Below are positions 1 to 64,000 of a DNA stretch of 64,000 bases, piece after piece. Under the pieces are notes generated by a model that saw nothing but the letters and a program-made list of their open reading frames with translations, was not told the origin of the DNA and did not search any database. Location of the stretch: contig JAFKKH010000012.1 of the NCBI GenBank assembly GCA_017305665.1, positions 187,617 through 251,616 on the forward strand, read 5' to 3'. This DNA is from Hyphomicrobiales bacterium (GTDB taxonomy: Bacteria; Pseudomonadota; Alphaproteobacteria; Rhizobiales; Xanthobacteraceae). Each line of letters begins with the position of its first letter. Positions within the stretch are counted from its first letter, which is position 1. The translations under genes were made by a program, and so were the position numbers.

Positions 1-31
1 GGGTCAAAAGACAAACGGGAAGCGAACAAAA

Positions 32-937
32 ATGTCCAAACAGCGCGTTGCGGTCATCGGGCTCGGGTCGATGGGATACGGCATGGCGGTCTCCCTCAGG
101 CGCGCCGGCCATGATGTGACCGGTTGCGACGTCGCGGCGGACACGGTGAAGCGGTTTGTTGCCGAAGGCGGTCGCGGTGCAAAATCGCCGGCCGAAGCGG
201 CAAAGGACGCCGATATCGTCGTCAGCGTCGTCGTCAATGCCGTCCAGACAGAAGCCATTCTGTTCGGCGCCGATGGCGTTGCGGAGACCTTGCCCAAGAA
301 CGCGGTGTTCGTGTCGTCGGCGACCATGGACCCGGACGTGGCGCGGCGGCTCGCAAAGCAACTCGAGGCGACGGGCCGTCATTATCTCGACGCGCCGATC
401 TCGGGCGGCGCCCAGCGCGCGGCGCAGGGCGAACTCACCATTCTTGCTTCCGGCAGCGCGGCGGCGTTCGCCAGGGCGCGGCCGGCACTCGATGCCATGG
501 CCGCAAAACTTTATGAACTCGGCGATGCGGCCGGACAGGGTGCCGCCTTCAAGATGATCAACCAGCTTTTGGCCGGCGTACACATCGCGGCTGCCAGCGA
601 GGCGATGTCCTTTGCCGCGAAGCAGGGGCTCGATCTTCGCAAGGTCTATGAGGTGATCACCGCGTCGGCCGGCAACTCCTGGATGTTCGAGAACCGCATG
701 CCGCACGTGCTGGACGGCGACTACACGCCACGCAGCGCGGTCGATATTTTCGTCAAAGACCTCGGCATCATCCAGGACATGGCGCGGACGGCGAAATTCC
801 CGGTACCGGTCTCGGCGGCGGCGTTGCAGATGTTCCTGATGACGTCGGCTGCCGGCATGGGCCGCGACGACGACGCGTCGGTGGCGCGGATGTATGCTCG
901 TGTCACCGGCACAAAACTGCCGGGCGACAACACATAA
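32..937 (+). CDS. ltnD: L-threonate dehydrogenase (3-hydroxyisobutyrate dehydrogenase family)
   Basis: GLGSMG Rossmann motif, LDAPISGG and FKMINQLL motifs of beta-hydroxyacid dehydrogenases; adjacent to otnI- and otnK-like genes. Confidence 0.82.
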   Translation: MSKQRVAVIGLGSMGYGMAVSLRRAGHDVTGCDVAADTVKRFVAEGGRGAKSPAEAAKDADIVVSVVVNAVQTEAILFGADGVAETLPKNAVFVSSATMDPDVARRLAKQLEATGRHYLDAPISGGAQRAAQGELTILASGSAAAFARARPALDAMAAKLYELGDAAGQGAAFKMINQLLAGVHIAAASEAMSFAAKQGLDLRKVYEVITASAGNSWMFENRMPHVLDGDYTPRSAVDIFVKDLGIIQDMARTAKFPVPVSAAALQMFLMTSAAGMGRDDDASVARMYARVTGTKLPGDNT

Positions 938-961
938 CGCAACGACAAGCCGTCAGGACGC

Positions 962-1747
962 ATGATGCCTCGCTTCGCCGCCAATCTCAGCATGATGTTC
1001 ACCGAGGCGCCGTTCCTCGACCGTTTCGACGCGGCGGCCAAAGCCGGCTTCACGGCGGTGGAGTTCCTGTTTCCCTATGATCATCCGGCGGAGGCGATCG
1101 GCGAGCGGCTGCATCGGAACGGTCTGACGCAGGCCCTGTTCAATCTGCCACCGGGCAATTGGGATGCCGGCGAGAAGGGCTTTGCTGCGCGGCCGGACAA
1201 GTTCGATGAATTGAAGCAGAGCCTGACCACTGCGCTGCCCTATGCCAGGGCGACCGGCGTCAAGCGGTTGCATCTGATGTCGGGCCTCGCCGACCGTCAC
1301 GATCCGAAAGCGCTCGCCGCCTTCCGCAAGTCGGTGACTTATGCTGCCGAATTCTTCGCGCCGCATGGCATCGATGTCGTGCTTGAGCCATTGAACATGC
1401 GCAACGTGCCCGGCTACTTCCTCAACGACTTTGGCTTTGCGCGCGATCAGATCGTCGATCTCGGGATTCCGAACCTGAAGCTGCAGTTCGATCTCTATCA
1501 CTGCCAGATCCTGCATGGCGACGTGACCATGCGGCTGCGCGAGATGATGCCTGTCATCGGCCATATCCAGATCGCCAGCATCCCCTCGCGCAACGAGCCG
1601 GATACCGAGGAACTGAACTACGCGTTCCTGTTCGAGGAACTGGACCGGCTCGGCTATGCCGGCTTTGTCGGCTGCGAATACAATCCGCGCGGCAAGACCG
1701 AGGACGGTCTCGGCTGGTTCAAGCCCTATGCGGGAGTGAAGTCATGA
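962..1747 (+). CDS. otnI: 2-oxo-tetronate isomerase (hydroxypyruvate isomerase family); start may be 965
   Basis: MPRFAANLSMMFTE N-terminus, VEFLFPY, QFDLYHCQI, HIQIA and VGCEY motifs of the Hyi/YgbM TIM barrel; stop overlaps otnK start (ATGA). Confidence 0.82.
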   Translation: MMPRFAANLSMMFTEAPFLDRFDAAAKAGFTAVEFLFPYDHPAEAIGERLHRNGLTQALFNLPPGNWDAGEKGFAARPDKFDELKQSLTTALPYARATGVKRLHLMSGLADRHDPKALAAFRKSVTYAAEFFAPHGIDVVLEPLNMRNVPGYFLNDFGFARDQIVDLGIPNLKLQFDLYHCQILHGDVTMRLREMMPVIGHIQIASIPSRNEPDTEELNYAFLFEELDRLGYAGFVGCEYNPRGKTEDGLGWFKPYAGVKS

Positions 1748-3018
1748 CACTGGCGCTCGGCTGCATCGCCGACGACTACACCGGCGCATCCGACCTTGCC
1801 AACACACTGACTCGCTGCGGGTTGCGCACCGTGCAGACCATCGGTGTGCCCTCGGACGATCTCAAGCTGCCCGAGATCGATGCCGTGGTGGTGTCGCTGA
1901 AAAGCCGTTCGATCGCCGCTGCCGATGCGGTGGCGAAATCGTGCGCGGCCGAAAAATGGATGCGCAGCCGCGGCGCGGAGCACGTGCTGTTCAAGATCTG
2001 CTCGACGTTCGATTCCACGGATGCCGGTAATATCGGCCCGGTGATGGATGCGCTGCGCGCAGAGTCCGGCGATGCTGTCGTGCTGGTGACGCCCGCATTC
2101 CCTGAAACCGGTCGCACGGTCTATCAGGGCAACCTGTTCGTCGGCGCTGTGCCGTTGAACGAAAGCCCATTGAAAGATCATCCGCTGAACCCGATGCACG
2201 ACTCCAATCTGGTTCGCGTGCTGACGAGACAGAGCAAGACGGCAATCGGTCTCGTCGATCTCGCCGCCGTTGCGCGCGGCCCTGAGGCAGTGCGCGGCCG
2301 GCTTGCCGATCTTGCGAAGCAGGGCGTTGGCGCGGCGATCATCGATGCGGTGTTCGATCGTGATCTCGAAACCATCGGCACGGTTGCCATCGGCCACAAG
2401 CTCTCCGTCGGCGCATCCGGCATCGGGCTCGGGCTTGCGCGCGCGCTGGTCGCCTCTGGCCGCGTGACCGCTTCGACCGGTGTGGATACCGGCAACGCGG
2501 TCGGCGGCCCGGCGGCATGTCTCGCCGGCAGTTGTTCGCAGGCGACGCTTGGCCAGATCGCGCGAGCCGAACAGGTTATGCCGGTGCTGCATCTCGATCC
2601 GGAACAAGTGATCGCGGGTTCGGATGAAACCCAGCGCGCGCTCGCATGGGCCACGGAGCGCATCGGCAAGGGGCCGGTTCTGATCGCCTCAAGCTCGACG
2701 CCGGATCAGGTCGCGGCGTTGCAGGCCCGTCATGGCCGGGATGCGGCCGGCCACGCCATCGAGCGGGCGATGGCCGACCTGGCGGAGGGGCTGGTTCAGG
2801 CTGGGGTCCGCCGGCTGGTCGTCGCCGGGGGTGAGACATCAGGGGCAGCGGTCGATCGCCTCGGAATTCCCGGCTTCCTGGTGGGCGCGGAGATCGCTGC
2901 CGGGGTGCCGGTGTTGCGTGCGGTCGGCGCCAGGGAAGGAGACATGCTTTTGGCGCTGAAATCGGGCAATTTCGGCGGTCCCGACTTCTTCAGCGACGCG
3001 CTGAGGCTGATGCCCTGA
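1744..3018 (+). CDS. otnK: 3-oxo-tetronate kinase (four-carbon acid sugar kinase family)
   Basis: IADDYTGASD, FKICSTFDST, PAFPETGR, GGETSG and LKSGNFG motifs of the DUF1537/YgbK family. Confidence 0.85.
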   Translation: MTLALGCIADDYTGASDLANTLTRCGLRTVQTIGVPSDDLKLPEIDAVVVSLKSRSIAAADAVAKSCAAEKWMRSRGAEHVLFKICSTFDSTDAGNIGPVMDALRAESGDAVVLVTPAFPETGRTVYQGNLFVGAVPLNESPLKDHPLNPMHDSNLVRVLTRQSKTAIGLVDLAAVARGPEAVRGRLADLAKQGVGAAIIDAVFDRDLETIGTVAIGHKLSVGASGIGLGLARALVASGRVTASTGVDTGNAVGGPAACLAGSCSQATLGQIARAEQVMPVLHLDPEQVIAGSDETQRALAWATERIGKGPVLIASSSTPDQVAALQARHGRDAAGHAIERAMADLAEGLVQAGVRRLVVAGGETSGAAVDRLGIPGFLVGAEIAAGVPVLRAVGAREGDMLLALKSGNFGGPDFFSDALRLMP

Positions 3019-3063
3019 CGTCATTCAGGGTGCCGGATGGTTCCGCCATGGCCGGACGGCAGT

Positions 3064-3079
3064 TTAACCAACTGGTCAA
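3064..3079. promoter_or_regulatory. Candidate operator (imperfect palindrome) upstream of the RND operon
   Basis: TTAACCA-AC-TGGTCAA, 7-bp arms with one mismatch, AT-rich, ~180 bp before the RND start; the cognate regulator is unknown. Confidence 0.3.
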
Positions 3080-3256
3080 TCCGGCGAACTTCCCCCTGTG
3101 CAGACGCGCGATTCGTGCTTTAACCCTGCTCAACGCATCGTGATGGGGCTGTCACGGGACTTCGGGAGGCACAGACCATACCGGTCTGATAAGGAGTTGC
3201 CGCGCGTTGGCGGGTTTTGATCCGCCTGCGACAACAGGGGTCGGATAAACAAGAAA

Positions 3257-6200
3257 ATGGTATCGCTCGTCCGCATTGCGCTGAGCCGCCCTTACACGTT
3301 CGTGGTTCTGGCGCTGCTGCTGCTGATCGTCGGTCCGCTGGCAGCGCTGCGGACACCGACGGATATTTTTCCCAATATCGGCATCCCCGTCATTGGCGTG
3401 GTCTGGAAATACACCGGGCTGCCGCCCGATGGCATGGCGGGGCGCATCACGACGCCATTTCAGCAGGCCCTGACCACAACCGTCAATGACATCGACCACA
3501 TCGTGGCGAATTCGTACAACGGCGTCAGCATCATCAAGATTTTCTTTCAACCGAACGTCAACATCCAGACCGCCAATGCGCAGGTTACTGCGATCGCGCA
3601 GACCATGATCAAGCAGTTGCCGCAAGGTGCGACGCCGCCGTTGATCCTCAACTACAGCGCGTCGACGGTCCCGATCATCCAGGTGGCGCTGGCGGGCGAG
3701 GGGCTGACCGAGCAGAACCTGTTCGACATCGCGACCAATCAACTGCGTACGCCGCTCGTGACCGTGCCCGGCGCCGCGATCCCGTGGCCGTATGGCGGCA
3801 AGCAGCGGCAGATCCAGATCGATCTCGATCCAGCCGCGCTGCAGGCACGCGGCCTGTCGGCGCAGGATGTCGCCAATGCGCTGGCGGCCCAAAATCTCAT
3901 CACGCCGGTCGGTACGCAAAAGATCGGCCAGTTCGAATACACCATCAACCTGAACAATTCGCCCCTGACGATCGAGGGTCTGGGCAATTTGCCGATCAGG
4001 GTCGCCGATGGCGCCATGGTCTATGTTCATGATGTCGCGCATGTCCGGGACGGAAATCCGCCGCAGACCAACATCGTTCACGTCGACGGCGGCCGGTCGG
4101 TGCTGATGATGGTGCTGAAGGCGGGATCGGTGTCCACGCTGGACATCATCAATGGCGTCAAGAAGAAGATCGCCGAGGTCCGCGATGCGCTGCCCGAGGC
4201 GCTCAAGATCGGGTTGATCGGCGATCAATCCATCTTCGTGCGCAACGCCATTGCCGGCGTCGCGATCGAAGGCGTGATCGCGGCCGTCCTGACCAGCCTG
4301 ATGATCCTTCTCTTTCTTGGAAGCTGGCGATCCACGCTGATCATTGCGATCTCGATCCCGTTGTCCGTGCTCGGCGCCATCATCATGCTGGCGCTGACCG
4401 GCGAGACGCTGAACATCATGACGCTCGGCGGCCTTGCGCTCGCGGTCGGTATTCTCGTTGACGACGCGACGGTGACGATCGAGAACATCAACTGGCATCT
4501 CGAGCAAGGCAAGCAGGTCGAGCCCGCGATCCTCGATGGCGCGAACCAGATCGTGACACCGGCATTCGTCTCGCTGCTGTGCATCTGTATCGTGTTCGTG
4601 CCGATGTTTTTCCTCACCGGAGTTTCGCGGTTCCTGTTCGTGCCGATGGCGATGGCCGTGATGTTTGCCATGGTCTGGTCGTTCATCCTGTCGCGCACGC
4701 TGGTGCCGACCATGGCGAAGTATTTGCTCAAGCCGCACATCCATCACGAGGAAAGACCGTCGTCGCGTAATCCGCTGGTCTGGTTCCAGCGCGCCTTCGA
4801 GGCGCGATTTGAAGGCCTTCGTGGCGGTTACCACAGCGTGCTGGAACTCGCGCTCAATCATCGCAAGGTGTTCGTGACCGGGTTCCTGGGCTGCGTCGCG
4901 CTGTCGTTCCTGCTGGTGCCGTTCCTCGGCCGGAACTTCTTTCCGTCGGTGGACGCCGGTCAGATGCTGATTCACGTTCGCCAGCAGATCGGAACGCGGG
5001 TGGAGGAAACCGCGAACCGGCTGGCCGGCGTTGAGCGGGAGATTCGCCGGATCATTCCGCCGGACCAGATTGATACCATCGCCGACAACATCGGCATGCC
5101 GGTGTCAGGCATCAACATGACCTACAACAACACCGGCGTGATCGGTCCGCAGGACGGCGACATCCAGATCAAGCTGAAGGAAGATCATCGGCCCACCGCG
5201 GAATATGTCAAACTCCTGCGTGAGAAGCTGCCGCGCGCGTTTCCGGGCATGTCGTTTGCGTTCCTGCCGGCCGACATCGTCAGCCAGATCCTGAACTTCG
5301 GCGCACCGGCGCCGATCGACCTGCAGGTGCGCGGCGCCGATGCGGACGCGAATTTCAAATATGCCAATGCGCTCCTGCGTCGCATTCGTCTCATTCCGGG
5401 AATTGCCGATGCGCGAATCCAGCAGTCGCCGAACAGTCCGGGATTCGACGTCGATATCGATCGCACGCGCGCGCAATATGTCGGCGTCACGGCGCGCGAC
5501 GTGACCAACAGCCTGGTCGTCAATCTGGCCGGAAGCTCGCAAGTCGCGCCGACCTTCTTCCTCAGCCCCGAAAACGGCGTGTCGTACTCCATCGTGATGC
5601 AGACGCCCGAATACGAGATGGATTCCCTGAACAAGCTGGAAACGCTCCCGATCTCGACCGCGAAAACGCAATCGCCTCCCATCCTCGGCGGCATCGCCAA
5701 CATCAAGCGGACGCGCGGGAGCGCGGTGGTGTCGCAATACGACATTAAACCGCTGGTCCAGATTTACGCGACGACGCAAGGACGCGATCTCGGTGCGGTG
5801 GCTGCCGACATCCAAAAGCTGGTCGCCGAAACCGCAAAGGATGTGCCTCGCGGCAGTTCGGTGGCGCTGCTCGGGCAGGTCGACACGATGAACAAGGCGT
5901 TTGCGGGATTGCTGTTCGGTCTGCTCGGCGCGGTCGTGCTGATCTATCTTCTGATCGTGGTCAATTTCCAGTCATGGTCGGATCCGTTCGTGATCATCAT
6001 GGCGCTGCCTGCGGCGCTCGCGGGTATCATCTGGATGCTGTTCACGACGCATACGACCCTGTCGGTGCCTGCGTTGACCGGAGCGATCATGTGCATGGGC
6101 GTTGCAACCGCGAACAGCGTGCTGGTCATCAGCTTCGCGCGCGAGCGCTATGAGATAACCGGGGATCCGGTGCAGGCGGCGCTCGAAGCCGGTTTCGTCC

Positions 6201-6433
6201 GCTTCCGCCCCGTTCTGATGACGGCGCTCGCCATGATCATCGGCATGACGCCCATGGCACTCAGCCTCGGCGAGGGCGGTGAACAGAACGCGCCGCTCGG
6301 CCGCGCCGTGGTGGGCGGCCTGATCTTTGCGACTTTCGCGACACTGATGTTTGTCCCGGTGGTTTTCAGCATGGTACATAAGAAACGGACCGCGCAAGGC
6401 GCGGTGACGTCGGAGCCCGCGCATGCCCATTGA
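3257..6433 (+). CDS. RND efflux transporter permease subunit (AcrB/CusA/CzcA superfamily)
   Basis: 1058 aa, two repeats of TM plus large periplasmic loop, GILVDDATVTIENI proton-relay motif, RFRPVLMT and PLGRAVVGG C-terminal motifs. Confidence 0.95.
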   Translation: MVSLVRIALSRPYTFVVLALLLLIVGPLAALRTPTDIFPNIGIPVIGVVWKYTGLPPDGMAGRITTPFQQALTTTVNDIDHIVANSYNGVSIIKIFFQPNVNIQTANAQVTAIAQTMIKQLPQGATPPLILNYSASTVPIIQVALAGEGLTEQNLFDIATNQLRTPLVTVPGAAIPWPYGGKQRQIQIDLDPAALQARGLSAQDVANALAAQNLITPVGTQKIGQFEYTINLNNSPLTIEGLGNLPIRVADGAMVYVHDVAHVRDGNPPQTNIVHVDGGRSVLMMVLKAGSVSTLDIINGVKKKIAEVRDALPEALKIGLIGDQSIFVRNAIAGVAIEGVIAAVLTSLMILLFLGSWRSTLIIAISIPLSVLGAIIMLALTGETLNIMTLGGLALAVGILVDDATVTIENINWHLEQGKQVEPAILDGANQIVTPAFVSLLCICIVFVPMFFLTGVSRFLFVPMAMAVMFAMVWSFILSRTLVPTMAKYLLKPHIHHEERPSSRNPLVWFQRAFEARFEGLRGGYHSVLELALNHRKVFVTGFLGCVALSFLLVPFLGRNFFPSVDAGQMLIHVRQQIGTRVEETANRLAGVEREIRRIIPPDQIDTIADNIGMPVSGINMTYNNTGVIGPQDGDIQIKLKEDHRPTAEYVKLLREKLPRAFPGMSFAFLPADIVSQILNFGAPAPIDLQVRGADADANFKYANALLRRIRLIPGIADARIQQSPNSPGFDVDIDRTRAQYVGVTARDVTNSLVVNLAGSSQVAPTFFLSPENGVSYSIVMQTPEYEMDSLNKLETLPISTAKTQSPPILGGIANIKRTRGSAVVSQYDIKPLVQIYATTQGRDLGAVAADIQKLVAETAKDVPRGSSVALLGQVDTMNKAFAGLLFGLLGAVVLIYLLIVVNFQSWSDPFVIIMALPAALAGIIWMLFTTHTTLSVPALTGAIMCMGVATANSVLVISFARERYEITGDPVQAALEAGFVRFRPVLMTALAMIIGMTPMALSLGEGGEQNAPLGRAVVGGLIFATFATLMFVPVVFSMVHKKRTAQGAVTSEPAHAH

Positions 6434-7616
6434 TCAAAACCCTCGGGTCTCTCCGAAAAAGCTCGGGCTGTTCGGCGCTGCTGGCGTCTGTGTGGCCGCT
6501 TTCATCGTCGTGACGGGGGTGGCGTCACGCGAGAAAAGTAGCGCCGATTTGCGCACCTGGACCGACGAGCAGGCGACCCCGTCGGTCGCCGTCATGCATC
6601 CGGATGCGCGGCCGCTCAGTCCGACGCTGGAATTGCCAGGACGGCTGGAGGCCTATTCCCGCGCCCCGATCTACGCGCGCGTCAGCGGCTATGTGAAAAA
6701 CTGGAAGGCCGATATCGGCGCGCAGGTGAAGGCGGGGCAAATGCTTGCCCAGATCGATGCGCCCGACCTCGATCAGCAGCTTCTGCAGGCGCGGGCCGAT
6801 CTGCTCAGCGCTCAGGCGAGCGCCGAACTGTCCGCCGCGACGCTGGAACGCCGCAAGACACTCTTAAGCTCCAACTTCGTGTCGCATCAGGAAATCGACG
6901 AACGGACCGCAGATCTGGCGAACAAGCAGGCGGCGGTGAAGGCCGGGCAGGCCAATGTCGACCGTCTCGAAGCCCTGTCCAGCTACAAGAACATCACCGC
7001 GCCGTTTGACGGCGTGGTGACGGCGCGCAACACCGATGTTGGTGCCCTGATCAATGCCGGCGCTTCGACCGCACCGGCCATGTTCGTGGTTTCCGACATC
7101 CGCAAGCTGCGTGTCTACGTCAACGCCCCGCAGAATTATGTTCCCTCGATCCGGGTCGGCGGGTCTGCGAAGGTCTCAGTTCCTGGATATGGCGACGAGA
7201 CGTTTCCGGCGACGGTAGACTCGTCCTCGCATTCCGTCGATGCCAACACCGGCACGACGCGCATCCAGCTCACGCTCGACAATCCGAAGCACCGGCTGAT
7301 GCCGGGCAGCTACGCCACTGTGCGGCTCGATCTCGTCCGCGACAAGGCGCCGCTCTATATCCCGGCGAGCGCGCTGCTGTTCAACAGCAATGGTCTTCGC
7401 GTCGCCACCGTCGATGCCGACAGCCGAATCCGGTTCAAGACCGTGACGATCGCGCGTGACCTCGGCAAGGAGATCGAGCTCGGTTCGGGACTGGCTGCGG
7501 ACGATCGAGTCATCGTGGCGCCGCCGGACGGCATGGTGGATGGCGATCGGGTGCGTGTCGCCGGCGCCGACAAGGATTCCAAGCCCGAGAAGGTTTCGGC
7601 GAACGTTAAGGGTTAG
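6423..7616 (+). CDS. RND periplasmic adaptor (membrane fusion protein)
   Basis: N-terminal TM anchor, ARVSGYV...VKAGQMLAQI lipoyl half, coiled-coil hairpin, ITAPFDGVV; overlaps the permease stop. Confidence 0.92.
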   Translation: MPIDQNPRVSPKKLGLFGAAGVCVAAFIVVTGVASREKSSADLRTWTDEQATPSVAVMHPDARPLSPTLELPGRLEAYSRAPIYARVSGYVKNWKADIGAQVKAGQMLAQIDAPDLDQQLLQARADLLSAQASAELSAATLERRKTLLSSNFVSHQEIDERTADLANKQAAVKAGQANVDRLEALSSYKNITAPFDGVVTARNTDVGALINAGASTAPAMFVVSDIRKLRVYVNAPQNYVPSIRVGGSAKVSVPGYGDETFPATVDSSSHSVDANTGTTRIQLTLDNPKHRLMPGSYATVRLDLVRDKAPLYIPASALLFNSNGLRVATVDADSRIRFKTVTIARDLGKEIELGSGLAADDRVIVAPPDGMVDGDRVRVAGADKDSKPEKVSANVKG

Positions 7617-7628
7617 GCTAGCTGCCGG

Positions 7629-8513
7629 TCATGGCCGGAAGATCGCGCGCTGCGCCGTGACTTCCTCGATGATGAAATCGGAAATCGCCCGAACGCGGCT
7701 CAGCCTGCGCAAGTCGACGTGGGTGATGATCCAGTAACTGCGCTCGAATACGATGTCGGGCATTACCATCTGCAAGCGGGTGTCGTGACTTCCGGCATAG
7801 TCGTGCAGGATGCCGATGCCGACGCCGTTCCGTACGGCCTCGAGTTGACCGACCGCGCTGGCGCATTCGAGCCGGCTGTAGCCGGGACTGTAAAGCTCCG
7901 GCATGAAATTGAGCTGATCGGCGAACACCAGGTCCTGCACGTAGGTCACGAGGTTGTGGCGCGTGAGATCCGCTGCGGTCTGTGGTGTGCCGTTGGCGGC
8001 GAGATAGTCCTTCGCGGCATAGAAATGCAGGGAGTAGTCCACCAGCTTGCGCACCGCGAGCCGGCCTTCCTCCGGCCGCTCGATGGTGATGGCGAGATCG
8101 GCCTCGCGCTTCGACAATGAGAACGTGCGCGACATCGGCACGAGCTGGATGGTCAGCGACGGATATTTCGCCTTCAGCTTGCCGAGGCGTGAACACAGAA
8201 ACAGCGTGGTGAAGCCGTCGGGCGCCGCGATGCGCACGGTGCCGGAGAGTTCGACATCGGACTGCGAGAGATCGCCCTGCGCGCGCAGCAACTGCGCCTC
8301 GACCTCTTCGGCGGATTCAAGCAGCCGCTCGCCGGCGGCGGTCAGCACGCAGCCGGTGGTCTGGCGGTCGAACAGGCGTACGCCGAGCGAGGTTTCCAGC
8401 GCGCCGATCCTGCGGCTGACCGTGCCGTGGTCGACCCTGAGCTGCCGTGCGGCGGCCAGAAACTGTCCCGCGCGTGCCACGCTGAGGAAGACGCGGATGT
8501 TGTCCCAGTCCAT
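7629..8513 (-). CDS. LysR-family transcriptional regulator
   Basis: MDWDNIRVFLSVARAGQFLAAARQLRVDHGTVSRRI HTH plus substrate-binding domain; start placed at MDWD (8513), not 8537. Confidence 0.93.
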   Translation of the reverse strand: MDWDNIRVFLSVARAGQFLAAARQLRVDHGTVSRRIGALETSLGVRLFDRQTTGCVLTAAGERLLESAEEVEAQLLRAQGDLSQSDVELSGTVRIAAPDGFTTLFLCSRLGKLKAKYPSLTIQLVPMSRTFSLSKREADLAITIERPEEGRLAVRKLVDYSLHFYAAKDYLAANGTPQTAADLTRHNLVTYVQDLVFADQLNFMPELYSPGYSRLECASAVGQLEAVRNGVGIGILHDYAGSHDTRLQMVMPDIVFERSYWIITHVDLRRLSRVRAISDFIIEEVTAQRAIFRP

Positions 8514-8534
8514 GCAAATACCGGTGTTTTTGCA
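8513..8534. promoter_or_regulatory. Inverted repeat over the LysR start, possible autoregulatory site
   Basis: TGCAAA-N10-TTTGCA overlapping the initiation codon. Confidence 0.3.
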
Positions 8535-8613
8535 CAAGAGATGGGGCGTTATTGCATCGTGTGTGCCGAAATACCAGCCTTGGGCGAAGGATCATTCCAT
8601 CCGCCCAAAAACC

Positions 8614-10137
8614 TCACGAGATGGCCTGCCATTCTAGCATGCCGTCGGCGGCGGTCGAAATCGCGCCGGATGATCCGACCGGCGTCCGGTCCATGTCGAG
8701 TAGCCGCGCCAAGGTCGCCGTGTCCGATACCGGCACCCGCGCCAGCGTCCGCGCATCCTCGGCCGTCCGCAGCATGACGACGCCGTGCTGGGCTTCCCCC
8801 TTGCCGCCGTAGATCACGGTGAAGCTTTCGACGGTGCCGCGTCCCTTGGCGTCGGTGACAAAGGACGGCGCCGGCTTGCGATGGCGATCGGCCTCCGCCT
8901 GCACGCTGGTCTCCTGCGCGATGGCGCCGTCCGGCGCGCGCCGCGACAGCACCAGCCCGTGATGCTTGGTGACGAAGCCGCCCTGACCGTAGAGCAGGCC
9001 GAGCTTGGTGCCGCCGCGCAGCTTGCGGACCATCGCACAAGCTGCGTGCGTCATGTAGGTATTGAGCGGTGCGCCGAAGAAGGTGAGGCCGCCGTTCACG
9101 GTCGGCTGCACGTCGGACCCGAACCCGAGCGTGCGCCGCGCCATCTTCGGCACGCACGGGAAGCAGCTATAGAGCTCGACGGCGTCGAACGCCTTGCCGT
9201 CGCCGCCGACCAGCGCCATGACAGCTTTCAGCACGGCATTCTGCGCGTGGCTTTCGTGGAACTGGTCGCGCTCGAGATAGTCGCGTGGCTCCTCGGCCGA
9301 TGCGCCACCCCAGACATGGATCATGCGATCCTCCGGGATTCCTGCGGCGCGCGCCTTCGCCAGACTGGTCATCAGCAGCGCCGCGCCTTGATTGACCGAC
9401 GGATTGGCCACCATCAGCTTGGTGTAGGGCCACGCGATCAGCCGGTTGTCGGCGGTCGGTGTCGTGATGTCGTCGGGCGCGAACTCGCGCTTCAGCCAGG
9501 CGTTCGGATTACCGGCGGCCACCTTGGAATATTTCGACCAGAGGTCGCCGGATTCCTGCAGCGCCTCGCGCGGCGTCAGTCCCCAATGCGCCGCGGTCGC
9601 CGCCTCATAGAGCGGATAGACTGTGATCGGTCTGAATACGCCGAGCTTCACCGCCGTCGGCTTCTGGTAACTCGCGCCGCGCAACGGCTCCGGCGCATCA
9701 TGCGCGAACGGCGTCCATGGCAGCGTCACGCCGGCGCGTTCGGCCTTGGTGGCCGTGCTCTGCGCTTCGGCACCGCAGACCGCGGCGACGCTGCTTTCGC
9801 CGCGCGCAATCCGCTGCGCCGCCTCGTGCAGGTAGCGGATCGGGCTCTCGCCGCCGACCGGGCCGTAATAGGCGTGCTTCGGCTTGATGTTCAGCTTGGC
9901 GCTGAGTTGCGCTACGGGGTCCTGGTAGCGCCAGCTCAGGAAGTTGACGATGTCGAGCGAGTCGATGTCGCGGAGCAGGGAAGCGCCGCTGTCCTGTTCG
10001 GCGCGCTTCAGCGCGGCTTCCAGCAGCGCCAACGGTTCGAGACCGTCTGCGATGTTTGCCGGGTGATCGGAGATTTCGCCGATCCCGACGATGACGGGGA
10101 TGCGGTCGTCGGACACGGGAGATTTGGCTTCAGTCAT
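8614..10137 (-). CDS. Thiolase-like protein (TLP1 type) with extra C-terminal domain
   Basis: Thiolase fold motifs VIVGIGE, MVANPSVNQGAA, LYSCFP, NGGLTFFGAP; GGESP where the nucleophilic Cys normally lies; ~100-aa C-terminal extension starting GTVESFTV. Confidence 0.75.
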   Translation of the reverse strand: MTEAKSPVSDDRIPVIVGIGEISDHPANIADGLEPLALLEAALKRAEQDSGASLLRDIDSLDIVNFLSWRYQDPVAQLSAKLNIKPKHAYYGPVGGESPIRYLHEAAQRIARGESSVAAVCGAEAQSTATKAERAGVTLPWTPFAHDAPEPLRGASYQKPTAVKLGVFRPITVYPLYEAATAAHWGLTPREALQESGDLWSKYSKVAAGNPNAWLKREFAPDDITTPTADNRLIAWPYTKLMVANPSVNQGAALLMTSLAKARAAGIPEDRMIHVWGGASAEEPRDYLERDQFHESHAQNAVLKAVMALVGGDGKAFDAVELYSCFPCVPKMARRTLGFGSDVQPTVNGGLTFFGAPLNTYMTHAACAMVRKLRGGTKLGLLYGQGGFVTKHHGLVLSRRAPDGAIAQETSVQAEADRHRKPAPSFVTDAKGRGTVESFTVIYGGKGEAQHGVVMLRTAEDARTLARVPVSDTATLARLLDMDRTPVGSSGAISTAADGMLEWQAIS

Positions 10138-10154
10138 TGTCTTGCGTTTCTTTC

Positions 10155-11288
10155 TTATTCGGAGACCAGATTCTCAAGATGCTCGATCGCGTCGGCAAAA
10201 TCTTCCTTGAATTCCTGCACGACGGCGCCAGCCGATTTGACGCTGTCGATCAGACCGACGCCCTGGCCGACGAAATAGCTGACGAGATCGCGCGCGGCTG
10301 CGTTGCCGGCCGCGGCCGAGCGGTCGATGGAGGCAAAGGCGTCGCGACTGATGATGCTTTGCAGCGGCATCGGCAGGGCACCTGGACTGTCCGGGCCGCG
10401 ATCCCACGCGTCGGTCCAGACCGAGCGCAACTGTCGCGCCGGCTTGCCGGTGCGGCCCTTGGAGCGGATCGCGTCGCGCGAGGAGGCCGCGATCATCTTC
10501 TCGCGGAAGATTTCGGTGGTTTCGGATTCGACCGTCGCGAGCCAGATCGAGCCCGTCCAGGCGCCGGCCGCGCCCATTGCCATGCAGGCCGCCATCTGCC
10601 GCCCGGTCATGATGCCGCCGGCGGCCAGCACCGGCACGTCGCGCATCGGTTTGACGGCTTTGATGACCTCGGGCACCAGCACCATGGTCGAGACCTCGCC
10701 GCAGTGGCCACCGGCCTCGGTGCCCTGCGCGACGAGAATATCAACGCCCGCCGCGACCTGCCGCACGGCATGTTCCTTGGCCCCGACCAGCGCCGCGACC
10801 GGCACGTCGTGCGCCTTGCCCATCTCGATCATGGTTTTGGGCGGCACGCCGAGCGCGTTGGCGATCAGGCGGATCGGGTGCTGGAAGGCGGCATCGAGCA
10901 CGTCGAGCGCGCGCTGGGCGTCGAAGGGCTGCGGCTGGTTGTCGGCGACGTTACGCGTCGTCAGTTCGATGCCGTATTTTTTCAGGAGGTTGCGGGTGAA
11001 ATCCCGATGCTCCGGCGTGATGCGAGCCTCTAAGCTTTTCCAGGTGACGTCCTTTTCACCGGCTGTCGAAATGTTCTCCGGGATCAATACGTCGAGGCCG
11101 TAGGGCTTGCCATCGGCGTGATCGTCGATCCACTTCAGTTCCTGCTCGATGGTCTCGGGAGAGTGCGTGGTCGCGCCGAGCACACCGAAACCGCCGGCGC
11201 GGCTGACGGCTGCGACTACGTCGCGGCAGTGGCTAAACGCCAGCAGCGGGAATTCGATTCCCAGCATGTCGCAGATCGGTGACTTCAT
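10155..11288 (-). CDS. Nitronate monooxygenase / FabK-like FMN-dependent oxidoreductase
   Basis: AQGTEAGGHCG, PVLAAGGI and GAWTGS motifs of the NMO family. Confidence 0.85.
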   Translation of the reverse strand: MKSPICDMLGIEFPLLAFSHCRDVVAAVSRAGGFGVLGATTHSPETIEQELKWIDDHADGKPYGLDVLIPENISTAGEKDVTWKSLEARITPEHRDFTRNLLKKYGIELTTRNVADNQPQPFDAQRALDVLDAAFQHPIRLIANALGVPPKTMIEMGKAHDVPVAALVGAKEHAVRQVAAGVDILVAQGTEAGGHCGEVSTMVLVPEVIKAVKPMRDVPVLAAGGIMTGRQMAACMAMGAAGAWTGSIWLATVESETTEIFREKMIAASSRDAIRSKGRTGKPARQLRSVWTDAWDRGPDSPGALPMPLQSIISRDAFASIDRSAAAGNAAARDLVSYFVGQGVGLIDSVKSAGAVVQEFKEDFADAIEHLENLVSE

Positions 11289-11527
11289 TGCTGTTCCGCT
11301 CCCGAATGCCCGTCTCGATCGGCGGGATATGATCCGGACGCTAGCTCATCGGTGGTACCCTCGCCAAGCTTGAGTTGGCGCCGGACAATGCGCCGGCGGG
11401 CTTGCATTTCCGTGACGCAAAATATGCACGCGTATGCGGCGCCTTTGCCTCTTGCGCTTTTATCGCGTGGGTTGAATGCTGCGCTTGAAGCGTTCGGCGA
11501 AACGTGATCGATCGGGAGACCAGCTTG

Positions 11528-13201
11528 ATGTCGGTGCCACAGCCACATTCCGCGAAACATGGCGATGCCAGCCGTAATTCTTACGATGTCGTGATCGTCG
11601 GCGCGGGTTTTGCCGGGATGTATATGCTGCATCGGCTGCGCGGGCTCGGACTCTCCGCACGGGTGTTCGAGCAGGGCAGCGATGTCGGCGGTACCTGGTA
11701 CTGGAATCGCTACCCCGGCGCGCGCTGCGATGTCGAGAGCATGCAATATTCCTATTCGTTCGACGATAAGCTGCAGCAGGAATGGGATTGGAGCGAGCGT
11801 TATGCGCCGCAGCCCGAAATCCTGAAATATGCCCAGCATGTGGCGGACCGTTTCAATCTCCGGTCCGACATCGCGTTCAATATCCGTGTCGAGTCCGCGA
11901 CGTTCGACGAGATCGCCAACACGTGGTCGGTCACGACCTCCGACGAAAAAACAGTCACGGCGAAATACGTGGTCCTCGCCACCGGCTGCCTGTCCAATGC
12001 GCGAATGCCTGACTTCAAGGGCCTGAAGGACTTCAAGGGCGAGGTCTATCACACCGGACACTGGCCGCATCATCCGGTCGATTTCACCGGCAAGCGCGTT
12101 GGCGTGATCGGGACGGGCTCGTCTGCGATCCAGTCGATTCCGGTGATTGCGGAAAAGGCGAAGCACGTCACCGTGTTCCAGCGCACGGCGAATTTCAGCA
12201 TCCCGGCGCGCAACGGTTTATTGACCGCCGAGGAACGGCAATCGTTTCGGCACAACTACCCGGAGATCCGTCGCAAGGCGCGCGAGGAGATGCGCAACGG
12301 CATCTGGCAGGAATTACCCGATCGCGGCGCGCTCGACGATGGCGACAACGAGCGCCGGGCGAAATACGAAACGCGATGGACCAAAGGTGGTCTGACATTC
12401 ACCGCCACCTACAACAATATCGCGCTGGACAAGGCCGCCAACGATACCGCTGCTGATTTTGTGCGCGACAAGATCGCCGAGATCGTCAAGGACCCGGCGA
12501 CCGCCCGGTTGCTGCAGCCGAACGATCACCCGATCGGTTCGAAGCGGATATGTGTCGATACGGAGTACTACGCGACGTTCAATCGGCCCAACGTGACGCT
12601 GGTCGATGTGAAGTCCGCGCCGATCGAGGAGATCCTGCCGAACGGCTTGCGCACGGGTGGCAAGGTGTATGAGTTCGACACGCTGGTGCTGGCGACCGGT
12701 TTCGATGCCATGACCGGATCGGTCGCGAAAATCGACATCAGGGGCCGGGACGGGCAGACGCTCAATGACAAGTGGGCCGCCGGTCCGCGCACCTATCTCG
12801 GCCTGATGAGCGAGGGTTTTCCGAATCTGTTCGTCATCACCGGCCCCGGCAGTCCGTCGGTGCTGAGCAACATGATCGTGTCGATCGAGCAGCACGTCGA
12901 CTGGATCGCTGATTGCCTCGGCTACATGCGGGATCGCGGCTTTGAGGTTATGGAGGCGAAGAGGGATGCCGAGGATAAATGGGTCGATCACGTCAACGAG
13001 GTGGCCCACGGCACGCTCTATCCGCAGGCCAATTCCTGGTACATGGGCGCGAACATTCCCGGCAAGCCGCGCATTTTCATGCCCTATATCGGAGGCGTCG
13101 GCGCCTACCGGCAGATTTGCAACGACGTCGCCGCCAAGGGCTATGAGGGGTTTGTGCTAGCGGCGACGGAGAGGCCGCGAGTGGCGGCGTCCAGCGTATA
13201 G
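11528..13201 (+). CDS. Type I Baeyer-Villiger monooxygenase (CHMO/PAMO-like)
   Basis: GAGFAG, GGTWYWNRYPGARCD, FKGEVYHTGHWP fingerprint (FxGxxxHxxxWP), second Rossmann GTGSS, catalytic Arg in KRIC; RBS GGGAGA before 11528. Confidence 0.93.
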   Translation: MSVPQPHSAKHGDASRNSYDVVIVGAGFAGMYMLHRLRGLGLSARVFEQGSDVGGTWYWNRYPGARCDVESMQYSYSFDDKLQQEWDWSERYAPQPEILKYAQHVADRFNLRSDIAFNIRVESATFDEIANTWSVTTSDEKTVTAKYVVLATGCLSNARMPDFKGLKDFKGEVYHTGHWPHHPVDFTGKRVGVIGTGSSAIQSIPVIAEKAKHVTVFQRTANFSIPARNGLLTAEERQSFRHNYPEIRRKAREEMRNGIWQELPDRGALDDGDNERRAKYETRWTKGGLTFTATYNNIALDKAANDTAADFVRDKIAEIVKDPATARLLQPNDHPIGSKRICVDTEYYATFNRPNVTLVDVKSAPIEEILPNGLRTGGKVYEFDTLVLATGFDAMTGSVAKIDIRGRDGQTLNDKWAAGPRTYLGLMSEGFPNLFVITGPGSPSVLSNMIVSIEQHVDWIADCLGYMRDRGFEVMEAKRDAEDKWVDHVNEVAHGTLYPQANSWYMGANIPGKPRIFMPYIGGVGAYRQICNDVAAKGYEGFVLAATERPRVAASSV

Positions 13202-13218
13202 CCATCCACGTGCAATGG

Positions 13219-13353
13219 CGTCATCCTGAGGTGCCGTCGCTCTTGCGGCAGCCTTGAAGGATGGCCGCAAGCGATGAACATGCATCCTTCGACGCTCGCC
13301 GAAGCCGGCGAGCGCCTCCAGCGACAACGGCAAGCCGTTGCGCGAGGATGACG
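13219..13353. repeat. CGTC-tagged REP/MITE-like palindromic element, family A
   Basis: CGTCATCCTGAGG...GAGGATGACG termini, internal GAAGGATG/CATCCTTCGA pair and an extra CAACGG-CAAG-CCGTTG hairpin; between convergent genes; similar copies at 17108 and 25387. Confidence 0.85.
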
Positions 13354-13371
13354 ATCTGGTCGAGGCGAGCC

Positions 13372-14151
13372 TCAAAACGCCGTATAGCCGCCGTCGATCA
13401 CGAAGGTATCGGCGGTGTGATAGGACGACGCCTTGCTCATGAGATAGACGGCGATACCACCGAAATCCGCCGGGTCGCCGAAACGGCGCATCGGAATGCG
13501 CGGCATGACATTGGCGACGAACTTGTCGTTGGCCATGATGCCGGCCGTCATTTCGCTCTTGATCCAGCCCGGCAGGATGGCGTTCGCGGTAACGCCATGG
13601 CGCGCGAGCTCCACCGCGAGCGCGCGGACCAGCGCATTGATCGCGGCCTTGGTTGCGGCATAGTGCTCGTTGCGGGCGGTGCCGAACAGCGAGGCGAGGC
13701 TGGAGGTCGCGACGAGGCGGCCGAACGCATCGCCCGCATTGGCGCGCTCGGTCATGTGGCGCGCGGCGGCTTGAAAGACGTGAAACACGCCGTCGAGATT
13801 GGTCGCAAACATCGTGCGCCATTGCTCTTCGGTGCGGTCGATGAAGGCGTGCCGGCCTCCGCCGCCGATCCCGGCATTGGCAAAGCAGCCGTCGATCCGG
13901 CCGAAGGTATCGAGCGTCGCCGCCATCGCCGCCTTGACGGAGGCAGCGTCGCTGACGTCGCAAATCCGCGTGTCCACCTTGCCCGGCGCGCCCGCCATGG
14001 TCGCCGCGGCGGCCTTGTTCTTGTCGGCGTTGCGGCCCCAGATCGAGACGTTGCAGCCGGCTGTTGCGAGAGCCTGCGCGATGCCGAGGCCGATGCCGCC
14101 GTTGCCGCCGGTGATGACTGCCGTGCGGCCGCTGAGGTCGAAAATGCTCAT
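13372..14151 (-). CDS. Short-chain dehydrogenase/reductase (3-oxoacyl reductase-like)
   Basis: TGGNGGIG, ANAG, YAATK catalytic motif, NAILPGWI; start MSIFDLSG at 14151. Confidence 0.92.
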   Translation of the reverse strand: MSIFDLSGRTAVITGGNGGIGLGIAQALATAGCNVSIWGRNADKNKAAAATMAGAPGKVDTRICDVSDAASVKAAMAATLDTFGRIDGCFANAGIGGGGRHAFIDRTEEQWRTMFATNLDGVFHVFQAAARHMTERANAGDAFGRLVATSSLASLFGTARNEHYAATKAAINALVRALAVELARHGVTANAILPGWIKSEMTAGIMANDKFVANVMPRIPMRRFGDPADFGGIAVYLMSKASSYHTADTFVIDGGYTAF

Positions 14152-14197
14152 GAGATGCTGTCCCGTCGTTTGCCTGAGAATGACCTTGGCCAACCGG

Positions 14198-14211
14198 TTG
14201 AGAAAAATCAA
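14198..14211. promoter_or_regulatory. FNR/FixK-like box candidate
   Basis: TTGAGAAAAATCAA fits TTGA-N6-TCAA; between the divergent SDR and PaaI genes. Confidence 0.35.
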
Positions 14212-14299
14212 CGTAGGCCGGGATGGGCCTTTCGCGATCTGAACTTTTGAACTAGGTCGAAGCGAAACGTCGCCGGGCAGGGCAGGCCTTCCGGCGGAT

Positions 14300-14803
14300 A
14301 TGGACGGAGACGATGTGATGGGGAAAGTCCCGGACGGCGGACAAGGCGAGCCCGATCTCAAACCGGCCGATCCCGCCTTCGAGCAGCGCGTTCGTGACAG
14401 CTTCGCACGGCAGACGGCGATGGCGACGCTCGGAATCCGGCTCGAAAGCGTTGAGCCGGGCGTAGTCGAGATGACGATGCCGTTCGATCCGGCGCTGACG
14501 CAGCAGCACGGCTTTATCCATGCAGGAATCCTGACGGCGGGAATGGATAGCGCGTGCGGCTATGCGGCATTTTCCCTCATGCCGGCTGACGCGGCCGTCC
14601 TGACGGTCGAGTTCAAGACCAATTTGCTGGCTCCTGCGAAGGGCGACCGCTTCCTGTTTCGGGGGCGTGTTCTGAAGCCGGGACGGACCCTGACGGTTTG
14701 CGAGGGGCAGGCCTTTGCAATGACGGGGAGCAGCCGAAGGCTCGTTGCAACCATGACCGGCACGCTGATGGCGCTGTTCGACCGCGGAGGCATCGCGCAC
14801 TGA
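14300..14803 (+). CDS. PaaI-family (hotdog fold) thioesterase; start may be 14315 or 14318
   Basis: QQHGFIHAGILTAGMDSACGYA and VLTVEFKTNLLAPA motifs. Confidence 0.88.
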   Translation: MDGDDVMGKVPDGGQGEPDLKPADPAFEQRVRDSFARQTAMATLGIRLESVEPGVVEMTMPFDPALTQQHGFIHAGILTAGMDSACGYAAFSLMPADAAVLTVEFKTNLLAPAKGDRFLFRGRVLKPGRTLTVCEGQAFAMTGSSRRLVATMTGTLMALFDRGGIAH

Positions 14804-14907
14804 ATGCCCCGATGACCTCCAACGAGGTTGACGGCGGAAGGAGGAGTCTGAGAATAGGGCCGACAACAGCCGCCGTCCCGCGCGGCCAACAACATAAGAG
14901 GACGTCC

Positions 14908-15699
14908 ATGCAGTTCAAACACGTCACGCTTGATATCGACGGTGCCGTCGCCGTCCTGAAGCTCGACCATCAGGAAGTGATGAACGCGGTCTCCATGGAC
15001 ATGCTCGGCGGTCTCAGCGAGGCGCTGGATGCGATCGAGGACCGCCGCGACGAGGTACGCTGCCTGGTGTTGACCGGCGCGGGGCGGGCGTTCTGCACCG
15101 GCGCCAACCTGCAGGGCCGCAACAACCAGACACCCGGCAAGAGCAATGCGGGTCAATCGCTCGAAGTCGGATTTCATCCGTTCCTGCGCCGCCTGCGCAA
15201 CCTGCATTGTCCGATCGTCACCGCCGTGAATGGACCCGCGGCCGGCGCCGGAATGAGCTTTGCGCTGATGGGCGACATGATCCTGTGCGCGCGTTCGTCG
15301 TATTTTCTGCAGGCGTTCCGCCGTATCGGCCTCGTGCCGGACTGCGGCTCCACGTGGCTGCTGCCGCGCATGGTCGGCAAGGCGCGCTCGGTTGAGCTGT
15401 CGCTGATGGGCGAGCGGCTTCCGGCCGAGAAGGCGCTGGAATGGGGACTCGTCAACCGAGTATACGACGACGCCGCGCTGATGAACGAGGCGATGAAGCT
15501 CGCGCACGAGCTCGCCAACGGTCCGACCGTGGCGCTGTCGCTGATCCGGAAGCTCTACTGGGACAGCTCCGAGAACACGTTCGAGGATCAGCTCAACCTT
15601 GAATTCCAGTCGCAGCGTCTGGCCGGCCGGACATCGGACTTCAAGGAAGGCGTGACGGCCTTCCTCGAAAAGCGCCCTGCAAAGTTCACGGGCAAATAA
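14908..15699 (+). CDS. Crotonase-family protein, PaaG-like isomerase type
   Basis: AFCTGANL, AVNGPAAGAG; both canonical hydratase Glu positions replaced (GMSF, QAF) and Asp present in GLVPDCG; RBS GAGG. Confidence 0.85.
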   Translation: MQFKHVTLDIDGAVAVLKLDHQEVMNAVSMDMLGGLSEALDAIEDRRDEVRCLVLTGAGRAFCTGANLQGRNNQTPGKSNAGQSLEVGFHPFLRRLRNLHCPIVTAVNGPAAGAGMSFALMGDMILCARSSYFLQAFRRIGLVPDCGSTWLLPRMVGKARSVELSLMGERLPAEKALEWGLVNRVYDDAALMNEAMKLAHELANGPTVALSLIRKLYWDSSENTFEDQLNLEFQSQRLAGRTSDFKEGVTAFLEKRPAKFTGK

Positions 15700-15705
15700 G
15701 CCGCG

Positions 15706-16692
15706 ATGACGACGGAGGAACGGCTCGGCCATTGTGTCGGCACGTGGTTTCCGGGCGCGACCGGCATCGAGAACGCGAGGCGGTTATCCGGCGGCGCGAG
15801 CCAGGAGACCTGGTCGTTCGATATCGTGCATCCCGACGGCGTGACCGGCGCGATCCTGCGCCGCGCGCCGGAAGGTTATGGCGCCGCGCCCGAGCGCGCG
15901 GCAGGATTGCCTGCCGAAGCCGTGCTGATGCAGCGCGCGTATGAGGCCGGCGTGCCGTCGCCGCGCGTGCTGCACGTGCTGGTTCCCGAGGATGGCCTCG
16001 CGACTGGCTTCATCATGGATCGTGTCGCGGGCGAAACCATCCCGCGCAAGATTCTTCGCGATGACGAGTTCGCCACCGCGCGGCCCAAGCTGGCGCGACA
16101 GCTCGGCAAGGTGCTGGCTGACATCCACGGTTTGCCGCTGGCGCAACTGCCTGAACTTCGCCGCATGACTGCGGCGGCCGAAATCGCCGAACTGGACCGC
16201 GACTATCGCGCCTTCAGCGGGCCGCGACCGGTGTTCGAGCTGGCGCTGAAATGGTTGCGCGACAACGATCCCGGTCCATCCGCGGAAGTTACCTTGGTGC
16301 ATGGCGACTTCCGCCACGGCAATCTCATCATCGGTTCCGATGGCATCCGCGCGGTGCTGGACTGGGAGCTCGCGCATCTTGGCGATCCCATGGAAGACCT
16401 CGGCTGGATCTGCGTGAACTCGTGGCGGTTCGGTGAGATTGACAAGCCGGTCGGCGGCTTTGGCACGCGCGAGGAGTTGTTCGCAGGCTACGAAGCGGCG
16501 GGCCGTCGCGCTGATCCAGCGCGAGTGATGTTCTGGGAGGTGATGGGCACGCTGCGCTGGGGCGTGATGTGCTGCGGAATGATGCAGCGTTTCCGTACCT
16601 CGCCGGAGCGTTCGATCGAACGCGCGATGATCGGGCGGCGCTCATCGGAAACCGAAATCGATCTGCTGCGCCTGCTGGCGCCGCGAACCTGA
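15706..16692 (+). CDS. lvaA: APH-family phosphotransferase, LvaA-like (4-hydroxyacyl-CoA kinase candidate)
   Basis: RLSGGASQETW, HGDFRHGN catalytic loop, LDWELAHLGDPMEDLGW, WRF, FWEVMGTLRW, resembling P. putida LvaA as I recall it; followed by a DUF6285 gene. Confidence 0.72.
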   Translation: MTTEERLGHCVGTWFPGATGIENARRLSGGASQETWSFDIVHPDGVTGAILRRAPEGYGAAPERAAGLPAEAVLMQRAYEAGVPSPRVLHVLVPEDGLATGFIMDRVAGETIPRKILRDDEFATARPKLARQLGKVLADIHGLPLAQLPELRRMTAAAEIAELDRDYRAFSGPRPVFELALKWLRDNDPGPSAEVTLVHGDFRHGNLIIGSDGIRAVLDWELAHLGDPMEDLGWICVNSWRFGEIDKPVGGFGTREELFAGYEAAGRRADPARVMFWEVMGTLRWGVMCCGMMQRFRTSPERSIERAMIGRRSSETEIDLLRLLAPRT

Positions 16693-16716
16693 GACCGGGC
16701 AGGGAAGGAGAATGCC

Positions 16717-17118
16717 ATGCAGGATGATCCGACACCTCGCGAATTGATCGGAGCGGCCGCGGATTTCCTGCGCAATGAGATCATGCCGCAGATGAAGGGA
16801 CACAGCGCCTTCAAGTTGCGGGTGAGCATCAATGCATTGGATCTGGTCGCGCGGCAATTAGCTCTCGAGCCTGCGAGCGATGCGGCCGAAGCCGCGCGTC
16901 TCACAAAATTGCTTGGCCGCGATGGATCGCTCGCCGATCTCAACCGCGCGCTGGCCGAAGGCATCGCAAAAGGCAAGCTTGATCTCGAGACGTTAGGCGT
17001 CCGCGATCACTTGTGGCAGACCACGCTGGACAAACTCGCGATCGATCAGCCGAACTACGGAAGCTATAAAAGGGAGATGGAGGAAGCGAACGTTTCTGCA
17101 AAGGCACCGTCATCCTGA
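16717..17118 (+). CDS. lvaB: DUF6285 / LvaB-like small helical partner of the phosphotransferase
   Basis: PTPRELI, EAARLTKLL, LADLNRALA, TTLDKLAIDQP pattern; directly downstream of the LvaA-like gene; RBS GGAG. Confidence 0.7.
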   Translation: MQDDPTPRELIGAAADFLRNEIMPQMKGHSAFKLRVSINALDLVARQLALEPASDAAEAARLTKLLGRDGSLADLNRALAEGIAKGKLDLETLGVRDHLWQTTLDKLAIDQPNYGSYKREMEEANVSAKAPSS

Positions 17119-17209
17119 GGTGCGAGTGATCGCGCGCCTCGACGGATGGCGACGAGGAAACTGTCATCCTTCGAGGCTCGCCCAAATGGGCTCGCACCTC
17201 AGGATGACG
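17108..17209. repeat. CGTC-tagged REP/MITE-like element, family A
   Basis: CGTCATCCTGAGGTGCGAG...CTCGCACCTCAGGATGACG long terminal inverted repeat; contains the TGA stop of the DUF6285 gene. Confidence 0.88.
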
Positions 17210-17227
17210 AACGCGGTTGGAGATAAC

Positions 17228-18007
17228 TCACTTCCCCAGCCACTTCGGCGGGCGCTTCTCGGAAAACGCCTTCGGGCCCTCGATGTAGTCCTGCGAGGCG
17301 GCCATGGCCGTCACTGCCGGATAGTCGCGCTGCTCGGTGATCGCCTGTTCCAGTGACACCGCCATGCCCATCCGGATCGCCTGCTTGGAAGCGCGGATCG
17401 ACATCGGGCTGTTCTGGCAGATCGTCTCGGCCCAACGCTCTGCCGCGGCGAGCGCTTCACCTTGCGGCACCACTTCGTTGACGAAGCCGAGCTCGAGTCC
17501 CTCGCGCGCTTTCACATGTCGCGCGGTCAGGATCATGCCCATCGCGCGCTTCAGTCCGATCTGGCGTGGCAGCCGCTGCAGGCCGCCGGCAAGCGCGGCA
17601 AGGCCGACGTGCGGCTCGGGCAGGGCGAAGGTGGCGTTCTCCGAGGCGATGATGAGATCGCAGGCCAGCGCGATCTCGAACCCGCCGCCCATGGCGACGC
17701 CGTTGACCGCGGCGATGATCGGCTTGTCACAATCGAAACGCGAGGTGAGCCCCGCGAAGCCGCCCTTGTCCCAGCCCTTCTTGCCGCCGGCGGCCTGCCA
17801 CTTCAGGTCGTTGCCGGCACAGAACGCCTTGTCACCTGCGCCGGTGACGATGGCCACCCACTGGTCCGGGTCGGCAGTGAACTCGTCGAATACCTTGTTG
17901 AGCTCGAAATGCGCGTCGATATGCAGCGCGTTGTAGACCTCCGGGCGCGACAGCGTCACGATTGTGATTGGGCCCTTGCGTGTAACCTTGGAGAATTGCA
18001 GCGCCAT
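17228..18007 (-). CDS. Enoyl-CoA hydratase (CaiD-like)
   Basis: AFCAGNDL, GGGFEIAL and LPEPHVG with both catalytic Glu retained. Confidence 0.9.
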   Translation of the reverse strand: MALQFSKVTRKGPITIVTLSRPEVYNALHIDAHFELNKVFDEFTADPDQWVAIVTGAGDKAFCAGNDLKWQAAGGKKGWDKGGFAGLTSRFDCDKPIIAAVNGVAMGGGFEIALACDLIIASENATFALPEPHVGLAALAGGLQRLPRQIGLKRAMGMILTARHVKAREGLELGFVNEVVPQGEALAAAERWAETICQNSPMSIRASKQAIRMGMAVSLEQAITEQRDYPAVTAMAASQDYIEGPKAFSEKRPPKWLGK

Positions 18008-18202
18008 GTTCGCTCCCGTTGGTGTTGTTTTCGCGACGAGGAATATCCGGATTTGATCCTAGCGGACGCGACCCGGATGTTGCCATCCAAATACGCAGGT
18101 CACCGCTGTCGGGCAAGGGCCATCCGCTTGCTTGACTCGCTATGAGCTTGCCACCTTAATCGCGACAGCGACCGTAAAAACCATAATATCGGGAGTCTCG
18201 CC

Positions 18203-19477
18203 TTGGATTTTTCCCTGCCCGCCGATCTTGTCGCGTATCTCGCCGAGCTGGACCGCTTCATCGCCACGACGATCAAGCCGCTTGAAGAGCAGGACGACAA
18301 CATCCGCTTCTTCGATCACCGGCGCGAATGGGCGCGCACGGATTTCGACAACGGCGGCCTGCCGCGCCATGAATGGGAAGCGTTGCTGCGTAAGGTCAAG
18401 GATCTCGCTGACGCCGCCGGCCATCTGCGCTTCGCGATCCCGAAGCGCTATGGCGGGAAGGATGGCTCCAATCTCTGGATGGCCGTGATCCGCGAACATT
18501 TTGCGACCAAGGGCCTCGGCCTGCACAACGATTTGCAGAACGAGCATTCGATCGTCGGAAATCTCCCGATCGTCACCATGCTTGATCGTTACGGCCGCGA
18601 CGACCAGAAGGCGATGATCGAGGGATCGATCACCGGCAAATACCGCATCACCTTCGGACTGACCGAACCGGACCATGGTTCCGATGCCACCCATATGGAA
18701 ACTCGTGCGGTGCAGGCGACCCGCGACGGCAAGTCCGGCTGGGTCATCAATGGCGAGAAGATGTGGACCACCGGCATGCATATCGCATCCCACTGCGCGC
18801 TGTTCGCGCGTACCTCGGGCAACGACGGCGATGCGCGCGGCATCACCTGTTTTCTCGTGCCGGCGAACAGCAAGGGTGTGAAGGTCGAGGAATATATGTG
18901 GACCTTCAACATGCCGACCGACCATCCTCGCGTCAGTTTCACCGATGTGTTCGTGCCTGATGATGCGCTGTTCGGTGAGATCGGGCGGGGCCTGTCGCTC
19001 GCGCAGTGCTTTGTGCATGAGAACCGCATCCGGCAGGCGGCGAGTTCGCTCGGCGCCGCCGTCTATTGCATCAATGAGAGCGTGAAATATGCGCGCGAGC
19101 GAAAGCCGTTCGGCGAGGAACTGGCGCGCAATCAGGGCATTCAGTTTCCGCTTGTCGAACTCGCGACGCAGGCCGAGATGCTGCGGCTCCTGATCCGCAA
19201 GACCGCCTGGGAAATGGATCAGCTCACCCAGGCGCAGGTCGAACACACGCTGTCGGACAAGGTCTCAATGTGCAACTACTGGGCGAACCGGCTGTGCTGC
19301 GAGGCGGCCGACCGCGCGATGCAGGTGCACGGCGGTATGGGCTATTCGCGCCACAAGCCGTTCGAACACATCTACCGCCACCATCGCCGCTATCGCATCA
19401 CCGAAGGCAGCGAGGAAATCCAGAAGCGCAAGGTCGCCGGATTCCTGTTCGGCTACATGGGGGCGGGGAAGCATTGA
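18203..19477 (+). CDS. Acyl-CoA dehydrogenase (TTG start)
   Basis: FGLTEPDHGSD, INGEKMWTTG, QVHGGMGY, RITEGSEEI motifs. Confidence 0.92.
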   Translation: MDFSLPADLVAYLAELDRFIATTIKPLEEQDDNIRFFDHRREWARTDFDNGGLPRHEWEALLRKVKDLADAAGHLRFAIPKRYGGKDGSNLWMAVIREHFATKGLGLHNDLQNEHSIVGNLPIVTMLDRYGRDDQKAMIEGSITGKYRITFGLTEPDHGSDATHMETRAVQATRDGKSGWVINGEKMWTTGMHIASHCALFARTSGNDGDARGITCFLVPANSKGVKVEEYMWTFNMPTDHPRVSFTDVFVPDDALFGEIGRGLSLAQCFVHENRIRQAASSLGAAVYCINESVKYARERKPFGEELARNQGIQFPLVELATQAEMLRLLIRKTAWEMDQLTQAQVEHTLSDKVSMCNYWANRLCCEAADRAMQVHGGMGYSRHKPFEHIYRHHRRYRITEGSEEIQKRKVAGFLFGYMGAGKH

Positions 19478-20340
19478 TGGAGCATCTGGACGTTCACGCC
19501 AACGGGTCCCGCTTTCACGTCGCGCGGATCGGGCAGGGACGTCCGCTGCTTTTGCTGCACGGCTGGCCGGAGTTCTGGTTGACGTGGGAACCGGTCATGC
19601 AGCGGCTCGCCGACAGGTTTCAACTGATCGCGCCGGACCTGCACGGCTTCGGCGACAGCGACAAGCCGGATGGTCCCTATGGGCCGGATCGTCATGCGCG
19701 GGACATGCTGGCGTTGCTCGATGCCCTCAAGCTGGATCGCGTCGGCGTTGTCGGCCATGACGTTGGCGGCGCGGTGATGCAGCCGATGGCGCGGCAAGCG
19801 CCGGAACGATTGGCCGGCCTGTTCTTCTTTGGTTTCGTTTATCCCGGCATTGGTGCGCGGATGGGTGCGCCGGATCGTCTCAACGAGATCTGGTATCAGT
19901 CGTTCAACCAGATGCCGATGGCGCCGGAAATGGTCGGTGCGACACGTGACACATGCCGCGCTTATATCGGGCACTTCCTGCGCCACTGGGCGCATCGCAA
20001 GGACGCCTTCGATGACGTGCTGGAGGTGTTCGTCGACAATTTCATGAAGCCGGGAAATCTCGCCGGTGGCTTCGCGCACTATCGCGCCTCGCATGCCGGG
20101 CGCATGGCCATGTTGAGAGGCGATGCGCCAGCCTTGCCGCCGATCACGGTGCCGACCTGCGTGCGCTGGGCCGAGCACGATCCGATCTTTCCCTATGCGT
20201 GGACCGACCGGCTTAGCGGGACATTCGGCAACCTCGACCTCGCGCCGTTTCCCGGCGCCGGCCACTTCGCGCATCGCGAAACGCCGGATCGCGCGGCGGC
20301 CGAGGTCGCGAAATTCTTCGATCGCATTTGGTCGGGCTAG
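19477..20340 (+). CDS. Alpha/beta hydrolase, epoxide hydrolase/dehalogenase class
   Basis: HGWP oxyanion motif, GHDVGG Asp nucleophile, WYQ and HYR tyrosines, GHF; TGATG coupling to the ACAD. Confidence 0.88.
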   Translation: MEHLDVHANGSRFHVARIGQGRPLLLLHGWPEFWLTWEPVMQRLADRFQLIAPDLHGFGDSDKPDGPYGPDRHARDMLALLDALKLDRVGVVGHDVGGAVMQPMARQAPERLAGLFFFGFVYPGIGARMGAPDRLNEIWYQSFNQMPMAPEMVGATRDTCRAYIGHFLRHWAHRKDAFDDVLEVFVDNFMKPGNLAGGFAHYRASHAGRMAMLRGDAPALPPITVPTCVRWAEHDPIFPYAWTDRLSGTFGNLDLAPFPGAGHFAHRETPDRAAAEVAKFFDRIWSG

Positions 20341-20349
20341 GCCGATGCC

Positions 20350-21930
20350 CTAGTTCACCTGCCGATCCTTGCCCGCCCAATAGGGATCGCGCAGGTTGCG
20401 GCGGAGAATCTTGCCGGATGCGTTGCGCGGTAGCGCCGGAATGAAGTCGACCGTCTTCGGCGTCTTGAATGCGGCGATCCGTTCACGGGCGAACTTGATG
20501 ATGTCGACGGCGGTCGCATCCTTGCCCGGCTTCATCACCACGACGGCCTTGACGGCCTCGCCCCACTGGTCGTCCGGCACGCCGATGACGGCGGCCTCGG
20601 CGACATCGGGATGATCGCAGATCGCGCTCTCCACTTCGGCGGGATAGATGTTTTCGCCGCCGGAGATGATCATGTCCTTGATGCGGTCGTGAATGTAGAG
20701 ATAGCCGTCCTCGTCGAGATAGCCGGCGTCGCCGGTGCGTAGCCAGTTGTCCTTGTCGAGCGTCTTTGCGGTCGCCTCCGGCAGATTCCAGTAGCCGACC
20801 ATGTTGGAGCCCGAGCGCGTCGCGATCTCGCCGACTTCGCGGGGCGGCAGGCGATTGCCGTCGGCATCGAGAATGGCGATCTCGACGCCGGGCAGCGGCT
20901 TGCCGGCCGAGCGCATCCGCTCCAGCCCCTCAACATGATCCTCCGGTGGCAGCGCGACGATGGTGCCGGTGGTCTCGGTCATGCCGTAGAGTTGGACGAA
21001 GCCGCACTTGAAGACGTCGATACATTCCTTCAGCAGCGCGGCCGGGATCGGCGAAGCGCCGTACAGCATGTAGCGCAACCGCGAGAAGTCGATCTCTCGG
21101 GCGCGCGGCTGCCGCACCACGAACTGCATCGCGGCGGGCACCATGAATAGCTTCGAGATCTTCGAATTTTCGAAGAAGTCCAGGATCTTTGTGGGGTCAA
21201 ACTCACGCGCGATGACGCCCTTGGCGCCGTGGTAGATGCCGACCGCGCCCCAGCCGGAACCGCCGATGTGAAAGATCGGCATCGCCACCAGCGACACGTC
21301 GCTTTCCATCCATTTGTTCCAGTCCGGCGCGTCGCCGCCGCGGCCCGCGCGCACCAGCGACAGGAAATTGTAGTGCGACAGCATCGCGCCTTTCGGCTTG
21401 CCGGTCGTGCCTGATGTATAGAGCTGGATCGCGACGTTGTTCTCGTCGACGGGCACCTTCGGATCGTCGCTTGGCTGCGCATCGCGCCACGCGGCAAAAT
21501 CCTTCCACTCCGGTGCGCCGCCTTCGGTGGTCATGATCGCGCGCACGCTCTTGAGTTGTGGCTGGATGGCGCGGGCCTGCTCGATGAATTCGGGACCGAC
21601 GAACAGGATCGCCGCCTTGCAGTCCTCGACGATATAGGCGATCTCCGGACCCGCAAGTCGCCAGTTCACCGGCGCCATGACGACGCCGGCTTTCATCGCG
21701 CCGAACAGCAGCTCGAAATAGTAGTCGCTGTTCTTGCCAAGGTAGGCGATGTGCTCGTTCGGCTTGACGCCGGCCGCGATCAGCGCGCGGGCGACGCGGT
21801 TGGTGTTGCGGTCGAAGTCGGCAAAGCTGGTGACGCGGCCTTCGAATTCGAAGGCCGTAGCATTGCCTCGCGCCTTGCCCTGAACGCGAACCACGTCGGC
21901 AAGTGTCGAGGCTTCCTCGATGGCAGGCAT
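20350..21930 (-). CDS. Long-chain fatty acid-CoA ligase
   Basis: [51 protein letters not shown]; start MPAIEE at 21930. Confidence 0.93.
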
Positions 21931-22082
21931 GTTTCCCCTCACGTGTTCTTGTTTGCCGCAGTGTGAGGCCAACCTTTCGGGAAAACAATAGCGGTTGCCG
22001 TTCGCCGCATTGCAACCCGCTCGCGATTTCCCCGTTGTATTTGGGATCGGCTCGGGCAGGATCGGCGGTGTGGGGCAAATCC

Positions 22083-23582
22083 ATGACGGACATCTGGGCA
22101 CGAAAGTCGCTGACGGTTCTGACTGCGGAAGGCGCGGCGGAAGATGGGGATGCAGCCGCCCGGCCGATGCGGCGAACACTGACGGCCCTCAATCTGGTGA
22201 CACTCGGCATTGGCGGTATCGTGGGTGCCGGCATCTTTGTCCTGACCGGGCACGCGGCTGCCGCTAACGCCGGCCCCGCGGTCACCTTGTCTTTCATTTT
22301 CGGTGCAACGGCATGTGCATTTGCGGCCCTCTGCTACGCCGAGATGGCCTCGATGGTCCCGATCTCGGGCAGCGCCTATACCTACGCTTATGCGACGCTC
22401 GGCGAACTCATCGCGTGGATCATCGGCTGGGACCTGATCCTCGAATATGCCGTCGGTGCCATTGCCGTCGCGATCGGCTGGTCCGGTTATGCCGTCAGCT
22501 TCCTTCGCGATTTGGGTATCGTCATCCCGAGCCGTTTCGCGTCTGCGCCGCTGGCCTTTGACGCCACGAAGCATGTGTGGTCGGTGACCGGCGCAATTAT
22601 CAACCTGCCGGCGATGGCCGTCATCGTCGCCATCACGGCGTTGCTGGTGGTCGGCATTCGCGAGTCGGCCCGATTCAATAACGTCATTGTTGCGGTGAAG
22701 CTGACCGTCATTGTCTTGTTCATCATCTTCTGCACCCATGCGTTCAGCACCGCGAACTGGGTTACGGCCAGCAATCCCCAGGGCGCTTTCATCCCGCCAA
22801 ACAAGGCACCGGGCGTGTTCGGCTGGAGCGGGGTGATCCGCGGCGCGGCGGTGGTGTTCTTCGCTTACATCGGATTCGATGCAGTCTCGACCGCGGCGCA
22901 AGAGACCAAAGTGCCCAGCCGCGACGTGCCCATTGGAATCCTGTTGTCGCTGGTGATCTGCACGCTGCTCTACGTTGCAGTCGGTCTGGTTCTGACCGGC
23001 ATCGTGCCGTTCGATCGGCTCAATGTTGCAGACCCGATCGCAGTGGGAATCGATAACGCGGGAGTCGGCTGGCTGTCGCCATTCATCAAGCTCGGGATTG
23101 TTGCCGGCCTGACGTCGGTCATCCTCGTCATGCTGCTGGCGCAGCCGCGCATCTTCCGCGCCATGGCGCACGATGGTCTGCTGCCGAAAGGCGCTGCCGC
23201 GATTCATCCGCGGTTTCAGACGCCCTATGTGGCGACGATTGCGACCGGGCTCGTCACCACGCCGCTTGCCGGTCTGCTGCCGATCGGTCTCGTGGGTGAA
23301 CTCGTCAGCATCGGAACGCTGTTCGCGTTCGCAATCGTCTGCTGTGGCGTTCTCGTGCTGCGCATCCGTCACCCCAACGAAAAGCGACCCTTCCGGGCGC
23401 CGGCGATCTGGTTTGTGGCGCCTGCCGGCGTCGTGACGTCGTGCTTCCTGATGTTCGGCCTGCCGCTTGATACCTGGATTAGGCTGGTGGTCTGGCTCGC
23501 GATCGGACTTGTCATTTATGCGGCATACGGTGCACGCCACTCCCGCATCGCTGCCTACGGCAATGCGGATAGCCGTGGCTAA
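22083..23582 (+). CDS. APC-family amino acid permease (cationic amino acid transporter-like)
   Basis: [44 protein letters not shown]; multiple TM segments. Confidence 0.92.
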
Positions 23583-24454
23583 CCGCGCTTGGCGCGATCC
23601 TTCTCGTTCTGTGCCTTGATGGCGTCGCGGGCCTGCTCCCAGTCGGCGTCCTTCCAGTCCCGTAACTGATAGAAGTTGCCGCCCATGGCGAGCGCCTGGC
23701 CGCCGTCCATGGCGATGGTCTCGCCGTTGATCCAGTCGCAGCCGCCGGAAATCAGGAAGGTCGCGAGGTTCTGCAATTCCTCCATGGTGCCGACGCGGCC
23801 CATCGGGTTCATCGCCTTGGTGCGTGCGCCGGCTTCATCGCCCGGCTTGATGCGCTTGCTCATGCCCTCGGTCGGAATTTCGCCCGGCGCGATGGTGTTG
23901 AGGCGGATGCCGTATTTGCCCCACTCGGTCGCGAGCGACATGGTCATGGCGTGGATCGCCGACTTGCTCATGGCCGACGGCACCACATAGGGGCTGCCGT
24001 TGCGTACCCATGTCACGGTGATCGAGACGACATTCCCCGGCAACTTGGCGGCGATCCATCGCTTGCCGACTGCGTGGGTCACATAGAACGTGCCATGCAT
24101 GACGATGTTGGCGACGGCGTCGAAGCCGCGCGGTGTCAGGTCCTCGCTGCGCGAGATGAAGTTGCCCGCCGCGTTGTTGATGAGATCGGTGAGAGGGCCT
24201 TCGGCCGTGAAGATCGCTTCGATCATGTGATCGACCGCGGCGGCGTCGCGGATATCGACGCCATGGCTGACGACGCGGCCGCCATATTCGGCCATCAGTT
24301 CGGTCGCGGTCTCGTCGCAGACGATCTTGCGGCGGCCGCAGATGTGCACCATGGCGCCGAGGCTGAGAAATCGCGCGGCCATCGCCTTGCCCAGGCCGGT
24401 GCCGCCGCCCGTGACAAGAATATTTCGGCCCGCAAGAAGCTGTGGGTTGAACAT
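23579..24454 (-). CDS. SDR, 2,4-dienoyl-CoA reductase-like
   Basis: [16 protein letters not shown], no canonical YxxxK (PSAMSK), NTIAPGEI, typical of the DECR subgroup. Confidence 0.78.
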
Positions 24455-24490
24455 GGATGGTCCATGATTTTGGAGGAAGAGTCTTCTTAA

Positions 24491-24506
24491 TTAGTTGATT
24501 GACTAA
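24491..24506. promoter_or_regulatory. Candidate operator between the divergent SDR and crotonase genes
   Basis: TTAGTT-GATT-GACTAA near-palindrome in an AT-rich divergent promoter region. Confidence 0.35.
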
Positions 24507-24565
24507 AACCGGAGAACGGCTTTCTGTAAAGCTGAAAACAGGTAAAAACCTCAGGAGATGTCTTT

Positions 24566-25378
24566 ATGAATGATCGCGTGTCGGTATCGATGTCTGACGG
24601 CGTGGCGGATGTCCGCCTGGTCCGTGCGGACAAGATGAATGCGCTCGATGCCGCGATGTTCGAGGCTCTTGTGGACACCAGCGATCGGCTCAGCCGCGAG
24701 AAGGGCCTGCGTGCCGTCGTGCTCTCGGGCGAGGGCAAGGCGTTTTGTGCTGGCCTCGACATGGGGCGTTTTGCTGCCATGAAGGAAAATGGCGGTAACG
24801 GGATAGCGGGCGGCGAGAAGCGCGACCTTACGGCGCGGACCTATGGCAAGGCGAATTTCCCGCAACAGGCGGTGTGGGGCTGGCGGCAATTGCCGGTACC
24901 GGTGATCGCCGCCATCCACGGCGTGGCGTTCGGCGGCGGCTTCCAGCTCGCACTCGGCGCCGACATGCGTTACCTCGCGCCGGACGCGCGCATGTCGATC
25001 ATGGAGATCAAGTGGGGTCTCGTGCCCGACATGGCGGGAACGCCGATCCTCGCGAGCCTCGTGCGCGACGATATCCTGCGCGAATTGACCTACACCGGCC
25101 GCATCTTCTCGGCGCAGGAGGCCATGAGCTACGGCCTGGCGACGCAGATTTGCGACGATCCGCGTAGCGTTGCGCTTAGTGTGGCGCTGGAGATCGCGAA
25201 CAAAAGTCCGCATGCGATTCGTGCCGCCAAGCGGATGCTGAACAAGCTGTCGGGCGATCCAGGTCCCGCGCTGCTCGCGGAGTCCGTCGAGCAGCAGGCG
25301 CTGATCGGCGCGCCGAACCAGACCGAGGCGGTCCGCGCCAATCTGGAAAAGCGTGCACCGAAGTTTGCCGAGGTGTGA
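24566..25378 (+). CDS. Enoyl-CoA hydratase/isomerase family protein
   Basis: AFCAGLDM, GGGFQLAL, MEIKWGLVPDM; RBS AGGAG. Confidence 0.9.
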   Translation: MNDRVSVSMSDGVADVRLVRADKMNALDAAMFEALVDTSDRLSREKGLRAVVLSGEGKAFCAGLDMGRFAAMKENGGNGIAGGEKRDLTARTYGKANFPQQAVWGWRQLPVPVIAAIHGVAFGGGFQLALGADMRYLAPDARMSIMEIKWGLVPDMAGTPILASLVRDDILRELTYTGRIFSAQEAMSYGLATQICDDPRSVALSVALEIANKSPHAIRAAKRMLNKLSGDPGPALLAESVEQQALIGAPNQTEAVRANLEKRAPKFAEV

Positions 25379-25386
25379 GGGCAAAT

Positions 25387-25491
25387 CATCATCCTGAGGT
25401 GCGAGTCCTTGCGCGCCTCGAAAGAGGCGCACTAACTTGATTTCGTCATCCTTCGAGGCTCGCTGAATTCGGCTCGCTCCTTGGAATGACG
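25387..25491. repeat. Degenerate family A CGTC-type element
   Basis: CATCATCCTGAGGTGCGAG...CATCCTTCGAGGCTCG...GGAATGACG, clearly homologous to 17108-17209. Confidence 0.8.
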
Positions 25492-25511
25492 GTCAAACAA
25501 GAACAAAAGCG

Positions 25512-27059
25512 ATGACGGAAACTCCCATGCTCTTCCACGGCATCATCTCCGGCGAGCGCCGCCGCAGTTTCCCTGAGGTAACCGACCGCGTCAGCCGTCT
25601 TGCCGGCGGGTTGCAGACTCTCGGCGTCGGGCCCGGCGACAGCGTCTGCGTCGTCATGCGCAACGACATCGCCTTCATCGAGGCCGCCTACGCGGTGATG
25701 ACGCTCGGCGCCTATGCGGTGCCGGTGAACTGGCACTTCAAGCCGGAGGAGGTGAACTACGTCATCAAGGATTCCGGCACGCGCGTCGTGATCGGCCACG
25801 CCGACATGCTCAATCTGCTTGGCGATGCGATCCCCGCCGGCGTCACGGTGCTGAGCGTGCCGACGCCACCGGAGATTCTCGCGAGCTACAAGATCGATCG
25901 CGACCTGCTGGGAGCGCCGCGCGGCGCGCTCGATCTCGAGACATGGTTGGCGGCGCAGAAGCCTTACGCCGGCCCGGCCCGGCCGCAGCCGCAGAACATG
26001 ATCTACACCTCGGGCACCACAGGCCACCCCAAGGGCGTACGCCGTACCACGCCGACGCCCGACCAGGCGAAATCGCAGGAAGCCATGCGTGCCATGATCT
26101 ACGGCCTCAAGCCCGGCATTCGCGGCCTGCTGCCGGGACCGCTTTATCATTCGGCACCGAACTCGTTCGGGTTGCGGGCAGGGCGGCTCGGCGGCGCGCT
26201 GGTGCTGATGCCGCGGTTCGATGCGGAAGTATTTTTGCAACTGGTCGAGCGCGAAAAGATCGACACCGTCTTCATGGTGCCGACCATGTTCATCCGCCTG
26301 ATGAAACTGCCGGAAGCGGTGCGCGCAAAATATGATGTATCGTCGCTGCGCCATATCATTCATGCGGCCGCTCCGTGTCCCGCCGATGTCAAGGGCGCCA
26401 TGATCGAGTGGTGGGGGCCGGTGATCTATGAATTCTACGGCTCGACCGAGTCCGGGGCCGTTACCTTCGCCAATTCCGAGGATGCGCTGAAGAAGCCCGG
26501 CACCGTCGGCAAGATCTCGCCCGGCGCGGAGCTGAAATTCATCGGCGATGACGGGCGCGAACTGCCGCAGGGCGAGATCGGCGAAATCTATTCGCGGATC
26601 AAGAGCCATCCGGACTTCACCTATCACAACAAGCCGGAGAAGCGCGCCGAGATCGAGCGCGAAGGCTTCATCACGTCCGGCGATGTCGGTTACATCGACG
26701 CCGACGGTTATGTGTTCATCTGCGACCGCAAGCGCGACATGGTGATTTCAGGCGGCGTCAACATCTATCCGGCGGAGATCGAGGCCGCGCTGCATGCCGT
26801 GCCGGGCGTCCACGACTGCGCCGTGTTCGGCATTCCCGACGATGAATTCGGCGAGGCGCTGATGGCGGTGGTCGAGCCGCAGCCGAGCGTCCGGCTCGAT
26901 GAAGACCACATTCGCAGGCAATTGAAGCGATCGCTCGCGGACTACAAGGTGCCAAAGCACATCGAGATCGGTACCAATCTGCCGCGCGAGGATTCCGGAA
27001 AGATCTTCAAGCGGCGCCTGCGCGATCCCTATTGGGAGCGGGCGGGGCGAAGGATTTAG
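25512..27059 (+). CDS. Acyl-CoA synthetase (AMP-forming)
   Basis: YTSGTTGHPKG, YGSTESG, SGDVG, DRKRDMVISGGVNIYPAEIE, PREDSGKI. Confidence 0.93.
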   Translation: MTETPMLFHGIISGERRRSFPEVTDRVSRLAGGLQTLGVGPGDSVCVVMRNDIAFIEAAYAVMTLGAYAVPVNWHFKPEEVNYVIKDSGTRVVIGHADMLNLLGDAIPAGVTVLSVPTPPEILASYKIDRDLLGAPRGALDLETWLAAQKPYAGPARPQPQNMIYTSGTTGHPKGVRRTTPTPDQAKSQEAMRAMIYGLKPGIRGLLPGPLYHSAPNSFGLRAGRLGGALVLMPRFDAEVFLQLVEREKIDTVFMVPTMFIRLMKLPEAVRAKYDVSSLRHIIHAAAPCPADVKGAMIEWWGPVIYEFYGSTESGAVTFANSEDALKKPGTVGKISPGAELKFIGDDGRELPQGEIGEIYSRIKSHPDFTYHNKPEKRAEIEREGFITSGDVGYIDADGYVFICDRKRDMVISGGVNIYPAEIEAALHAVPGVHDCAVFGIPDDEFGEALMAVVEPQPSVRLDEDHIRRQLKRSLADYKVPKHIEIGTNLPREDSGKIFKRRLRDPYWERAGRRI

Positions 27060-27100
27060 TTTCACGCCCACTTTTGTGCGTGTTGGCTGCGCAGCTTTCT

Positions 27101-27109
27101 TGCGCTGCA
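27101..27109. promoter_or_regulatory. PhaR-like box candidate upstream of ppc
   Basis: TGCGCTGCA matches the TGCRNYGCA core I recall for Bradyrhizobium PhaR. Confidence 0.35.
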
Positions 27110-27158
27110 ACCAAAAACTTGCGACTGGAGAGTCGTGGAGTTCCTGGGAGCCAGCGCC

Positions 27159-29945
27159 ATGCCCGGTCAAACGATCCTGTCGCCGAATGTGGGTCAATCC
27201 GAACGGGATCTCGCGGCGCTCGATGCGCGCCTGCGTGACGACATCCGGCTGCTCGGCCGCATCCTCGGGGATACCGTGCGGGACCAGGAAGGCGAGGCGG
27301 TATTCGATCTGGTCGAGCGCATCCGCCAGACCTCGATCCGTTTCCATCGCGACAATGACGTGCCGGCGCGGCGCGAACTCGAAACCATCCTCGACGGCAT
27401 GTCGATTGCGGAGACGGTACGCATCGTTCGGGCCTTCAGCTATTTCTCGCACCTCGCCAATATCGCCGAGGACCACAACAACATCCGTCAGATGCGCCAT
27501 CAAAGTCTTGCGGGCGCCGCGCCGCAGGAGGGCACGCTGGCGCGAACGCTCGATCGGGCCCGCGGGGCCGGTTTCAGCGGCAAGGCATTGCGGGCGTTCT
27601 TCGATGGTGCGCTGGTCAGTCCGGTGTTGACCGCGCATCCGACCGAGGTCCGCCGCAAGAGCACCATGGATCGGGAAATGGAGGTCGCCGCGCTGCTCGA
27701 CCGGCGCGACCGCACACAGCTCACGCCCGACGAATTCAAGGCCAGCGAGGAGCAGTTGCGCCGCGCGGTGCTGACCCTGTGGCAAACCAACCTGTTACGG
27801 CGGACCAAGCTGACGGTTCTGGATGAAGTCGCCAACGGATTGTCGTTCTACGACTATACCTTCCTGCGTGAGGTGCCGAGGCTGCATTGCGCGCTGGAGG
27901 ACCGTCTGCAGGACGGTACCGGCAGCGAACCGAAGGAGATCGCGTCGTTCCTGCGGATGGGAAGCTGGATCGGCGGCGACCGCGACGGCAATCCATTCGT
28001 CACCGCCGATGTCATGCGCGGCACGCTGCGGATGCAGTGCGCGCGTGTGTTGCGCTACTACCTCGACGAGTTGCATGAACTCGGCGGTGAACTGTCGCTG
28101 GCGGCGAACCTCGCCGACGTCTCCCCGGAATTACGAACTTTGGCGGAACGGTCGCCCGATACGTCGCCGCATCGCAGCGGCGAGCCGTATCGTCTCGCGG
28201 TGTCCGGCATCTATGCGCGGCTGGCGGCGACCGCGCTGAAGCTGAATGTGGAAACCCTGCGTCCGCCCGTCGGCGAGGCCGCGCCTTACGCCAGCGCAGC
28301 CGAGTTCAGCGCCGACCTCGACATCCTCGATCGCTCGCTGATCCTCAACCATTCGGAAGTGATCGCACGCGGGCGGTTGCGCCAGTTGCGCCGTGCCGCC
28401 GATTGCTTCGGCTTTCATCTCGCCTGTCTCGATATGCGGCAGAATTCCGCCGTGCACGAACGCACCATCGCAGAACTGATCGACGCAGCGACACCTGGTA
28501 CGTCATATCTGGCGCTGGATGAGGCGGCTCGGATCGAACTGCTGGCGCGAGAATTACGTAACGCGCGGCCGCTGGCCTCGCCGTTCGTCAGATACAGCGA
28601 GGAAGTCCTCGGCGAACTCGCGGTGTTTCATGCCGCGGCGGAAGCGCATGCTACGTTCGGTGCCGCCGCGATCCCCCAATGCATCATCTCCATGTGCAAG
28701 GGCATCTCCGACCTGCTCGAGGTTGCACTCCTGCTGAAGGAGGCCGGCCTCATTGGTCCCGCAGGCCGCAGCGCCATCAATATCGTACCGCTGTTCGAGA
28801 CCATCGAGGATCTGCAGGCCTGCGCGGGCATCATGGACCGGCTGCTGTCGCTGCCGGAATACCGGGCGCTGGTCGACAGCCGCGGCGGTGTGCAGGAGGT
28901 GATGCTCGGCTATTCCGACAGCAACAAGGACGGCGGCTTCGTCACGTCGGGCTGGGAGCTCTACAAGGCCGAGATCGATCTCGTTCGCGTGTTCGAGCGG
29001 CACCATGTGCGATTGCGGCTGTTCCACGGCCGTGGCGGCTCGGTCGGCCGGGGCGGCGGGCCGAGCTACGACGCCATCCTCGCGCAGCCCGGCGGCGCGG
29101 TGAACGGGCAGATACGCATCACCGAACAGGGCGAAATCATCTCCAGCAAATATTCCAACGCCGAGGTCGGCCGCGCCAATCTGGAAATCCTCGCAGCCGC
29201 GACGCTGGAAGCGAGCCTGTTGCAGCCGCAGCAAAGCGCGCCGCGTCCTGATTATCTTGACGCCATGGAGGACCTGTCGTCGCGCGCCTTCGCAGCCTAT
29301 CGCAACCTTGTCTATGAGACGCCGGGGTTCGAGGATTATTTCTGGGCTTCGACCGTCATCAACGAAATCGCGACGCTCAACATCGGCAGCCGCCCGGCGT
29401 CACGCAAGAAGACACGTCGGATCGAAGACCTTCGCGCGATTCCGTGGGTGTTTAGTTGGGCGCAGTGCCGTCTCATGCTGCCGGGCTGGTACGGTTTCGG
29501 CAGCGCCGTGGAGGCCTGGATCAAGGATCATCCCGACAGGGGCATGGCGCTGTTGCAGGAGCTTTACCGCGAGTGGCCGTTCTTTCGCATGCTGCTCTCC
29601 AACATGGATATGGTGCTGGCGAAGAGCTCGATCGCGATCGCATCGCGCTATGCGGATCTCGTGCCCGATGCTGAATTGCGCAAAGCGATCTTCGATCGCA
29701 TCCAGCGCGAGTGGCATCTCACCATCGAGACGCTGTCGGCGATCATGGGGCAGGATCGGCTCCTGAGCAGCAATCCGCTGCTCGATCGCTCGATTCGCAA
29801 CCGCTTTCCCTATCTCGATCCGCTCAACCACGTGCAGGTGGAATTACTCAAAGCGCACCGCGCGCAGTCGACCGACGAGCAGGTGCTGCGCGGCATCCAG
29901 ATCACCATCAACGGCATTTCAGCGGGATTGCGGAACAGCGGGTGA
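27159..29945 (+). CDS. ppc: Phosphoenolpyruvate carboxylase
   Basis: [54 protein letters not shown] and C-terminal RNSG. Confidence 0.97.
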
Positions 29946-29954
29946 GCTTGTCGA

Positions 29955-29977
29955 TCCCTCCCCGCAAGGGGGAGGGA
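29955..29977. repeat. Isolated hairpin of repeat family C, probably acting as a terminator between ppc and the SDR
   Basis: TCCCTCCCC-GCAA-GGGGGAGGGA, nearly identical to the right end of the 47751-47884 element. Confidence 0.6.
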
Positions 29978-29988
29978 AAAGAAATCCC

Positions 29989-30909
29989 TTACACCGGATC
30001 CCAATTGAAAATGTCAGCGGAGCGATCGAGCTTGTAGAACGATCCCTTCAGCGCCGGCATGCCGTGCTCGGCAATGCTCTGCGGCGTCCAGCCCTCGCTT
30101 CGCTGCACCGAGCGGATCGGACGCGATTGGCCCATCAGGAAGATTTCGTTCATGCGCACGGCAAAGATCTGTCCGGTCACGTCCTTTGCGGCGTCGCCGA
30201 GCAGATAGGCGCAGATCGGCGCGATCTTGTCGGCGGTCATGCGCTGCATGCGTTCGACGCGCGCCTTTTCTTCGGGCGTCTCGGTCGGAATGGTGCCGAT
30301 CAGGCGGCTCCACGCGAATGGCGAGATGCAGTTCGAACGCACGTTGAAGCGGTTCATATCGAGCGCAATCGACTTCGACAGGCCGACGATGCCGAGCTTG
30401 GCGGCGGCGTAATTGGCCTGGCCGAAATTGCCGATCAGGCCCGAGGTCGAGGTGAAGTGCACGAACGAGCCGCTTTCCTGCTCGCGGAACAGGCGCGCCG
30501 CGGCGTGCGAGACGTAGAAAGAGCCCATCAGGTGCACCTTGATGACGGACTCGAACGCGTCGATGCTCATGCGGTGGAAGATCGCATCGCGCAGGATGCC
30601 GGCGTTGTTCACGACACCGTCGAGCTTGCCGTAGGTGTCGACGGCCTGCTTGACGATCTTGCTGGCGGGAATCGCTTCCGCCACGGTCTCGAAGTTGGCG
30701 ACGGCAGTGCCGCCGCGCTTCTTGATCTCTTCGACGACCTGTTCGGCAGGCGCCGCATCGTTGCCGGCGCCGTCGGCCGCACCGCCTGGATCGTTGACGA
30801 CGACCCTTGCACCTTCCGCCGCGCACAGCAGCGCGATCTCGCGGCCGATGCCGCGGCCCGCGCCGGTGACGATGACGACTTTTCCGTCGAGTGATTTTGC
30901 GTTTGCCAT
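29989..30909 (-). CDS. SDR (3-hydroxyacyl-CoA dehydrogenase / MFE-2 N-domain-like)
   Basis: TGAGRGIG, VVVND, NNAGILRD, GNFGQANYAAAK; start MANAKS at 30909. Confidence 0.9.
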   Translation of the reverse strand: MANAKSLDGKVVIVTGAGRGIGREIALLCAAEGARVVVNDPGGAADGAGNDAAPAEQVVEEIKKRGGTAVANFETVAEAIPASKIVKQAVDTYGKLDGVVNNAGILRDAIFHRMSIDAFESVIKVHLMGSFYVSHAAARLFREQESGSFVHFTSTSGLIGNFGQANYAAAKLGIVGLSKSIALDMNRFNVRSNCISPFAWSRLIGTIPTETPEEKARVERMQRMTADKIAPICAYLLGDAAKDVTGQIFAVRMNEIFLMGQSRPIRSVQRSEGWTPQSIAEHGMPALKGSFYKLDRSADIFNWDPV

Positions 30910-30928
30910 GATGCTCTCGTGGGGTTCG

Positions 30929-32068
30929 TTATTTTTCGTTCGTGAAGATGATGGTGCCTGATGCCGCGAACATGCCGCCGACGCCGTGGCAGACCGAAAT
31001 TTTCGCGTCCTTGACCTGTGCCGGCGCGATGCCGCGCATCTGCCGCACGCTCTCCTGCAGCGCATACATGCCGTACATGCCCGAATGCATGTAGCTCAGG
31101 CCGCCGCCGTTGGTGTTGAGCGGCAGCTTGCCGCCCGGCCGCGTGTTGCCGTCGGCGATGAACTTGCCGGTTTCCTCATACGGCATGAAGCCGAGGTCGC
31201 CGAGCCCGAACAGCGGCAGGTGCGCGAAGGCGTCGTAGATCATCAGATGGTCGACGTCCTTGTGGGTGATGCCGGCCTCCTTGAAGGCGAGGGGGCCGGC
31301 GACCTTGAAGGCGCGCGAGGAATTGAAGGTCTCCATTTGGCTGACCATCGGCGTTTCCACGCTTTCGCCGGTGCCGAGGATATAGACCGGCTTCTTCGGA
31401 AAATCCTTGGCACGGTCGGCGGAGGTGAGGATCAGCGCGCCGCCGCCGTCGGTGACGAGGCAGCACTGCAGCAGGCGGAACGGGTAGGCGATCATGCGCG
31501 AGTTCAGCACGTCCTCGACCGTGATCGGATCCTTCATGGTCGCGCGCGGGTTCTTCGCGGCCCACTCGCGCTGCACCACCGCGACCGAGGCGATCTGCTC
31601 GTGGGTGATGCCGTAGGTCTTCATGAAGCGCAGCACCGGAATTGGGAACATGCTCGGCGGGCCGTAGACGCCGAACGGCGCCTCGAACTGGCCGTTCAGG
31701 CTGTCCGGCGGCGTGAAGCGCGGCTGTTTGCCGATCATCGACTTGCCGCTCTCGGCATGGGTGATGAGCACGGTCTTGCACAGCCCGGCCTCGATCGCAG
31801 CCGCCGCATGGCGGACGTGCAGCATGAACGAGCAGCCGCCCACCGAGGTGCCGTCGACCCAGGTCGGGGTGATGCCGAGATAGTGCGCGATCTGCTGCGG
31901 CGTCTCGACCGCGGTGGCGATGCCGTCGATATCCGACAGCTTCAGCCCGGCGTCGGCGATGGCATTGAGCGCCGCATCCGCATGCAACTGGATCTGCGAC
32001 ATGTCGGGGATGACGCCGAGCTTGGTGGTTTCGGCTGCGCCGACGACAGCGACTTGATTCCTGCGCAT
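30929..32068 (-). CDS. SCP2-type thiolase-like protein
   Basis: VGGCS, CCLVTDGGGA, IYDAF, NTNGGGLSYMHSG, HGVGG; start MRRNQV at 32068. Confidence 0.88.
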   Translation of the reverse strand: MRRNQVAVVGAAETTKLGVIPDMSQIQLHADAALNAIADAGLKLSDIDGIATAVETPQQIAHYLGITPTWVDGTSVGGCSFMLHVRHAAAAIEAGLCKTVLITHAESGKSMIGKQPRFTPPDSLNGQFEAPFGVYGPPSMFPIPVLRFMKTYGITHEQIASVAVVQREWAAKNPRATMKDPITVEDVLNSRMIAYPFRLLQCCLVTDGGGALILTSADRAKDFPKKPVYILGTGESVETPMVSQMETFNSSRAFKVAGPLAFKEAGITHKDVDHLMIYDAFAHLPLFGLGDLGFMPYEETGKFIADGNTRPGGKLPLNTNGGGLSYMHSGMYGMYALQESVRQMRGIAPAQVKDAKISVCHGVGGMFAASGTIIFTNEK

Positions 32069-32070
32069 AT

Positions 32071-32146
32071 TCAGTGTCCCGAATCCGAAGTTCGCTTGAT
32101 CTTGCAGCATCCTCCGGAGCGAACTTCGGATTCGAAAGGACACTGA
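32071..32146. repeat. Hairpin element, family D (AGTG...CACT termini)
   Basis: TCAGTGTCC-C-GAATCCGAAGTTCGCT / AGCGAACTTCGGATTC-GAAA-GGACACTGA long inverted repeat with a 3-nt AAA bulge. Confidence 0.85.
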
Positions 32147-32160
32147 GCTAAATATAACTG

Positions 32161-32236
32161 TAGTGTGGCTTTGGTTCAGGCGTCCGCAAACAGAATTCGC
32201 TTCAAGGACGGTGCGGACGCTCGAACCGCCACACTA
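32161..32236. repeat. Hairpin element, family D, inverted relative to 32071-32146
   Basis: TAGTGTGGC-TTT-GGTTCAGGCGTCCGCA / TGCGGACGCTCGAACC-GCCACACTA; abuts the DUF35 stop codon. Confidence 0.85.
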
Positions 32237-32650
32237 TTACCCCTTCGCCGGACGGAACATGGGGAGGGTGATCTTGTCGTCGAGCTTCTCGAACTTGACC
32301 TCGAGTTTCATGTCGAGTTCGAGCGCCTCCGGCGTTTGCGGGCAATCGACGATGTTGCTCATCATGCGCGGGCCTTCGTCGAGTTCGACCACTGCGATGG
32401 CATAGGGTGGCGTGAAGCCCGGCGCCGCGGGGCGATGATTGATGACGTAGCTGTAGAGCTTGCCCTTGCCCGACGATTTGAAGATGCTGACCTTGCGCGA
32501 CGCGCATTTCGGGCAGAACGGACGCGGCGGAAAGTAGACATGGTCGCAGGCGTCGCAACGCTGCAGGCGCAACTCGCCGGCCTGCGTACCGTCCCAGAAA
32601 TGTTGTGTCTCGGGCGTCGGTTTGGGGCGTGCGCGCTGGGCTTCGGCCAT
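32237..32650 (-). CDS. Zn-ribbon/OB-fold (DUF35) protein, thiolase partner
   Basis: CDAC...CPKC Zn ribbon, GKLYSY, PYAIAVVELDEGPRMMSNIV. Confidence 0.92.
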   Translation of the reverse strand: MAEAQRARPKPTPETQHFWDGTQAGELRLQRCDACDHVYFPPRPFCPKCASRKVSIFKSSGKGKLYSYVINHRPAAPGFTPPYAIAVVELDEGPRMMSNIVDCPQTPEALELDMKLEVKFEKLDDKITLPMFRPAKG

Positions 32651-32800
32651 AACGATGTCTCTCCCTGAATGTGGGCGCTGGTGGCCCGGGCGTTGCAATC
32701 TTGATGCGCCATTGGCCGGGAAGCGTCAACGGCCGCAGCGCATGGCGGTATTCCGTCTCGCGCAAAACGGATCGGTGACCGCGCGGACAAGATCGGAAAT

Positions 32801-33727
32801 TCAGATGTGGGCGTTGTCGCGCTCGATGGTATTCAGGCGCTCTGCGTGATCGCTGCGCAAATAGTCGGCGAACGCCTTGCTGAGCGGCGGCAGCGTGCGA
32901 TCTTTTTTCTTGATAAGGGCGATCTGGCGCGAAAAGTGCGGATCGCTGATGCGTCGCGACCGCAGGCTCGGAATCGCCGCCACTTCGCGGCAGGAAGCCG
33001 GCAGGATGGTGATGCCGAGACCGGCGCGCACCATGCCTAGCGCCGTCATGATGTAAGTCACTTCGGCAACCGGCTTCGGCATCAGCTTGGCATTGCTGAA
33101 CGCGCTGTCGGTGACTGAACGGACGCTGGTGTGCGTGTTCATCATGATGAGCGGAAATTGCGCCAGGCGCTCGGCGTTGATGCGGGAGAATTTTCCGATC
33201 GGATGTCCGTCGGGGTACACCACGTTCATCTCGTCGCCGGAGCGGAACAAGACATCGATATCCGGGAAATCGACTGCGCCGCCGGTCAGGCCGAGATCGA
33301 CATCGTCGGAACGGACCAGGTCGATCAGGGAGCCCGCGACGCAGTCGCTCACGGCGAAGGAGGCGCCCGGATTTTGCCTCCGGAATTGCCGGATCGCGTC
33401 GGGTAGCAGGCTGGCTGCGAGCGAGGGAAGCACGGAAATCCGGACCACGCCGTGCAGCGCCGTCGAGGTATTTCGCGCGCTGTGCAGCATGGAATCGAGA
33501 TCCTGCAACGTGCGCTCGAAGGTGGGGAGCAGGTCGCGACCCATCCGTGTGAGATTTACAGCGCGGGGATTGCGGTCGAACAGCTTGAGCCCGAGCGTTT
33601 CTTCCAGATGCTTGATGTGGACGGTGAGCGTCGGCTGGGAGACGTGAAGGAATTCGGCGGCGCGGGTGAAGTTACCGAGACGCGCAACGGCAATAAAGGA
33701 ACGCATCTGCCGCAAATTGACATCCAT
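32801..33727 (-). CDS. LysR-family regulator, divergent from the ABC operon
   Basis: MDVNLRQMRSFIAVARLGNFTRAAEFLHVSQPTLT HTH. Confidence 0.93.
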   Translation of the reverse strand: MDVNLRQMRSFIAVARLGNFTRAAEFLHVSQPTLTVHIKHLEETLGLKLFDRNPRAVNLTRMGRDLLPTFERTLQDLDSMLHSARNTSTALHGVVRISVLPSLAASLLPDAIRQFRRQNPGASFAVSDCVAGSLIDLVRSDDVDLGLTGGAVDFPDIDVLFRSGDEMNVVYPDGHPIGKFSRINAERLAQFPLIMMNTHTSVRSVTDSAFSNAKLMPKPVAEVTYIMTALGMVRAGLGITILPASCREVAAIPSLRSRRISDPHFSRQIALIKKKDRTLPPLSKAFADYLRSDHAERLNTIERDNAHI

Positions 33728-33763
33728 AGGGAAATCGTATTGCTGAGATTGAAATATTTCAAT
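33726..33763. promoter_or_regulatory. LysR-type binding sites in the divergent promoter
   Basis: ATA-N9-TAT at 33726-33740 and the perfect 16-bp palindrome ATTGAAATATTTCAAT at 33748-33763 containing T-N11-A. Confidence 0.55.
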
Positions 33764-33846
33764 AGCCGTATAGTTGATTTGCTCCCCCAGACGCGCCAAA
33801 AGGGGACCGCAGAACGACAACACCCCCAAATCGGAGAGGAAACGCG

Positions 33847-35094
33847 ATGATAAGAAAAGCATCGATCGCGCTTGCGGCGGCTTTGACACTCGGAACGCAG
33901 GCGTTTGCCGCTGATGCACCGGCGGAAATCAAGATCGGTACGCTGTACGCCTCGTCGGGCCGCTATGCATCGATCTCGATGCCGGTTCACAGCGCATTGA
34001 AGCTCTGGGTCGAGCAGAAGAACGCCGAAGGCGGCGTCTACGTGAAGGCCTTCGACAAGAAGATCCCGATCAAGCTCGTGGCCTATGATGACCAGAGCAA
34101 CACGGCGACGGCCGCGACGCTCTACAATCAGCTCGTCACTCAGGACAAGGTGGACATGCTGGTGGCGGATTCCGGCTCGGTGCTGACCGCGCCTGCCGTG
34201 ACCATCGCGCGCGACCACAAGATGTTCCTGTTCGACCAGACCGGAACCGGTGCGAGCTTCTTCTCCAAGGACAATCCCTACATCGCGCTGATGGCCGACC
34301 CGGTCTCGACGATCTGGCCGAAGCCGGTCGCGGACTTCATCACCCATGACGGGCCGGGCCTCGGCATCAAGAAGGTCGCGATCCTGTACTCGACCAACGA
34401 ATTCACGGGAACGCAGGCCAACGCGGTGCGCAAGTTCATCAAGGACTCGGGCGCGCCGATCGAGATCGTTTACGATCAGGGCATTCCGACCGAGACCACG
34501 AACTACACCGTCATCATCAACAACATCCTGGCCAAGGAGCCGGATGCGGTGATCCATCTCGGCTACGCGCCGAACGACATCGCGTTCCTGCGTAACGTCC
34601 AGGACGTCGGTGCCAAGTTCAAGATGCTGTTCTGCATCTATCCTGGCCTCGAGACCGAATTGCTCGAGAAGAACGTCGGCGCCAAGGGCCTGCAGCACGT
34701 CTTCACTTACGTTCCGCCGCAGGAGCTGGAATATCCGGTCAACTTCGGAATGAAGATGTCGGACTTCAAGAAGGCCTGGGACGCGAAGTACAAGGACGGC
34801 AAGATCGAGTTCGGCTTCAACTCGGTGGCCGGCTACACCACCGCGCTCGTCCTCGAGAAGACGCTGTCGGTTGCGACCAGCCTCGACCGGATGGAGCTGC
34901 GCAAGGCCGTGTTCAGCCTCTCCGGCAAACTCAAGACGCTGGACGGCACCTTCGCGCTCGACGAGATGGGCGGCCAGATCGGCGAACTGACGCCGCTCGG
35001 CCAGCTCGAGCTCAACGAGCACGGACACATCAAGTTCGTGTCGATCTATCCGCACGAGACGGCGACCGGCAAGCCGGTCTATCCGCGCCCGTGA
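33847..35094 (+). CDS. HAAT (branched-chain amino acid type) ABC substrate-binding protein
   Basis: Signal peptide ending AFA, EIKIG, YDDQS motifs of periplasmic binding protein type 1. Confidence 0.9.
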   Translation: MIRKASIALAAALTLGTQAFAADAPAEIKIGTLYASSGRYASISMPVHSALKLWVEQKNAEGGVYVKAFDKKIPIKLVAYDDQSNTATAATLYNQLVTQDKVDMLVADSGSVLTAPAVTIARDHKMFLFDQTGTGASFFSKDNPYIALMADPVSTIWPKPVADFITHDGPGLGIKKVAILYSTNEFTGTQANAVRKFIKDSGAPIEIVYDQGIPTETTNYTVIINNILAKEPDAVIHLGYAPNDIAFLRNVQDVGAKFKMLFCIYPGLETELLEKNVGAKGLQHVFTYVPPQELEYPVNFGMKMSDFKKAWDAKYKDGKIEFGFNSVAGYTTALVLEKTLSVATSLDRMELRKAVFSLSGKLKTLDGTFALDEMGGQIGELTPLGQLELNEHGHIKFVSIYPHETATGKPVYPRP

Positions 35095-35137
35095 TCGATA
35101 ACGTCCCCATGGTGGATCAGCATCGGAGTTCGCTCTG

Positions 35138-36058
35138 ATGCTGTATCCCTTGGTCGCCGGTGTCCTGTTCGGGCTTTACTTCAGCCTGGTCGGCATTGGC
35201 CTCAACCTCGTGTTCGGCGTCATGCGCATCGTCAACCTTGCGCATGGCGACTTCCTGATGCTGGGCGCGTTCGTCGCGTTCGGCATCTACACCGCTGCCG
35301 GCCTCGATCCGCTGGTCGGCATTCCCGTCGCATTCGCGCTGTTTTGTGTGGCGGGGCTTCTGCTCTACTGGGTTCTGGTGCCGCGGCTGCAGCGCGCCCG
35401 TGATCCGGAGATGCTGTCCTTCATCTTGTTCTTCGGCTTTTCCCAGGTGATCGAGGCGTTGACCACGATCGTCTTCGGCACCAGCGAACGTTCGATTCCG
35501 AGCCGCCAACTGGCGAGCTCGCTCGCGGGTATCCGCGCATCGCTGTTCGGCGGTGAGGCGACCAACGGCCCCTTCCGGATATTCGGTCTGTCGTTTCCGG
35601 CCTCGTGGGTGGTGGCGGCGACCGTGAGCGTCATCGCCATCATCTGCGTTTATCTTTATTTGTATCGCACCCGGCTCGGCACGCTGACGCGCGCGGTGAT
35701 GTCGCGCCGTGACGAGGCGGTGGCGACCGGCATCAACGTCGATCGCGTGTCTGCCGCGGCCTTTGGTATTGGTCTTGGCCTTGCCGCCGTCGCGGGCGTA
35801 TTCGCGCCCTTCATGTTCGGCTCGTTCACGCCGGCCTTCGGCATCGACGCAACGGTCACTTCGTTCGTGGTGGTGGTGCTGGGGTCGCTCGGCAATCCAC
35901 TCGGCACGGCGCTCGGCGGCGTCGTCTACGGCGTCTCCTACATGCTGGTGCAGACCTATCTCAGCTCGTGGGCCGACCTGCTGCCCTACGTGCTGCTGAT
36001 CGCGATCCTGCTGCTGCGGCCGAGCGGTCTGCTTGGAAGGAGGGTGCGCGTTGCCTGA
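35138..36058 (+). CDS. HAAT ABC permease (LivH-like)
   Basis: GLNLVFGVMRIVNLAHGDF; hydrophobic segments. Confidence 0.92.
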   Translation: MLYPLVAGVLFGLYFSLVGIGLNLVFGVMRIVNLAHGDFLMLGAFVAFGIYTAAGLDPLVGIPVAFALFCVAGLLLYWVLVPRLQRARDPEMLSFILFFGFSQVIEALTTIVFGTSERSIPSRQLASSLAGIRASLFGGEATNGPFRIFGLSFPASWVVAATVSVIAIICVYLYLYRTRLGTLTRAVMSRRDEAVATGINVDRVSAAAFGIGLGLAAVAGVFAPFMFGSFTPAFGIDATVTSFVVVVLGSLGNPLGTALGGVVYGVSYMLVQTYLSSWADLLPYVLLIAILLLRPSGLLGRRVRVA

Positions 36059-36971
36059 TACGTTGCGCCATTATCTCATCATCGCAGTGCCGTTGCTGAT
36101 CGTCATGGCCGTGCTGCCATCGGTCTACAGCAACCATCTGCTGCTGTTCAATTTCGTGATCTTCTTCATCCTGGCCCAGGGTGTGAACATCATCTACGGA
36201 TTCACCGGCTATCTGCCGTTCGGCTATGTCGGCTTCTTCGGTGCCGGAGCCTACGGCTTCGCCATCATGGTGATGCATCTGAACGCGCCGGCGCCGCTCG
36301 CGGTTCTGGTCGGCGGCGCCGTGGCGGTGGTGCTCGGATTGATCCTGACACCGCTATTGCGGCTGGCGGGTGCGTATTTCTCCATCGCCAATCTCGCCGC
36401 GGCGCTCGCGGTGCTGCACCTCGTCGCCAATCCGGCGCTGGAACAGATCACCAAGGGGCCTTACGGCGTCGCGCTCAACGGCACCTTCAATCCGACGATG
36501 GCTTATGCCGGCGGCATCCTGATCCTCGCGCTGACGCTCGGCATCGTGGTGTATCTGAAGAATTCCAGTTTCGGACTGGCGCTGCAGGCGGTGCGTGAGG
36601 ATTCGTTCAGCGCATCGATGTCCGGCGTCAATGTGGTGAAGATGCGAACGGTCGCGTGGCTGGCCTCGGCGCTGGTTGCCGGCCTCGCGGGCGGCGTGTT
36701 CGCCTGGTACGTGTCGGTATTCTATCCGGACAACGTGTTCAGTGCCGACTTCAGCATCTTCGCCATCGTGTTCGCGCTGTTCGGCGGCGTCGCCACCATT
36801 TCGGGCCCGCTGATCGGCGTCATCATTCTCTATGGCATCTACAATCTGATCGGCTTCACGACGCCGCAATATTTCCAGTTGATCTACGGTCTCCTGATCA
36901 TGGCGCTGGTGCTGTTCCTTCCGGCGGGACTGGTCTCGCTTGCGACACGGCGGGGGTGGTATGTCCCCTGA
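36051..36971 (+). CDS. HAAT ABC permease (LivM-like; TTG start)
   Basis: GFTGYLPFGYVGFFG, LAGAYFSIA, FGLALQAVRED. Confidence 0.9.
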   Translation: MPDTLRHYLIIAVPLLIVMAVLPSVYSNHLLLFNFVIFFILAQGVNIIYGFTGYLPFGYVGFFGAGAYGFAIMVMHLNAPAPLAVLVGGAVAVVLGLILTPLLRLAGAYFSIANLAAALAVLHLVANPALEQITKGPYGVALNGTFNPTMAYAGGILILALTLGIVVYLKNSSFGLALQAVREDSFSASMSGVNVVKMRTVAWLASALVAGLAGGVFAWYVSVFYPDNVFSADFSIFAIVFALFGGVATISGPLIGVIILYGIYNLIGFTTPQYFQLIYGLLIMALVLFLPAGLVSLATRRGWYVP

Positions 36972-37692
36972 ACCGGAGCGCCTTCTCGAAGTCAGCGGTG
37001 TAGTCAAGCGCTTCGGCGGATTCCATGCGCTCGACGGCCTGAGCTTTCACGTCTCGCCGGGTGAAATCCTGGGTCTCGTCGGTCCCAACGGATCGGGCAA
37101 GACCACGGCGATCAACGTCATCTCCGGCCTCTATGCGCCTGATGCCGGCAGCGTCAGTTTCCTGCGGTCGCCGGTCGGCGGCATGGCATCGCACAAGCTG
37201 GTGCACCTCGGCATCAACCGCACGTTCCAGGTGCCGAAGCCGTTCATGTCGCTCACGGTCAAGCAGAACGTCGAGGTCGCGCACACCTATGGCAACGCCA
37301 GCGACAAGGCCCTGCCGATGGCCGATCTACTGGAGCGTTTCCATCTGGCTGAAGTCGCCAACCGCCCGGCAAGCGATCTGACCAACGTGCAGCAGAAGAC
37401 GCTCGATCTGGTGCGCGCACTTGCGACGCAGCCGAAATTGTTGCTGCTCGACGAACTGGCCGCGGGCCTCAATCCGACCGAGCTCGACTGGATCGCCGGC
37501 GAGATCAAGACGCTGGCGCAAAGCGGCCTTGCCATCATCGTGGTCGAGCATCTGATGGGATTCATCGAGCAGATCACCGACCGCGTCATCGTCATGAATG
37601 CCGGCAAGGAAATCTTCGAAGGTACGCTCGCGGTAGCTGTAACCGTGCCCGAGGTGGTCGAAGTGTTTTTGGGAGGCGAGCATGCCGCCTGA
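36961..37692 (+). CDS. HAAT ABC ATP-binding protein (LivG-like)
   Basis: GPNGSGKTT Walker A, LLLLDE Walker B, VEH switch. Confidence 0.93.
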   Translation: MSPEPERLLEVSGVVKRFGGFHALDGLSFHVSPGEILGLVGPNGSGKTTAINVISGLYAPDAGSVSFLRSPVGGMASHKLVHLGINRTFQVPKPFMSLTVKQNVEVAHTYGNASDKALPMADLLERFHLAEVANRPASDLTNVQQKTLDLVRALATQPKLLLLDELAAGLNPTELDWIAGEIKTLAQSGLAIIVVEHLMGFIEQITDRVIVMNAGKEIFEGTLAVAVTVPEVVEVFLGGEHAA

Positions 37693-38401
37693 GACATCAT
37701 CGCTGCTCCACGTCACGGGCGTCGACGCAGGCTACGGCAGCATGCAGGTGCTGTGGGGCGTCGATCTCGACGTGCGTCCCGGCGAGACGGTGCTGCTGCT
37801 CGGTGCCAACGGGGCCGGCAAGACCACCTTCCTGAAGACACTGGTCGGATTGATCGAGACGCGGCAGGGGCACATCACGCTTGGTGGCAAGGACGTCACG
37901 CGGATGCGTTCCAGCGACCGCATGCGACTCGGCATGACCTACATGTCCGAACTCGCGGTGTTCCCCGATCTGTCCATCGAGGAGAACCTGCGCGTCGGCG
38001 CACAGGCGCTCGGGCACGCCAACCCCAATGCGCGCGCGGAAGAGCTCTACGGCATCTTCCCGGTGCTGCGCGACAAGCGGCGCAATCCGGCATCGAGTCT
38101 CTCGGGCGGCCAGCGCAAGATGCTCGGCATCGCCAAAGCTCTCGCGGCGGAGCCGAAATTGCTTGTCATGGACGAGCCATCGGCCGGCCTGTCGCCGCTG
38201 TTCGTCAAGGAAGTCATCCGTGTTCTCACCGATCTGCGCGGACACGGCCTCGCGCTTTTGATCGCCGAGCAGAACATCGGCTTCCTCGAAGTCGCGACTC
38301 GTGTGTTCGTGCTGGAGGGCGGACGCATCCGCTTCTCGGGCACTGTCGCAGAGATGACCGATAACGAGGCGCTGCGGCGCGCCTATTTCGGATTGAAGTA
38401 G
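37682..38401 (+). CDS. HAAT ABC ATP-binding protein (LivF-like)
   Basis: GANGAGKTT, LSGGQ, VMDEPS, AEQN. Confidence 0.93.
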   Translation: MPPETSSLLHVTGVDAGYGSMQVLWGVDLDVRPGETVLLLGANGAGKTTFLKTLVGLIETRQGHITLGGKDVTRMRSSDRMRLGMTYMSELAVFPDLSIEENLRVGAQALGHANPNARAEELYGIFPVLRDKRRNPASSLSGGQRKMLGIAKALAAEPKLLVMDEPSAGLSPLFVKEVIRVLTDLRGHGLALLIAEQNIGFLEVATRVFVLEGGRIRFSGTVAEMTDNEALRRAYFGLK

Positions 38402-38436
38402 CCCTTCGTCGCCAAAAAACAAAAAGGATATCTCCG

Positions 38437-39831
38437 ATGACCGCTTCGAACGATTTAACGTCGCTTACGGTTGCGGAATTGGCGGCAATGCTTGCCGCGC
38501 GCCGCGTTTCAGCGGTGGAGATTACCGATGCGTGTCTCGATCGTATCGCGACGTATAACGATGCGCTGCATGCTTTTATCGACCTTTATCCGGAAGAAGC
38601 CCGCGCGGCGGCCAAGGCCGCGGACCTTGCGCGCGGGGCCGGCTATGCGCTCAGCCCGTTGCACGGCATTCCGTTCGGGCTGAAAGACCTCGTCGATATC
38701 GAGGGCAAGGTGACGACCGGCGGCTCGAAAGTATGGGCCAAGCGGATTTCACCCTCGACCGGTTCGCTGGTTCGCCGGCTGGTGGGATCGGGCATGATTG
38801 TCGCCGGCAAGACCCACACCGTCGAATTCGCTTTCGGCGCGTGGGGAACCAATCAGCACATGGGCGCGCCGCGCAATCCATGGGACATGCGCGAGCCGCG
38901 CACGCCGGGCGGTTCGAGCAGCGGGTCCGGTGTGGCGGTGGCGGCACGGATGGTGCCGTGGGCGGTGGGCACCGATACCGGCGGGTCAGTCCGTAGCCCC
39001 TCGGCGTTGTGTGGACTCACCGGTCTCAAGACTACGGTCGGACAGATCGCGACCGACGGTATCCTGCCGCTGAGTACGACGCTGGACACGCCGGGACCCC
39101 TAGCACGCAGCGCGACCGATGCCGCTATTCTGTTCGAGGCCATGCGGGGCGGCAGCCTCGCTTCCATGAATGCGATCCTCTCCGGTCCCGCGCCGCGCGA
39201 CGTCAAAGGCCTGCGGTTGGCGCGCCTGCCCGATCATGAGCGCGATGTCGTCGAACCCGCGGTGCTGTCTGCCTACGATCAATCGCTGGCGCAGCTCGCC
39301 GATATGGGCGCTGAGATCGTGTCGGTCACACTGCCGTTCCGCTTCGCCGACTTCAAAATCCCGTCGGGCAATTTGATTGCGGCTGAAGGCTATTCGTTCG
39401 TCAAGGAGATCATCGACGATCCCGCCGCGCCCGTCGACGAGGATGTGCGCGCGCGTTTTGCGGTCGCACGTACGATGTCAGTGACGGACTATCTGCGCAT
39501 GATGCGCGAGCGCGAGGAGATCACCGCAAAGACCACCGCCGCGCTGGCGGGCGTTGACGCGCTGCTGACACCGACCACGCCGATGACGGCGCATCCGCTG
39601 GCTACCGCCGAGAGGGAAAAGATCATCCCCTCGCACTTTACGCGCATGGCCAATTTCTTCGGACGTTGCGCGTTGGCGGTGCCGAACGGTTTCTCGCCAA
39701 CGGGCCTGCCGACATCGCTGCAGATCATCTGCGCGCCGAACGATGAATCGATGGCGCTGCGCATCGGGCGAAACTATCAGGCCATCACCGATTGGCATCG
39801 GCGTGCGCCGGCGTTGGAAGGCGCCGCCTAG
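38437..39831 (+). CDS. Amidase-signature family amidase
   Basis: GLKDL (Lys), GGSSSGS (cis-Ser), GTDTGGSVR (nucleophile Ser). Confidence 0.93.
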   Translation: MTASNDLTSLTVAELAAMLAARRVSAVEITDACLDRIATYNDALHAFIDLYPEEARAAAKAADLARGAGYALSPLHGIPFGLKDLVDIEGKVTTGGSKVWAKRISPSTGSLVRRLVGSGMIVAGKTHTVEFAFGAWGTNQHMGAPRNPWDMREPRTPGGSSSGSGVAVAARMVPWAVGTDTGGSVRSPSALCGLTGLKTTVGQIATDGILPLSTTLDTPGPLARSATDAAILFEAMRGGSLASMNAILSGPAPRDVKGLRLARLPDHERDVVEPAVLSAYDQSLAQLADMGAEIVSVTLPFRFADFKIPSGNLIAAEGYSFVKEIIDDPAAPVDEDVRARFAVARTMSVTDYLRMMREREEITAKTTAALAGVDALLTPTTPMTAHPLATAEREKIIPSHFTRMANFFGRCALAVPNGFSPTGLPTSLQIICAPNDESMALRIGRNYQAITDWHRRAPALEGAA

Positions 39832-41175
39832 ATGACGCGCACCATCAGGATCGGCTCCGGCGCAGGTTATTCCGGGGATCGCATCGAGCCGGCGCTGGAA
39901 CTCGCCGAAAAGGGTGGCATCCAGTATCTCGTGTTCGAATGTCTCGGCGAGCGCACCGTCGCGCTGGCGCAGCAGGCGCGCATGAAGGACCCTCAGAGCG
40001 GCTACGATCCGCTGCTGGAGGAGCGGATGCGTGCGGTACTGCCGACCTGCGCCGCCAAGGGCATCAAGATCGTCACCAATATGGGTGCGGCCAATCCCGA
40101 AGCGGCCGCGCGAAGAACCGCCGAGATCGCAAAATCCCTCGGCTTGCGCGGGCTCAAGGTCGCAGCCGTGGTGGGCGACGATGTGCTCGATGCGTGCAAG
40201 GCGAGCAATCTTCCTATCATGGAGTTCGAGGGCACGATCGGCGACTTTGGCAACCGTCTGCTGTCGGCCAATGCCTATCTCGGTGCTGCGCCGATGGCCG
40301 AGGCGCTGAAGGGCGGCGCGGATGTGGTCATCACCGGTCGCGCGTCTGATCCTGCCTTGTTTCTGGCGCCCATGATCGATGCGTTCGGCTGGGCGATGGA
40401 CGATTGGGATCTGCTCGGCAAGGGCACGGTGGCCGGTCATCTGCTCGAATGTGCGGGCCAGATCACTGGAGGCTACTTCGCCGACCCCGGCTTCAAGGAT
40501 GTCGAGGGGCTGGCGCGTCTCGGCTTTCCGATCGGGGAAGTCGGCGAGGACGGATCGCTGGTCATCACAAAAGTCGAGGGCTCGGGTGGTGCCGTCACGG
40601 CGCGAACCTGCAAGGAGCAATTGCTCTATGAGGTTCACGATCCCAGGCGCTATCTGCAGCCCGACGTCGTCGCGGATTTCTCCGAAGTCACCGTGGAGGA
40701 GATCGGTCCCGACCGCGTTCGCGTGCAGGGCGGACGTGGCACGCGCCGGCCCGACACGCTGAAGATATCGGTCGGCTATATCGACAGCTATATCGGCGAG
40801 GGCCAGATCTCCTATGCCGGTCCGGGCGCGGCGGCCCGGGGACGGCTGGCGCTTGATATCGTGCGCGAGCGTCTGCGGCTCACGGGCGTGCAGACGAGCG
40901 AACTGCGCTTCGATCTGGTTGGAGTCGATTCCTTGCACGGTCCTCAACTCGCAGCGCAGGGCAGCGAGCCTTACGAGGTCCGTGTTCGTGTCGTCGGCCG
41001 CACCGACAACCTTCGTGAGGCGGTCCGCATCGGCAACGAGGTCGAGACGCTTTACACTAACGGTCCGGCAGGCGGCGGCGGCGCGACAAAATCCGCGCGG
41101 GATGTGGTCGCGGTGGCATCGGTGCTGTTGCCGCGCGAATTGGCCAAGCCGGCTGTCCGTTTCGTGGAGGCATGA
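39832..41175 (+). CDS. AtuA-family (DUF1446) protein, N-terminal-domain form
   Basis: IRIGSGAGYSGDR, ECLGERT, TNMGAANP, ITGRASDPAL, GHLLECAGQITGG, YLQPDV. Confidence 0.88.
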   Translation: MTRTIRIGSGAGYSGDRIEPALELAEKGGIQYLVFECLGERTVALAQQARMKDPQSGYDPLLEERMRAVLPTCAAKGIKIVTNMGAANPEAAARRTAEIAKSLGLRGLKVAAVVGDDVLDACKASNLPIMEFEGTIGDFGNRLLSANAYLGAAPMAEALKGGADVVITGRASDPALFLAPMIDAFGWAMDDWDLLGKGTVAGHLLECAGQITGGYFADPGFKDVEGLARLGFPIGEVGEDGSLVITKVEGSGGAVTARTCKEQLLYEVHDPRRYLQPDVVADFSEVTVEEIGPDRVRVQGGRGTRRPDTLKISVGYIDSYIGEGQISYAGPGAAARGRLALDIVRERLRLTGVQTSELRFDLVGVDSLHGPQLAAQGSEPYEVRVRVVGRTDNLREAVRIGNEVETLYTNGPAGGGGATKSARDVVAVASVLLPRELAKPAVRFVEA

Positions 41176-41176
41176 G

Positions 41177-41503
41177 GTGAAACTGCGCGAGATCGCTCAT
41201 TCCCGTACCGGCGACAAGGGCAACACGTCGAACATCTCCGTCATCGCCTATGACGCGCGGCATTATCCGTTGCTTGTGGCTCAGGTGACGAGCGAGCGCG
41301 TCAGGGCGCATTTTGCCGGTGTGGTCGAGGGCGAAGTGACCCGCTTTGAGCTGCCGAACATCGCGGCGCTGAATTTCGTCATGACCGGTGCCCTTGGTGG
41401 CGGCGTCACGCGCTCGCTGGCGCTGGATGCGCATGGAAAATCGCTCAGCTCGGCGCTGCTCGATCTGGAAATTGACGACCGTTTGGGCGATACCTTGTCC
41501 TGA
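41177..41503 (+). CDS. Small AtuA-related protein (separate C-terminal-type domain; GTG start)
   Basis: KLREIAHSRTGDKGNTSNI...LNFV...GGG...DAHGKS; starts 1 nt after the AtuA stop; the ORF track merged it into a 229-aa ORF. Confidence 0.85.
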   Translation: MKLREIAHSRTGDKGNTSNISVIAYDARHYPLLVAQVTSERVRAHFAGVVEGEVTRFELPNIAALNFVMTGALGGGVTRSLALDAHGKSLSSALLDLEIDDRLGDTLS

Positions 41504-41544
41504 TCCGTCTCCCAATTCGGCCCGAACAAGCGAGTTGCTCATCA

Positions 41545-42894
41545 ATGGCTCAACATCCGACCCTTGCAACGCTCGCCGCTGATCTGGCCAATGGTCGCAC
41601 GACCGCGCGCAAGCTCGTTGACGAATGCCTTGCCAGGATCGCAGACAAGGCGGGCGAGGGCGCCCGCGTCTTCATCCAGGTCGATGCCGAGGGTGCCGCC
41701 TCCGCAGCCGATGCGATGGACAAGTTGCGCAAGGCCAACGCCGCGCCGTCGCCTTTTGCGGGCATTCCCATTTCGATCAAGGATCTGTTCGACATCAAGG
41801 GACAGGTATCGCGCGCCGGCTCCCGCGCGCTCGACGATGCGCCGTCGGCAGCGGAGGACGCGCCTGTGGTGGCACGGTTGCGTCGCGCCGGCTTTGTGGT
41901 GGTCGGCCGCACCAACATGACCGAGTTCGCTTATTCGGGTCTCGGCATCAATCCGCATTACGGCACGCCAAAGAACCGCTGGCATCGTGAGGTCGGCCAT
42001 GTGCCCGGCGGATCGTCGTCGGGCGCCGCGGTGTCGATCACCGACGGCATGGCCTATGCCGCGCTTGGCACCGATACCGGCGGCTCGTGCCGGATTCCGG
42101 CGGCCTATAACGGGATCGTCGGCTATAAGCCGACCGCGCGCCGCATTCCGCTCGACGGCGGCGTGCCGCTGTCGTTCACGCTGGACAGCTATGGGCCGAT
42201 CGCCCGCTCGGTCGGCTGCTGCGCCGTGATCGATGCGGTGCTGGCGGACGAGCCGGTCGCAGCGGTCACGCCGCGGCCCGTGAAGGGGATGCGGCTCGCG
42301 GTGCCGACCACAGTGATGCTGGATGACCTCGATCCTGCGGTCGCGCAGGCCTTCGATCGCGCCCTTGATGTGCTCTCGCGCGCCGGCGCCATCATCGAGC
42401 GCATCGCTGTTCCCGAATTTGCCGAGGCCGGCACGCTGAACGCGAACGGCGGTTTCTCCGCGGCGGAAAGCTGGGCCTGGCATCGCGCGCTGATCGCGAA
42501 GAAAGCCGATGTCTACGATCCCCGTGTCGTCAGCCGCATTCGCCGTGGCGAAGCGCTCAGCGCCGCCGATTATGTCGATCTGCTCGCCATGCGGCGCGCC
42601 ATGATCGATGGCTTCGAGCGCCGCGTTACACCGTATGACGCGCTGATCGCGCCGACCATCGCCATCACGCCGCCGGTGATCGCCGACCTCGCCGACGATG
42701 CCGCCTATACCAAGGCGAACCTGCTCTCGTTGCGCAACTGCACCCTGATCAACACCATCGACGGCTGCGCGATCTCGTTGCCGTGTCATCGCGAGGGCGA
42801 TGCACCGGTCGGGCTGATGCTGGCGGCGGCAGGCGGCTCGGATCGGCGAATCTTCGAACTGGCAGCGGCCATCGAACCGCTGGTCCGCGGGTGA
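41545..42894 (+). CDS. Amidase-signature family amidase (second)
   Basis: SIKDLF, GGSSSG, GTDTGGSCR. Confidence 0.92.
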   Translation: MAQHPTLATLAADLANGRTTARKLVDECLARIADKAGEGARVFIQVDAEGAASAADAMDKLRKANAAPSPFAGIPISIKDLFDIKGQVSRAGSRALDDAPSAAEDAPVVARLRRAGFVVVGRTNMTEFAYSGLGINPHYGTPKNRWHREVGHVPGGSSSGAAVSITDGMAYAALGTDTGGSCRIPAAYNGIVGYKPTARRIPLDGGVPLSFTLDSYGPIARSVGCCAVIDAVLADEPVAAVTPRPVKGMRLAVPTTVMLDDLDPAVAQAFDRALDVLSRAGAIIERIAVPEFAEAGTLNANGGFSAAESWAWHRALIAKKADVYDPRVVSRIRRGEALSAADYVDLLAMRRAMIDGFERRVTPYDALIAPTIAITPPVIADLADDAAYTKANLLSLRNCTLINTIDGCAISLPCHREGDAPVGLMLAAAGGSDRRIFELAAAIEPLVRG

Positions 42895-42898
42895 AATC

Positions 42899-43591
42899 AT
42901 GAGCGCATGCGAACTCGCACTCACCCTTGAATCCAAAAGCGGTCGGTCGCCGCTCACACTGACCATCACCCAGGCCGTGATCGCGGGCTGGACGGGGCGC
43001 GATCCCGTGGCACGCGACAAACATATCGCCGAACTTGAAGCGATCGGCATTGCGCGCCCGGCCTCCACGCCGATCTACTATCGCGTCGCCGCGCGGCGGC
43101 TGACCACCGCCACGAGCATCGAGGTGAGCGGCGGCGACTCCAGCGGCGAGGTCGAGTTCGTTCTGCTCGCCTCCGGCGGCAAGACCTATGTCGCTGTCGG
43201 CTCCGACCATACCGACCGCAAGGTCGAAACCTATGGCGTCACCGTCTCCAAGCAGATGTGCGACAAGCCGATCGCGCCGGTGGTGTGGGCGCTCGATGAC
43301 GTGATCGGCCACTGGGACCAGATTGTGCTGCGGTCGTTCGCCACTATCGGCGGCGCGCGCGTGCTCTATCAGGAAGGCAAGCTCGACGGCATGTTGCCGG
43401 TTGCCGATCTCATCGCGCGCGGGTTCGGCGGGTCGGCGCTGCCGGACGGCTGCGCCATGTTCGGCGGTACCTTCGCGGCGAAGGGCGGCATCCGCCCGGC
43501 CAGCCGGTTCGATTTTGAAATCGAGGATCCCGTGCTGAAACGCACCATCCGCCACGGTTATGATGTGGTCGAACTGCCGGTGCTGGGCTGA
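42899..43591 (+). CDS. DUF2848 protein (FAH-like fold)
   Basis: AGWTGRD, SGEVE, GSDHTDR, SKQMCDKP, MFGGT conserved blocks. Confidence 0.82.
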   Translation: MSACELALTLESKSGRSPLTLTITQAVIAGWTGRDPVARDKHIAELEAIGIARPASTPIYYRVAARRLTTATSIEVSGGDSSGEVEFVLLASGGKTYVAVGSDHTDRKVETYGVTVSKQMCDKPIAPVVWALDDVIGHWDQIVLRSFATIGGARVLYQEGKLDGMLPVADLIARGFGGSALPDGCAMFGGTFAAKGGIRPASRFDFEIEDPVLKRTIRHGYDVVELPVLG

Positions 43592-43660
43592 GGTCGCTGC
43601 CGGTGGAACCGGCCGGAAATCGGGTGGCCGGAACTGGCGCGATCTGCGAGGATCGTCCGC

Positions 43661-44410
43661 ATGACATCAGCCGTGAAGACCATCGTCCGTTCCGCGCCTC
43701 CCGCCAATATGGCGGCGCGCGTTGCCGCGCTCGACTGGCAGCACATCGCTGACGATCTCGACGCGCAGGGGTGTGCGGTTCTTCCAAGTCTGCTGTCCGC
43801 GGGCGAATGCGAGGCGCTGGCGGCGCTCTACGATACAGACGAAAAATTCCGCAGCCGCATCGTGATGGGCCGTCACGGTTTTGGCCGTGGCGAATACAAG
43901 TACTTCGCCTATCCGTTGCCTGAGCCGATCGCATCGCTGCGTCCGGCGCTGTATCCGCCGCTGAGCAGAATTGCGAACCGCTGGAATGAGGCGATGGGCA
44001 TCGCGATCCGCTATCCCGATGATCACGCCGCGTTCTTGAAACGCTGTCATGACGCCGGCCAGACCCGGCCGACGCCGCTGCTGTTGCGCTACGAGGCCGG
44101 CGATTACAACTGTCTGCATCAGGATCTCTATGGTGAGCACGTGTTCCCGTTGCAGGTGGCGATCCTGCTGTCGCAGCCGGGCGACGAATTCACCGGCGGC
44201 GAATTCGTGCTGACCGAGCAGCGACCGCGCATGCAGTCGCGTGCCGAGGTGGTGCCGCTGCGGCAGGGCGATGCGGTCGCGTTTGCCGTGCATCACCGGC
44301 CGGTGCAAGGTACGCGCGGTGTCTACCGCGTCAATTTGCGCCACGGCGTTAGCCGCCTGCGCTCCGGCCGCCGCCACACAGCCGGCGTGATCTTCCACGA
44401 TGCGACCTGA
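43661..44410 (+). CDS. 2OG-Fe(II) oxygenase (DUF2086 type)
   Basis: GRGEYKYF, LHQD (HxD), GGEFVL, RHGVS (distal His) and Arg for 2-oxoglutarate binding. Confidence 0.85.
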   Translation: MTSAVKTIVRSAPPANMAARVAALDWQHIADDLDAQGCAVLPSLLSAGECEALAALYDTDEKFRSRIVMGRHGFGRGEYKYFAYPLPEPIASLRPALYPPLSRIANRWNEAMGIAIRYPDDHAAFLKRCHDAGQTRPTPLLLRYEAGDYNCLHQDLYGEHVFPLQVAILLSQPGDEFTGGEFVLTEQRPRMQSRAEVVPLRQGDAVAFAVHHRPVQGTRGVYRVNLRHGVSRLRSGRRHTAGVIFHDAT

Positions 44411-44433
44411 GAGACTGACGTGCAGAGACTTGC

Positions 44434-45084
44434 GTGACCGCGGATTTGTTCGACGCCGTTCCCGATGCGCCGTCGCAGGAAGCGATCGGCGAGGGCGCCG
44501 TGCTGCTGCGCGGTTTCGCGCGCGATAACGAGAGCGATCTGATCGCGGATTTGCGCGCGGTGATCGCGCAAGCTCCGTTCCGCCACATGGTCACGCCCGG
44601 CGGGCATACCATGTCGGTGGCGATGACCAATTGCGGCGCGGTCGGCTGGGTCACGGACCAGAGCGGCTATCGCTATTCACCGACCGACCCCAGGACGAAC
44701 CAGCCGTGGCCGGCAATGCCGCGATCGTTTCATCAACTCGCGAAGTTGGCGGCGACGCGCGCTGGCTTTGCCGATTTCGTGCCCGATGCCTGCCTGATCA
44801 ACCGCTATACGCCCGGCGCGAAGATGTCGCTGCATCAGGACAAGGATGAGACCGATTTCGGCGCGCCGATCGTCTCGGTGTCATGGGGTTTGCCGGCGAC
44901 GTTTCTGTTCGGCGGATTGAAGCGCAGCGATCCGTCGCGCCGCCTTCGTCTCGCCCACGGTGATGTGGTGGTGTTGGGCGGGCCGTCGCGGCTCGCCTAT
45001 CACGGCATCGCGCCCCTGGCAGACGGTGAGCACCCCGTGCTCAAGCGTCAGCGGATCAACCTGACATTCCGGAAGGCCCGCTGA
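44434..45084 (+). CDS. alkB: DNA oxidative demethylase AlkB
   Basis: TPGGHTMSVAMTNCG, GYRY, CLINRY, LHQDKDE, HGI, RINLTFR. Confidence 0.95.
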   Translation: MTADLFDAVPDAPSQEAIGEGAVLLRGFARDNESDLIADLRAVIAQAPFRHMVTPGGHTMSVAMTNCGAVGWVTDQSGYRYSPTDPRTNQPWPAMPRSFHQLAKLAATRAGFADFVPDACLINRYTPGAKMSLHQDKDETDFGAPIVSVSWGLPATFLFGGLKRSDPSRRLRLAHGDVVVLGGPSRLAYHGIAPLADGEHPVLKRQRINLTFRKAR

Positions 45085-45108
45085 AGCGTTCGCGGTAGCC
45101 GTGAACCG

Positions 45109-46734
45109 TCAGGGTTTTGCCGGGTGGATGAAGGTCCACGGCGTAACTTCGGAATCCCGGGGCACTTCGACGTCGATCAGATACGGCCCGCCGTGCGCCA
45201 GCGCCTTTTCCAGCGCCGGACGGAAGCCGTCGGGTGACGTCACGCGCGATGCCGCGACCCCGAACGATTCCGCAAGCTTCACAAAATCCGGATTGACCAG
45301 GTCGGAGGCGACGACCCGGCCGTCGAAACGCTGGAGCTGGTCGCGGCGGACATTGCCATAGGCATTGTTGTTGAACACCAGCGTCACCACGCCGATGTTG
45401 AACTGTACTGCGGTGGCGAGCTCCTGCACGCCGAACATGAAGCCGCCGTCGCCGGTGATGGCGACCACGGGTTTATCCGGGTTTGCGATCTTGGCGCCAA
45501 GCGCGGTCGGAAAGCCGGAGCCGAGCGTACCCTGATAGCCCGAGGTGACGAAGGTGCGCGGCTCGTAGACCGGGAAGCCGTACCACGCCGCAAAACCGAC
45601 TTGAGACAATTCGTCGGTGACGATGGCATTCGCGGGCAGCACCTCGCGCAAAATGTTCAGGTACGCCATCTGCGGCTGCACCGCCTGAATCTCCTTCAGC
45701 GCGGCGGCGGAGGCGGCGCGGATCGCATCGCGGCGCCCCTTGGTCTTGGTATAGCCGCGTTTGCGCACCGCCGCGAGCAACTCGCGCGTGCCAGCCTGCG
45801 CATCGGCGACAACAGGCGCGTCCGGCGCATAGCGCCGCATCTCGGCCGGATCGATGTCGATGCGGATCGATTTCAGCCCGTCCGGCCGATAGGGCCAGCG
45901 GAACGAAGTCGCGAGCTCCATGCGGGTCCCGATGCCGATCATCAGATCGGTCGTGCCCCAGAGCTTGTAGGCCGCGGCCATGGTGAGGCCGAGCTCGTGC
46001 GCGTTGCTGACGATACCGCGTCCGCTGCGGAAGGCGACCACGGGCGCGTCAATCAGTTCGGCGAGTTCGAGAATGTCCTCGCGGGCGTCGACCGCGCCGC
46101 TGCCGACGAAGATCATCGGTGTCTTGCTGGATGCGATCAGCGATGCGGCGGCCTTGATCCGGTCCGGATCGGGCAGGGGCGAGGGAAACCGGTCGAATGG
46201 TTTGACCTCGCCGATCTCCGCGCGCTGGGTGAAAACATCCCACGGCATTTCCAGTGCCACGGGGCCGCGCCGGCCCGACATCATCTCCTGGAATGCACGC
46301 GCAACCGCCGCCGGGGCCGCGTCGGGATATTCCATCCGCTCGGCCCATTTCACGAAGGTGCGCAAGGTGGCGAGCTGATCCGGCATCTCGTGCAGGTGGC
46401 CGCGGCCCTTGTCGAGAAATTCGGTAGGCACCTGGCCCGTCAGGCACAGCACCGGCTCGTTCGATCCGAATGCGGTGAGCATTGCCGCGCCGGCATTGAG
46501 CACGCCGGGACCGGGCACCACGCTGAACACGCCGGGCTTGCCGCTGGAACGCGCGTAGCCATAGGCCATGTAGCCGCAGGCCTGTTCATGCCGCGCGCCG
46601 ATGACACGAAGTTGCGCCTGCTGAAAGGCGTCGAACAGCCCATAGATCTGCGCGCCGGGCAGGCCGAATACCGTATCGACGCCATGCGCCACCAGACCGC
46701 TGACGATCGCTTCGCCGCCTGTCAGAGAACTCAT
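45109..46734 (-). CDS. Thiamine diphosphate-dependent enzyme (acetolactate synthase-like superfamily), function unknown
   Basis: FGLPG, RHEQ catalytic Glu, GDGGF...NN ThDP-binding motif; co-oriented downstream of the hpa genes. Confidence 0.88.
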   Translation of the reverse strand: MSSLTGGEAIVSGLVAHGVDTVFGLPGAQIYGLFDAFQQAQLRVIGARHEQACGYMAYGYARSSGKPGVFSVVPGPGVLNAGAAMLTAFGSNEPVLCLTGQVPTEFLDKGRGHLHEMPDQLATLRTFVKWAERMEYPDAAPAAVARAFQEMMSGRRGPVALEMPWDVFTQRAEIGEVKPFDRFPSPLPDPDRIKAAASLIASSKTPMIFVGSGAVDAREDILELAELIDAPVVAFRSGRGIVSNAHELGLTMAAAYKLWGTTDLMIGIGTRMELATSFRWPYRPDGLKSIRIDIDPAEMRRYAPDAPVVADAQAGTRELLAAVRKRGYTKTKGRRDAIRAASAAALKEIQAVQPQMAYLNILREVLPANAIVTDELSQVGFAAWYGFPVYEPRTFVTSGYQGTLGSGFPTALGAKIANPDKPVVAITGDGGFMFGVQELATAVQFNIGVVTLVFNNNAYGNVRRDQLQRFDGRVVASDLVNPDFVKLAESFGVAASRVTSPDGFRPALEKALAHGGPYLIDVEVPRDSEVTPWTFIHPAKP

Positions 46735-46750
46735 GTCAAACTGTCCTTTC

Positions 46751-46838
46751 CGTCACGCCCGGCCTTGTTGCCGGGCATCCACGTCTTTGTCGACCAACAA
46801 GTAAGACGCGGAGGGCGGGGTCAAGCCCGGCCATGACG
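46751..46838. repeat. CGTC-tagged REP-like element, family B
   Basis: CGTCACGCCCGGCCTTG...CATCCACGTCTT...AAGACGCGGA...AAGCCCGGCCATGACG; homologous to 54552-54639. Confidence 0.85.
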
Positions 46839-46845
46839 TTTTCTG

Positions 46846-47718
46846 CTATGCGACCTCATCCACCACGCCGTTGCGCAACCGGCCAATGCCTTCCGCCTCC
46901 ACTTCGATCACGTCGCCGGGCTTGAGGAAGCGCGGCGGATCGAAGCGTGCGCCGGCGCCGGTCGGCGTGCCCGTCACGATGATATCGCCCGGCACCAGCG
47001 TGGTGAAGGTCGAGATATAGCTGATGAGATAGCGGAAGCCGAAGATCAGGCGGCCGGTGCGGTCATCCTGCCGCATCTCGCCGTTGACGCGCGTAGTCAG
47101 CCGGATGTCGGCGATTTGCGATTCATCGGTGTAGGGAACCAGCCACGGGCCGAGACTGCCGGTGGAATCGAAATTCTTGCCCTGGGTCACGTTGAACTTT
47201 GCGTGCCGGACCCAGTCGCGGATCGTACCCTCATTGCAGAGCGTCACCGCTGCGATGTGATCGAGCGCGTTTGCTTCCGCAATATGCCTGCCGGCCTTGC
47301 CGATCACCAGGACGACTTCGCCTTCGTAGTCGAGCTGCTCCGAGATGCGCGGGCGCACCAGCGGCGCGTTGTGGCCGACGAACGAGCGCGGCGTCCGCAT
47401 GAACATGCTCGGATATTTCGGCGCGTCCGAGCCGTCCTTGTATTCGGCGTTACGGTCCGGGTAGTTCACGCCGATGCAGATGATCTTTTCCGGCGCAGGG
47501 ATCGGCGGCTGCCAGGCGATGGCGTCGAGGGTGAAATCGGGCGCATGTTTCGCGCCAGCCTCGCCGAGCTTGTCCAGCGCGCGATCGGCGATCGCCTCGC
47601 GCAGCGTCGGATAGTCTTGTCCGAACCGTGCCGAGAGATCGACGATGCCTTGGTCGGTCACGGCGCCGTACTTTGTGATGCCGTTGACGGTGAAGGTGGC
47701 GAGGCGGGGAAGAGTCAT
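46846..47718 (-). CDS. Fumarylacetoacetate-hydrolase family protein (single-domain HpaG-like decarboxylase/isomerase candidate)
   Basis: ICIGVNY, DYEGE, GKNFD, PGDIIVTGTP; start MTLPRL at 47718. Confidence 0.88.
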   Translation of the reverse strand: MTLPRLATFTVNGITKYGAVTDQGIVDLSARFGQDYPTLREAIADRALDKLGEAGAKHAPDFTLDAIAWQPPIPAPEKIICIGVNYPDRNAEYKDGSDAPKYPSMFMRTPRSFVGHNAPLVRPRISEQLDYEGEVVLVIGKAGRHIAEANALDHIAAVTLCNEGTIRDWVRHAKFNVTQGKNFDSTGSLGPWLVPYTDESQIADIRLTTRVNGEMRQDDRTGRLIFGFRYLISYISTFTTLVPGDIIVTGTPTGAGARFDPPRFLKPGDVIEVEAEGIGRLRNGVVDEVA

Positions 47719-47750
47719 CTCAATTCCGATCGAACGATGGCTATTTGTTT

Positions 47751-47884
47751 TCCCTCCCCCTTGTGGGGAGGGTGGCTGGCCGAAGGCCAGTCGGGTGGGG
47801 GGCGATGATCTTGCTATATACCCCCACCCCGGCCTCCGCACGCCGATAGCGTGCTCGGCCGACCCTCCCCACAAGGGGGAGGGA
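47751..47884. repeat. Palindromic element, family C
   Basis: TCCCTCCCCCTTGTGGGGAGGG...CCCTCCCCACAAGGGGGAGGGA terminal inverted repeats, inner GGGTGGGGG/CCCCCACCCC pair. Confidence 0.85.
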
Positions 47885-47910
47885 TTCAGTGGAGTTGCCG
47901 ACGAACAGCA

Positions 47911-48894
47911 TCAATCCGCGATCACGACGTCGGCGACGAATGCTGGCTCTCGCAGCGGCTGGTTGGGGAACGGTGAGCCCTGCTCGAACCAGGAGCGCGG
48001 CGCCGGCGCGCCCCACAGGGTCTGACGCCGCGGATCGCGCAGCGACCAGCGCAGCGGCTCGTGATCGTGGTCCATGGTGTTGTAGTCGCTGGTGTAGATC
48101 TCCAGCCGGTGGCCGTCGGGATCGCGGACGTAAAGGAAGAACGCGTTGGAGATGCCGTGCCGGCCGGGGCCGCGTTCGATGTTCTTCAGATAGCCGCTCG
48201 ATGCCATCACGTCGCAGAGATGGATGATGTTCATGGCGGTCGGCACCCAGTACGCGAAATGGTGCAGGCGCGGGCCCTTGCCATTGGTGATGGCGAAGTC
48301 GTGCACGTTGCCCTTGCGATGCATCCAGGCGGCCGCGATGCGCCCGTTCTCACCGTCTTCCTCGGCGTATTCGGTCAGGCGGAAGCCGAGCCGCGCGTAG
48401 AAATCGACGGTGCCCTGCACCTCGGGCGCGAACACGTTGAAATGATCGAGCCGCTGCGGATGACATCCCCGGTAGAGATCGTAACGGCGCAACAGGTGCG
48501 GCCGCTTCTCCATGGTGGCGTAGAGTTCGAGCTGAAAGCCGAACGGATCGGTGAATTGCAGCGTGCGGCCCTGGAACGGCTGTTCGGCGAACGCGTAGCT
48601 AACGCCGTTCTCGGAGAAGAATGACGCGGCCTTGTCGAGATCGGTATCATTGGCAACCTTGAATCCGAGCCGGTTGGCAGCCGGGGCGGCGGCTTTCCGC
48701 AGCACCAGCGAGTGATGCTGACGCTCTTCGCTGCCGCGGAGGAAGACGGCCTTGTCGTCGACATCTTCGACATGCAGGCCGATGACGCTCTCGTAGAATT
48801 TTCGGCTGGCCTCAAGATTGGTGACGTCGAGCACCGCATGGCTGCTGCGGATGATGTTGAACGGCGGATCGAAGACGTGGGTAGGGACGGGCAT
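47911..48894 (-). CDS. hpaD: 3,4-dihydroxyphenylacetate (homoprotocatechuate) 2,3-dioxygenase, VOC-fold type
   Basis: RLDHFN, KGNVHD, RLHH, GRHG, YVRDPDGHRLEIY (His/His/Glu metal triad). Confidence 0.92.
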   Translation of the reverse strand: MPVPTHVFDPPFNIIRSSHAVLDVTNLEASRKFYESVIGLHVEDVDDKAVFLRGSEERQHHSLVLRKAAAPAANRLGFKVANDTDLDKAASFFSENGVSYAFAEQPFQGRTLQFTDPFGFQLELYATMEKRPHLLRRYDLYRGCHPQRLDHFNVFAPEVQGTVDFYARLGFRLTEYAEEDGENGRIAAAWMHRKGNVHDFAITNGKGPRLHHFAYWVPTAMNIIHLCDVMASSGYLKNIERGPGRHGISNAFFLYVRDPDGHRLEIYTSDYNTMDHDHEPLRWSLRDPRRQTLWGAPAPRSWFEQGSPFPNQPLREPAFVADVVIAD

Positions 48895-48913
48895 GGTCGT
48901 TTCCTGAAAGCGG

Positions 48914-50452
48914 CTAGAGGCCGAGTCGCTGAATCTTGTGCGTCCCTCGGGCGAGAGAGACGTGCTTGGTTTCCATATAGAACTCGAACGAGTAGTCGCC
49001 GCCGTCGCGGCCGATGCCCGACGCCTTCATGCCGCCGAACGGAGTCGGCAGGTGGCGGACGTTTTCCGAATTCAGCCAGATCATGCCGGCTTCCAGCGCA
49101 TCGGCGACGCGCAGCGCACGGCCCATGTCGCCGGTCCAGACATAGCCGGTGAGGCCGTAGCGCACGGAATTGGCGATCTCGATGGCGTCGGTCTCGTCCT
49201 TGAACGGAATGACCGTGAGGAAAGGTCCGAACACCTCATCCTGCGCGACCCGCATGTCGGCGCGCGCGCCGGTGACAAGCGTCGGCTGCACGTAGTGTCC
49301 GCCGCCGGGGCCGTCATACGGCTTGCCGCCGACGGCAACCGTCGCGCCGTCCTTCCGGGCCACGTCGAAATAGGAGCAGACCTTGTCGAGGTGGCGCTCA
49401 TGGATCAGCGGGCCGACTTCCGTGGCGGGATCGAGGGGATGACCAACCTTAAGTGCTTTTACGCGTGCCGTGAGCTTTTCGATGAATTTGTCCGCGACGC
49501 TGCTCTGGATCAGGAGTCGGCTCGATGACGTGCAGCGCTCGCCGTTCAGCGAGTAGATCATGAACACAACGGCATCGAGCGCGCGGTCGAGATCGGCGTC
49601 GTCGAACACGATCACCGGATTCTTGCCGCCGAGCTCGAAGTGCACGCGCTTCAGGGTCGGTGCGCCCTGCGCCATGATCGCGGCGCCGGTCGCGGTTTCG
49701 CCGACAAAGGCGATCGCCTTGATCGCGGGATGTTCGGTCAGCGCCTTACCGGCTTCCTCGCCAAAGCCGTGCACGGTGTTGAGCACCCCGTCGGGGACAC
49801 CGGCTTCCTTCACCAGTTTGGCGAGGAGGTCGGCCGTCACCGGCGACCATTCCGCCGGCTTGTGCACGACGGTGCAGCCGGCGGCGAGTGCCGGCGCGAT
49901 CTTCCAGGTCGACAGCATGAACGGCGTGTTCCACGGCGTGATGACGCCGACCGGGCCGATCGGCACCCGCGTCGAAACATTCCAGTGTTCGTCGCTCGGA
50001 GTATTGAGACCGTCCCGCGCCTCGGTGCACTTGTCGGCGAAGAAGCGGAAGTTTTCCGCTGCGCGGATCGCGGCCTTGGCCATGAAGCGATACGCCTGTC
50101 CGGTGTCGATGCATTCAAGCACGGCGATGTCGTCGGCGCGCGCCTCGATGGCGTCGGCGACGCGATGCAGCAGCTTCTTGCGCTTCGCCGCCGGCATATC
50201 GCGCCAGGCGGGGAAAGCGCGCTGTGCCGCTTTGGCGGCGTGGTCGATATCGTTGGCGTTGCCCCGTGCGACATAGGCCAGCACGCTGTTGTCGATGGGA
50301 GAGGCGGTATCGAAGGTTTCTCCGGACGAGGCGGGAACGGTTTCGCCGCCGATCATGTGGCCGATGCCATCGGCCTTGAGCTGTTTCAGAAGCGGTGCGG
50401 CGCGATCGCGGTTCGCTTGAAAGACGTCGGGTTTGGGTGTGGCCTTATCCAT
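48914..50452 (-). CDS. hpaE: 5-carboxymethyl-2-hydroxymuconate semialdehyde dehydrogenase
   Basis: ITPWNTPFML, FVGET, ELGGKNP, NGERCT, RHLPTPFGG; hpa context. Confidence 0.92.
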   Translation of the reverse strand: MDKATPKPDVFQANRDRAAPLLKQLKADGIGHMIGGETVPASSGETFDTASPIDNSVLAYVARGNANDIDHAAKAAQRAFPAWRDMPAAKRKKLLHRVADAIEARADDIAVLECIDTGQAYRFMAKAAIRAAENFRFFADKCTEARDGLNTPSDEHWNVSTRVPIGPVGVITPWNTPFMLSTWKIAPALAAGCTVVHKPAEWSPVTADLLAKLVKEAGVPDGVLNTVHGFGEEAGKALTEHPAIKAIAFVGETATGAAIMAQGAPTLKRVHFELGGKNPVIVFDDADLDRALDAVVFMIYSLNGERCTSSSRLLIQSSVADKFIEKLTARVKALKVGHPLDPATEVGPLIHERHLDKVCSYFDVARKDGATVAVGGKPYDGPGGGHYVQPTLVTGARADMRVAQDEVFGPFLTVIPFKDETDAIEIANSVRYGLTGYVWTGDMGRALRVADALEAGMIWLNSENVRHLPTPFGGMKASGIGRDGGDYSFEFYMETKHVSLARGTHKIQRLGL

Positions 50453-50843
50453 GGCTTGCCTCCGCCTTCAGCGCCTCGTGGATGTTGTTGCGCTTCCAGC
50501 TCGTGTTCTTGTCGTTGATCTGCATGTCGAACGAGAGTGCGAATTTGCTGCCCGCGAACACCGGATCGAGGTGGGCCGACAGCGCCTTGAAAATGTGCTC
50601 GCCGGCTTTTTGCCGGGTCGCGAGGTCGCGGCCTTCGCCGAGTCGGAGCACCATGTCGAGAAAGCCGAAAGACGGATCGCCGTCGGCGATCGCATAGTGC
50701 TCGCACCTGAGAGCGCGGACACGGATGCCGCCGAGCGGAAAGATTCCGGTTTCGACGGCGGCGCGGCGGACCACCTCCACGACCGCAGCCATGTCGACGC
50801 GAGGTTCGATGTTGGCGGAGTATTCGATGGTGAAATGCGGCAT
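50445..50843 (-). CDS. hpaF: 5-carboxymethyl-2-hydroxymuconate isomerase
   Basis: N-terminal Pro (MPHFTIEYS) of the tautomerase superfamily, FPLGGIRVR; start 50843. Confidence 0.9.
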   Translation of the reverse strand: MPHFTIEYSANIEPRVDMAAVVEVVRRAAVETGIFPLGGIRVRALRCEHYAIADGDPSFGFLDMVLRLGEGRDLATRQKAGEHIFKALSAHLDPVFAGSKFALSFDMQINDKNTSWKRNNIHEALKAEASHG

Positions 50844-50862
50844 GTTCCTGGTCGCTCCGTTC

Positions 50863-51669
50863 TCAGGCGAAGTAGCAACTGACCGAGCCGTAAGGCCCAT
50901 AGTCAGCCTGAATCGTGTCGCCTTTGCGGGTTTCGATGGGGCGGATGAACGATCCTGCCAGCACCACCTGACCTGGCTCCAGCGCAAGGCCATGCGGCGC
51001 GATCTTGTTGGCGAGCCAGGCGACGGATGTCGCGGGATGATTGAGGACGCCGGCGGCGAGCCCGGTTTCCTCGAGCTGGCCGTTCTTGAAGCACAGCGCG
51101 CCGATCCAGCGCAGGTCGGCATCGAGCGGACGTATCGGCCGCCCGCCCAGCACGATGCCGGCATTGGCCGCATTGTCGGCAATGGTGTCGAAGATCTTCC
51201 GCGTCGCTTTCGTTGTCGGATCGACGCGCTCGATTCGGGTATCCAGGATTTCCAGTGCGGGGACCACGAAGTCGGTCGCGTTCAGCACATCGAACATGGT
51301 GCAGTCGGGACCGGTGAGGCGATGCTTCATGATGAAGGCGAGTTCGGCCTCAACGCGGGTGGCGATAAAGCGGTCCGATGGCACGAGCCCGCCGTCGGCA
51401 AAGAACATGTCGTCGAACAGGATGCCGGAGTCCGGCTCGTCGATGTTGAGCGCGCTCTGCATCGCCTTCGACGTCAGGCCGATCTTGTGACCCTTGATGA
51501 CCCTGCCTTCTGCGACCTTGATCCCGATCCAGGCCTTCTGAATGGCGTAGGCGTCGGCGATGGTGATGTCCGCGTGGTCCTGCGACAACTGCCGGATCTG
51601 GATCCGGGTCTGCTCTGCCCGGTGAAGCTGTTCCGCCGCACGCCGAATCTGGTCTGCCGTCATTGCCAT
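50863..51669 (-). CDS. hpaH: 2-oxo-hept-4-ene-1,7-dioate hydratase
   Basis: GHKIGLTS, RVEAE, LEILD, ADNAANAG, LAGSF. Confidence 0.93.
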   Translation of the reverse strand: MAMTADQIRRAAEQLHRAEQTRIQIRQLSQDHADITIADAYAIQKAWIGIKVAEGRVIKGHKIGLTSKAMQSALNIDEPDSGILFDDMFFADGGLVPSDRFIATRVEAELAFIMKHRLTGPDCTMFDVLNATDFVVPALEILDTRIERVDPTTKATRKIFDTIADNAANAGIVLGGRPIRPLDADLRWIGALCFKNGQLEETGLAAGVLNHPATSVAWLANKIAPHGLALEPGQVVLAGSFIRPIETRKGDTIQADYGPYGSVSCYFA

Positions 51670-51710
51670 GAGTTTGCCGCATCAAATGAAACGTCGAAAA
51701 CGGGAGATGA

Positions 51711-51722
51711 TTAACATGTTAA
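51711..51722. promoter_or_regulatory. Probable HpaR operator
   Basis: Perfect palindrome TTAACATGTTAA in the hpaH/hpaR divergent promoter, MarR-type architecture. Confidence 0.6.
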
Positions 51723-51839
51723 ATGAAATGGTTCAACCCGTGCCGCGGCCGACTTTTCGTTGTGCGGTGCACTAGCGCCGGCTTGTGTTATGAAGGCCGG
51801 CGCGCCGAGTCAGGTCTCGCGCGGAAACGGAATTGAACC

Positions 51840-52412
51840 ATGGGTCTGAAGACACCTGCAAGGGACGGCGCCGCGAACCGGACAAGCGAATCCGCATCTG
51901 CTGCCGGCCGCAAGATGAGCGCTGGGCAGGCGCCGATGCGCGAGTTTTCGCGCTCGCTGCCGATGTCCCTGATGCGCGCGCGGGAAGCGGTGATGCGGCA
52001 TTTCCGCCCGTCACTGCGGGCGCACGGGCTCACCGAGCAGCAATGGCGTATCCTGCGGGCACTGTCGTCGATCGACGCCATCGAGGTGACTGATCTTGCC
52101 CACGTCGCCTTCCTGCTGGGGCCGAGCTTGTCGCGAATCCTTCGCGATCTCGAAGGACGGCGCCTGATCGAGCGCAAAACCGTGAAATCCGATCTACGCC
52201 GCGGCACCGTTTCGATCACGGCGAAGGGCCTGAAGCTGATCGAGGCGGTGGCGCCGCACTCCGAGGCGATCTATGCCGAGATGACCCGGCGCTATGGCGC
52301 GCAGAAACTGGCCGAACTTCAGGACATGCTGCATATGCTGGAAAACAGCCTGCTGGCGATGCCCGTTCGCGGCGGTTCTGGCGATGCCGATGAGGGCGAC
52401 GACGGAAAGTAG
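51840..52412 (+). CDS. hpaR: Homoprotocatechuate operon regulator (MarR family); start uncertain
   Basis: SLPMSLMRAREAVM, GLTEQQWRILR, PSLSRIL; divergent from hpaH. Confidence 0.9.
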   Translation: MGLKTPARDGAANRTSESASAAGRKMSAGQAPMREFSRSLPMSLMRAREAVMRHFRPSLRAHGLTEQQWRILRALSSIDAIEVTDLAHVAFLLGPSLSRILRDLEGRRLIERKTVKSDLRRGTVSITAKGLKLIEAVAPHSEAIYAEMTRRYGAQKLAELQDMLHMLENSLLAMPVRGGSGDADEGDDGK

Positions 52413-52626
52413 CGGCAAAATTGCATGATGGTGCGGATCGTTGCCAATGCAGCGCATAGCGGGCGCCGGAATCTGCGCAACCTGGTGCGGCCGACCTCAG
52501 AGGCCATAGACACGCCTGCATTTTTTCGCTCAAACTGGCCGGCATAACAATATCGGGCGGCCACGCTCGGTTTCGCTCCGCCAGTCCAGGCGGCAGCAGT
52601 AAAAATCACGGGATGAACGTTCGGTC

Positions 52627-53712
52627 ATGGTGACAATTCAGGTTCAGAAGCTGATCGATTTCGTCGCGGACGTTTTCGTTCATACCGGCTCGTCCGCTGC
52701 CGAAGCCAAGCGGATTGCAACCTATCTCACGACCGCCAATCTCACCGGGCACGACAGCCATGGCGTGATCCGGGTGCCGACCTATGTGCGGCACCAGAAG
52801 GTTGGCAACGTTTTTCCCGATCAGACCGTCGATGTGGTCGTCGATACGCCATCGCTCGCCGTTGTCGACGGCAAATACGGTTTTGGCCAGACCGTGGGAC
52901 CGCAGGCGGTCCGCATCGGTATCGACAAGTGCAAGAAGGTTGGTCTCGCGGCGGTCGCGCTGCGCAACGCCGGGCACATCGGCCGCATCGGCGACTGGGC
53001 CGAGATGGCCGCGGCCGAAGGGCTGGTATCGATCCATTTCGTCAATGCCGCCGGCTCAATTCTGGTCGCGCCCTTTGGCGGCACTGAGCGGCGGCTCTCG
53101 ACCGCGCCGTACTGCGTCGGCATTCCGCGTAAAGGGCAGGGGCCGATCGTGCTGGATTTCGCCACCTCGATCGTCGCCGAGGGCAAGGTGCTGGTCGCGA
53201 GCCGCGGCGGCAAGAAACTGCCGAAGGGCGCGCTGGTTAATCTTGACGGTACGCTGACCGAAGACCCGACCGCCCTCTACGGCCCGCACACCGCCGATGG
53301 CCCGCGCGACCATTCGCAGGGCAAGGGCGCGATCCGCGCGTTCGGCGAGCATAAGGGCTCGGGGCTTGCGCTGATCTGCGAACTGCTCGGCGGCGCGCTG
53401 ACGGGCACCGGCGCGACCTCGATGCCGCGCCGTTTCGCCAATGGCATGTTTGCGATCTATGTCGATCCCGCCGTGGTCGATCCGGCCAATTTCTTCGATG
53501 GCGAGATCGCCCGCTACATCACCTATTTCAAGGACACCAAGACGGTCGCCGGCATCGACGAGGTTCTGGTGCCCGGCGAACCGGAAGCGCGGACGCGCGC
53601 CGAGCGGACCAGGAACGGCGTGCCGCTGCCGGACGAAACCTGGGCGGCGATCGTCAACACGGCGCGCGAGGTCGGCGTGAGCGAGGCAAAGATTCAAAGC
53701 GTTGGGAACTAA
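52627..53712 (+). CDS. Ldh_2-family (malate/lactate/ureidoglycolate) dehydrogenase, YbiC/HcxB-like
   Basis: GHDSHG, GHIGRIG, LDFATS, HKGSGL, PGEPE. Confidence 0.85.
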   Translation: MVTIQVQKLIDFVADVFVHTGSSAAEAKRIATYLTTANLTGHDSHGVIRVPTYVRHQKVGNVFPDQTVDVVVDTPSLAVVDGKYGFGQTVGPQAVRIGIDKCKKVGLAAVALRNAGHIGRIGDWAEMAAAEGLVSIHFVNAAGSILVAPFGGTERRLSTAPYCVGIPRKGQGPIVLDFATSIVAEGKVLVASRGGKKLPKGALVNLDGTLTEDPTALYGPHTADGPRDHSQGKGAIRAFGEHKGSGLALICELLGGALTGTGATSMPRRFANGMFAIYVDPAVVDPANFFDGEIARYITYFKDTKTVAGIDEVLVPGEPEARTRAERTRNGVPLPDETWAAIVNTAREVGVSEAKIQSVGN

Positions 53713-53755
53713 CAAGCCTGACGGCTTGGTTGAAATTCAAAAGAAGGGTCCAAGA

Positions 53756-54532
53756 ATGCCAAACAAGGTCAAGGAAATCTGGAAGTCCGGTAAGGCCGTC
53801 GTCAACGGATGGCTCGCAATTCCGTCGGGATTCTCCGCCGAAGTCATCGCGCAGTGCGGCTTCGACAGCGTCACCGTGGACATGCAGCACGGCGTGCAGG
53901 ACTATCAGTCGATGGTGCAATGCTTCCAGGCGATGCACGGCCATCCGGTGACGCCGATGGTTCGCGTGCCCTGGAACGAACCTGGCATCGTCGGCAAGGT
54001 GCTCGATGGCGGCGCCTACGGTGTGATCTGCCCGATGATCAATACGCCGCAGGAAGCAAAGAATTTGGTGCAGTACGCGAAGTATCCGCCGAAGGGGACG
54101 CGCTCCAACGGTCCGATCCGTTCCGGCATGTACGGCTCGGCTGGCTCCTACCAGCAGACGGCAAACGATGAGATCGTGCTGCTGCCGATGATGGAGACCA
54201 AGACCGCGGTCGAGAACATGGAAGCTATTCTCGATGTCGAAGGCATCGATGGTGTCTATATCGGGCCGTCCGATCTCGGCTTTTCGTATGGTCTCGTGCC
54301 GAAGCTGGATCGCGAGGAGCCGGAAATCCTGAAGATCTACGACAAGATCATCAAGGAGTGCGACAAGCGCAAGCTGTATCCGGGCATCCATTGCTCGGGC
54401 CCGGTCGGCGCCGCCAAGAACATCGGCATGGGCTTCAAACTGGTGACGCTTGCCAACGACAGCGGCATCATGGCGACCGCGGCCCGGCAGTGGATCGACC
54501 AGACGCGCAAGGATTCCAAGGGTAAGGCGTAA
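53756..54532 (+). CDS. HpcH/HpaI-family aldolase (probable 4-hydroxy-2-oxoheptanedioate aldolase)
   Basis: DMQHG, VRVP, PMMET, YIGPSDL; near the hpa cluster. Confidence 0.8.
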   Translation: MPNKVKEIWKSGKAVVNGWLAIPSGFSAEVIAQCGFDSVTVDMQHGVQDYQSMVQCFQAMHGHPVTPMVRVPWNEPGIVGKVLDGGAYGVICPMINTPQEAKNLVQYAKYPPKGTRSNGPIRSGMYGSAGSYQQTANDEIVLLPMMETKTAVENMEAILDVEGIDGVYIGPSDLGFSYGLVPKLDREEPEILKIYDKIIKECDKRKLYPGIHCSGPVGAAKNIGMGFKLVTLANDSGIMATAARQWIDQTRKDSKGKA

Positions 54533-54551
54533 GCCGGTTAACGGGGCGGTT

Positions 54552-54639
54552 CGTCATGCCCGGGCTTGTCCCGGGCACCCACGTCTTTCTTGTGATAGAA
54601 GGTAAGACGTGGATGGCCGGAACAGGTTCGGCCATGACG
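54552..54639. repeat. CGTC-tagged REP-like element, family B
   Basis: CGTCATGCCCGGGCTTGTCCCGGGCA-CCCACGTCTT...AAGACGTGGATGGCCGG...GGCCATGACG. Confidence 0.88.
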
Positions 54640-54680
54640 CAAAAGTTTCTTACGTTGTAAGAGCGTTGGAGATTCCGACC

Positions 54681-56204
54681 ATGGCTCCGTCCCCTGTGAT
54701 CCGGCTTCATCCCGATGATGGCGTGCTGATCGCGCGCACCACACTGATGCCGGGTGTCGCCGTCACCGACGGCGTGACAACCACCGACCGCATTCCCGCC
54801 GGGCACAAGGTCGCGATCCGCGCCATCGCCGTGGGCGAACCGATCCGGCGCTACGGGCAGATCATCGGCTTCGCGACCGCGCCGATCGCGCCCGGCCAGC
54901 ACGTGCACACGCAGAACTGCGGCATGGGCGACTTTGCCCGCGATTATGCCTATGGCGTGGACGTGCAACCGACGCCGAATTTCGATCTGCCGGCAACATT
55001 CATGGGCATCCGTCGCGACGACGGTCGTGTCGCGACGCGCAACTATATCGGTATTCTCACTTCGGTGAATTGCAGCGCTCACGTGGCCAGCATGGTCGCC
55101 GATGTCTTCAAGAAGAATCCGTTTACCGGCGACAATCCGCTGGCGGATTTCCCCAATGTCGATGGCGTGGTCGCGCTGACGCACAAGACCGGCTGCGGCA
55201 TGACGCAGAACGAGCCACTCACGCTGCTTCGGCGCACGCTTGGCGGTTATGCGCGTCACGTCAACTTCTCCACCGTCGTGGTGCTCGGCTTGGGCTGCGA
55301 GATCAACCAGATCGGCGGCTTGATGAAGGAACAGAAACTCGCCGGCCGTCTGCGCGAAATGGAAATCCAGGAGATGGGCGGCACGCGCAAGACCACGGAG
55401 GCCGGCGTTGCCTTCGTCAAGGAAGCACTCGTGGACGCCAACAAGGTCAAGCGCGAGGAAGTGTCGGCGAGCCATCTCACCGTGGCACTGCAATGCGGTG
55501 GATCGGACGGCTATTCTGGCATCTCGGCCAATCCCGCGCTCGGCGCGGCGAGCGATCTGCTCGTGCGTCACGGCGGCACCGTCATTCTATCTGAAACGCC
55601 GGAAACCTATGGCGCCGAGCATCTTCTCACGCGTCGCGCGGTCAGCCGCGAGGTCGGCGAGAAGCTGGTCGGGCTGATGCGCTGGTGGGAAGCCTATTGC
55701 GAGCGCGAGGGCGCCGAGATGAATGCCAACCCGAGCCCCGGCAACAAGGCCGGTGGTCTCACCACCATTCTGGAAAAATCGCTCGGCGCCATGGCCAAGG
55801 CTGGCAGCACCAACCTCGTCGATGTAGTGAACTATGCCGAAGCCGTCACCAAGAAGGGTTTCGTGTTCATGGATACGCCGGGCTACGACCCCGTCGCGGC
55901 CACGGGGCAGGTCGCTGGCGGCGCCAACATGGTGTGCTTCACTACCGGCCGCGGCAGCGTGTTCGGCTGCAAGCCTGCGCCCTCGATCAAGCTTGCCACC
56001 AACACGCCGATGTATCGCCGCATGGAAGACGACATGGATATCAACTGCGGCACGATTCTGGACGGCGACGAGACTGTGCAGGACTGCGGCCAGCGCATCT
56101 TCAACCTGATGCTGGAAACCGCATCGGGCAAGCCGACCAAGAGCGAAAGCTTCGATTTCGGCGGCGCCGAGTTCGCGCCCTGGGTGCTCGGCGCGACCAT
56201 GTGA
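54681..56204 (+). CDS. UxaA/GarD-family acid-sugar dehydratase with N-terminal SAF domain
   Basis: IPAGHKVA, RYGQIIG, HTQN, TSVNCS, LQCGGSD, NPSPGNKAGG, FTTGRGS; start MAPSP at 54681. Confidence 0.88.
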   Translation: MAPSPVIRLHPDDGVLIARTTLMPGVAVTDGVTTTDRIPAGHKVAIRAIAVGEPIRRYGQIIGFATAPIAPGQHVHTQNCGMGDFARDYAYGVDVQPTPNFDLPATFMGIRRDDGRVATRNYIGILTSVNCSAHVASMVADVFKKNPFTGDNPLADFPNVDGVVALTHKTGCGMTQNEPLTLLRRTLGGYARHVNFSTVVVLGLGCEINQIGGLMKEQKLAGRLREMEIQEMGGTRKTTEAGVAFVKEALVDANKVKREEVSASHLTVALQCGGSDGYSGISANPALGAASDLLVRHGGTVILSETPETYGAEHLLTRRAVSREVGEKLVGLMRWWEAYCEREGAEMNANPSPGNKAGGLTTILEKSLGAMAKAGSTNLVDVVNYAEAVTKKGFVFMDTPGYDPVAATGQVAGGANMVCFTTGRGSVFGCKPAPSIKLATNTPMYRRMEDDMDINCGTILDGDETVQDCGQRIFNLMLETASGKPTKSESFDFGGAEFAPWVLGATM

Positions 56205-56210
56205 TAGCGC

Positions 56211-56234
56211 GCGTCGCCTGGTGAGCGACGCTTT
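56211..56234 (+). terminator. Possible intrinsic terminator after the dehydratase
   Basis: GCGTCGC-N7-GCGACGC followed by TTT. Confidence 0.4.
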
Positions 56235-56300
56235 GGGCGCGGATGTTGCGTCGTTTGCCGATCGGCCTGACAATGTATGCAGGTCGAGCCCGGAGCCGCC

Positions 56301-57683
56301 ATGACCTATCGCCATGTCATCGATCGTCATGCTTATATCTTTGACGATCTGCGGGCGTTGCTGGCCAAGGCAACGCCGCTCCGTTCGGGCGACCGTCTCG
56401 CCGGCGTGGCCGCCGGGAGCGCCGAGGAGATGGTCGCAGCGCGGATGGCGCTCGCCGACATTCCGCTAAAACAGTTTCTGCAAGAAGTTGTCGTTCCCTA
56501 CGAGAGCGACGAGGTCACCCGGCTCATCATCGATACCCATGACGCGACGGCATTTGCTCCCGTCGCAGCGCTGACCGTCGGCGCGTTTCGCGATTGGTTG
56601 CTATCGGATGCCGCGACACCTGATGTGCTGAAGGCGCTCGCGCCCGGAATCACGCCGGAAATGGCCGCGGCCGTCTCGAAACTGATGCGCAATCAGGATC
56701 TGATTCTGGTTGCCAAAAAGTGCGGCGTCGTGACCCGGTTTCGCAACACCATCGGGCTGACTGGCCGGATGAGCACCCGGCTGCAGCCCAACCATCCTCT
56801 GGATGACCGCAAGGGAATTTTCGCCTCGATCCTTGACGGATTGCTGTTGGGGTCTGGTGATGCCTGCATCGGCGTCAATCCCGCGAGCGACGATCCGGCG
56901 GTGCTGGGCGATCTGGTCCGGCTGCTCGACGATATCATCGCGCGGCTGGCCATCCCGACGCAGAGCTGCGTGCTGACACACGTCACGACCACTCTCGATT
57001 TGATCGGGAAAGGCTGTCCGGTCGATCTGGTGTTTCAGTCGATTGCCGGCACGGAAGCGGCCAACCGCAGCTTTGGCGTCGAACTCACGATCCTGAAGGA
57101 AGCTCGCGACGCCGGCCTGTCGCTGCGGCGGGGCACGGTCGGAAACAACGTGATGTATTTCGAGACCGGGCAGGGCTCCGCGCTGTCGGCGAACGCGCAT
57201 CATGGCGTCGACCAGCAGACCTGCGAGGCCAGGGCCTATGCGGTGGCGCGCGCTTTCGATCCGCTGTTGGTCAATAGCGTCGTCGGCTTCATCGGTCCGG
57301 AATATCTGTATGACGGCAAGGAGATCATCCGCGCCGGGCTTGAGGACCATTTCTGCGGCAAGCTGCTCGGTCTGCCGCTCGGTGTCGATGTCTGCTACAC
57401 CAACCATGCCGCGGCTGATCAGGACGATATGGACAACCTGCTGACGCTGCTGGCGGCTGCCGGCGTCACGTTCGTCATGGGAGTGCCCGGCGCCGATGAC
57501 GTGATGCTGAACTATCAATCGACGTCATATCACGACGCGCTCTATGTCCGCGAACTGTTCGGTCTCGCGCGTGCGCCGGAGTTCGACGATTGGCTGCACC
57601 GCTCGGGTCTCGCGGACGCGGGTTTCCGGCTTACCGGGCAGAACAATTTGCTCCCGGATTTTGCGGCCCGCATGATCGAATAG
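56301..57683 (+). CDS. eutB: Ethanolamine ammonia-lyase large subunit
   Basis: RSGDRLAG, RLQPNHP, YFETGQGS, VVGFIGPEYL, GVDVCYTNH, LNYQSTS; RBS GGAG before 56301. Confidence 0.96.
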   Translation: MTYRHVIDRHAYIFDDLRALLAKATPLRSGDRLAGVAAGSAEEMVAARMALADIPLKQFLQEVVVPYESDEVTRLIIDTHDATAFAPVAALTVGAFRDWLLSDAATPDVLKALAPGITPEMAAAVSKLMRNQDLILVAKKCGVVTRFRNTIGLTGRMSTRLQPNHPLDDRKGIFASILDGLLLGSGDACIGVNPASDDPAVLGDLVRLLDDIIARLAIPTQSCVLTHVTTTLDLIGKGCPVDLVFQSIAGTEAANRSFGVELTILKEARDAGLSLRRGTVGNNVMYFETGQGSALSANAHHGVDQQTCEARAYAVARAFDPLLVNSVVGFIGPEYLYDGKEIIRAGLEDHFCGKLLGLPLGVDVCYTNHAAADQDDMDNLLTLLAAAGVTFVMGVPGADDVMLNYQSTSYHDALYVRELFGLARAPEFDDWLHRSGLADAGFRLTGQNNLLPDFAARMIE

Positions 57684-57817
57684 CAAACGGGGCATAATCC
57701 CACGATGCGTTTTGTCGCAATGCCGTCATGTCGGCGGCATCTTCGCGCCTTTTGCCACAATGTTGAGGAAATTGTAGCCCAACTTTTTTGACCATGCTTT
57801 AGTGGTTCGCGCGATCT

Positions 57818-57842
57818 GGAACGATTGCGAGCGCCAACGGTT
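57818..57842 (+). promoter_or_regulatory. EcfG (general stress sigma) type promoter of hpnP
   Basis: GGAAC(57818-22)-N16-GGTT(57839-42), i.e. GGAAC-N18-TT, ~45 bp before the hpnP start; hpnP is known to be EcfG-controlled in R. palustris. Confidence 0.7.
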
Positions 57843-57861
57843 TTGGAAGTGTTTCGGTTCC

Positions 57862-57875
57862 GTGTAAGTTTACAC
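57862..57875. promoter_or_regulatory. Palindrome between the hpnP promoter and RBS
   Basis: GTGTAA-GT-TTACAC; same GTAA-N2-TTAC core as 60365-60376. Confidence 0.4.
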
Positions 57876-57886
57876 ATGGAGGTGCG

Positions 57887-59470
57887 ATGAGGGGCGTGGG
57901 TCAATACGGTGTTCGGCGCATTCTTTGCGTATTTCCCCGCTACACGTCGTCGTTCGGCACGTTCGAGTATGCCTATCCTCTGACTGCTGGTGTGCAGGCG
58001 TTCATGCCGCCGCAGGGACTTCTGGTCATTGCGGCCTATCTGCCGGCCGATTGGAAGGTTCGCTTCATCGACGAGAATATTCGCGCGGCCACGGACGAGG
58101 ATTTCGCGTGGGCGGAAGCCGTGCTTGTCAGTGGCATGCACATCCAGCGCCAGCAGATGAACGACATCTGCAACCGCGCTCATGCTTTCAACCTTCCCGT
58201 TGCGATCGGTGGCCCCTCGGTCAGCGCCTGTCCGGACTACTATCCGTCGTTCGACTATCTTCACGTCGGCGAACTCGGCGATGCCACCGACGAATTGATC
58301 GCGCGGCTGGCGCGCGATCCCTCGCGTCCGGCTCGTCAGATCGTGCTCACCACCGCCGACCGGCTGGACATGGACAAGTTTCCGATCCCTGCCTACGAGC
58401 TTGCCGACATCAGCCATTATTTTCTCGGCAGCATCCAGTATTCCAGCGGCTGCCCATACCAGTGTGAATTCTGCGATATTCCAGGTCTCTACGGACGCAA
58501 TCCGCGCCTCAAGACACCTGAACAGATCACGCGCGAGCTCGACAAGCTGCTGGAGTGCGGAATTTCCGGCTCGGTCTATTTTGTCGACGATAACTTCATC
58601 GGCAATCGCAAGGCGGCACTGGATCTCCTGCCGCATTTGGTCGAGTGGCAGAAAAAGACCGGCTATGTGCTGCGCTTTTCCTGCGAGGCGACGCTGAATA
58701 TCGCAAAGCGCCCGGAAATCCTGGAGAAGATGCGCGAAGCCTTCTTCGCCACCATCTTCTGCGGTATCGAGACGCCGGATCCAGTCGCGCTGAAAGCGAT
58801 GCACAAGGATCACAACATGATGGTTCCCATCATGGAAGCGATCAAGACGTTGAACGACTTTGGCATGGAGGTCGTGTCGGGAATCATCCTCGGGCTCGAT
58901 ACCGACAAGCCGGAAACCGGAAGCCATCTGCTCAATTTCATCGATCAGTCGCAGATTCCGCTTCTGACCATCAATCTGCTGCAGGCTTTGCCGAAGACAC
59001 CATTGTGGGACCGCCTGAAGCGCGAAAACCGTCTGATCGAAGACGAGGATCGTGATTCCAACGTCGATTTCCGACTGCCTTACGAGCAGGTGGTGACGAC
59101 GTGGCGCAATTGCATGGGAAGCGCCTACCAGCCCGACAAACTGCTCGAGCGCTTCGAATACCAGATCCGCAATACCTATCCGAACCGGATTCAGCCGCGC
59201 ACCCGGGAGCAGATGTCATGGCGCTATATCAAGCTCGGGCTGACCATGCTGCGCAATATTATCTGGAAGGTCGGCGTGCGCGGTGACTACAAGCGCGCGT
59301 TCTGGGCATTTGCGCTGCGGCGGCTCATGCGGGGCGAGATCGAATATCTCATCAGTTCGATCATGGTGGCGCATCACCTGATCATGTTCGCGCGCTCGGC
59401 CTCGCGCGGCAAAACCAATGCTTCCTACTACTCCCTGAAATTGCAGCAGGCATCCGTTCCCGCCGAATAG
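57887..59470 (+). CDS. hpnP: Hopanoid C-2 methylase (cobalamin-binding class B radical SAM)
   Basis: [33 protein letters not shown] (CxxxCxxC), FVDDNFIGN; strongly resembles R. palustris HpnP as I recall it; RBS GGAGG. Confidence 0.9.
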
Positions 59471-59483
59471 GCGAGAGGCAACC

Positions 59484-60260
59484 ATGCAGACGCAACCGCC
59501 GGGCCGACCGATCGACGACCTGCGCCGCCTGACGCCGGCGCGCGTCGGGCTCGGCCGCGTGGGCGCCGGATTGCCTACGCAGGCGCTGCTGGCGTTCACG
59601 CTCGACCATGCGCGGGCACGTGACGCCGTTCATGCGCCATTCGATTCGGCTGGAGTTCTCGCGGCGATGCAAGCGCTCGGGCTCAGAACCTTCGAGGTTT
59701 CGAGCCGTGCCGGGAGTCGCGACCAGTATCTGCGGCGTCCCGATCTCGGACGACAACTCGACGAGCCGTCGCGGCAGACGTTGCAAGGACAGGTCAGCGA
59801 CAATGCGGCGAAGGTGGTCGTTGTGGTCGGCGACGGCCTTTCGCCGGCAGCGGTCAATACCCATGCGGTGGAATTGGTCCGTCATCTGGTTCCGAAGCTT
59901 GCAACGGAGGGCCTCGAACCGGCTACAGCGGTGGTGGCGTCCGGTGCGCGAGTCGCTTTGGGCGATGAGATCGGTGCGCTGCTTGGGGCGCGTCTCGTGG
60001 TCGTATTGATCGGTGAACGGCCCGGCTTGTCGGCGCCGCAAAGTCTTGGCGCCTATCTGACGTTTGCGCCGAGGCCGGGACTGACCGACGCGGATCGCAA
60101 CTGCATTTCGAACATCCATGCCGCAGGTCTTGGTTATGACGAAGCGTCGACCAAAATCGCCTGGCTGTGTCGCGAGGCCTTGGCGCGTGGGCGTTCGGGT
60201 GTCGGCTTGAAAGACGAAAGCGGCCTGCAATCGGTGGCATCGCTCTTGCCGCCGTCGTGA
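59484..60260 (+). CDS. eutC: Ethanolamine ammonia-lyase small subunit
   Basis: [48 protein letters not shown]. Confidence 0.95.
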
Positions 60261-60364
60261 GGCGACACGTGTTCCCGGTATTTCATTTTGGCGTGAGCGA
60301 TACGGAACGCGCATAATTTGCCCCGGCTTGCGATCTACCGTGGAAACGGGTACACCCTTTGCGT

Positions 60365-60376
60365 CGTAAATTTACG
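60365..60376. promoter_or_regulatory. Perfect palindrome upstream of the MMPL gene
   Basis: CGTAAATTTACG, ~105 bp before the start. Confidence 0.4.
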
Positions 60377-60480
60377 CGTGTTTTCAAGGACTAATGCGGG
60401 TTGCCAGCCGGTTCCGGGCGTCGCTCCAAAGCCCTGCGGAAATCTGCTAGACGATAACCTCACCACGGAATGGACAGGGC

Positions 60481-62847
60481 ATGCTTGAGCGAAACCCGGA
60501 CGCTGCCGATCTGACCGCCCCGGTCAAACGGTCGCCCAGCATCGCCTTCGGGCTCGAGCGGATCGGACTGATTGCGGTCCGCGCGCCGATCCTGTCCTGC
60601 ATCATCCTGCTCGCCATGGTGATCGGCGCGGTATTCGGCATCCACCGCATCAAGATCGACGATTCGCTCAGCCAGCTCTTTCGCTCCGACACCAAGGAGT
60701 ATCATCAGTACGAGGAGGTGACGAAGCGCTTCCCGTCGACGGAGTTCGACGTGCTGGTCGTGGTCGAGGGCAAGACGCTGCTCGAGCGCAACAACCTCGA
60801 AAAGCTGCGCGACATGGTCACCGATCTGCAGCTGATCGACGGTGTGCGCGGGCTGATCTCGCTGTTCTCGGCACGTCAGGCGCCGGAGCCCGGCAAGCTG
60901 CCGGCAGCGCTGTTTCCGTCCGATCTGCCGAAAGGAGCGGACTACGACAAATTCATCGAAACCGTGAAGTCCAACGAGATCATTCGCGGAAAATTGTTGT
61001 CCGATGACGGTACGCTAGCCCTGGTCGTGCTGTCGCTGGAGCCATCCATCGTCGGCGACAGCAGGCTGAATACGGCCATCACGCAGATCCGCAAGGTCAT
61101 GAACGACGATCTTGCCGGCTCCGGGCTTACCAAGGAACTGTCCGGTGTACCGGTGATGCAGCTCGAAATCCGCAACGCGGTGGAGCGCGACGGCATCATC
61201 TATAACGTGGCCGGTATTCTGGCCGGCTGTCTGATCGCGATCGTGTTCTTCCGACGGGTGTCCTTCATGGTTGTCGCGGCGTTCCCGCCGCTGCTCGCGA
61301 TCCTGCTGGCCCTGGGTGTGCTGGGCTGGGCCAACTTCAGCCTCAACATGTTCCTCAACGTGATGACACCGCTCATCATGGTCATCAGTTTCTCCGATTC
61401 CATGCAGTTGACGTTCGCTGCGCGCGATCGCCTGATCGCCGGTGAGGACAAATACACCGCATTCCGTAACGCGGTTCTGGTGGTCGGCCCCGCCTGTGTA
61501 CTGACCCATGCGACCGCTGGAATTTCGTTCATCGCGCTGCAGTTCTCGAACTCGGATCTGATCCGCAGTTTCGGCGAGGCGGGGCTGCTGGCGACCGTGA
61601 TCGCGCTGCTCGCGGTGTTGTCGCTGGTGCCGGTGTTCGGCGTTCTGCTGGTCCGTCATGAAGAGCGCTTCGCCCAGAAATTCAAAACATCGGATGCCGG
61701 GGTGCAGGCGCTCCGCCGCTTCTGCGCCTGGATCGCGGAACGGATGGTGGGGCATCCCGGCTTCTTCAGTTTGCTGGCGCTCGTCGTGGTCGGCGGCTTG
61801 GCGGTGGTCTATGCCAACCTCGAGCCGCGTTACCGGCTGGCCGATCAGGTGCCCGACAAGCAGCAGGCAGTTGCGGCGAGCGGACGCCTCGATGCAAAGT
61901 TGACAGGCGCCAATCCGATCGACGTCTTGATCGAATTCCCCAAAGGCGAAACGCTGTATTCGCCGCAGACGCTTGCCGTCATCGCGGCGGTTCACAAACT
62001 GGTCGAGGAGCAGGCGGGCGTCGGCAACGTCTGGTCGCTGGAAACCCTTCGCCGCTGGCTGGCTGAAAAGGCCCACACCGACGACGTTGCGACGCTCAAG
62101 GAGTATGTCAGCGTCATTCCAAAGCATCTGGTTCGCCGCTTCATCTCCAAAGATCAGACCGCGGTCGTGGTCTCGGGTCGTGTGCCCGATAAGGATTCCA
62201 GCCAGATCCTGCCCGTGGTCGACAAACTCGATCACGCCATGGGTGCCGTCCGGAAGGCGCATCCCGGCTATGAAATCGCCGTCACCGGTCTCTCGGCGAT
62301 CGCTGCGCGCAACAGCGCCAGCATGATCGAAAAGCTGAATCACGGCCTTACGATCGAGTTCGCGCTGGTTGCGATCTTCATCGGACTGGCCTTCCGTTCC
62401 GTCGTCGTGATGTTCGCCTGCATCTTGCCCGGCATCTTCCCGGTCGTGCTGTCCGGTACGGTGCTGTGGGCGTTGGGGGAGGGGCTGCAGTTTGCCTCCG
62501 TCGTGGCGCTCACCGTCTCGTTCGGGCTTGGGCTCAGTGCAACCATCCACTTCCTCAATCGTCTGCGATCCGAAAGCAAACCGGGCGTCGGCGCGGGCGA
62601 AGCGGTCGAACGTGCGACCGTACTGATGGGGCCGGCGCTGATCCTCACCACGGTGGTGCTGGCATGCGGTCTGGTGGTGACGGTGTTCTCGGACCTGCCG
62701 TCGCTGCGCCTGTTCGGCTGGCTCAGCGCCTTCGCCATGGTTGCCGCGCTGGTCGCCGACTTCCTGATCCTGCGTCCGACGGCGATGTGGCTGATTACGT
62801 TTGCCGAGCGGTTACGCGGCGGCAAACAGGCAAAAGCCGCGAAATAG
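60481..62847 (+). CDS. MMPL/RND-family lipid transporter (HpnN-related, shorter paralog type)
   Basis: Duplicated TM + periplasmic loop + 5 TM architecture, LSGVPVM, VTGLSAI, PSLRLFG; adjacent to hpnP. Confidence 0.88.
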   Translation: MLERNPDAADLTAPVKRSPSIAFGLERIGLIAVRAPILSCIILLAMVIGAVFGIHRIKIDDSLSQLFRSDTKEYHQYEEVTKRFPSTEFDVLVVVEGKTLLERNNLEKLRDMVTDLQLIDGVRGLISLFSARQAPEPGKLPAALFPSDLPKGADYDKFIETVKSNEIIRGKLLSDDGTLALVVLSLEPSIVGDSRLNTAITQIRKVMNDDLAGSGLTKELSGVPVMQLEIRNAVERDGIIYNVAGILAGCLIAIVFFRRVSFMVVAAFPPLLAILLALGVLGWANFSLNMFLNVMTPLIMVISFSDSMQLTFAARDRLIAGEDKYTAFRNAVLVVGPACVLTHATAGISFIALQFSNSDLIRSFGEAGLLATVIALLAVLSLVPVFGVLLVRHEERFAQKFKTSDAGVQALRRFCAWIAERMVGHPGFFSLLALVVVGGLAVVYANLEPRYRLADQVPDKQQAVAASGRLDAKLTGANPIDVLIEFPKGETLYSPQTLAVIAAVHKLVEEQAGVGNVWSLETLRRWLAEKAHTDDVATLKEYVSVIPKHLVRRFISKDQTAVVVSGRVPDKDSSQILPVVDKLDHAMGAVRKAHPGYEIAVTGLSAIAARNSASMIEKLNHGLTIEFALVAIFIGLAFRSVVVMFACILPGIFPVVLSGTVLWALGEGLQFASVVALTVSFGLGLSATIHFLNRLRSESKPGVGAGEAVERATVLMGPALILTTVVLACGLVVTVFSDLPSLRLFGWLSAFAMVAALVADFLILRPTAMWLITFAERLRGGKQAKAAK

Positions 62848-62949
62848 AAGTCGCAACCGCCGCGCTGATGTCGCGGCCCGGCCGCAACACGCAAATGCCC
62901 GGCGTGAGGCCGAGCGTGACGATTCAAATCGAATTTTATTCAGTTGCCA

Positions 62950-63048
62950 TAGCGTTTTCGAGCGAAGTGGAGTTCGCGTGAAGAAAACGCGTCAGATCAA
63001 AATCATAGAGTTCCGCTTCTGATTCCATCAGAAACGGAATAGCTCTAG
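62950..63048. repeat. Composite palindromic element, family E (CTAG-ended), degenerate
   Basis: TAGCGTTTTCGAGCGAAGTGG...GTTCGCGTGAAGAAAACGCGTCA module plus TAGAG-TTCCG-CTTCTGAT-TCC-ATCAGAA-ACGGAA-TAG-CTCTA hairpin; I recognise this as a common bradyrhizobial repeat. Confidence 0.7.
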
Positions 63049-63545
63049 CTGCGAACCATCGTGATGGAGACGCCGCGGATTTCACCCTTCGAGGTGATGG
63101 AGACCGATTGCTTGTTGCCATTTGCGCGCACCGTCAGGTTCGCGGCGAAGCCCGCAGCTTCCACGAATACCTGAATCTCGCCGCCGCCGGCGCGGCCGCG
63201 CACGGAGCCGAAGACGTTGCGGCTCGCTTCGCTCCAGTTGCCGGTGATTTCGTCGCCTTCGCTGACGACATCGCTCGAGAGGTCGAATTTGTAGCTGTCG
63301 CTGGCGCAGCGCAGCGATTGCTTGAGGCCTTTACCTGTGCCGTCTACCTTGTAGGAGGCCCTGCACCGGATGTTCTCCTTCGACCCGTCGGATAGCGCGA
63401 CCGTGCCGCTTCCCGACCAGTTTCCGGCAAAGCCGGCGAACGGAGACGATTGCGCGTAACTCGCGGATGCGGACAATGCGACGCCTGCGACAAAGCCGGC
63501 TACCATCATCGTCTTCCGAACCAGTTTGGAGGCAAACAGTTTCAT
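63045..63545 (-). CDS. Conserved hypothetical secreted beta-strand-rich protein
   Basis: Signal peptide ending ASYA, then FAGNWSGSG, IRCRA, LRCASDSYKF, GNWSE; two Cys; coding-like codon usage; alternative start 63563. Confidence 0.75.
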   Translation of the reverse strand: MKLFASKLVRKTMMVAGFVAGVALSASASYAQSSPFAGFAGNWSGSGTVALSDGSKENIRCRASYKVDGTGKGLKQSLRCASDSYKFDLSSDVVSEGDEITGNWSEASRNVFGSVRGRAGGGEIQVFVEAAGFAANLTVRANGNKQSVSITSKGEIRGVSITMVRS

Positions 63546-64000
63546 ATCCGATTTTCCCATCAAAATGATATTCTAGGTAATGACCCTTCGCGGCGCATCA
63601 AGCTTTTAGTCTTGTTGTGCATCGCGAGGTTCAATGTTGGCAGCATGGTTGGTGCCTCTTACATCGAATCGTCCTGCTCCTGCCTCCGTCACTGCGATGA
63701 AATTATCATCAAAGCGCATAAAGTATGTTTGACAGGCCGGTGCCACGCGGGTCCATGGATGGAACACCCGCGGCGCCCTTTTCACCGAAGTATTAGTCAA
63801 TATATTTCAGTTGGTTAGCGAGCCTCCTCGGAAAAACATCTGAGGCCCTCGAACCAACTTGTTCGCCGTCGTAAATTTGGCCGCATTTGCCAGTGCTTTT
63901 GGCCGTTGTGGAATACCGGATCTGCTGGTGCACCAAGACATTGGTCATGTTGACAGCGGCCGGTACTGACCGCATCCGATGGGGTGAGGCGTAAAGTGTG

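Follow-up and report, generated by a model that had tools for sequence, protein, structure and literature searches.

Does the 64-kb stretch of DNA analysed here (the window) encode a pathway in which a kinase of the LvaAB family phosphorylates a hydroxyacyl-CoA, and is the ACAD encoded beside this kinase the enzyme that removes the phosphate, as LvaC does within Pseudomonas putida's lva operon? An earlier reading made from the letters of the DNA only (the sequence-only reading) had proposed both. Here we compared the genes around the kinase (Table 1) with the lva operon, with known ACADs, and with related genome loci.

Table 1 Features of the window around the kinase gene.
Feature	Position	Strand	Basis
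Type I Baeyer-Villiger/FMO-like flavin monooxygenase	11504..13201	+	Pfam Pyr_redox_3 and FMO-like
SDRa, FabG-like short-chain dehydrogenase	13372..14136	-	Pfam adh_short_C2, E 2e-59
Hotdog-fold thioesterase	14300..14803	+	Pfam 4HBT, E 1.6e-11
ECH1, PaaG-type crotonase	14908..15699	+	Pfam ECH_1, E 9e-56
APH-fold kinase, LvaA homologue	15706..16692	+	Pfam APH, E 9e-33
DUF6285 protein, LvaB homologue	16717..17118	+	Pfam DUF6285, E 5e-33
ECH2, hydratase-type crotonase	17228..18007	-	Pfam ECH_1, E 1e-60
Glu-type ACAD	18203..19477	+	Pfam ACAD domains
Alpha/beta hydrolase	19477..20340	+	Pfam Abhydrolase_1, E 6e-25
LIG1, acyl-CoA ligase	20350..22179	-	Pfam AMP-binding; NCBIfam PRK06187
APC-family permease	21903..23582	+	Pfam AA_permease_2, E 3e-51
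SDRb, DECR-type 2,4-dienoyl-CoA reductase	23579..24454	-	PDB and NCBIfam matches
ECH3, PRK07509-family crotonase	24566..25378	+	NCBIfam PRK07509
LIG2, acyl-CoA synthetase	25512..27059	+	Pfam AMP-binding; NCBIfam PRK12406

Gene order and conservation of the locus

Direct reading of the DNA showed that the ECH1, APH kinase, and DUF6285 genes follow one another on the + strand with gaps of 6 bp and then 24 bp. The stop codon of ECH1 (TAA, 15697-15699) is followed after 6 nt by the ATG of the kinase gene (15706), and the stop codon of the kinase gene (TGA, 16690-16692) is separated from the DUF6285 ATG (16717) by a 24-nt spacer holding GGAAGGAG. The ACAD gene starts with TTG (18203), preceded by a GGGAG site, 1085 bp past the end of the DUF6285 gene, and its stop codon overlaps the start of the alpha/beta hydrolase gene by 1 nt (TGATG). 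The interval of ca. 1 kb between the DUF6285 and ACAD genes is occupied by ECH2 on the opposite strand, convergent with the former and divergent from the latter. SDRa is divergent from the ECH1 operon. Pfam and the DNA reading agree on the tight linkage of the crotonase, kinase, and DUF6285 genes with an ACAD gene 1.1 kb downstream, which the sequence-only reading had described, and Pfam also located each of the SDRs, the thioesterase, and the two AMP-binding CoA ligases that it had placed near the kinase.

Linkage was counted in 80 related genome loci, with denominators that vary by gene. The kinase was followed by DUF6285 in 76 of 77 loci, and 55 of 71 had an ACAD of the window type no more than 3.3 kb away from the kinase; because of these counts, the kinase-DUF6285-ACAD linkage is not due to chance. 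ECH1 (62/76), SDRa (61/75), ECH2 (56/75), SDRb (45/67), LIG1 (44/68), and ECH3 (43/67) were also kept. The APH, DUF6285, and ACAD genes were directly adjacent in Sulfitobacter, Beijerinckiaceae, Hyphomicrobiales, and Burkholderiales, and in two such loci they formed a three-gene island amid unrelated genes. In a search seeded with the ACAD only, APH again adjoined the ACAD in Nocardia and three haloarchaeal genera, so that the synteny crosses phyla. The genes also occur apart: Parvibaculaceae have APH-DUF6285 without a window-type ACAD, one Rhodobacteraceae plasmid has a window-type ACAD without a kinase close by, and in C. pinatubonensis APH-DUF6285 lies beside a non-ACAD gene (indolepyruvate ferredoxin oxidoreductase).

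Other neighbours are genome-specific or variable. The thioesterase, which the sequence-only reading had listed among the nearby genes, had a counterpart in none of the 84 related loci; it is specific to the present genome and lies outside the conserved cluster. The alpha/beta hydrolase was likewise missing from all 84; it is an addition of this genome and possibly an esterase or lactonase. The APC-family permease was not present in related loci; its AA_permease_2 match begins at residue 95, and its real start probably lies downstream of the ORF start. The flavin monooxygenase, a variable upstream gene found in 14 of 68 loci, had as its best NCBIfam match a BVMO of the pentalenolactone D synthase type (290 bits, under the cutoff); its products could be esters or lactones from which hydroxy acids arise. 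A BVMO homologue was also seen near the Nocardia kinase-ACAD pair.

The kinase and its predicted small subunit

The Lva reference proteins came from a plasmid-borne, canonical Pseudomonas lva operon, which holds PrpR/LvaR, APH, NCBI-named 'LvaB', ACAD, SDR, ligase, DUF485, and symporter genes. LvaA of this operon and the window kinase were 33% identical over 341 aa (E 1.7e-42), and the LR, HGDFRHGN, DWE, and SWRFG motifs were all present in the aligned window kinase, whose top PDB matches were 3dxp and the ACAD11 kinase domain. The window DUF6285 protein scored 114 bits on Pfam DUF6285 (cutoff 28), and genuine LvaB (NCBI-named, from the Pseudomonas lva operon) is a member of the same family (85 bits). 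BLAST gave no match to LvaB in the window; the homology was seen at profile level, where hhalign of the window-type and LvaB-type alignments gave 98.9% probability and an E-value of 2.5e-17 over 120 columns. These comparisons indicate homology between the APH/DUF6285 pair and LvaA/LvaB, in agreement with the sequence-only reading, and APH and DUF6285 are predicted to be the catalytic and small subunits, respectively, of a hydroxyacyl-CoA kinase. The likeness to LvaA holds as homology, but the window kinase falls in a clade sister to the LvaA clade and outside the LvaA clade itself. In Nonomuraea, a kinase of the window clade directly adjoins an LvaC-type ACAD (HCMR, YDGP), and in Sulfitobacter the two occur in one cluster; both arrangements favour an unchanged chemistry of the kinase.

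Alternatively, the kinase may share only a lipid context with its neighbours and act on a non-CoA substrate, for example a xenobiotic, a compound resembling an antibiotic, or a lipid alcohol such as a glycerol ether. The APH fold is promiscuous, NCBIfam macrolide and aminoglycoside phosphotransferase models matched the kinase weakly, and APH-DUF6285 stands beside non-ACAD genes in loci such as that of C. pinatubonensis. Furthermore, 1-O-alkylglycerols are reported substrates of the kinase domain of ACAD10 and of its homologues in prokaryotes, with activation by acyl-CoA. However, the resistance-type APH models scored far under their cutoffs, LvaAB, the sole characterised kinase with a DUF6285 partner, uses acyl-CoA, and acyl-CoA enzymes adjoin the pair in almost all contexts examined. 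We consider a non-CoA substrate unlikely.

The ACAD adjoining the kinase

The sequence-only reading had taken the ACAD as a phosphate remover of the LvaC/ACAD10/11 type. The ACAD11 structure papers link a catalytic Asp, R...HCMR, and APDxGN-type residues to phosphate handling, and every phosphate-handling residue named in them is missing from the window ACAD. In the alignment, the catalytic residue is the canonical Glu, in ITEGSEEIQ, with no Asp there; FVHENRIRQAASS occupies the position of R...HCMR, NEHSIVGN stands where APDxGN is expected, and F, Q, and S stand where ACAD11 has R626, H634, and R637. The protein carries an N-terminal insertion of ca. 20 residues, FFDHRREWARTDFDNGG, and is 28% identical to LvaC. 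Among its PDB matches, ordinary ACADs scored better than ACAD11 (CarC, 4e-45; ACAD11, 1e-25). Equivalence of the window ACAD to LvaC or ACAD10/11 was rejected on these grounds. On the other hand, it was 71–83% identical to the ACADs adjoining APH-DUF6285 in Sulfitobacter, Beijerinckiaceae, Hyphomicrobiales, and Burkholderiales, and 58–66% identical to the kinase-adjoining ACADs of Nocardia and haloarchaea. Judged by sequence, it is a member of a distinct, tightly conserved, unnamed, and uncharacterised subfamily inherited together with the kinase.

Sulfitobacter has an orphan LvaC-type ACAD (APDEGN, RLSPARLTHCMR, YDGP) that lacks its own kinase and lies ca. 7 kb from the window-type triad, so that in Bradyrhizobium the gene of the true phospho-lyase could lie at another place in the genome. 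The window pair would then be an LvaAB-type 4-hydroxyacyl-CoA kinase served by such a distant LvaC-type ACAD, and the Glu-type ACAD an ordinary specialised dehydrogenase fitted to the chain lengths or the branched or unsaturated products of the pathway. The canonical Glu, the ordinary ACADs as best matches, and the abutting kinase and LvaC-type ACAD of Nonomuraea are consistent with this arrangement. However, no LvaC-type ACAD was found in the 64-kb window, the stand-alone three-gene triad has no further ACAD within 8 kb, and a tight ACAD subfamily adjoining APH even in archaea is unusual for a generic dehydrogenase. We therefore regard this arrangement as possible but doubtful; most likely, the locus encodes a module whose phosphate-removal or dehydrogenation step differs from that of lva.

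Putative pathway and comparison with known systems

ECH1 exceeded the cutoff of NCBIfam PRK05981 (489 bits) and had PaaG (4fzw_C, 1.8e-71) as its top PDB match; it is without both hydratase Glu residues and retains the PaaG-like VPD, a pattern that we take to be of the PaaG (isomerase) type. ECH2 has the two catalytic Glu motifs, GGGFE and LPEP. ECH3 exceeded the cutoff of PRK07509 (358 bits) and matched 4og1 (2e-81) and next delta3,5-delta2,4-dienoyl-CoA isomerases (1e-27), suggesting a partial likeness to the latter. SDRa, with generic FabG-like NCBIfam matches only, is possibly an oxoacyl- or hydroxyacyl-CoA oxidoreductase. The top PDB matches of SDRb were mitochondrial DECR1 (7ucw, 4.7e-63) and 1w6u, and its best NCBIfam match was the 2,4-dienoyl-CoA reductase PRK07677 (241 bits, under the 318-bit cutoff). 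LIG1 exceeded the cutoff of the long-chain-type PRK06187 (658 bits) with a match beginning at residue 89, and its real start is probably ca. 80 codons within the ORF; it was 50% identical to the ligase directly upstream of the Sulfitobacter kinase. In most Bradyrhizobium loci, LIG2 (PRK12406, 919 bits) recurred at the downstream edge with 74–83% identity; it was 48–52% identical to the kinase-preceding ligase of Variovorax and C. metallidurans.

As had been proposed, each Lva function has a family-level match in the conserved cluster, but SDRa and LIG1 are just 30% and 31% identical to LvaD and LvaE, respectively. The presence of family-level counterparts for all five proteins, LvaA to LvaE, might thus point to a plain orthologue of the Pseudomonas lva operon, for levulinate and 4-hydroxyvalerate. 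However, identities are just 28–33%, with LvaB undetected by BLAST, whereas true orthologues in Azoarcus/Azospirillum hold LvaC, LvaD, and LvaA at 43–74% to Pseudomonas. Together with the sister-clade kinase, an ACAD that fails all LvaC signatures, ligases of the long-chain type, and the missing sigma-54 PrpR/LvaR regulator and DUF485-acetate symporter pair, this makes plain orthology very unlikely.

We see about an even chance that the LvaAB-family kinase pair and the Glu-type ACAD form a hydroxyacyl-CoA phosphorylation pathway feeding beta-oxidation, for which we infer the substrate, the phosphorylated position, the use of a phosphorylated intermediate by the ACAD, and each chemical step as follows. 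LIG1 and LIG2 would activate a fatty or hydroxy acid to its CoA ester, and the kinase, by phosphorylation, would turn a hydroxyl on the acyl-CoA side chain (C4 being the likeliest site, C5 a possible one) into a leaving group. The phosphoacyl-CoA would then pass to the Glu-type ACAD, which would probably couple genuine alpha,beta-oxidation to phosphate loss and so form an enoyl- or 2,4-dienoyl-CoA. The predicted isomerase, reductase, and hydratase activities of ECH1, SDRb, and ECH2 would return this product to beta-oxidation; a dienoyl- or 3-enoyl-CoA arising from phosphate loss would need such a DECR/PaaG/dienoyl-isomerase enzyme set. Longer 4-hydroxy acids and gamma-lactones, which the sequence-only reading had suggested, are plausible substrates. 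No published description of the conserved cluster was found in the literature, in line with the sequence-only reading, which knew of none in the rhizobial group. Since the kinase is related to LvaAB and its ACAD partner belongs to another subfamily, the cluster of this Bradyrhizobium-type bacterium appears to be an undescribed form of phosphorylation-dependent hydroxy-fatty-acid catabolism.

Like the window pair, P. putida LvaA/LvaB consists of an APH kinase followed by a DUF6285 protein of ca. 120–130 aa; the kinases have the LR, HGDxRxGN, DWE, and WRFG motifs in common, and both loci offer an acyl-CoA context with ligase, SDR, and ACAD. In contrast, the window small subunit is about 27% identical to LvaB at profile level, LvaR and LvaFG have no counterpart in the window cluster, and the ligases and the partner ACAD are of other types than in lva. 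The window ACAD shares with LvaC, ACAD10, and ACAD11 the ACAD fold, the FAD-binding architecture, and the genetic coupling to an APH-type kinase, but differs in its 28–31% identity, the Glu in place of Asp, the lack of APDxGN, and the extra N-terminal insertion. In the PDB, three proteins of the cluster resemble enzymes that assist beta-oxidation of unsaturated acyl-CoAs, namely DECR1 (SDRb, 5e-63), PaaG/delta3,delta2-enoyl-CoA isomerase (ECH1, 2e-71), and delta3,5-delta2,4-dienoyl-CoA isomerase (ECH3); SDRb is under the NCBIfam equivalog cutoff, and its linkage is confined to the Bradyrhizobium/Hyphomicrobiales group. The 5-hydroxyvaleryl-CoA dehydratase/dehydrogenase of Clostridium aminovalericum, an ACAD-like flavin enzyme, oxidises its substrate to the 2-enoyl form and next expels a leaving group at the delta position to give 2,4-dienoyl-CoA. 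Set beside the window ACAD by mechanism alone, it is an analogue of the proposed ACAD step, although it works with no phosphorylation, unlike the pathway proposed here.

Gene organization of the cluster

The window, with a GC content of about 63%, is part of the chromosome of a member of the Bradyrhizobium family (Nitrobacteraceae). Its APH kinase shares 93% identity with that of a 'Nitrobacter sp.' MAG and 75–83% with those of dozens of Bradyrhizobium genomes, and 0.99 of the sampled words of the window DNA were present in a bioreactor metagenome run. When plasmids were searched by megablast, the region had weak acyl-CoA dehydrogenase (ACAD) matches alone, and the locus was therefore regarded as chromosomal and not part of a known plasmid. 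The gene map was built from Pfam, NCBIfam, and GC3 analysis.

Genes of the acyl-CoA cluster and its flanks (window coordinates)
Gene	Position	Strand
LysR regulator	7629-8537	-
Thiolase-like TLP1	8614-10137	-
NMO/FabK-like flavoenzyme	10155-11288	-
Baeyer-Villiger-type monooxygenase (type I)	11504-13201	+
SDRa (short-chain dehydrogenase)	13372-14136	-
Hotdog thioesterase	14300-14803	+
ECH1 (crotonase)	14908-15699	+
APH kinase	15706-16692	+
DUF6285	16717-17118	+
ECH2 (crotonase)	17228-18007	-
ACAD	18203-19477	+
Alpha/beta hydrolase	19477-20340	+
LIG1 (acyl-CoA ligase)	20350-22179	-
APC permease	21903-23582	+
SDRb (short-chain dehydrogenase)	23579-24454	-
ECH3 (crotonase)	24566-25378	+
LIG2 (acyl-CoA ligase)	25512-27059	+
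PEP carboxylase	27135-29945	+

The core conserved across Bradyrhizobium and Tardiphaga was SDRa / ECH1–APH–DUF6285 / ECH2 / ACAD / LIG1 / SDRb / ECH3–LIG2. The gaps of 6 and 24 bp reported earlier for ECH1–APH–DUF6285, the ribosome-binding sites (RBSs), and the start codons are all visible in the window DNA, and the 24-bp gap between the kinase and DUF6285 genes contains an RBS. The 1-kb interval ahead of the ACAD gene holds a crotonase gene on the opposite strand and no SDR gene. When 84 related loci were compared, the thioesterase, hydrolase, and permease genes were found in this genome only. The stop codon of the ACAD gene and the start codon of the hydrolase gene overlap by 1 nt (TGATG, 19475-19479); with its absence from all 84 related loci, this indicates that the hydrolase gene was inserted and is translationally coupled to the ACAD gene.

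The mechanically called ORFs of LIG1 and the permease lie on opposite strands and share ~280 bp. Because the similarity to their families starts at residues 89 and 95, respectively, both true starts are probably internal and the two genes divergent. A 22-nt imperfect inverted repeat (17163-17208; 73% complementary, 2-nt loop) lies between the convergent DUF6285 and ECH2 genes and could act as a bidirectional terminator or represent a repeat element; promoter and terminator scans of the region stayed at chance level. Past the PEP carboxylase gene is a second, separate acyl-CoA module (29989-32698) encoding an SDR, an SCP-x-type thiolase, and a ChsH2-like OB-fold/zinc-ribbon protein, followed by genes for a LysR regulator, a branched-chain-type ABC transporter, amidases, and AtuA.

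SDRb matched DECR1 at 5e-63, and its top NCBIfam model, below cutoff, was that of dienoyl-CoA reductase; it is thus predicted to be a DECR-type 2,4-dienoyl-CoA reductase. ECH1 is PaaG-like (2e-71). Read by the general features of the crotonase family, ECH1 lacks both hydratase glutamates and keeps the PaaG-type Asp, and ECH2 has both glutamates. ECH3 is in part dienoyl-CoA isomerase-like. Around the APH–DUF6285–ACAD triad of Sulfitobacter, counterparts of LIG1 (50% identity), ECH1 (46%), and a second crotonase resembling ECH1/ECH2 (35–37%) were found, and an ECH1-like crotonase gene adjoins the kinase gene in Halomarina. The NMO gene was present in 31 of 68 related loci, with homologues in the Sulfitobacter and Cupriavidus metallidurans clusters. 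The Baeyer-Villiger monooxygenase gene occurred in the window, in 14 of the 68 loci, and near the Nocardia kinase–ACAD pair, while genes of LLM-class flavin enzymes were near the modules of haloarchaea and Rhodococcus. This recurrence of flavin monooxygenases, though a loose association, fits the formation of hydroxy acids from esters or lactones.

The APH–DUF6285 kinase pair

The sequence-only reading had placed an LvaA/LvaB-like kinase pair within an acyl-CoA cluster, and this was borne out at the family level by kinase motifs, DUF6285 membership, and profile alignment. The reference Lva proteins were those of a P. aeruginosa plasmid lva (levulinate) operon, recovered by tblastn with the window kinase. 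The operon runs from a prpR-type regulator through phosphotransferase, lvaB, ACAD, SDR, acyl-CoA synthetase, DUF485, and acetate-type symporter, and NCBI names one product 'lvaB, 4-hydroxypentanoyl-CoA kinase subunit LvaB'.

The window kinase has an APH/protein-kinase-like fold, as judged from its match to Pfam APH (E = 9e-33), and its nearest solved structures are 3dxp and the ACAD11 kinase domain. BLAST aligned it with LvaA at 33% identity over 341 residues (E = 1.7e-42). The catalytic HxDxxxxN loop (HGDFRHGN), the DWE metal-binding motif, and the beta3 Arg (LR) are all present, GDPxxDLG is also kept, and the segments AILRRAP, LVHGDFRHGNLI, and VLDWE align with those of LvaA and its relatives. 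Among the kinases aligned, the WRFG motif was seen solely in those partnered with DUF6285. Motif roles follow the ACAD10 kinase structure paper.

The small protein downstream scored 114 bits on Pfam DUF6285. Genuine LvaB is a member of the same family (85 bits, E = 5e-24), which makes DUF6285 the LvaB family; we did not find this link stated in the searchable literature. BLAST gave no connection between LvaB and the window DUF6285 protein, and hhalign of five window-type with three LvaB-type small proteins joined them over 120 columns (98.9% probability, E = 2.5e-17). NCBIfam had no match for the window protein, which is uninformative because genuine LvaB is also unmatched.

A physical LvaA–LvaB complex and ATP-dependent phosphorylation of 4-hydroxyacyl-CoA are reported for P. 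putida only. By homology, the window pair is predicted to be an LvaAB-type two-subunit hydroxyacyl-CoA kinase. Alternatively, the kinase might act on a non-CoA substrate, as ACAD10-type kinases are reported to act on alkylglycerols; we consider this improbable.

In simple NJ distance trees (without support values), the DUF6285-partnered kinases formed two groups. The LvaA clade comprised Pseudomonas LvaA and kinases of Azoarcus, Azospirillum, Cupriavidus pinatubonensis, and Thermus. The window clade comprised those of Bradyrhizobium, Tardiphaga, Beijerinckiaceae, Hyphomicrobiales, a Burkholderiales MAG, Parvibaculaceae, and Sulfitobacter, with Nonomuraea, Variovorax/C. metallidurans, and Nocardia on deeper branches. 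The haloarchaeal kinase fell outside the DUF6285-partnered clades. Members of the window clade share 51–77% identity, and those of the LvaA clade 43–53%, compared with 33% between the window kinase and LvaA. Orthology of the window kinase to LvaA in the sense of a shared clade was rejected, the two clades being sisters.

On plasmid p2 of C. pinatubonensis (locus L087, 6932-11955), the genes after an LvaA-clade APH–DUF6285 pair encode an indolepyruvate ferredoxin oxidoreductase family protein, an SDR, and a BktB thiolase, and no ACAD; the kinase pair therefore also serves contexts without an ACAD. In the Thermus, Azoarcus, and Azospirillum clusters with an LvaC-type ACAD, a histidine phosphatase family gene lies directly after APH–DUF6285 (L003, 9345-9986; L086, 8328-9005; L090, 8361-8684). 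This arrangement echoes P. citronellolis, in which a phosphatase is reported in place of LvaB; the histidine phosphatase may serve in proofreading, in regulation, or as another means of dephosphorylation.

The Glu-type ACAD and its linkage to the kinase

The ACAD of the cluster had been read as the equivalent of LvaC. This assignment was not upheld, since the protein is 28% identical to LvaC and has none of three LvaC signatures. According to the ACAD11 structure paper and a parallel study, LvaC and ACAD10/11 can be recognized by three markers: a catalytic Asp, an Arg together with HCMR on the adjoining helix, and an APDTGNME segment. In mouse ACAD11, the upstream Arg and HCMR on helix G correspond to R626, H634, and R637. 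The APDxGN(M) segment was taken from supplementary Fig. S7 of PMC11342911, and its Pro is P463 of ACAD11. Bacterial orthologues of the human ACAD10/11 domains are reported to share 56–62% identity with them.

At the MCAD Glu position, the window ACAD lacks the catalytic Asp (Y-D-G) and has I-T-E-G, where LvaC and the ACADs of Azoarcus and Thermus have Y-D-G-P. R...HCMR is absent and CFVHENRIRQAAS is found there, with F, Q, and S at the positions of R626, H634, and R637, whereas LvaC-type proteins have RLxPARLTHCMR in the helix G region. APDxGN is also absent, with NEHSIVGNLP in its place. The three sites of the window ACAD thus read NEHSIVGN, CFVHENRIRQAASS, and ITEGSEEIQ. In contrast, the ACADs adjoining APH–DUF6285 in Pseudomonas lva, Azoarcus, and Thermus carry all three LvaC features (HAPDEGN, RLxPARLTHCMR, and YDGPSEVH), and that of Azospirillum has the first two, with VDG at the catalytic position. 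The window ACAD matched CarC at 4e-45, MCAD/SCAD at ~1e-33, and ACAD11 at 1e-25, whereas the Thermus ACAD matched ACAD11 at 1e-63. This Glu-type enzyme is the only ACAD encoded in the 64-kb window.

When 11 members of the Glu-type group, drawn from Alpha- and Betaproteobacteria, Actinomycetota, and Halobacteria, were aligned, they showed a conserved ~20-residue insertion (FFDHRREwARTDxxxGGxPxxEWE) and invariant blocks (TEPxHGSDAT, WTFNMPTDH, ENRIRQAASS, and PFEHIYRHHRRYRITEG). These signatures are present in the window ACAD, and identity across members is at least 57%. Of the full-length representatives in a library clustered at the 50% identity level, one exceeded 50% (72%); the other high-identity matches were fragments, and the next full-length relatives had at most 38%.

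A related-locus scan seeded with the kinase alignment, whose matches were mostly close relatives, found DUF6285 after the kinase gene in 76 of 77 loci and a Glu-type ACAD gene within 3.3 kb of it in 55 of 71. The triad was uninterrupted in Sulfitobacter, Beijerinckiaceae, Hyphomicrobiales, and Burkholderiales (ACAD 71–83% identical to that of the window). In the Beijerinckiaceae and Burkholderiales MAGs, it stands as an island of three genes whose neighbors (efflux, chemotaxis, and others) are unrelated to it. An ACAD-seeded search gave 13 plasmid records in total. Among the checked lineages with an ACAD match of at least 57%, an APH gene was next door in Sulfitobacter, Nocardia, Halomarina, Natrinema, and Haloterrigena; Rhodobacteraceae QY30, with no APH gene adjoining the ACAD gene, was the single exception. 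These results indicate that the Glu-type ACAD is a separate, widely conserved, unnamed subfamily genetically tied to APH kinases in bacteria and archaea. We found no description of the module in the searchable literature (DUF6285, PP_2792, phosphoacyl-CoA, Bradyrhizobium plus levulinate).

In haloarchaea the gene order is ACAD, a 157-aa protein, and APH. No similarity to DUF6285 was detected in the 157-aa protein (no Pfam match; hhalign probability 8%). A Rosetta-stone search for a kinase–ACAD fusion was likewise negative, the ACAD relatives of 740–800 aa being tandem ACAD–ACAD proteins. On the Natrinema and Haloterrigena plasmids (L093 and L094), the module is flanked on one side by an acetoacetate decarboxylase family gene and on the other by hydantoinase/oxoprolinase (acetone-carboxylase-like) genes. 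Genes of LLM-class flavin oxidoreductases are nearby, and the setting hints at a ketone-related pathway.

Several loci complicate the pairing. A Nonomuraea kinase 49% identical to the window kinase abuts an ACAD with RLGPGRIFHCMR and YDGP. On a Sulfitobacter pontiacus plasmid, an LvaC-type ACAD gene (L096, 10635-11798 / L001, 3-1145) without its own kinase gene lies ~7 kb upstream of the triad; its product is 57% identical to LvaC and has APDEGN, RLSPARLTHCMR, and YDGP. Since an LvaC-type ACAD and a window-type triad occur in one cluster, one kinase may serve two ACAD types. Parvibaculaceae have APH–DUF6285–crotonase, with no Glu-type ACAD nearby. The Nonomuraea and Sulfitobacter cases support 4-hydroxyacyl-CoA as a substrate of the window kinase clade, and they mean that the Glu-type ACAD could have a role other than phosphate removal. 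As the main alternative, phosphate might be eliminated by an LvaC-type ACAD encoded elsewhere in the genome, the Glu-type ACAD being a conventional dehydrogenase. Considering the close linkage of the Glu-type ACAD to the kinase, we regard this alternative as rather unlikely.

Proposed pathway and comparison with known systems

Homology, motifs, and synteny, from which all the chemistry is deduced, point to a likeliest mechanism to which we give about an even chance. LIG1 and LIG2 would form the CoA ester, and APH plus DUF6285 would phosphorylate a side-chain hydroxyl. C4 is the most probable site because the window kinase clade has LvaC associations; C5 is also possible. The Glu-type ACAD would then oxidize C2–C3 with departure of phosphate, and the resulting dienoyl- or 3-enoyl-CoA would be normalized by SDRb (DECR-type), ECH1 (PaaG-type), and ECH2 (hydratase).

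4-Hydroxy acids arise from lipid peroxidation, lactones, and levulinate. To our knowledge, phosphorylation followed by elimination is their sole known entry to beta-oxidation, and the characterized cases we know of (LvaABC and ACAD10/11) all share one peculiar ACAD type. More tentatively, and with a rather low probability, the Glu-type ACAD and APH (with DUF6285 in bacteria) may constitute a second kinase-coupled ACAD system, parallel to LvaABC and ACAD10/11 and distributed from Bradyrhizobium to actinobacteria and haloarchaea. It would remove a phosphorylated hydroxyl in a non-redox-neutral manner, perhaps from another substrate class or stereoisomer than the LvaC-type system. Oxidation to 2-enoyl and phosphate elimination to 2,4-dienoyl- or 3-enoyl-CoA would be followed by DECR and a PaaG-type isomerase, and the substrates may be delta-hydroxy or lactone-derived acids supplied by the neighboring Baeyer-Villiger monooxygenase and hydrolase. 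If so, the canonical-Glu module would be a second chemical solution, or an extension of the kinase strategy to another hydroxyacyl-CoA class. A function would then be assigned to the DUF6285 family, to genes that essentially all Bradyrhizobium genomes carry, and to an ACAD subfamily of soil, marine, and hypersaline microbes, with practical relevance for the bioconversion of lactones, levulinate, and hydroxy acids.

A true orthologue of the levulinate operon would also account for a kinase pair, an ACAD, an SDR, and a ligase, and is less likely than elimination by an LvaC-type ACAD encoded elsewhere, as is a non-CoA substrate; we consider such orthology very improbable. The lva operon has the sigma-54 PrpR-type regulator LvaR and LvaF/LvaG (DUF485 and acetate-type symporter), none of which is found in the window cluster. 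The regulators of the window region are of the LysR type, and the sole transporter of the cluster is the genome-specific APC permease. SDRa and LIG1 share 30% and 31% identity with LvaD and LvaE, respectively, both being similarities at the family level, whereas true lva-like clusters have LvaD at 59–64% identity.

Follow-up and report, generated by a model that had tools for sequence, protein, structure and literature searches.

A Glu-type ACAD-family flavoenzyme is the conserved partner of an LvaA/LvaB-type kinase in Proteobacteria

Introduction

The pairing of a kinase with an ACAD-family flavoenzyme is found in the levulinate (lva) operon lvaABCDE of Pseudomonas (Rand et al., 2017, as relayed in PMC6692424) and in mammalian ACAD10 and ACAD11, which are bifunctional and combine a 4-hydroxyacyl-CoA kinase with a phospho-eliminating ACAD (PMC12440821; PMC11342911). 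Phosphate elimination involves D753, the HCMR motif and R626, which are essential or conserved (Rashan et al., PMC12440821). The locus described here, part of a 64,000-nucleotide stretch of DNA from a soil Hyphomicrobiales bacterium of the Xanthobacteraceae (the window), raises the question of how a phosphorylated acyl-CoA would be processed when such a kinase stands beside an ACAD that carries a Glu, within the motif RITEG, in place of the Asp. A first-pass annotation of the sequence proposed a variant route in which the 4-phosphoacyl-CoA is dehydrogenated and loses phosphate to give a 2,4-dienoyl-CoA, which a DECR-like short-chain dehydrogenase (SDR) and an isomerase-type crotonase then return to beta-oxidation.

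Results

The genes concerned are best explained as two separate units, Unit 1 (13372–19477) and Unit 2 (20350–27059). Unit 1 consists of SDR1, a FabG-like short-chain dehydrogenase (13372–14136, − strand; Pfam adh_short_C2, 201 bits), the divergently oriented PaaG-like, isomerase-type crotonase ECH1 (14908–15699, +), an APH-fold, LvaA-like kinase (APH; 15706–16692, +; Pfam APH, 114.5 bits), a DUF6285 protein (16717–17118, +; Pfam DUF6285, 114 bits), the canonical enoyl-CoA hydratase ECH2 (17228–18007, −) and the Glu-type ACAD-family flavoenzyme ACAD-A (18203–19477, +). SDR1 is one member of a six-gene family core, is kept beside ECH1 at 81–89% in related loci, and could be an LvaD-like reductase of 4-oxoacyl-CoA or a 3-hydroxyacyl-CoA dehydrogenase. 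The 4HBT-fold thioesterase 5′ of ECH1 (14300–14803, +; Pfam 4HBT, 44.8 bits) is an addition in the source genome, since the gap between SDR1 and ECH1 in a Bradyrhizobium-type locus (L034) is only ~300 bp. Two other genes flank the unit. A Baeyer-Villiger-type flavin monooxygenase (11504–13201, +; Pfam FMO-like/Pyr_redox_3), with orthologs at 74–78% in L034, L035, L038, L039, L048, L049 and others, is found near the cluster in 8 of 20 family loci, outside the invariant core, while an alpha/beta hydrolase, a possible esterase/lactonase (19534–20340, start approximate, +; Pfam Abhydrolase_1, 88.8 bits), is shared, among 80 loci, with the closest relative L087 alone.

APH and DUF6285 form an LvaA/LvaB-type kinase. 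The lva copy used for comparison was that of the Pseudomonas aeruginosa plasmid p12939-PER (L172), whose PGAP-named LvaB itself scores DUF6285 at 85 bits; DUF6285 is thus the LvaB family, and the window protein is 29% identical to LvaB. APH, with the catalytic loop HGDFRHGN, is 34% identical to LvaA (E = 1.7e-45) and beats the ACAD10/11-type APH of the same genome against LvaA, and among solved structures it matches 3dxp and the kinase domain of ACAD11 best. Across classes, APH proteins are 39–84% identical, which makes them less constrained than ACAD-A (65–94%). In other Proteobacteria the gene order is SDR, Asp/HCMR ACAD, APH-DUF6285 and ACS, and ACAD-A holds the slot that LvaC occupies in lva-type operons.

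The real anomaly of the stretch is ACAD-A. Its translation contains HHRRYRITEGSEEIQK, and Glu401 (codon 19403–19405) falls, in HMMER alignments, on the catalytic glutamate that solved ACADs have in their I-[YW]-E-G motif, in agreement with the first-pass annotation. The Asp motif that the annotation gave for LvaC/ACAD11-type enzymes, RIYDG, is also real, since the plasmid LvaC reads FRIYDGPSEVH and mouse ACAD11 reads RLADGPDEVH. Where ACAD11 has D753, R626, H634 and R637, ACAD-A has Glu401, Phe270, Gln278 and Ser281, and the HCMR/Arg phosphate site shared by LvaC and the ACAD10/11 enzymes is replaced by RQAAS and Phe. The suspicion that the ACAD beside this kinase is not of the LvaC/ACAD11 type was therefore borne out by an alignment check, in which it fails the Asp, HCMR and upstream Arg alike, and the step after phosphorylation must consequently differ in some respect. 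ACAD-A is 28% identical to LvaC, and scores 158 bits to CarC, an ordinary dehydrogenase, versus 90 bits to ACAD11. It forms a tight clade of its own (65–94% identity) across Alpha-, Beta- and Gammaproteobacteria, in which 51 clade-specific polar positions are invariant, many of them His, Arg, Asn and Gln and several located on helix G and around Glu401, and it has an N-terminal insert of 20 residues (RFFDHRRE...) that none of the other ACADs in the comparison shares.

In the tree, ACAD-A is sister to the LvaC and ACAD10/11 clades. It groups with the LvaC-type and ACAD11-type enzymes together (UFBoot 95/SH-aLRT 72), a placement with moderate SH-aLRT and a long stem (1.19), and the support is 99/98 when an IADG paralog is added to the tree. 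Its distribution follows that of the kinase. Among 200 same-family genomes, whose members are not independent samples, ACAD-A is present in 33, all of them within the 36 that have window-type DUF6285, and it was found in none of the remaining genomes. APH adjoins ACAD-A in all 21 near loci and in 38 of the 48 distant ones, with the same caveat on independence. Where ACAD-A stands alone, DUF6285 is encoded elsewhere in the genome (5/5), and where the kinase pair stands alone, ACAD-A is found elsewhere at 68–73% identity (5/5). The kinase and ACAD-A have been lost jointly from one genome (G002), which retains ECH1, ECH2, ACS1, SDR2 and ECH3. ACAD-A is, then, a conserved partner of the kinase that co-occurs with it even where the two are unlinked.

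An Asp-type enzyme elsewhere in the genome, which the first-pass annotation had named as the alternative site of elimination, does exist in part of the sense intended: contig C21 encodes an ACAD11-type Asp/HCMR enzyme (451 bits to mouse ACAD11) that carries GRLGPGRIHHCMR and RLADGPDEVH, but an APH kinase of its own stands next to it. A search of five same-family genomes placed the ortholog of the C21 enzyme (87–91% identical) apart from the ACAD-A cluster in each. ACAD-A and DUF6285 were both missing from five sampled genomes of the same genus, and ACAD11-type Asp enzymes, which could act in trans, accompany ACAD-A in five of five distant genomes tested, as in the source genome. In Bradyrhizobium, an ACAD11-type paralog adjoins the cluster beside SDR1; the window has no such adjacent paralog, the ACAD11-type pair being on C21 instead.

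The two crotonases of Unit 1 are of different types, as originally described. ECH1 is closest among solved structures to E. coli PaaG (4fzw_C, 244 bits), and comparison with Thermus PaaG shows that it retains the GLVPD Asp (D136). The two hydratase Glu sites, which we take to be E144 and E164 in rat enzyme numbering, are Ser and Phe in ECH1. It scores 487.6 bits with NCBIfam PRK05981 (cut-off 351) and 278.9 with the PaaG model, under the 345 cut-off. ECH2 has both catalytic Glu residues, within GGGFE and LPEP (alignment to 3r0o), and is kept at 79–93% between DUF6285 and ACAD in the family. ECH1, ECH2 and SDR1 belong to the core within one family only, and outside it the neighbors of the kinase vary.

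Unit 2 includes the acyl-CoA synthetase ACS1 (20350–21915, start approximate, −; NCBIfam PRK06187, 658 bits), SDR2 (23579–24454, −), the dienoyl-CoA-isomerase-like crotonase ECH3, divergent from SDR2 (24566–25378, +; PRK07509, 357.8 bits), and a second acyl-CoA synthetase, ACS2 (25512–27059, +; PRK12406, 918.8 bits), followed by PEP carboxylase (PEPC). In the source genome an amino-acid permease (22173–23582, start approximate, +; Pfam AA_permease_2, 175 bits) is inserted between ACS1 and SDR2; no ortholog was found in any related locus, the sole match being at 25% in L131. SDR2 is DECR-like, as had been recognized, matching mitochondrial DECR1 of mouse and human at 213–216 bits across residues 2–280, and is a predicted enoyl/dienoyl-thioester reductase. 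SDR2 carries the S-x3-K signature instead of Y-x3-K, and at the position of DECR Tyr199 a Trp that is conserved in all orthologs. With the NCBIfam model for 2,4-dienoyl-CoA reductase it reaches 240.8, short of the cut-off of 318. ECH3, aligned to 4og1 and 2vre/1dci, has the Glu and Asp of what are presumably E196 and D204 of delta3,5-delta2,4-dienoyl-CoA isomerase, with Gln at D176.

The conserved arrangement of this unit is ACS1-SDR2 divergent from ECH3-ACS2-PEPC. In several genera these genes stay with SDR2 where the kinase cluster is megabases away; ACS1 follows SDR2 and not the kinase where the two are separated (L053–L055), and ECH3 invariably neighbors SDR2 orthologs of 70% identity or more. 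Each of the 36 family-sample genomes with a window-type kinase has an SDR2 ortholog, and so do 30 sampled relatives that have no kinase. Among the 25 near loci, SDR2 is adjacent in 15. Outside the Bradyrhizobium-like family, SDR2 lies within 10 kb of ACAD-A in none of 55 loci; distant genomes carry it at an unlinked site, and in one of them (G387) a search at E ≤ 1e-30 gave no match. The source genome encodes ~26 ACAD, ~28 crotonase and at least 47 SDR paralogs and only two DECR-like proteins, so the adjacency of SDR2 is not a matter of random placement. Its distribution is nested and follows phylogeny, and the adjacency is explained by family-level synteny and not by co-inheritance with the kinase. 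Unit 2, with its two acyl-CoA ligases, SDR2 and ECH3, is best explained as an auxiliary beta-oxidation unit, which would handle unsaturated acyl-CoAs generally rather than serve Unit 1 as a dedicated step.

Discussion

Unit 1 may be viewed as a levulinate-like hydroxyacyl-CoA module. The chances are about even that ACAD-A itself processes the phosphorylated acyl-CoA and that ECH1 and ECH2 finish the pathway. APH and DUF6285 would transfer a phosphate to a hydroxyacyl-CoA, with C4 the most likely site, and the phosphorylated thioester would pass to ACAD-A, where Glu401 would act as the alpha-proton base and phosphate would be removed by way of transient flavin reduction and hydride return to yield an enoyl-CoA. 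ECH1 would, where required, bring the double bond to the 2-position, ECH2 would hydrate the enoyl-CoA to the 3-hydroxyacyl-CoA, and SDR1 could serve as a 4-oxo reductase or a 3-hydroxy dehydrogenase.

A quite improbable reading is the route first proposed, in which ACAD-A works as a net dehydrogenase with ETF as its electron acceptor, free 2,4-dienoyl-CoA arises as phosphate leaves the 4-phospho-2-enoyl-CoA, and SDR2 or a FadH-type dienoyl-CoA reductase, acting in trans, forms the 3-enoyl-CoA for ECH1 to isomerize and ECH2 to hydrate. The ordinary Glu base and missing HCMR site of ACAD-A, the isomerase-type crotonase in the family core, the SDR2 ortholog in every window-type kinase genome and the FadH-like long OYE proteins present where the SDR type was not found would all fit, and an enzyme-bound 2,4-dienoyl-CoA, already proposed in ACAD10/11, provides a precedent (Paquay et al., PMC11342911). 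SDR2, however, is inherited with its own neighbors, in genomes with and without the kinase and apart from ACAD-A in distant loci, and its Trp and sub-threshold score argue in the same direction. What stands of the original proposal is that the step after phosphorylation must differ and that isomerase and hydratase crotonases belong to the family core; its 2,4-dienoyl-CoA leg through SDR2 is without comparative support.

It is likewise doubtful that ACAD-A is an ordinary dehydrogenase for a neighboring step, such as one on a shortened or isomerized acyl-CoA, while phosphate is eliminated by an Asp/HCMR enzyme elsewhere, either that of C21 or the Bradyrhizobium paralog beside SDR1. The bona fide ACAD11-type enzyme in the source and distant genomes and the raw score of ACAD-A, nearer to generic dehydrogenases, are consistent with this, but the C21 enzyme has its own APH and lies apart from the cluster, the five same-genus genomes lack ACAD-A together with DUF6285, ACAD-A occupies the LvaC slot, and an ordinary dehydrogenase would not need to be confined to genomes with an LvaAB-like kinase or to be lost with it. 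Also unlikely is the view that the kinase and ACAD-A act on a phosphorylated thioester other than a straight-chain 4-hydroxyacyl-CoA, differing in hydroxyl position or stereochemistry or having a branched or carboxylated chain, so that the altered active site reflects another substrate or outcome. The wholesale replacement of the phosphate-binding residues, the 51 other polar positions fixed clade-wide, the N-terminal insert and the variable neighbors outside the family are compatible with it, and a second system of different specificity is plausible in a genome that already has a canonical ACAD11-type pair. Yet the kinase is a clear LvaA/LvaB homolog of a type that pairs with LvaC-type enzymes elsewhere, the recurrent SDR, ACS and crotonase neighbors fit lva logic, and no positive evidence points to another substrate.

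Unit 1 resembles the lva operon in tying an APH-fold kinase and a small DUF6285/LvaB subunit to an ACAD-family flavoenzyme, with an SDR (SDR1 is 31% identical to plasmid LvaD) and an acyl-CoA ligase nearby. It differs from lva in its two additional crotonases and in having no lvaR, lvaF or lvaG in the window. The kinase-plus-ACAD logic is also that of ACAD10/ACAD11, although the window proteins are separate and not fused and include the extra LvaB-type subunit. Rhodopseudomonas palustris, which grows on gamma-valerolactone via 4-hydroxyvalerate (PMC9843451), carries an ACAD-A that is 88–90% identical, and this provides a context for the pathway. ACAD-A is a widespread, undescribed flavoenzyme without the hallmarks of the known phosphate-removing enzymes, and it may take part in a levulinate-like route from hydroxyacyl-CoAs to beta-oxidation.

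Results

Genes were picked by Pfam and NCBIfam matches among the open reading frames of the window, whose GC content of 63% makes long spurious reading frames common. The APH kinase (15706-16692, + strand) carries the catalytic loop HGDFRHGN and the DWE motif, and the DUF6285 gene (16717-17118, +) starts 24 nt past its end. The kinase shares 34% identity (E = 1.7e-45) with LvaA of the lva operon on the Pseudomonas aeruginosa plasmid p12939-PER; for another APH kinase of the source genome, on contig C21, the E-value against LvaA is 2e-18. On the plasmid the operon runs lvaR, then lvaA, lvaB, lvaC, lvaD, lvaE, a DUF485 gene and a symporter gene, and the protein that PGAP names LvaB in it is itself a DUF6285 protein (85 bits). 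By these sequence comparisons the window kinase is LvaA/LvaB-like, and for annotation DUF6285 is to be read as the LvaB family; no mention of DUF6285 was found in the literature searched. In sphingomonads, as read in locus L151 (8650-9981), APH and DUF6285 are fused into a single protein of 443 residues, whose ORF cluster spans 39 distant loci. In genus g7 of the window's own family (L044 and L051) an LvaC-type Asp ACAD lies beside APH and the DUF6285 match falls inside an open frame of 476-481 residues.

The acyl-CoA dehydrogenase (18203-19477, +) belongs to a Glu-type clade that we call ACAD-A. The first-pass annotation had read its RITEG motif as holding the catalytic Glu of an ordinary dehydrogenase and had given RIYDG (Asp) for LvaC/ACAD11-type enzymes, and both readings hold: the residue is Glu401, in the column of the catalytic Glu of solved ACADs, in a protein that ends ...HHRRYRITEGSEEIQK, while the plasmid lvaC encodes FRIYDGPSEVH and mouse ACAD11 has RLADGPDEVH. 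The eliminases ACAD10/11 and LvaC are marked by a catalytic Asp (D753), an HCMR motif (H634, R637) and an upstream Arg, R626 (Rashan et al., PMC12440821). When the window ACAD is aligned to LvaC and to the ACAD11-type enzyme of its own genome, none of these three structural hallmarks is found. At the D753 column, which is the position of Glu376 in MCAD, it has Glu401 (RITEG, against RIYDG in LvaC and RLADG in ACAD11); on helix G it reads R-Q278-A-A-S281 in place of the H-C-M-R shared by ACAD11, LvaC and the LvaC-type clade; and in the R626 column it has Phe270, a Phe that is invariant in a nine-sequence ACAD-A alignment. The hallmark that it does share is coupling to a kinase, which is adjacent or co-occurs in the genome. 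An H-E-N-R motif of ACAD-A was considered as an equivalent of HCMR and rejected, since the same alignment puts the shared Arg at R631 of ACAD11 and the HCMR columns at RQAAS.

The traits of ordinary ACADs are present in that the protein has the Pfam M and C domains, a weak N domain and a Glu base at the catalytic column, and it scores 158 bits to generic ACADs versus 90 bits to ACAD11. The AF2 model (pLDDT 91.9) has the generic ACAD fold only, and a fold search with it is not discriminating, as the top query-normalised TM-score of 0.80, to the ACAD11-like structure 4hr3, lies within 0.02 of those of generic ACADs. There are, nevertheless, 51 polar positions that are fixed in ACAD-A and different in other ACADs, among them Gln278, which aligns with H634 of ACAD11, and the fixed polar stretches comprise an N-terminal insert, RFFDHRRE, together with HNDLQNEHS, MPTDHPR, FVHENRIRQ and SRHKPFEHIYRHHRRYRITEG. 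The strict co-occurrence with the kinase and, if they line the pocket, these polar invariants argue against an MCAD/SCAD-type enzyme with a hydrophobic acyl pocket that acts independently of a kinase.

Three kinds of kinase and ACAD pairing can be distinguished. The ACAD10/11 type has its own APH, no LvaB, the catalytic Asp and HCMR; the LvaC type has LvaA and LvaB, usually with an SDR and an ACS, the Asp, HCMR and the motif R[IL][YV]DG; ACAD-A has the LvaA/LvaB-like kinase, Glu and no HCMR. In an unrooted maximum likelihood tree of 45 ACADs, comprising the paralogs of the source genome and the three types, each type forms a clade with 100/100 support except the ACAD11-like group (92/50). ACAD-A is the sister of the LvaC and ACAD11 types together (UFBoot 95, SH-aLRT 72), and all three group with a paralog termed IADG at 99/98. 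As the members of this superclade other than ACAD-A all have Asp, the Glu of ACAD-A looks like an Asp-to-Glu reversal, provided that the root lies outside the superclade. The stem of ACAD-A is long (1.19) and its internal branches are very short, a pattern that fits an ancient shift in function with strong constraint ever since. The IADG paralog (contig C4, L173, 6272-7516), which as their outgroup branches nearest to the three kinase-linked clades, has a catalytic Asp (IADGTNEI) and no HCMR; no kinase was found beside it, its neighbors being an amidohydrolase_2 and a dienelactone hydrolase. The plasmid LvaC (L172) scores 195-200 bits to ACAD11 structures and is ∼31% identical to the ACAD11-type enzyme of the source genome, far below the 56-62% quoted for the identity of LvaC to ACAD10/11 (PMC11342911), a gap that another copy of LvaC or another way of measuring may account for.

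A motif scan of the whole source genome gave two ACADs with DGPDEVH. The ACAD on contig C21 (L002, 6351-7589) matches mouse ACAD11 at 451 bits and carries GRLGPGRIHHCMR, HCMR and RLADGPDEVH. A dedicated APH kinase (Pfam APH, 192.6 bits) follows 47 nt on, the two genes together spanning 6351-8695, a family III CoA-transferase precedes it, and there is no LvaB-type gene at that locus. To judge from these matches, the C21 pair is a split counterpart of ACAD10/11. In each of the five same-family genomes that were searched, an ortholog of the C21 enzyme (87-91% identity) occupies a site apart from the ACAD-A cluster. Another ACAD11-type paralog, with 54-56% identity to the C21 enzyme, HCMR and RFADGPDEVH, adjoins SDR1 on the same strand in L034 of genome G036 (5099-6454, −) and recurs in the Bradyrhizobium loci L088, L096, L097, L100, L102-L104 and L106, no dedicated ACAD10/11-type kinase being near it; Bradyrhizobium thus has both kinds of ACAD around one LvaAB-like kinase.

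The link between kinase and ACAD-A was followed in 200 same-family genomes, which are related and hence dependent samples, with presence and absence called from single queries. DUF6285 is found in 42 of them and ACAD-A in 33, all within the 36 that have the window-type DUF6285 and none in the remainder. The three genomes with the kinase and without ACAD-A are G086, where the ACAD is in pieces, a 260-contig assembly, and one without explanation. In G086 (L043, 11385-12622) tblastn finds ACAD-A in three separate pieces (62-83% identity) adjoining an intact kinase pair, and the gene may be broken. Where ACAD-A stands alone, DUF6285 is carried elsewhere in the genome (5/5), and the same is true of ACAD-A where the kinase pair stands alone (5/5); one genome, G002, retains ECH1, ECH2, ACS1, SDR2 and ECH3, whereas its kinase pair and its ACAD-A have both been lost. 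The full six-gene core, SDR1, ECH1-APH-DUF6285, ECH2 and ACAD, is present in 10 of the 20 flanks inspected, and others have APH-DUF6285-ACAD with fewer partners; identity is 81-94% for the ACAD in most (62-70% in three divergent loci) and 60-83% for APH in most.

A scan of species-representative genomes gave at least 584 relatives, in genera and groups that include Bradyrhizobium, Afipia, Chelatococcus, Novosphingobium, Sphingomonas, Erythrobacter, Caulobacter, Burkholderiaceae, Bordetella and Ectothiorhodospiraceae. Among the best 80 of these loci, those with enough flank have APH adjacent in 21 of 21 near and 38 of 48 distant cases. In a census of 55 loci outside the family, nothing beyond APH and DUF6285 recurs among the neighbors save a crotonase (12/55), a ligase (9/55) and a generic SDR (9/55). 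We consider it very probable that the kinase and ACAD-A are partners.

The kinase is flanked by two crotonases, ECH1 (14908-15699, +) and ECH2 (17228-18007, −). The description of ECH1 as lacking both hydratase Glu residues while having a PaaG-type Asp is borne out, since the Asp in GLVPD (D136 of Thermus PaaG) is kept and Ser and Phe occupy the hydratase Glu positions, which by our own mapping we take to be E144 and E164 of the rat hydratase; ECH2, described as a normal hydratase, indeed keeps the two Glu residues, one in GGGFE and one in LPEP. The closest solved relative of ECH1 is Escherichia coli PaaG (244 bits), and it scores 278.9 to the NCBIfam PaaG equivalog, below the cut-off of 345, and 487.6 to PRK05981 (cut-off 351). 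Upstream lies SDR1 (13372-14136, −), and between it and ECH1 is a 4HBT-fold thioesterase (14300-14803, +) that is a local insertion, as the same gap is only ∼300 bp in L034; with a PaaI-like thioesterase adjoining a PaaG-like crotonase, the arrangement is curiously reminiscent of the paa operon. Further upstream are a BVMO (11504-13201, +) and, at 8614-11288 (−), a thiolase-like protein with a TLP1 C-terminal domain and a nitronate-monooxygenase/FabK-like flavoenzyme, possibly a continuation of the region's acyl-CoA theme.

Downstream of ACAD-A are the ligases ACS1 (20350-∼21915, −) and ACS2 (25512-27059, +), the latter followed by PEP carboxylase (27135-29945, +). Locus comparison indicates that an alpha/beta hydrolase (∼19534-20340, +) and an amino-acid permease (∼22173-23582, +) were inserted around ACS1 in the source genome. 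Between the ligases lies SDR2 (23579-24454, −), rightly called DECR-like, as the whole length of the protein matches mouse and human DECR1 (structures 1w6u and 7ucw; 213-216 bits) and S-x3-K (PSAMSK) replaces Y-x3-K; its score to the NCBIfam dienoyl-CoA reductase PRK07677 is 240.8, below the cut-off of 318. All 39 SDR2 orthologs read have Trp at the position of DECR1 Tyr199, presumably an active-site residue. The constant partner of SDR2 is ECH3 (24566-25378, +), a PRK07509 crotonase that keeps a Glu and an Asp, which we take to match E196 and D204 of delta3,5-delta2,4-dienoyl-CoA isomerase.

DUF6285, ACAD-A and SDR2 were in none of the five same-genus genomes sampled, so the region 13372-27059 is patchy in the genus, by either gain in the source genome or loss in the others. 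Its relatives are in Bradyrhizobium, Rhodopseudomonas, Afipia and Tardiphaga, contrary to an actinobacterial origin that GC content and gene set might suggest, and the closest copy among the matches listed is a metagenome bin (L087, 96% ACAD identity).

Discussion

Like the lva and ACAD10/11 systems, the cluster follows the logic of a kinase paired with an ACAD and, unlike them, it uses a different, uncharacterized ACAD clade. By analogy, a 4-hydroxyacyl-CoA would be phosphorylated by the kinase, and ACAD-A is the putative enzyme converting the 4-phosphoacyl-CoA to an enoyl-CoA with loss of phosphate, ECH1 and ECH2 then presumably finishing the conversion in the Bradyrhizobium-like family. This role of ACAD-A is inferred, and we hold it evenly balanced whether ACAD-A itself eliminates the phosphate. 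It is the reading that we favor because ACAD-A occupies the LvaC slot of lva-type operons, is related to the eliminases and depends on the kinase, and because outside one family no further conserved neighbor is needed.

An Asp-type eliminase acting in trans would leave the elimination to another protein, and the Asp-type enzyme elsewhere that the first-pass annotation allowed for does exist, on C21, but it has its own kinase; we regard such action in trans as unlikely. There is a minor chance that the kinase and ACAD-A work on a different substrate. The first-pass annotation had further proposed that 4-phosphoacyl-CoA could yield a 2,4-dienoyl-CoA that passes through SDR2, ECH1 and beta-oxidation. 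A route by way of free dienoyl-CoA is chemically reasonable because it mirrors the intermediate of Paquay et al. (PMC11342911), in whose proposal the 2,4-dienoyl-CoA stays bound to the enzyme and FADH2 reduces it again. Its genomic support is limited to synteny within the family, and in the finding as a whole a 2,4-dienoyl-CoA passing through SDR2 is the weakest point. Of the 200 genomes, 66 have an SDR2 ortholog, namely all 36 with the window-type kinase and 30 without it, and in three genomes with the kinase cluster megabases away (G038, G133, G200) SDR2 still lies between ACS1 and ECH3-ACS2-PEP carboxylase. An SDR2-like gene is within 10 kb of ACAD-A at 15 of 25 loci inside the family and at none of 55 outside it, and in distant ACAD-A genomes DECR-like genes are unlinked. 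G387, with kinase and ACAD-A, gave no SDR-type reductase match to the SDR2 query; its long OYE-family ORFs may encode FadH, and with such FadH-like genes present the missing SDR-type match does not decide for or against a free dienoyl-CoA. Reductase, isomerase and two ligases are a self-sufficient auxiliary beta-oxidation unit, and SDR2 belongs outside the kinase unit, so a DECR-like gene adjoining a kinase/ACAD-A cluster should not count as a pathway member in annotation.

In a more novel reading, which we consider distinctly unlikely, ACAD-A carries out the ACAD10/11 reaction in a naturally "split" form: it would oxidize the phosphoacyl-CoA, phosphate would leave, and the free 2,4-dienoyl-CoA (or 3-enoyl-CoA) would go to ordinary auxiliary beta-oxidation enzymes. 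If true, this would expose as a stable metabolite an intermediate only postulated inside ACAD10/11 by Paquay et al., and would explain both the return from Asp to Glu in ACAD-A and why an HCMR site never arose in this clade.

For the mechanism of ACAD10/11 and LvaC, the reason for the Asp, the function of HCMR and the formation of a dienoyl intermediate are acknowledged to be open questions (PMC12440821, PMC11342911), a flavin "rebound" having been suggested (Rashan et al., PMC12440821). No description of a Glu-type partner in phosphoacyl-CoA chemistry was found in the literature searched. A large bacterial sister clade with the same kind of kinase, a Glu and none of the phosphate-site residues is a ready-made comparison enzyme, which either catalyzes the reaction of ACAD10/11 and LvaC by means of a different active site or halts at an intermediate. 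The clade also marks likely genes for the use of 4-hydroxy acids and gamma-lactones in Bradyrhizobium, Rhodopseudomonas, sphingomonads, Caulobacter and Burkholderiales. Rhodopseudomonas palustris grows on gamma-valerolactone, a biomass solvent, via 4-hydroxyvalerate (PMC9843451), the downstream genes for this growth being so far not named, and as its ACAD-A is 88-90% identical to that of the window, it is a practical test organism.

Follow-up and report, generated by a model that had tools for sequence, protein, structure and literature searches.

A proposed composite operon that may link amide import and hydrolysis to a two-subunit AtuA-family enzyme, probably a carbon-carbon lyase

The window analysed here, a stretch of DNA of 64,000 nucleotides, comes from a soil-type relative of Bradyrhizobium and Nitrobacter and carries what we tentatively propose to be a composite operon built around AtuAB, a two-subunit AtuA-family enzyme and probably a CmlAB-type C-C lyase. 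According to this proposal, to which we give a little less than an even chance, an amide conjugate is imported and hydrolysed and the freed acid is cleaved. A LysR-type regulator bound to the palindrome at 33748-33763 would respond to the acid of the pathway, or to a closely related derivative, by activating one long transcript. A HAAT ABC system would import this acid, a tertiary beta-hydroxy carboxylic acid, in amide form, as a half-amide or N-acyl conjugate. Amidase-1, and perhaps amidase-2 too, would free the acid, which AtuAB would convert to acetate and an oxo-acid entering central metabolism; with 3-hydroxy-3-methylglutarate as the acid this oxo-acid would be acetoacetate, and with a citramalate-like acid pyruvate. 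In most other bacteria the LysR with its operator and AtuAB would act behind CitMHS, TctC or TAXI-TRAP, the free acid being taken up directly, and in the lineage of the window the ABC/amidase front end would have taken the place of this carboxylate carrier. That AtuAB is a lyase, which substrate it uses and that this substrate is what the amidase releases are inferred here, as is the co-transcription of the genes. The ABC/amidase front end is joined to AtuAB and its LysR only in a narrow lineage.

The gene content and spacing of the locus are plain. The sequence-only reading had listed nine genes between 32801 and 41503, namely, a divergent LysR gene, five ABC genes, an amidase gene, AtuA of 447 aa and a 108-aa partner, and all nine were found to be real and correctly placed when ORFs and Pfam domains were checked. 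It had also described the junctions correctly because the ATG of AtuA abuts the TAG of amidase-1 and the GTG start of the partner lies one nucleotide beyond the TGA of AtuA. The ABC, amidase-1, AtuA and small-subunit genes are closely spaced on a single strand behind the divergent LysR. That the unit is self-contained, however, fails on the right side: amidase-2 (41545-42894, + strand) begins 41 nt past the small subunit and DUF2848 (42899-43591, + strand) follows 4 nt further, and the earlier right-hand limit at 41503 splits an apparent operon. No terminator-like site was found between the small subunit, amidase-2 and DUF2848. Judging by this arrangement, the genes from the binding-protein gene through the small subunit would form one transcript that probably continues into amidase-2 and DUF2848; the sequencing runs containing the locus sequence are DNA metagenomes only.

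The large subunit (39832-41175, + strand, 447 aa) matches PF07287 with an E value of 4e-160 over model positions 1-436 of 437. The ferredoxin-like small subunit (41177-41503, + strand, 108 aa, GTG start) matches PF23544, AtuA_ferredoxin, at E 1e-37; PF23544 was its only Pfam match at E up to 10, and no PDB chain was matched by sequence, whether with the single sequence or with a 21-sequence profile. The small subunit directly follows AtuA in 79 of 80 species, and the two parts are fused, in either order, in six proteins (P0132, P0164, P0181, P0243, P0246 and P0233). These fusions and this adjacency show the two proteins to be subunits of one enzyme. When the AF2 model of AtuA (pLDDT 94) was compared with the PDB by Foldseek, the sole significant match was the citramalate lyase chain 9evf_A (E 1e-25, TM 0.70/0.69), and no other PDB match was seen at E < 1e-3. 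By this model the large subunit is related in fold to CmlA. By sequence the two were matched at E 0.004 with phmmer and at E 6e-11, over partial length, with a profile, and at 18% identity they are not close relatives of the kind expected of orthologues. The profile alignment shows seven motif positions in common with CmlA, R170/D173 (GRxxDP), E206/C207 (LEC) and Y266/E267/D270 (YExxDP), of which five are invariant and Y266 is nearly so among 30 aligned AtuA-family members. The fold and these motifs are among the reasons for which we regard AtuAB as a probable C-C lyase resembling CmlAB.

The claim that the reaction of AtuA is unassigned is outdated, CmlAB citramalate lyase being a solved AtuA-family enzyme. 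To our knowledge, its reaction is the only one that has been demonstrated within the family. Cml from Raoultella, encoded as cmlAB, converts citramalate directly to pyruvate and acetate (bioRxiv 10.64898/2026.01.16.699985). Like the enzyme in the window, CmlAB (Enterobacteria, Raoultella planticola; PDB 9ERQ/9EVF) is encoded by two genes and has an AtuA-family large subunit, and it acts on the free acid. On the other hand, homology between the two is detected only by profile, the transporter, regulator and amidases of the window are different, and the substrate is presumably different as well; glutamate mutase, methylaspartase and mesaconase, looked for with the CmlAB context in mind, were not among the Pfam-annotated genes of the window. 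Since the identity to CmlA is so low, the chemistry may have diverged in a family that has 5888 cluster representatives at 50% identity, and the title of 9EVF, a structure containing CmlA, states that it was crystallised with ADP and pyruvate. AtuAB might then carry out a nucleotide-dependent reaction on the acid, such as an ATP-dependent activation, a phosphorylation-coupled cleavage or a ligase- or carboxylase-like step, with the amidase or amidases still acting upstream. We consider this distinctly unlikely because the sole biochemically used member gives pyruvate and acetate directly, because minimal operons of transporter and AtuAB fit a single cleavage into central metabolites, and because the motifs common to CmlA are conserved.

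The AtuA of acyclic terpene utilization in Pseudomonas and Thauera is in the same Pfam family, and it is this membership that would speak for the AtuA of the window being an ordinary component of that (Atu) pathway with atu genes elsewhere in the genome. The terpene enzyme has tentatively been described as a lyase that releases acetate from a 3-hydroxy-3-alkylglutaryl thioester (PMC4847356), a tertiary 3-hydroxy acid derivative, which is similar to what we propose for the window. However, the terpene AtuA combines both parts in one polypeptide of around 600 aa (615 aa in Thauera; PMC4847356) whereas the AtuA of the window is split, and the CoA thioester substrate, the atuBCDEFGH neighbours and the control by AtuR that go with the former have no counterpart in the window. 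The earlier statement that the unit has no atu beta-oxidation or carboxylase genes stands and extends to the 64-kb window, where atu-type carboxylase (carboxyltransferase and biotin carboxylase), hydratase, acyl-CoA dehydrogenase and other beta-oxidation genes were absent among the scanned ORFs, which are most of the larger ones. Moreover, in at least 51 species the orthologues lie behind CitMHS, TctC or TRAP carriers and are not accompanied by atu genes. Judging by the 64-kb window and these orthologues, membership of the terpene pathway is extremely unlikely.

What these orthologues do have beside them is informative. At 51-75% identity AtuA orthologues are mostly found in short operons headed by a carboxylate carrier, and the usual order outside the lineage of the window is LysR, then CitMHS (or TctC, or TAXI-TRAP), AtuA and the small subunit, with no amidase. 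CitMHS was found at 39 loci and TctC or TAXI-TRAP at others, and many operons consist of a LysR divergent from CitMHS-AtuA-small and nothing more, as in Burkholderia, Paraburkholderia, Caballeronia, Rhodoplanes, B. cytisi and others. Since these operons amount to a carrier and AtuAB, one enzyme seems to be enough to channel the imported acid into central metabolism. The clade that includes these orthologues ranges over Proteobacteria, Acidobacteria, Firmicutes, Bacteroidota and one haloarchaeon. Besides AtuA, the window resembles the CitMHS modules in its small subunit (48-76% identity), its LysR (41-63%), the offset of its operator and its divergent layout. It differs in that CitMHS, TctC and TAXI-TRAP are all absent from the operon, the carrier being replaced by a five-gene HAAT ABC importer, and in that AtuA is immediately preceded by an inserted amidase gene and the small subunit immediately followed by another amidase gene and DUF2848. 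In the AtuA tree the clade of the window is monophyletic (100/100) and is nested in a radiation that has the CitMHS context down to its deepest branches.

The LysR-type regulator (32801-33727, - strand, 308 aa from the ATG; PF00126 and PF03466) appears to be the cognate regulator of AtuAB modules. Its open frame extends to 33919, and the HTH begins at residue 5 of the 308-aa form. The sequence-only reading had claimed clear sites beside this gene, and a motif scan and comparison of loci did give a putative operator, a perfect 16-bp palindrome, ATTGAAATATTTCAAT, at 33748-33763 (no strand assigned), 20 nt from the LysR ATG. With a degenerate version of the motif the 64-kb window gives a single site, where 0.02 are expected. 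The LysRs to which it is 41-63% identical are divergent from CitMHS-AtuAB or AtuAB-TctC operons in 23 other species, and a related motif, ATNNAMNNWWTTYAAT, is found at 24 of 26 loci at the matching distance of 19 nt from the start of LysR but is absent from the LysR-less loci. By these comparisons the LysR and operator of the window are orthologous to those of the carrier-type AtuAB operons. In the lineage of the window they precede the ABC genes rather than AtuA, which places the whole set under an AtuAB-type regulator.

The importer is a complete HAAT (TC 3.A.1.4) set on the + strand. It consists of a periplasmic binding protein of 415 aa (33847-35094; Peripla_BP_6, PF13458, E 8e-46), which is 84-100% identical across many Bradyrhizobium species, a LivH/UrtB-like permease 1 (35138-36058) and a LivM/UrtC-like permease 2 (36033-36971), both BPD_transp_2 (PF02653), and two ATPases with PF00005, one LivG/UrtD-like (36940-37692), whose NCBIfam matches are below cutoff, and one LivF/UrtE-like (37682-38401). 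The start codon of permease 2 is uncertain, its relatives being 306 aa long in the gene calls at loci L081-L093. None of the ABC genes reached an NCBIfam equivalog cutoff for Liv or Urt, and the specificity of the importer is thus not assignable from families. Carboxylates too can be ligands of HAAT binding proteins, and the cargo of the importer is thus not necessarily an amide. As for the earlier scheme of amide import, hydrolysis and an AtuA step on the released acid, the order of hydrolysis followed by AtuA is plausible, esterases being found behind AtuAB elsewhere, but the import part does not carry over to the wider orthologues, which have a carboxylate carrier and not an amide importer.

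Amidase-1 (38437-39831, + strand, 464 aa) is a lineage-specific member of the amidase-signature family (PF01425, E 2e-89) in which the catalytic triad motifs are intact (K83, S159/S160 and S183; GGSSSGS at residue 158; GGSVRSPS). It shares the Lys/cis-Ser/Ser fold with the amidase-signature half-amidases and malonamidase E2 (MAE2) of Bradyrhizobium and, like them, is cytoplasmic and from the same bacterial group, but it is only distantly related to MAE2 (E 1e-24). None of the NCBIfam amidase models is matched above its cutoff, and the substrate of a known amidase therefore cannot be assigned to amidase-1. Its orthologues at 66% identity or more all lie between the ABC genes and AtuA, among the loci whose context was read, while relatives at 54-57% identity are in unrelated contexts. 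Amidase-2 (449 aa) belongs to the PRK07056 subfamily (NF005460, 717 bits, the cutoff being 447) and is the most constant gene of the chromosomal slot, with DUF2848 alongside; it is present in every close-clade locus with sequence reaching that far, the AtuAB-less loci included. The DUF2848 protein (230 aa, PF11010) has an FAH-like fold in its AF2 model (pLDDT 77), which was matched by Foldseek to Cg1458 (4dbf, E 2e-6) and KdaD (2q18).

Within the Nitrobacteraceae/Xanthobacteraceae lineage the slot is a mosaic in which modules have been repeatedly gained or lost. Five states are seen in close relatives: AtuAB only; ABC and AtuAB; ABC, amidase-1 and AtuAB; the latter plus LysR, as in the window; and ABC and amidase-2 without AtuAB. 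At least seven gains or losses are required among 21 loci, and even sisters differ, L003 having amidase-1 and L055 not. Co-conservation, on which the sequence-only reading had staked its case, is thus partial: it holds for AtuA and the small subunit, but it is only in this one lineage that AtuAB has amidase-1 and the ABC genes beside it. The genes could then be neighbours with no common pathway, two or three independent modules in one transcription unit with no metabolite passing from amidase to AtuAB: an amide-catabolic module (HAAT ABC, amidase-2 and the FAH-like DUF2848), an acid-lyase module (LysR and AtuAB, the acid arriving by this or another transporter) and an accessory amidase-1. The mosaic agrees with this in that all combinations occur, including ABC-amidase-2-DUF2848 without AtuAB in B. 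guangzhouense and Bradyrhizobium sp. 6(2017), AtuAB-amidase-2 without ABC in 8 species and ABC directly abutting AtuAB without amidase-1 in 3 species, and most AtuAB loci elsewhere need no hydrolase. What argues against it is that the AtuAB-cognate LysR and operator stand before the ABC genes, that amidase-1 orthologues were found in no other context among the loci read, that AtuA starts immediately after the stop codon of amidase-1, and that one sub-clade keeps ABC, amidase-1, AtuAB and amidase-2 in 9 of 9 loci. We regard independent modules as doubtful, though a serious possibility. Under the proposal of a shared pathway, the joining of AtuAB to the ABC importer and amidases hints that the acid substrate of the enzyme comes from amide conjugates.

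No amidase was found beside AtuAB outside the lineage of the window. The hydrolases near AtuAB elsewhere are 3HB-oligomer-hydrolase-like at 3 loci, Abhydrolase_10 at 5 and an esterase at 1, and in other lineages esterases lie directly behind AtuAB; these are independent recruitments. Outside the clade of the window, about 7 of 67 loci have ketone-body genes in their vicinity, which is only a lead to 3-hydroxy-3-methylglutarate as the AtuAB substrate. A wider proposal, which we put forward as speculative and on the whole unlikely, is that the large AtuAB clade is a CoA-independent lyase that converts free 3-hydroxy-3-methylglutarate or a similar tertiary hydroxy-acid to acetate and acetoacetate. 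The Bradyrhizobium/Nitrobacter-type locus would then be an undescribed route in which a HAAT ABC system takes up amide conjugates, dedicated amidases free the acid and AtuAB cleaves it, and other taxa would do likewise with ester conjugates and in-operon esterases. The natural amidase- or esterase-wired variants suggest that the acid occurs in nature as conjugates, and this narrows the search for the substrate. Since the clade mostly occurs in units of just a regulator, a carrier and the enzyme, a single assay could provide annotations for thousands of genes; the cognate LysR and conserved palindrome are a ready-made biosensor or reporter for the acid, and the five slot states are a natural deletion series for growth tests. 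We also observed CoA-transferase A/B, ACS-like ligase and SDR genes near AtuAB in other bacteria.

All nine genes described in the sequence-only reading, a divergent LysR gene, five ABC genes, an amidase, AtuA and a 108-aa partner, were found by ORF and domain searches. The best start of the LysR gene is the ATG at 33727, which gives a protein of 308 aa with the HTH at residues 5-64. Transport is encoded by a standard HAAT set of five genes (33847-38401), for a Peripla_BP_6 binding protein (33847-35094), two BPD_transp_2 permeases and two ATPases, and none of them reached a Liv or Urt equivalog cutoff in NCBIfam. Inference of a ligand from the PDB relatives of the binding protein was dropped because these match only at E 1e-10. 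The first amidase (amidase-1, 38437-39831) belongs to the amidase-signature family and has K83, the nucleophile serine and the GGSSSGS motif. Its TAG stop directly abuts the ATG of AtuA (39832-41175; PF07287, E 4e-160), which stops at a TGA and is followed 1 nt downstream by the GTG start of the 108-aa PF23544 protein (41177-41503), the small subunit. Orthologues of amidase-1 (at least 66% identity) whose context was read all lie between ABC genes and AtuA. Its specificity could not be taken from relatives because it scores under every NCBIfam cutoff, its PDB relatives (GatA, 6C62, deposited as biuret hydrolase, and allophanate hydrolase) are all distant, and the next relatives (54-57% identity) are found elsewhere in unrelated contexts. 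The sequencing runs that contain the window sequence are DNA metagenomes only.

The sequence-only reading had called the chemistry of AtuA unassigned, and this has to be corrected since the PDB holds 9ERQ and 9EVF, described as 'AtuA family protein / citramalate lyase subunit A (cmlA)'. The single significant PDB match of the AF2 model of the large subunit (pLDDT 94) is 9evf_A, 'Citramalate lyase - ADP - pyruvate complex' (E 1e-25, TM 0.70, 18% identity), and the GRxxDP, LEC and YExxDP motifs align with CmlA, the large subunit of citramalate lyase, in the family profile. Among 30 diverse relatives, five of the seven motif residues R170, D173, E206, C207, Y266, E267 and D270 are invariant and Y266 is nearly so. 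Acetate release from a tertiary beta-hydroxy acid may be the common theme of AtuA chemistry. The window protein is nevertheless a remote relative of CmlA and not an orthologue, and at this distance a different nucleotide-dependent chemistry has to be considered; with the motifs aligned as they are, we regard it as improbable. The sole literature remark found on DUF1446 places a gene of this kind after mal in methylaspartate clusters. Among the representative proteins of the AtuA family, the domain is fused to an N-terminal luciferase-like monooxygenase in one (P0199, 818 aa) and to a Ser/Thr protein kinase with TPR repeats in another (P0269, 1257 aa).

The small-subunit gene follows AtuA in 79 of 80 compared loci, all from different species and with AtuA proteins 51-87% identical; in the remaining locus the contig breaks off within AtuA. 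Scoring of the small subunit relied on tblastn because a codon log-odds gene caller misses it under a longer overlapping frame. In other family representatives the ferredoxin-like domain is fused to AtuA itself, at the N-terminus in P0132 and P0164 and at the C-terminus in P0181, P0243, P0246 and P0233. These arrangements argue that AtuA and the small subunit are one enzyme in two pieces (AtuAB). In the comparison with CmlB, neither the single sequence nor a profile of the small subunit gave a PDB match, and no second Pfam family appeared at E up to 10.

When the ORFs of the 80 loci were clustered and the recurrent clusters annotated, a CitMHS carrier was found immediately upstream of AtuA in 39 loci and a TctC or TAXI-TRAP system in the carrier position of others. 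Many of these operons consist of a LysR gene facing carrier-AtuA-small and nothing more, so the substrate would belong to those organic acids that one enzyme can turn into central metabolites. A classical terpene-pathway role for the window AtuA was rejected, and beside such minimal operons we give it hardly any weight. No amidase stands beside AtuAB outside the window lineage in the 80 loci. Other hydrolases have joined AtuAB several times independently, which is consistent with an acid present in conjugated form. Genes resembling 3HB-oligomer hydrolases (PF10605) lie directly behind the small subunit in L022 (10771-12771) and L064 (11622-13793) and nearby in L077 (13405-15348); the hosts with such a gene directly behind AtuAB are B. 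cytisi and Chelativorans, the copy in the latter being split or frameshifted. A protein of about 700 aa with an Abhydrolase_10 domain and an N-terminus that by eye resembles a signal peptide is encoded in Acidobacteria and sphingomonads, directly after the small subunit in L054 (11641-13749), L059, L061 and L063, and upstream on the opposite strand within about 3 kb in L069. An esterase directly follows the small subunit in L046. CoA-transferase A/B genes come immediately after the small subunit in L011 and L071, and in L063 they are about 3.4 kb downstream. L057 has an ACS-like ligase, and L065 and L066 have SDR genes. Because of the ketone-body flavour of these neighbours, 3-hydroxy-3-methylglutarate, which would yield acetoacetate and acetate, is a reasonable lead based on a minority of loci.

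The clear sites noted earlier beside the LysR gene proved to be a perfect 16-bp palindrome, ATTGAAATATTTCAAT, at 33748-33763 in the region between LysR and the binding protein gene, and a degenerate version of it occurs once in the 64 kb against 0.02 expected. The window LysR is 41-63% identical to LysRs encoded divergently beside AtuAB modules in 23 other species, and of the 26 loci where LysR identity is at least 46%, 24 have a related motif at a distance of exactly 19 nt from the LysR start, a count made in the loci from which the pattern came. The consensus is GATCAAATCATTTCAATTG and the window version GATTGAAATATTTCAATAG. The independent part of this evidence is that the pattern is missing elsewhere, the remainder of the window included: with up to three mismatches the consensus is confined to LysR-adjacent sites within 1.75 Mb of the loci, and the degenerate pattern is found in none of the LysR-less loci. 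Since the LysR is orthologous and the motif has the same offset, the window therefore has the cognate regulator of AtuAB modules and a predicted operator, placed before the ABC genes. This placement is the strongest argument that the importer and amidase-1 would be expressed together with AtuAB in this genome. We read LysR/operator, AtuA and the small subunit as the conserved core, in which the carrier was swapped for an ABC/amidase front end in the window lineage, with amidase-2 (41545-42894) and DUF2848 as a persistent neighbour.

In close relatives the site is a mosaic with five states. The slot is flanked by a DUF35/thiolase-like/SDR trio on one side and by oxygenase genes on the other, and is occupied by AtuAB-amidase-2 in eight species, by ABC-AtuAB-amidase-2 in L007, L055 and, apparently, the truncated L073, by ABC-amidase-1-AtuAB-amidase-2 in L003, L004, L081 and L082, and by the same string with LysR in the window and L089-L093. 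ABC-amidase-2-DUF2848 without AtuAB is found in B. guangzhouense and Bradyrhizobium sp. 6(2017), and Bradyrhizobium sp. SRL28 represents the state with AtuAB alone. In a tree of amidase-2 the slot loci fall into two sub-clades. All nine loci of the first have ABC, amidase-1 and AtuAB, with LysR patchy, while the second, Bradyrhizobium proper, mixes all the arrangements except the one with LysR, L003 (with amidase-1) and L055 (without it) being sisters (100/98) and the loci lacking AtuAB nested within. This tree requires a minimum of seven gains or losses. The AtuAs of the slot all fall in one clade (100/100) nested inside a radiation dominated by CitMHS loci. Since the modules can occur apart, an association by position alone remains a serious rival, though with the LysR/operator placement to set against it we consider it less likely than the chain described next. 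For the full arrangement with LysR, the single most likely function, which we hold tentatively and at somewhat less than even chances, is a chain in which an imported amide would be hydrolysed and the released acid cleaved by the lyase.

Several features of these loci are noted in passing. The trio, a SDR, a SCP-x-type thiolase-like protein (Thiolase_C_1) and a DUF35/ChsH2 OB-fold protein (29989-32698, minus strand), lies left of the slot in all close relatives, whatever the slot holds. In the long-read MAG locus L089 (11289-17335), genes for permease, ATPase, amidase-1 and AtuA are fragmented, while those of the near-identical L090 are intact; the breaks are probably assembly frameshifts and not pseudogenes. 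Enhydrobacter aerosaccus (L088, 10001-14566) has a binding protein copy 86% identical and the matching four ABC genes among wholly different neighbours (acyl-CoA ligase, MFS, acyl-CoA dehydrogenase), which suggests that the importer alone moved by horizontal transfer.

The unit had been taken to end at 41503; the gene string in fact goes on. Amidase-2 begins 41 nt past the small subunit (NF005460/PRK07056, 717 bits, cutoff 447); its KD lysine motif (K79) is present, whereas a regex search for GGSSxGS, the usual motif of amidase-signature enzymes, was negative. The DUF2848 gene follows after 4 nt and ends at 43591, and its model (pLDDT 77) matches FAH-fold enzymes, namely KdaD and Cg1458 (PDB 4dbf, E 2e-6), the latter an oxaloacetate decarboxylase. 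Amidase-2 and DUF2848 may form an uncharacterised pathway that turns an amide into an oxo-acid. They are a conserved pair (window 41545-43591; L086 14610-16638; L087 14618-16646), and in B. guangzhouense and Bradyrhizobium sp. 6(2017) the pair directly follows the same HAAT ABC genes. Literature searches on DUF4387 and DUF2848 found nothing. Co-transcription would rest on spacing and on the absence of terminator-like sites between these genes, in a scan that yielded no more such sites than shuffled sequence. Two 2OG oxygenase genes (43661-45084), PF09859 'Oxygenase-NA' and an AlkB-like 2OG-Fe(II) protein, come next at distances of 69 and 23 nt, and beyond them lies a convergent hpa operon. The two may be either members of the catabolic operon or DNA-repair genes, and the pair occupies the same position in most close relatives.
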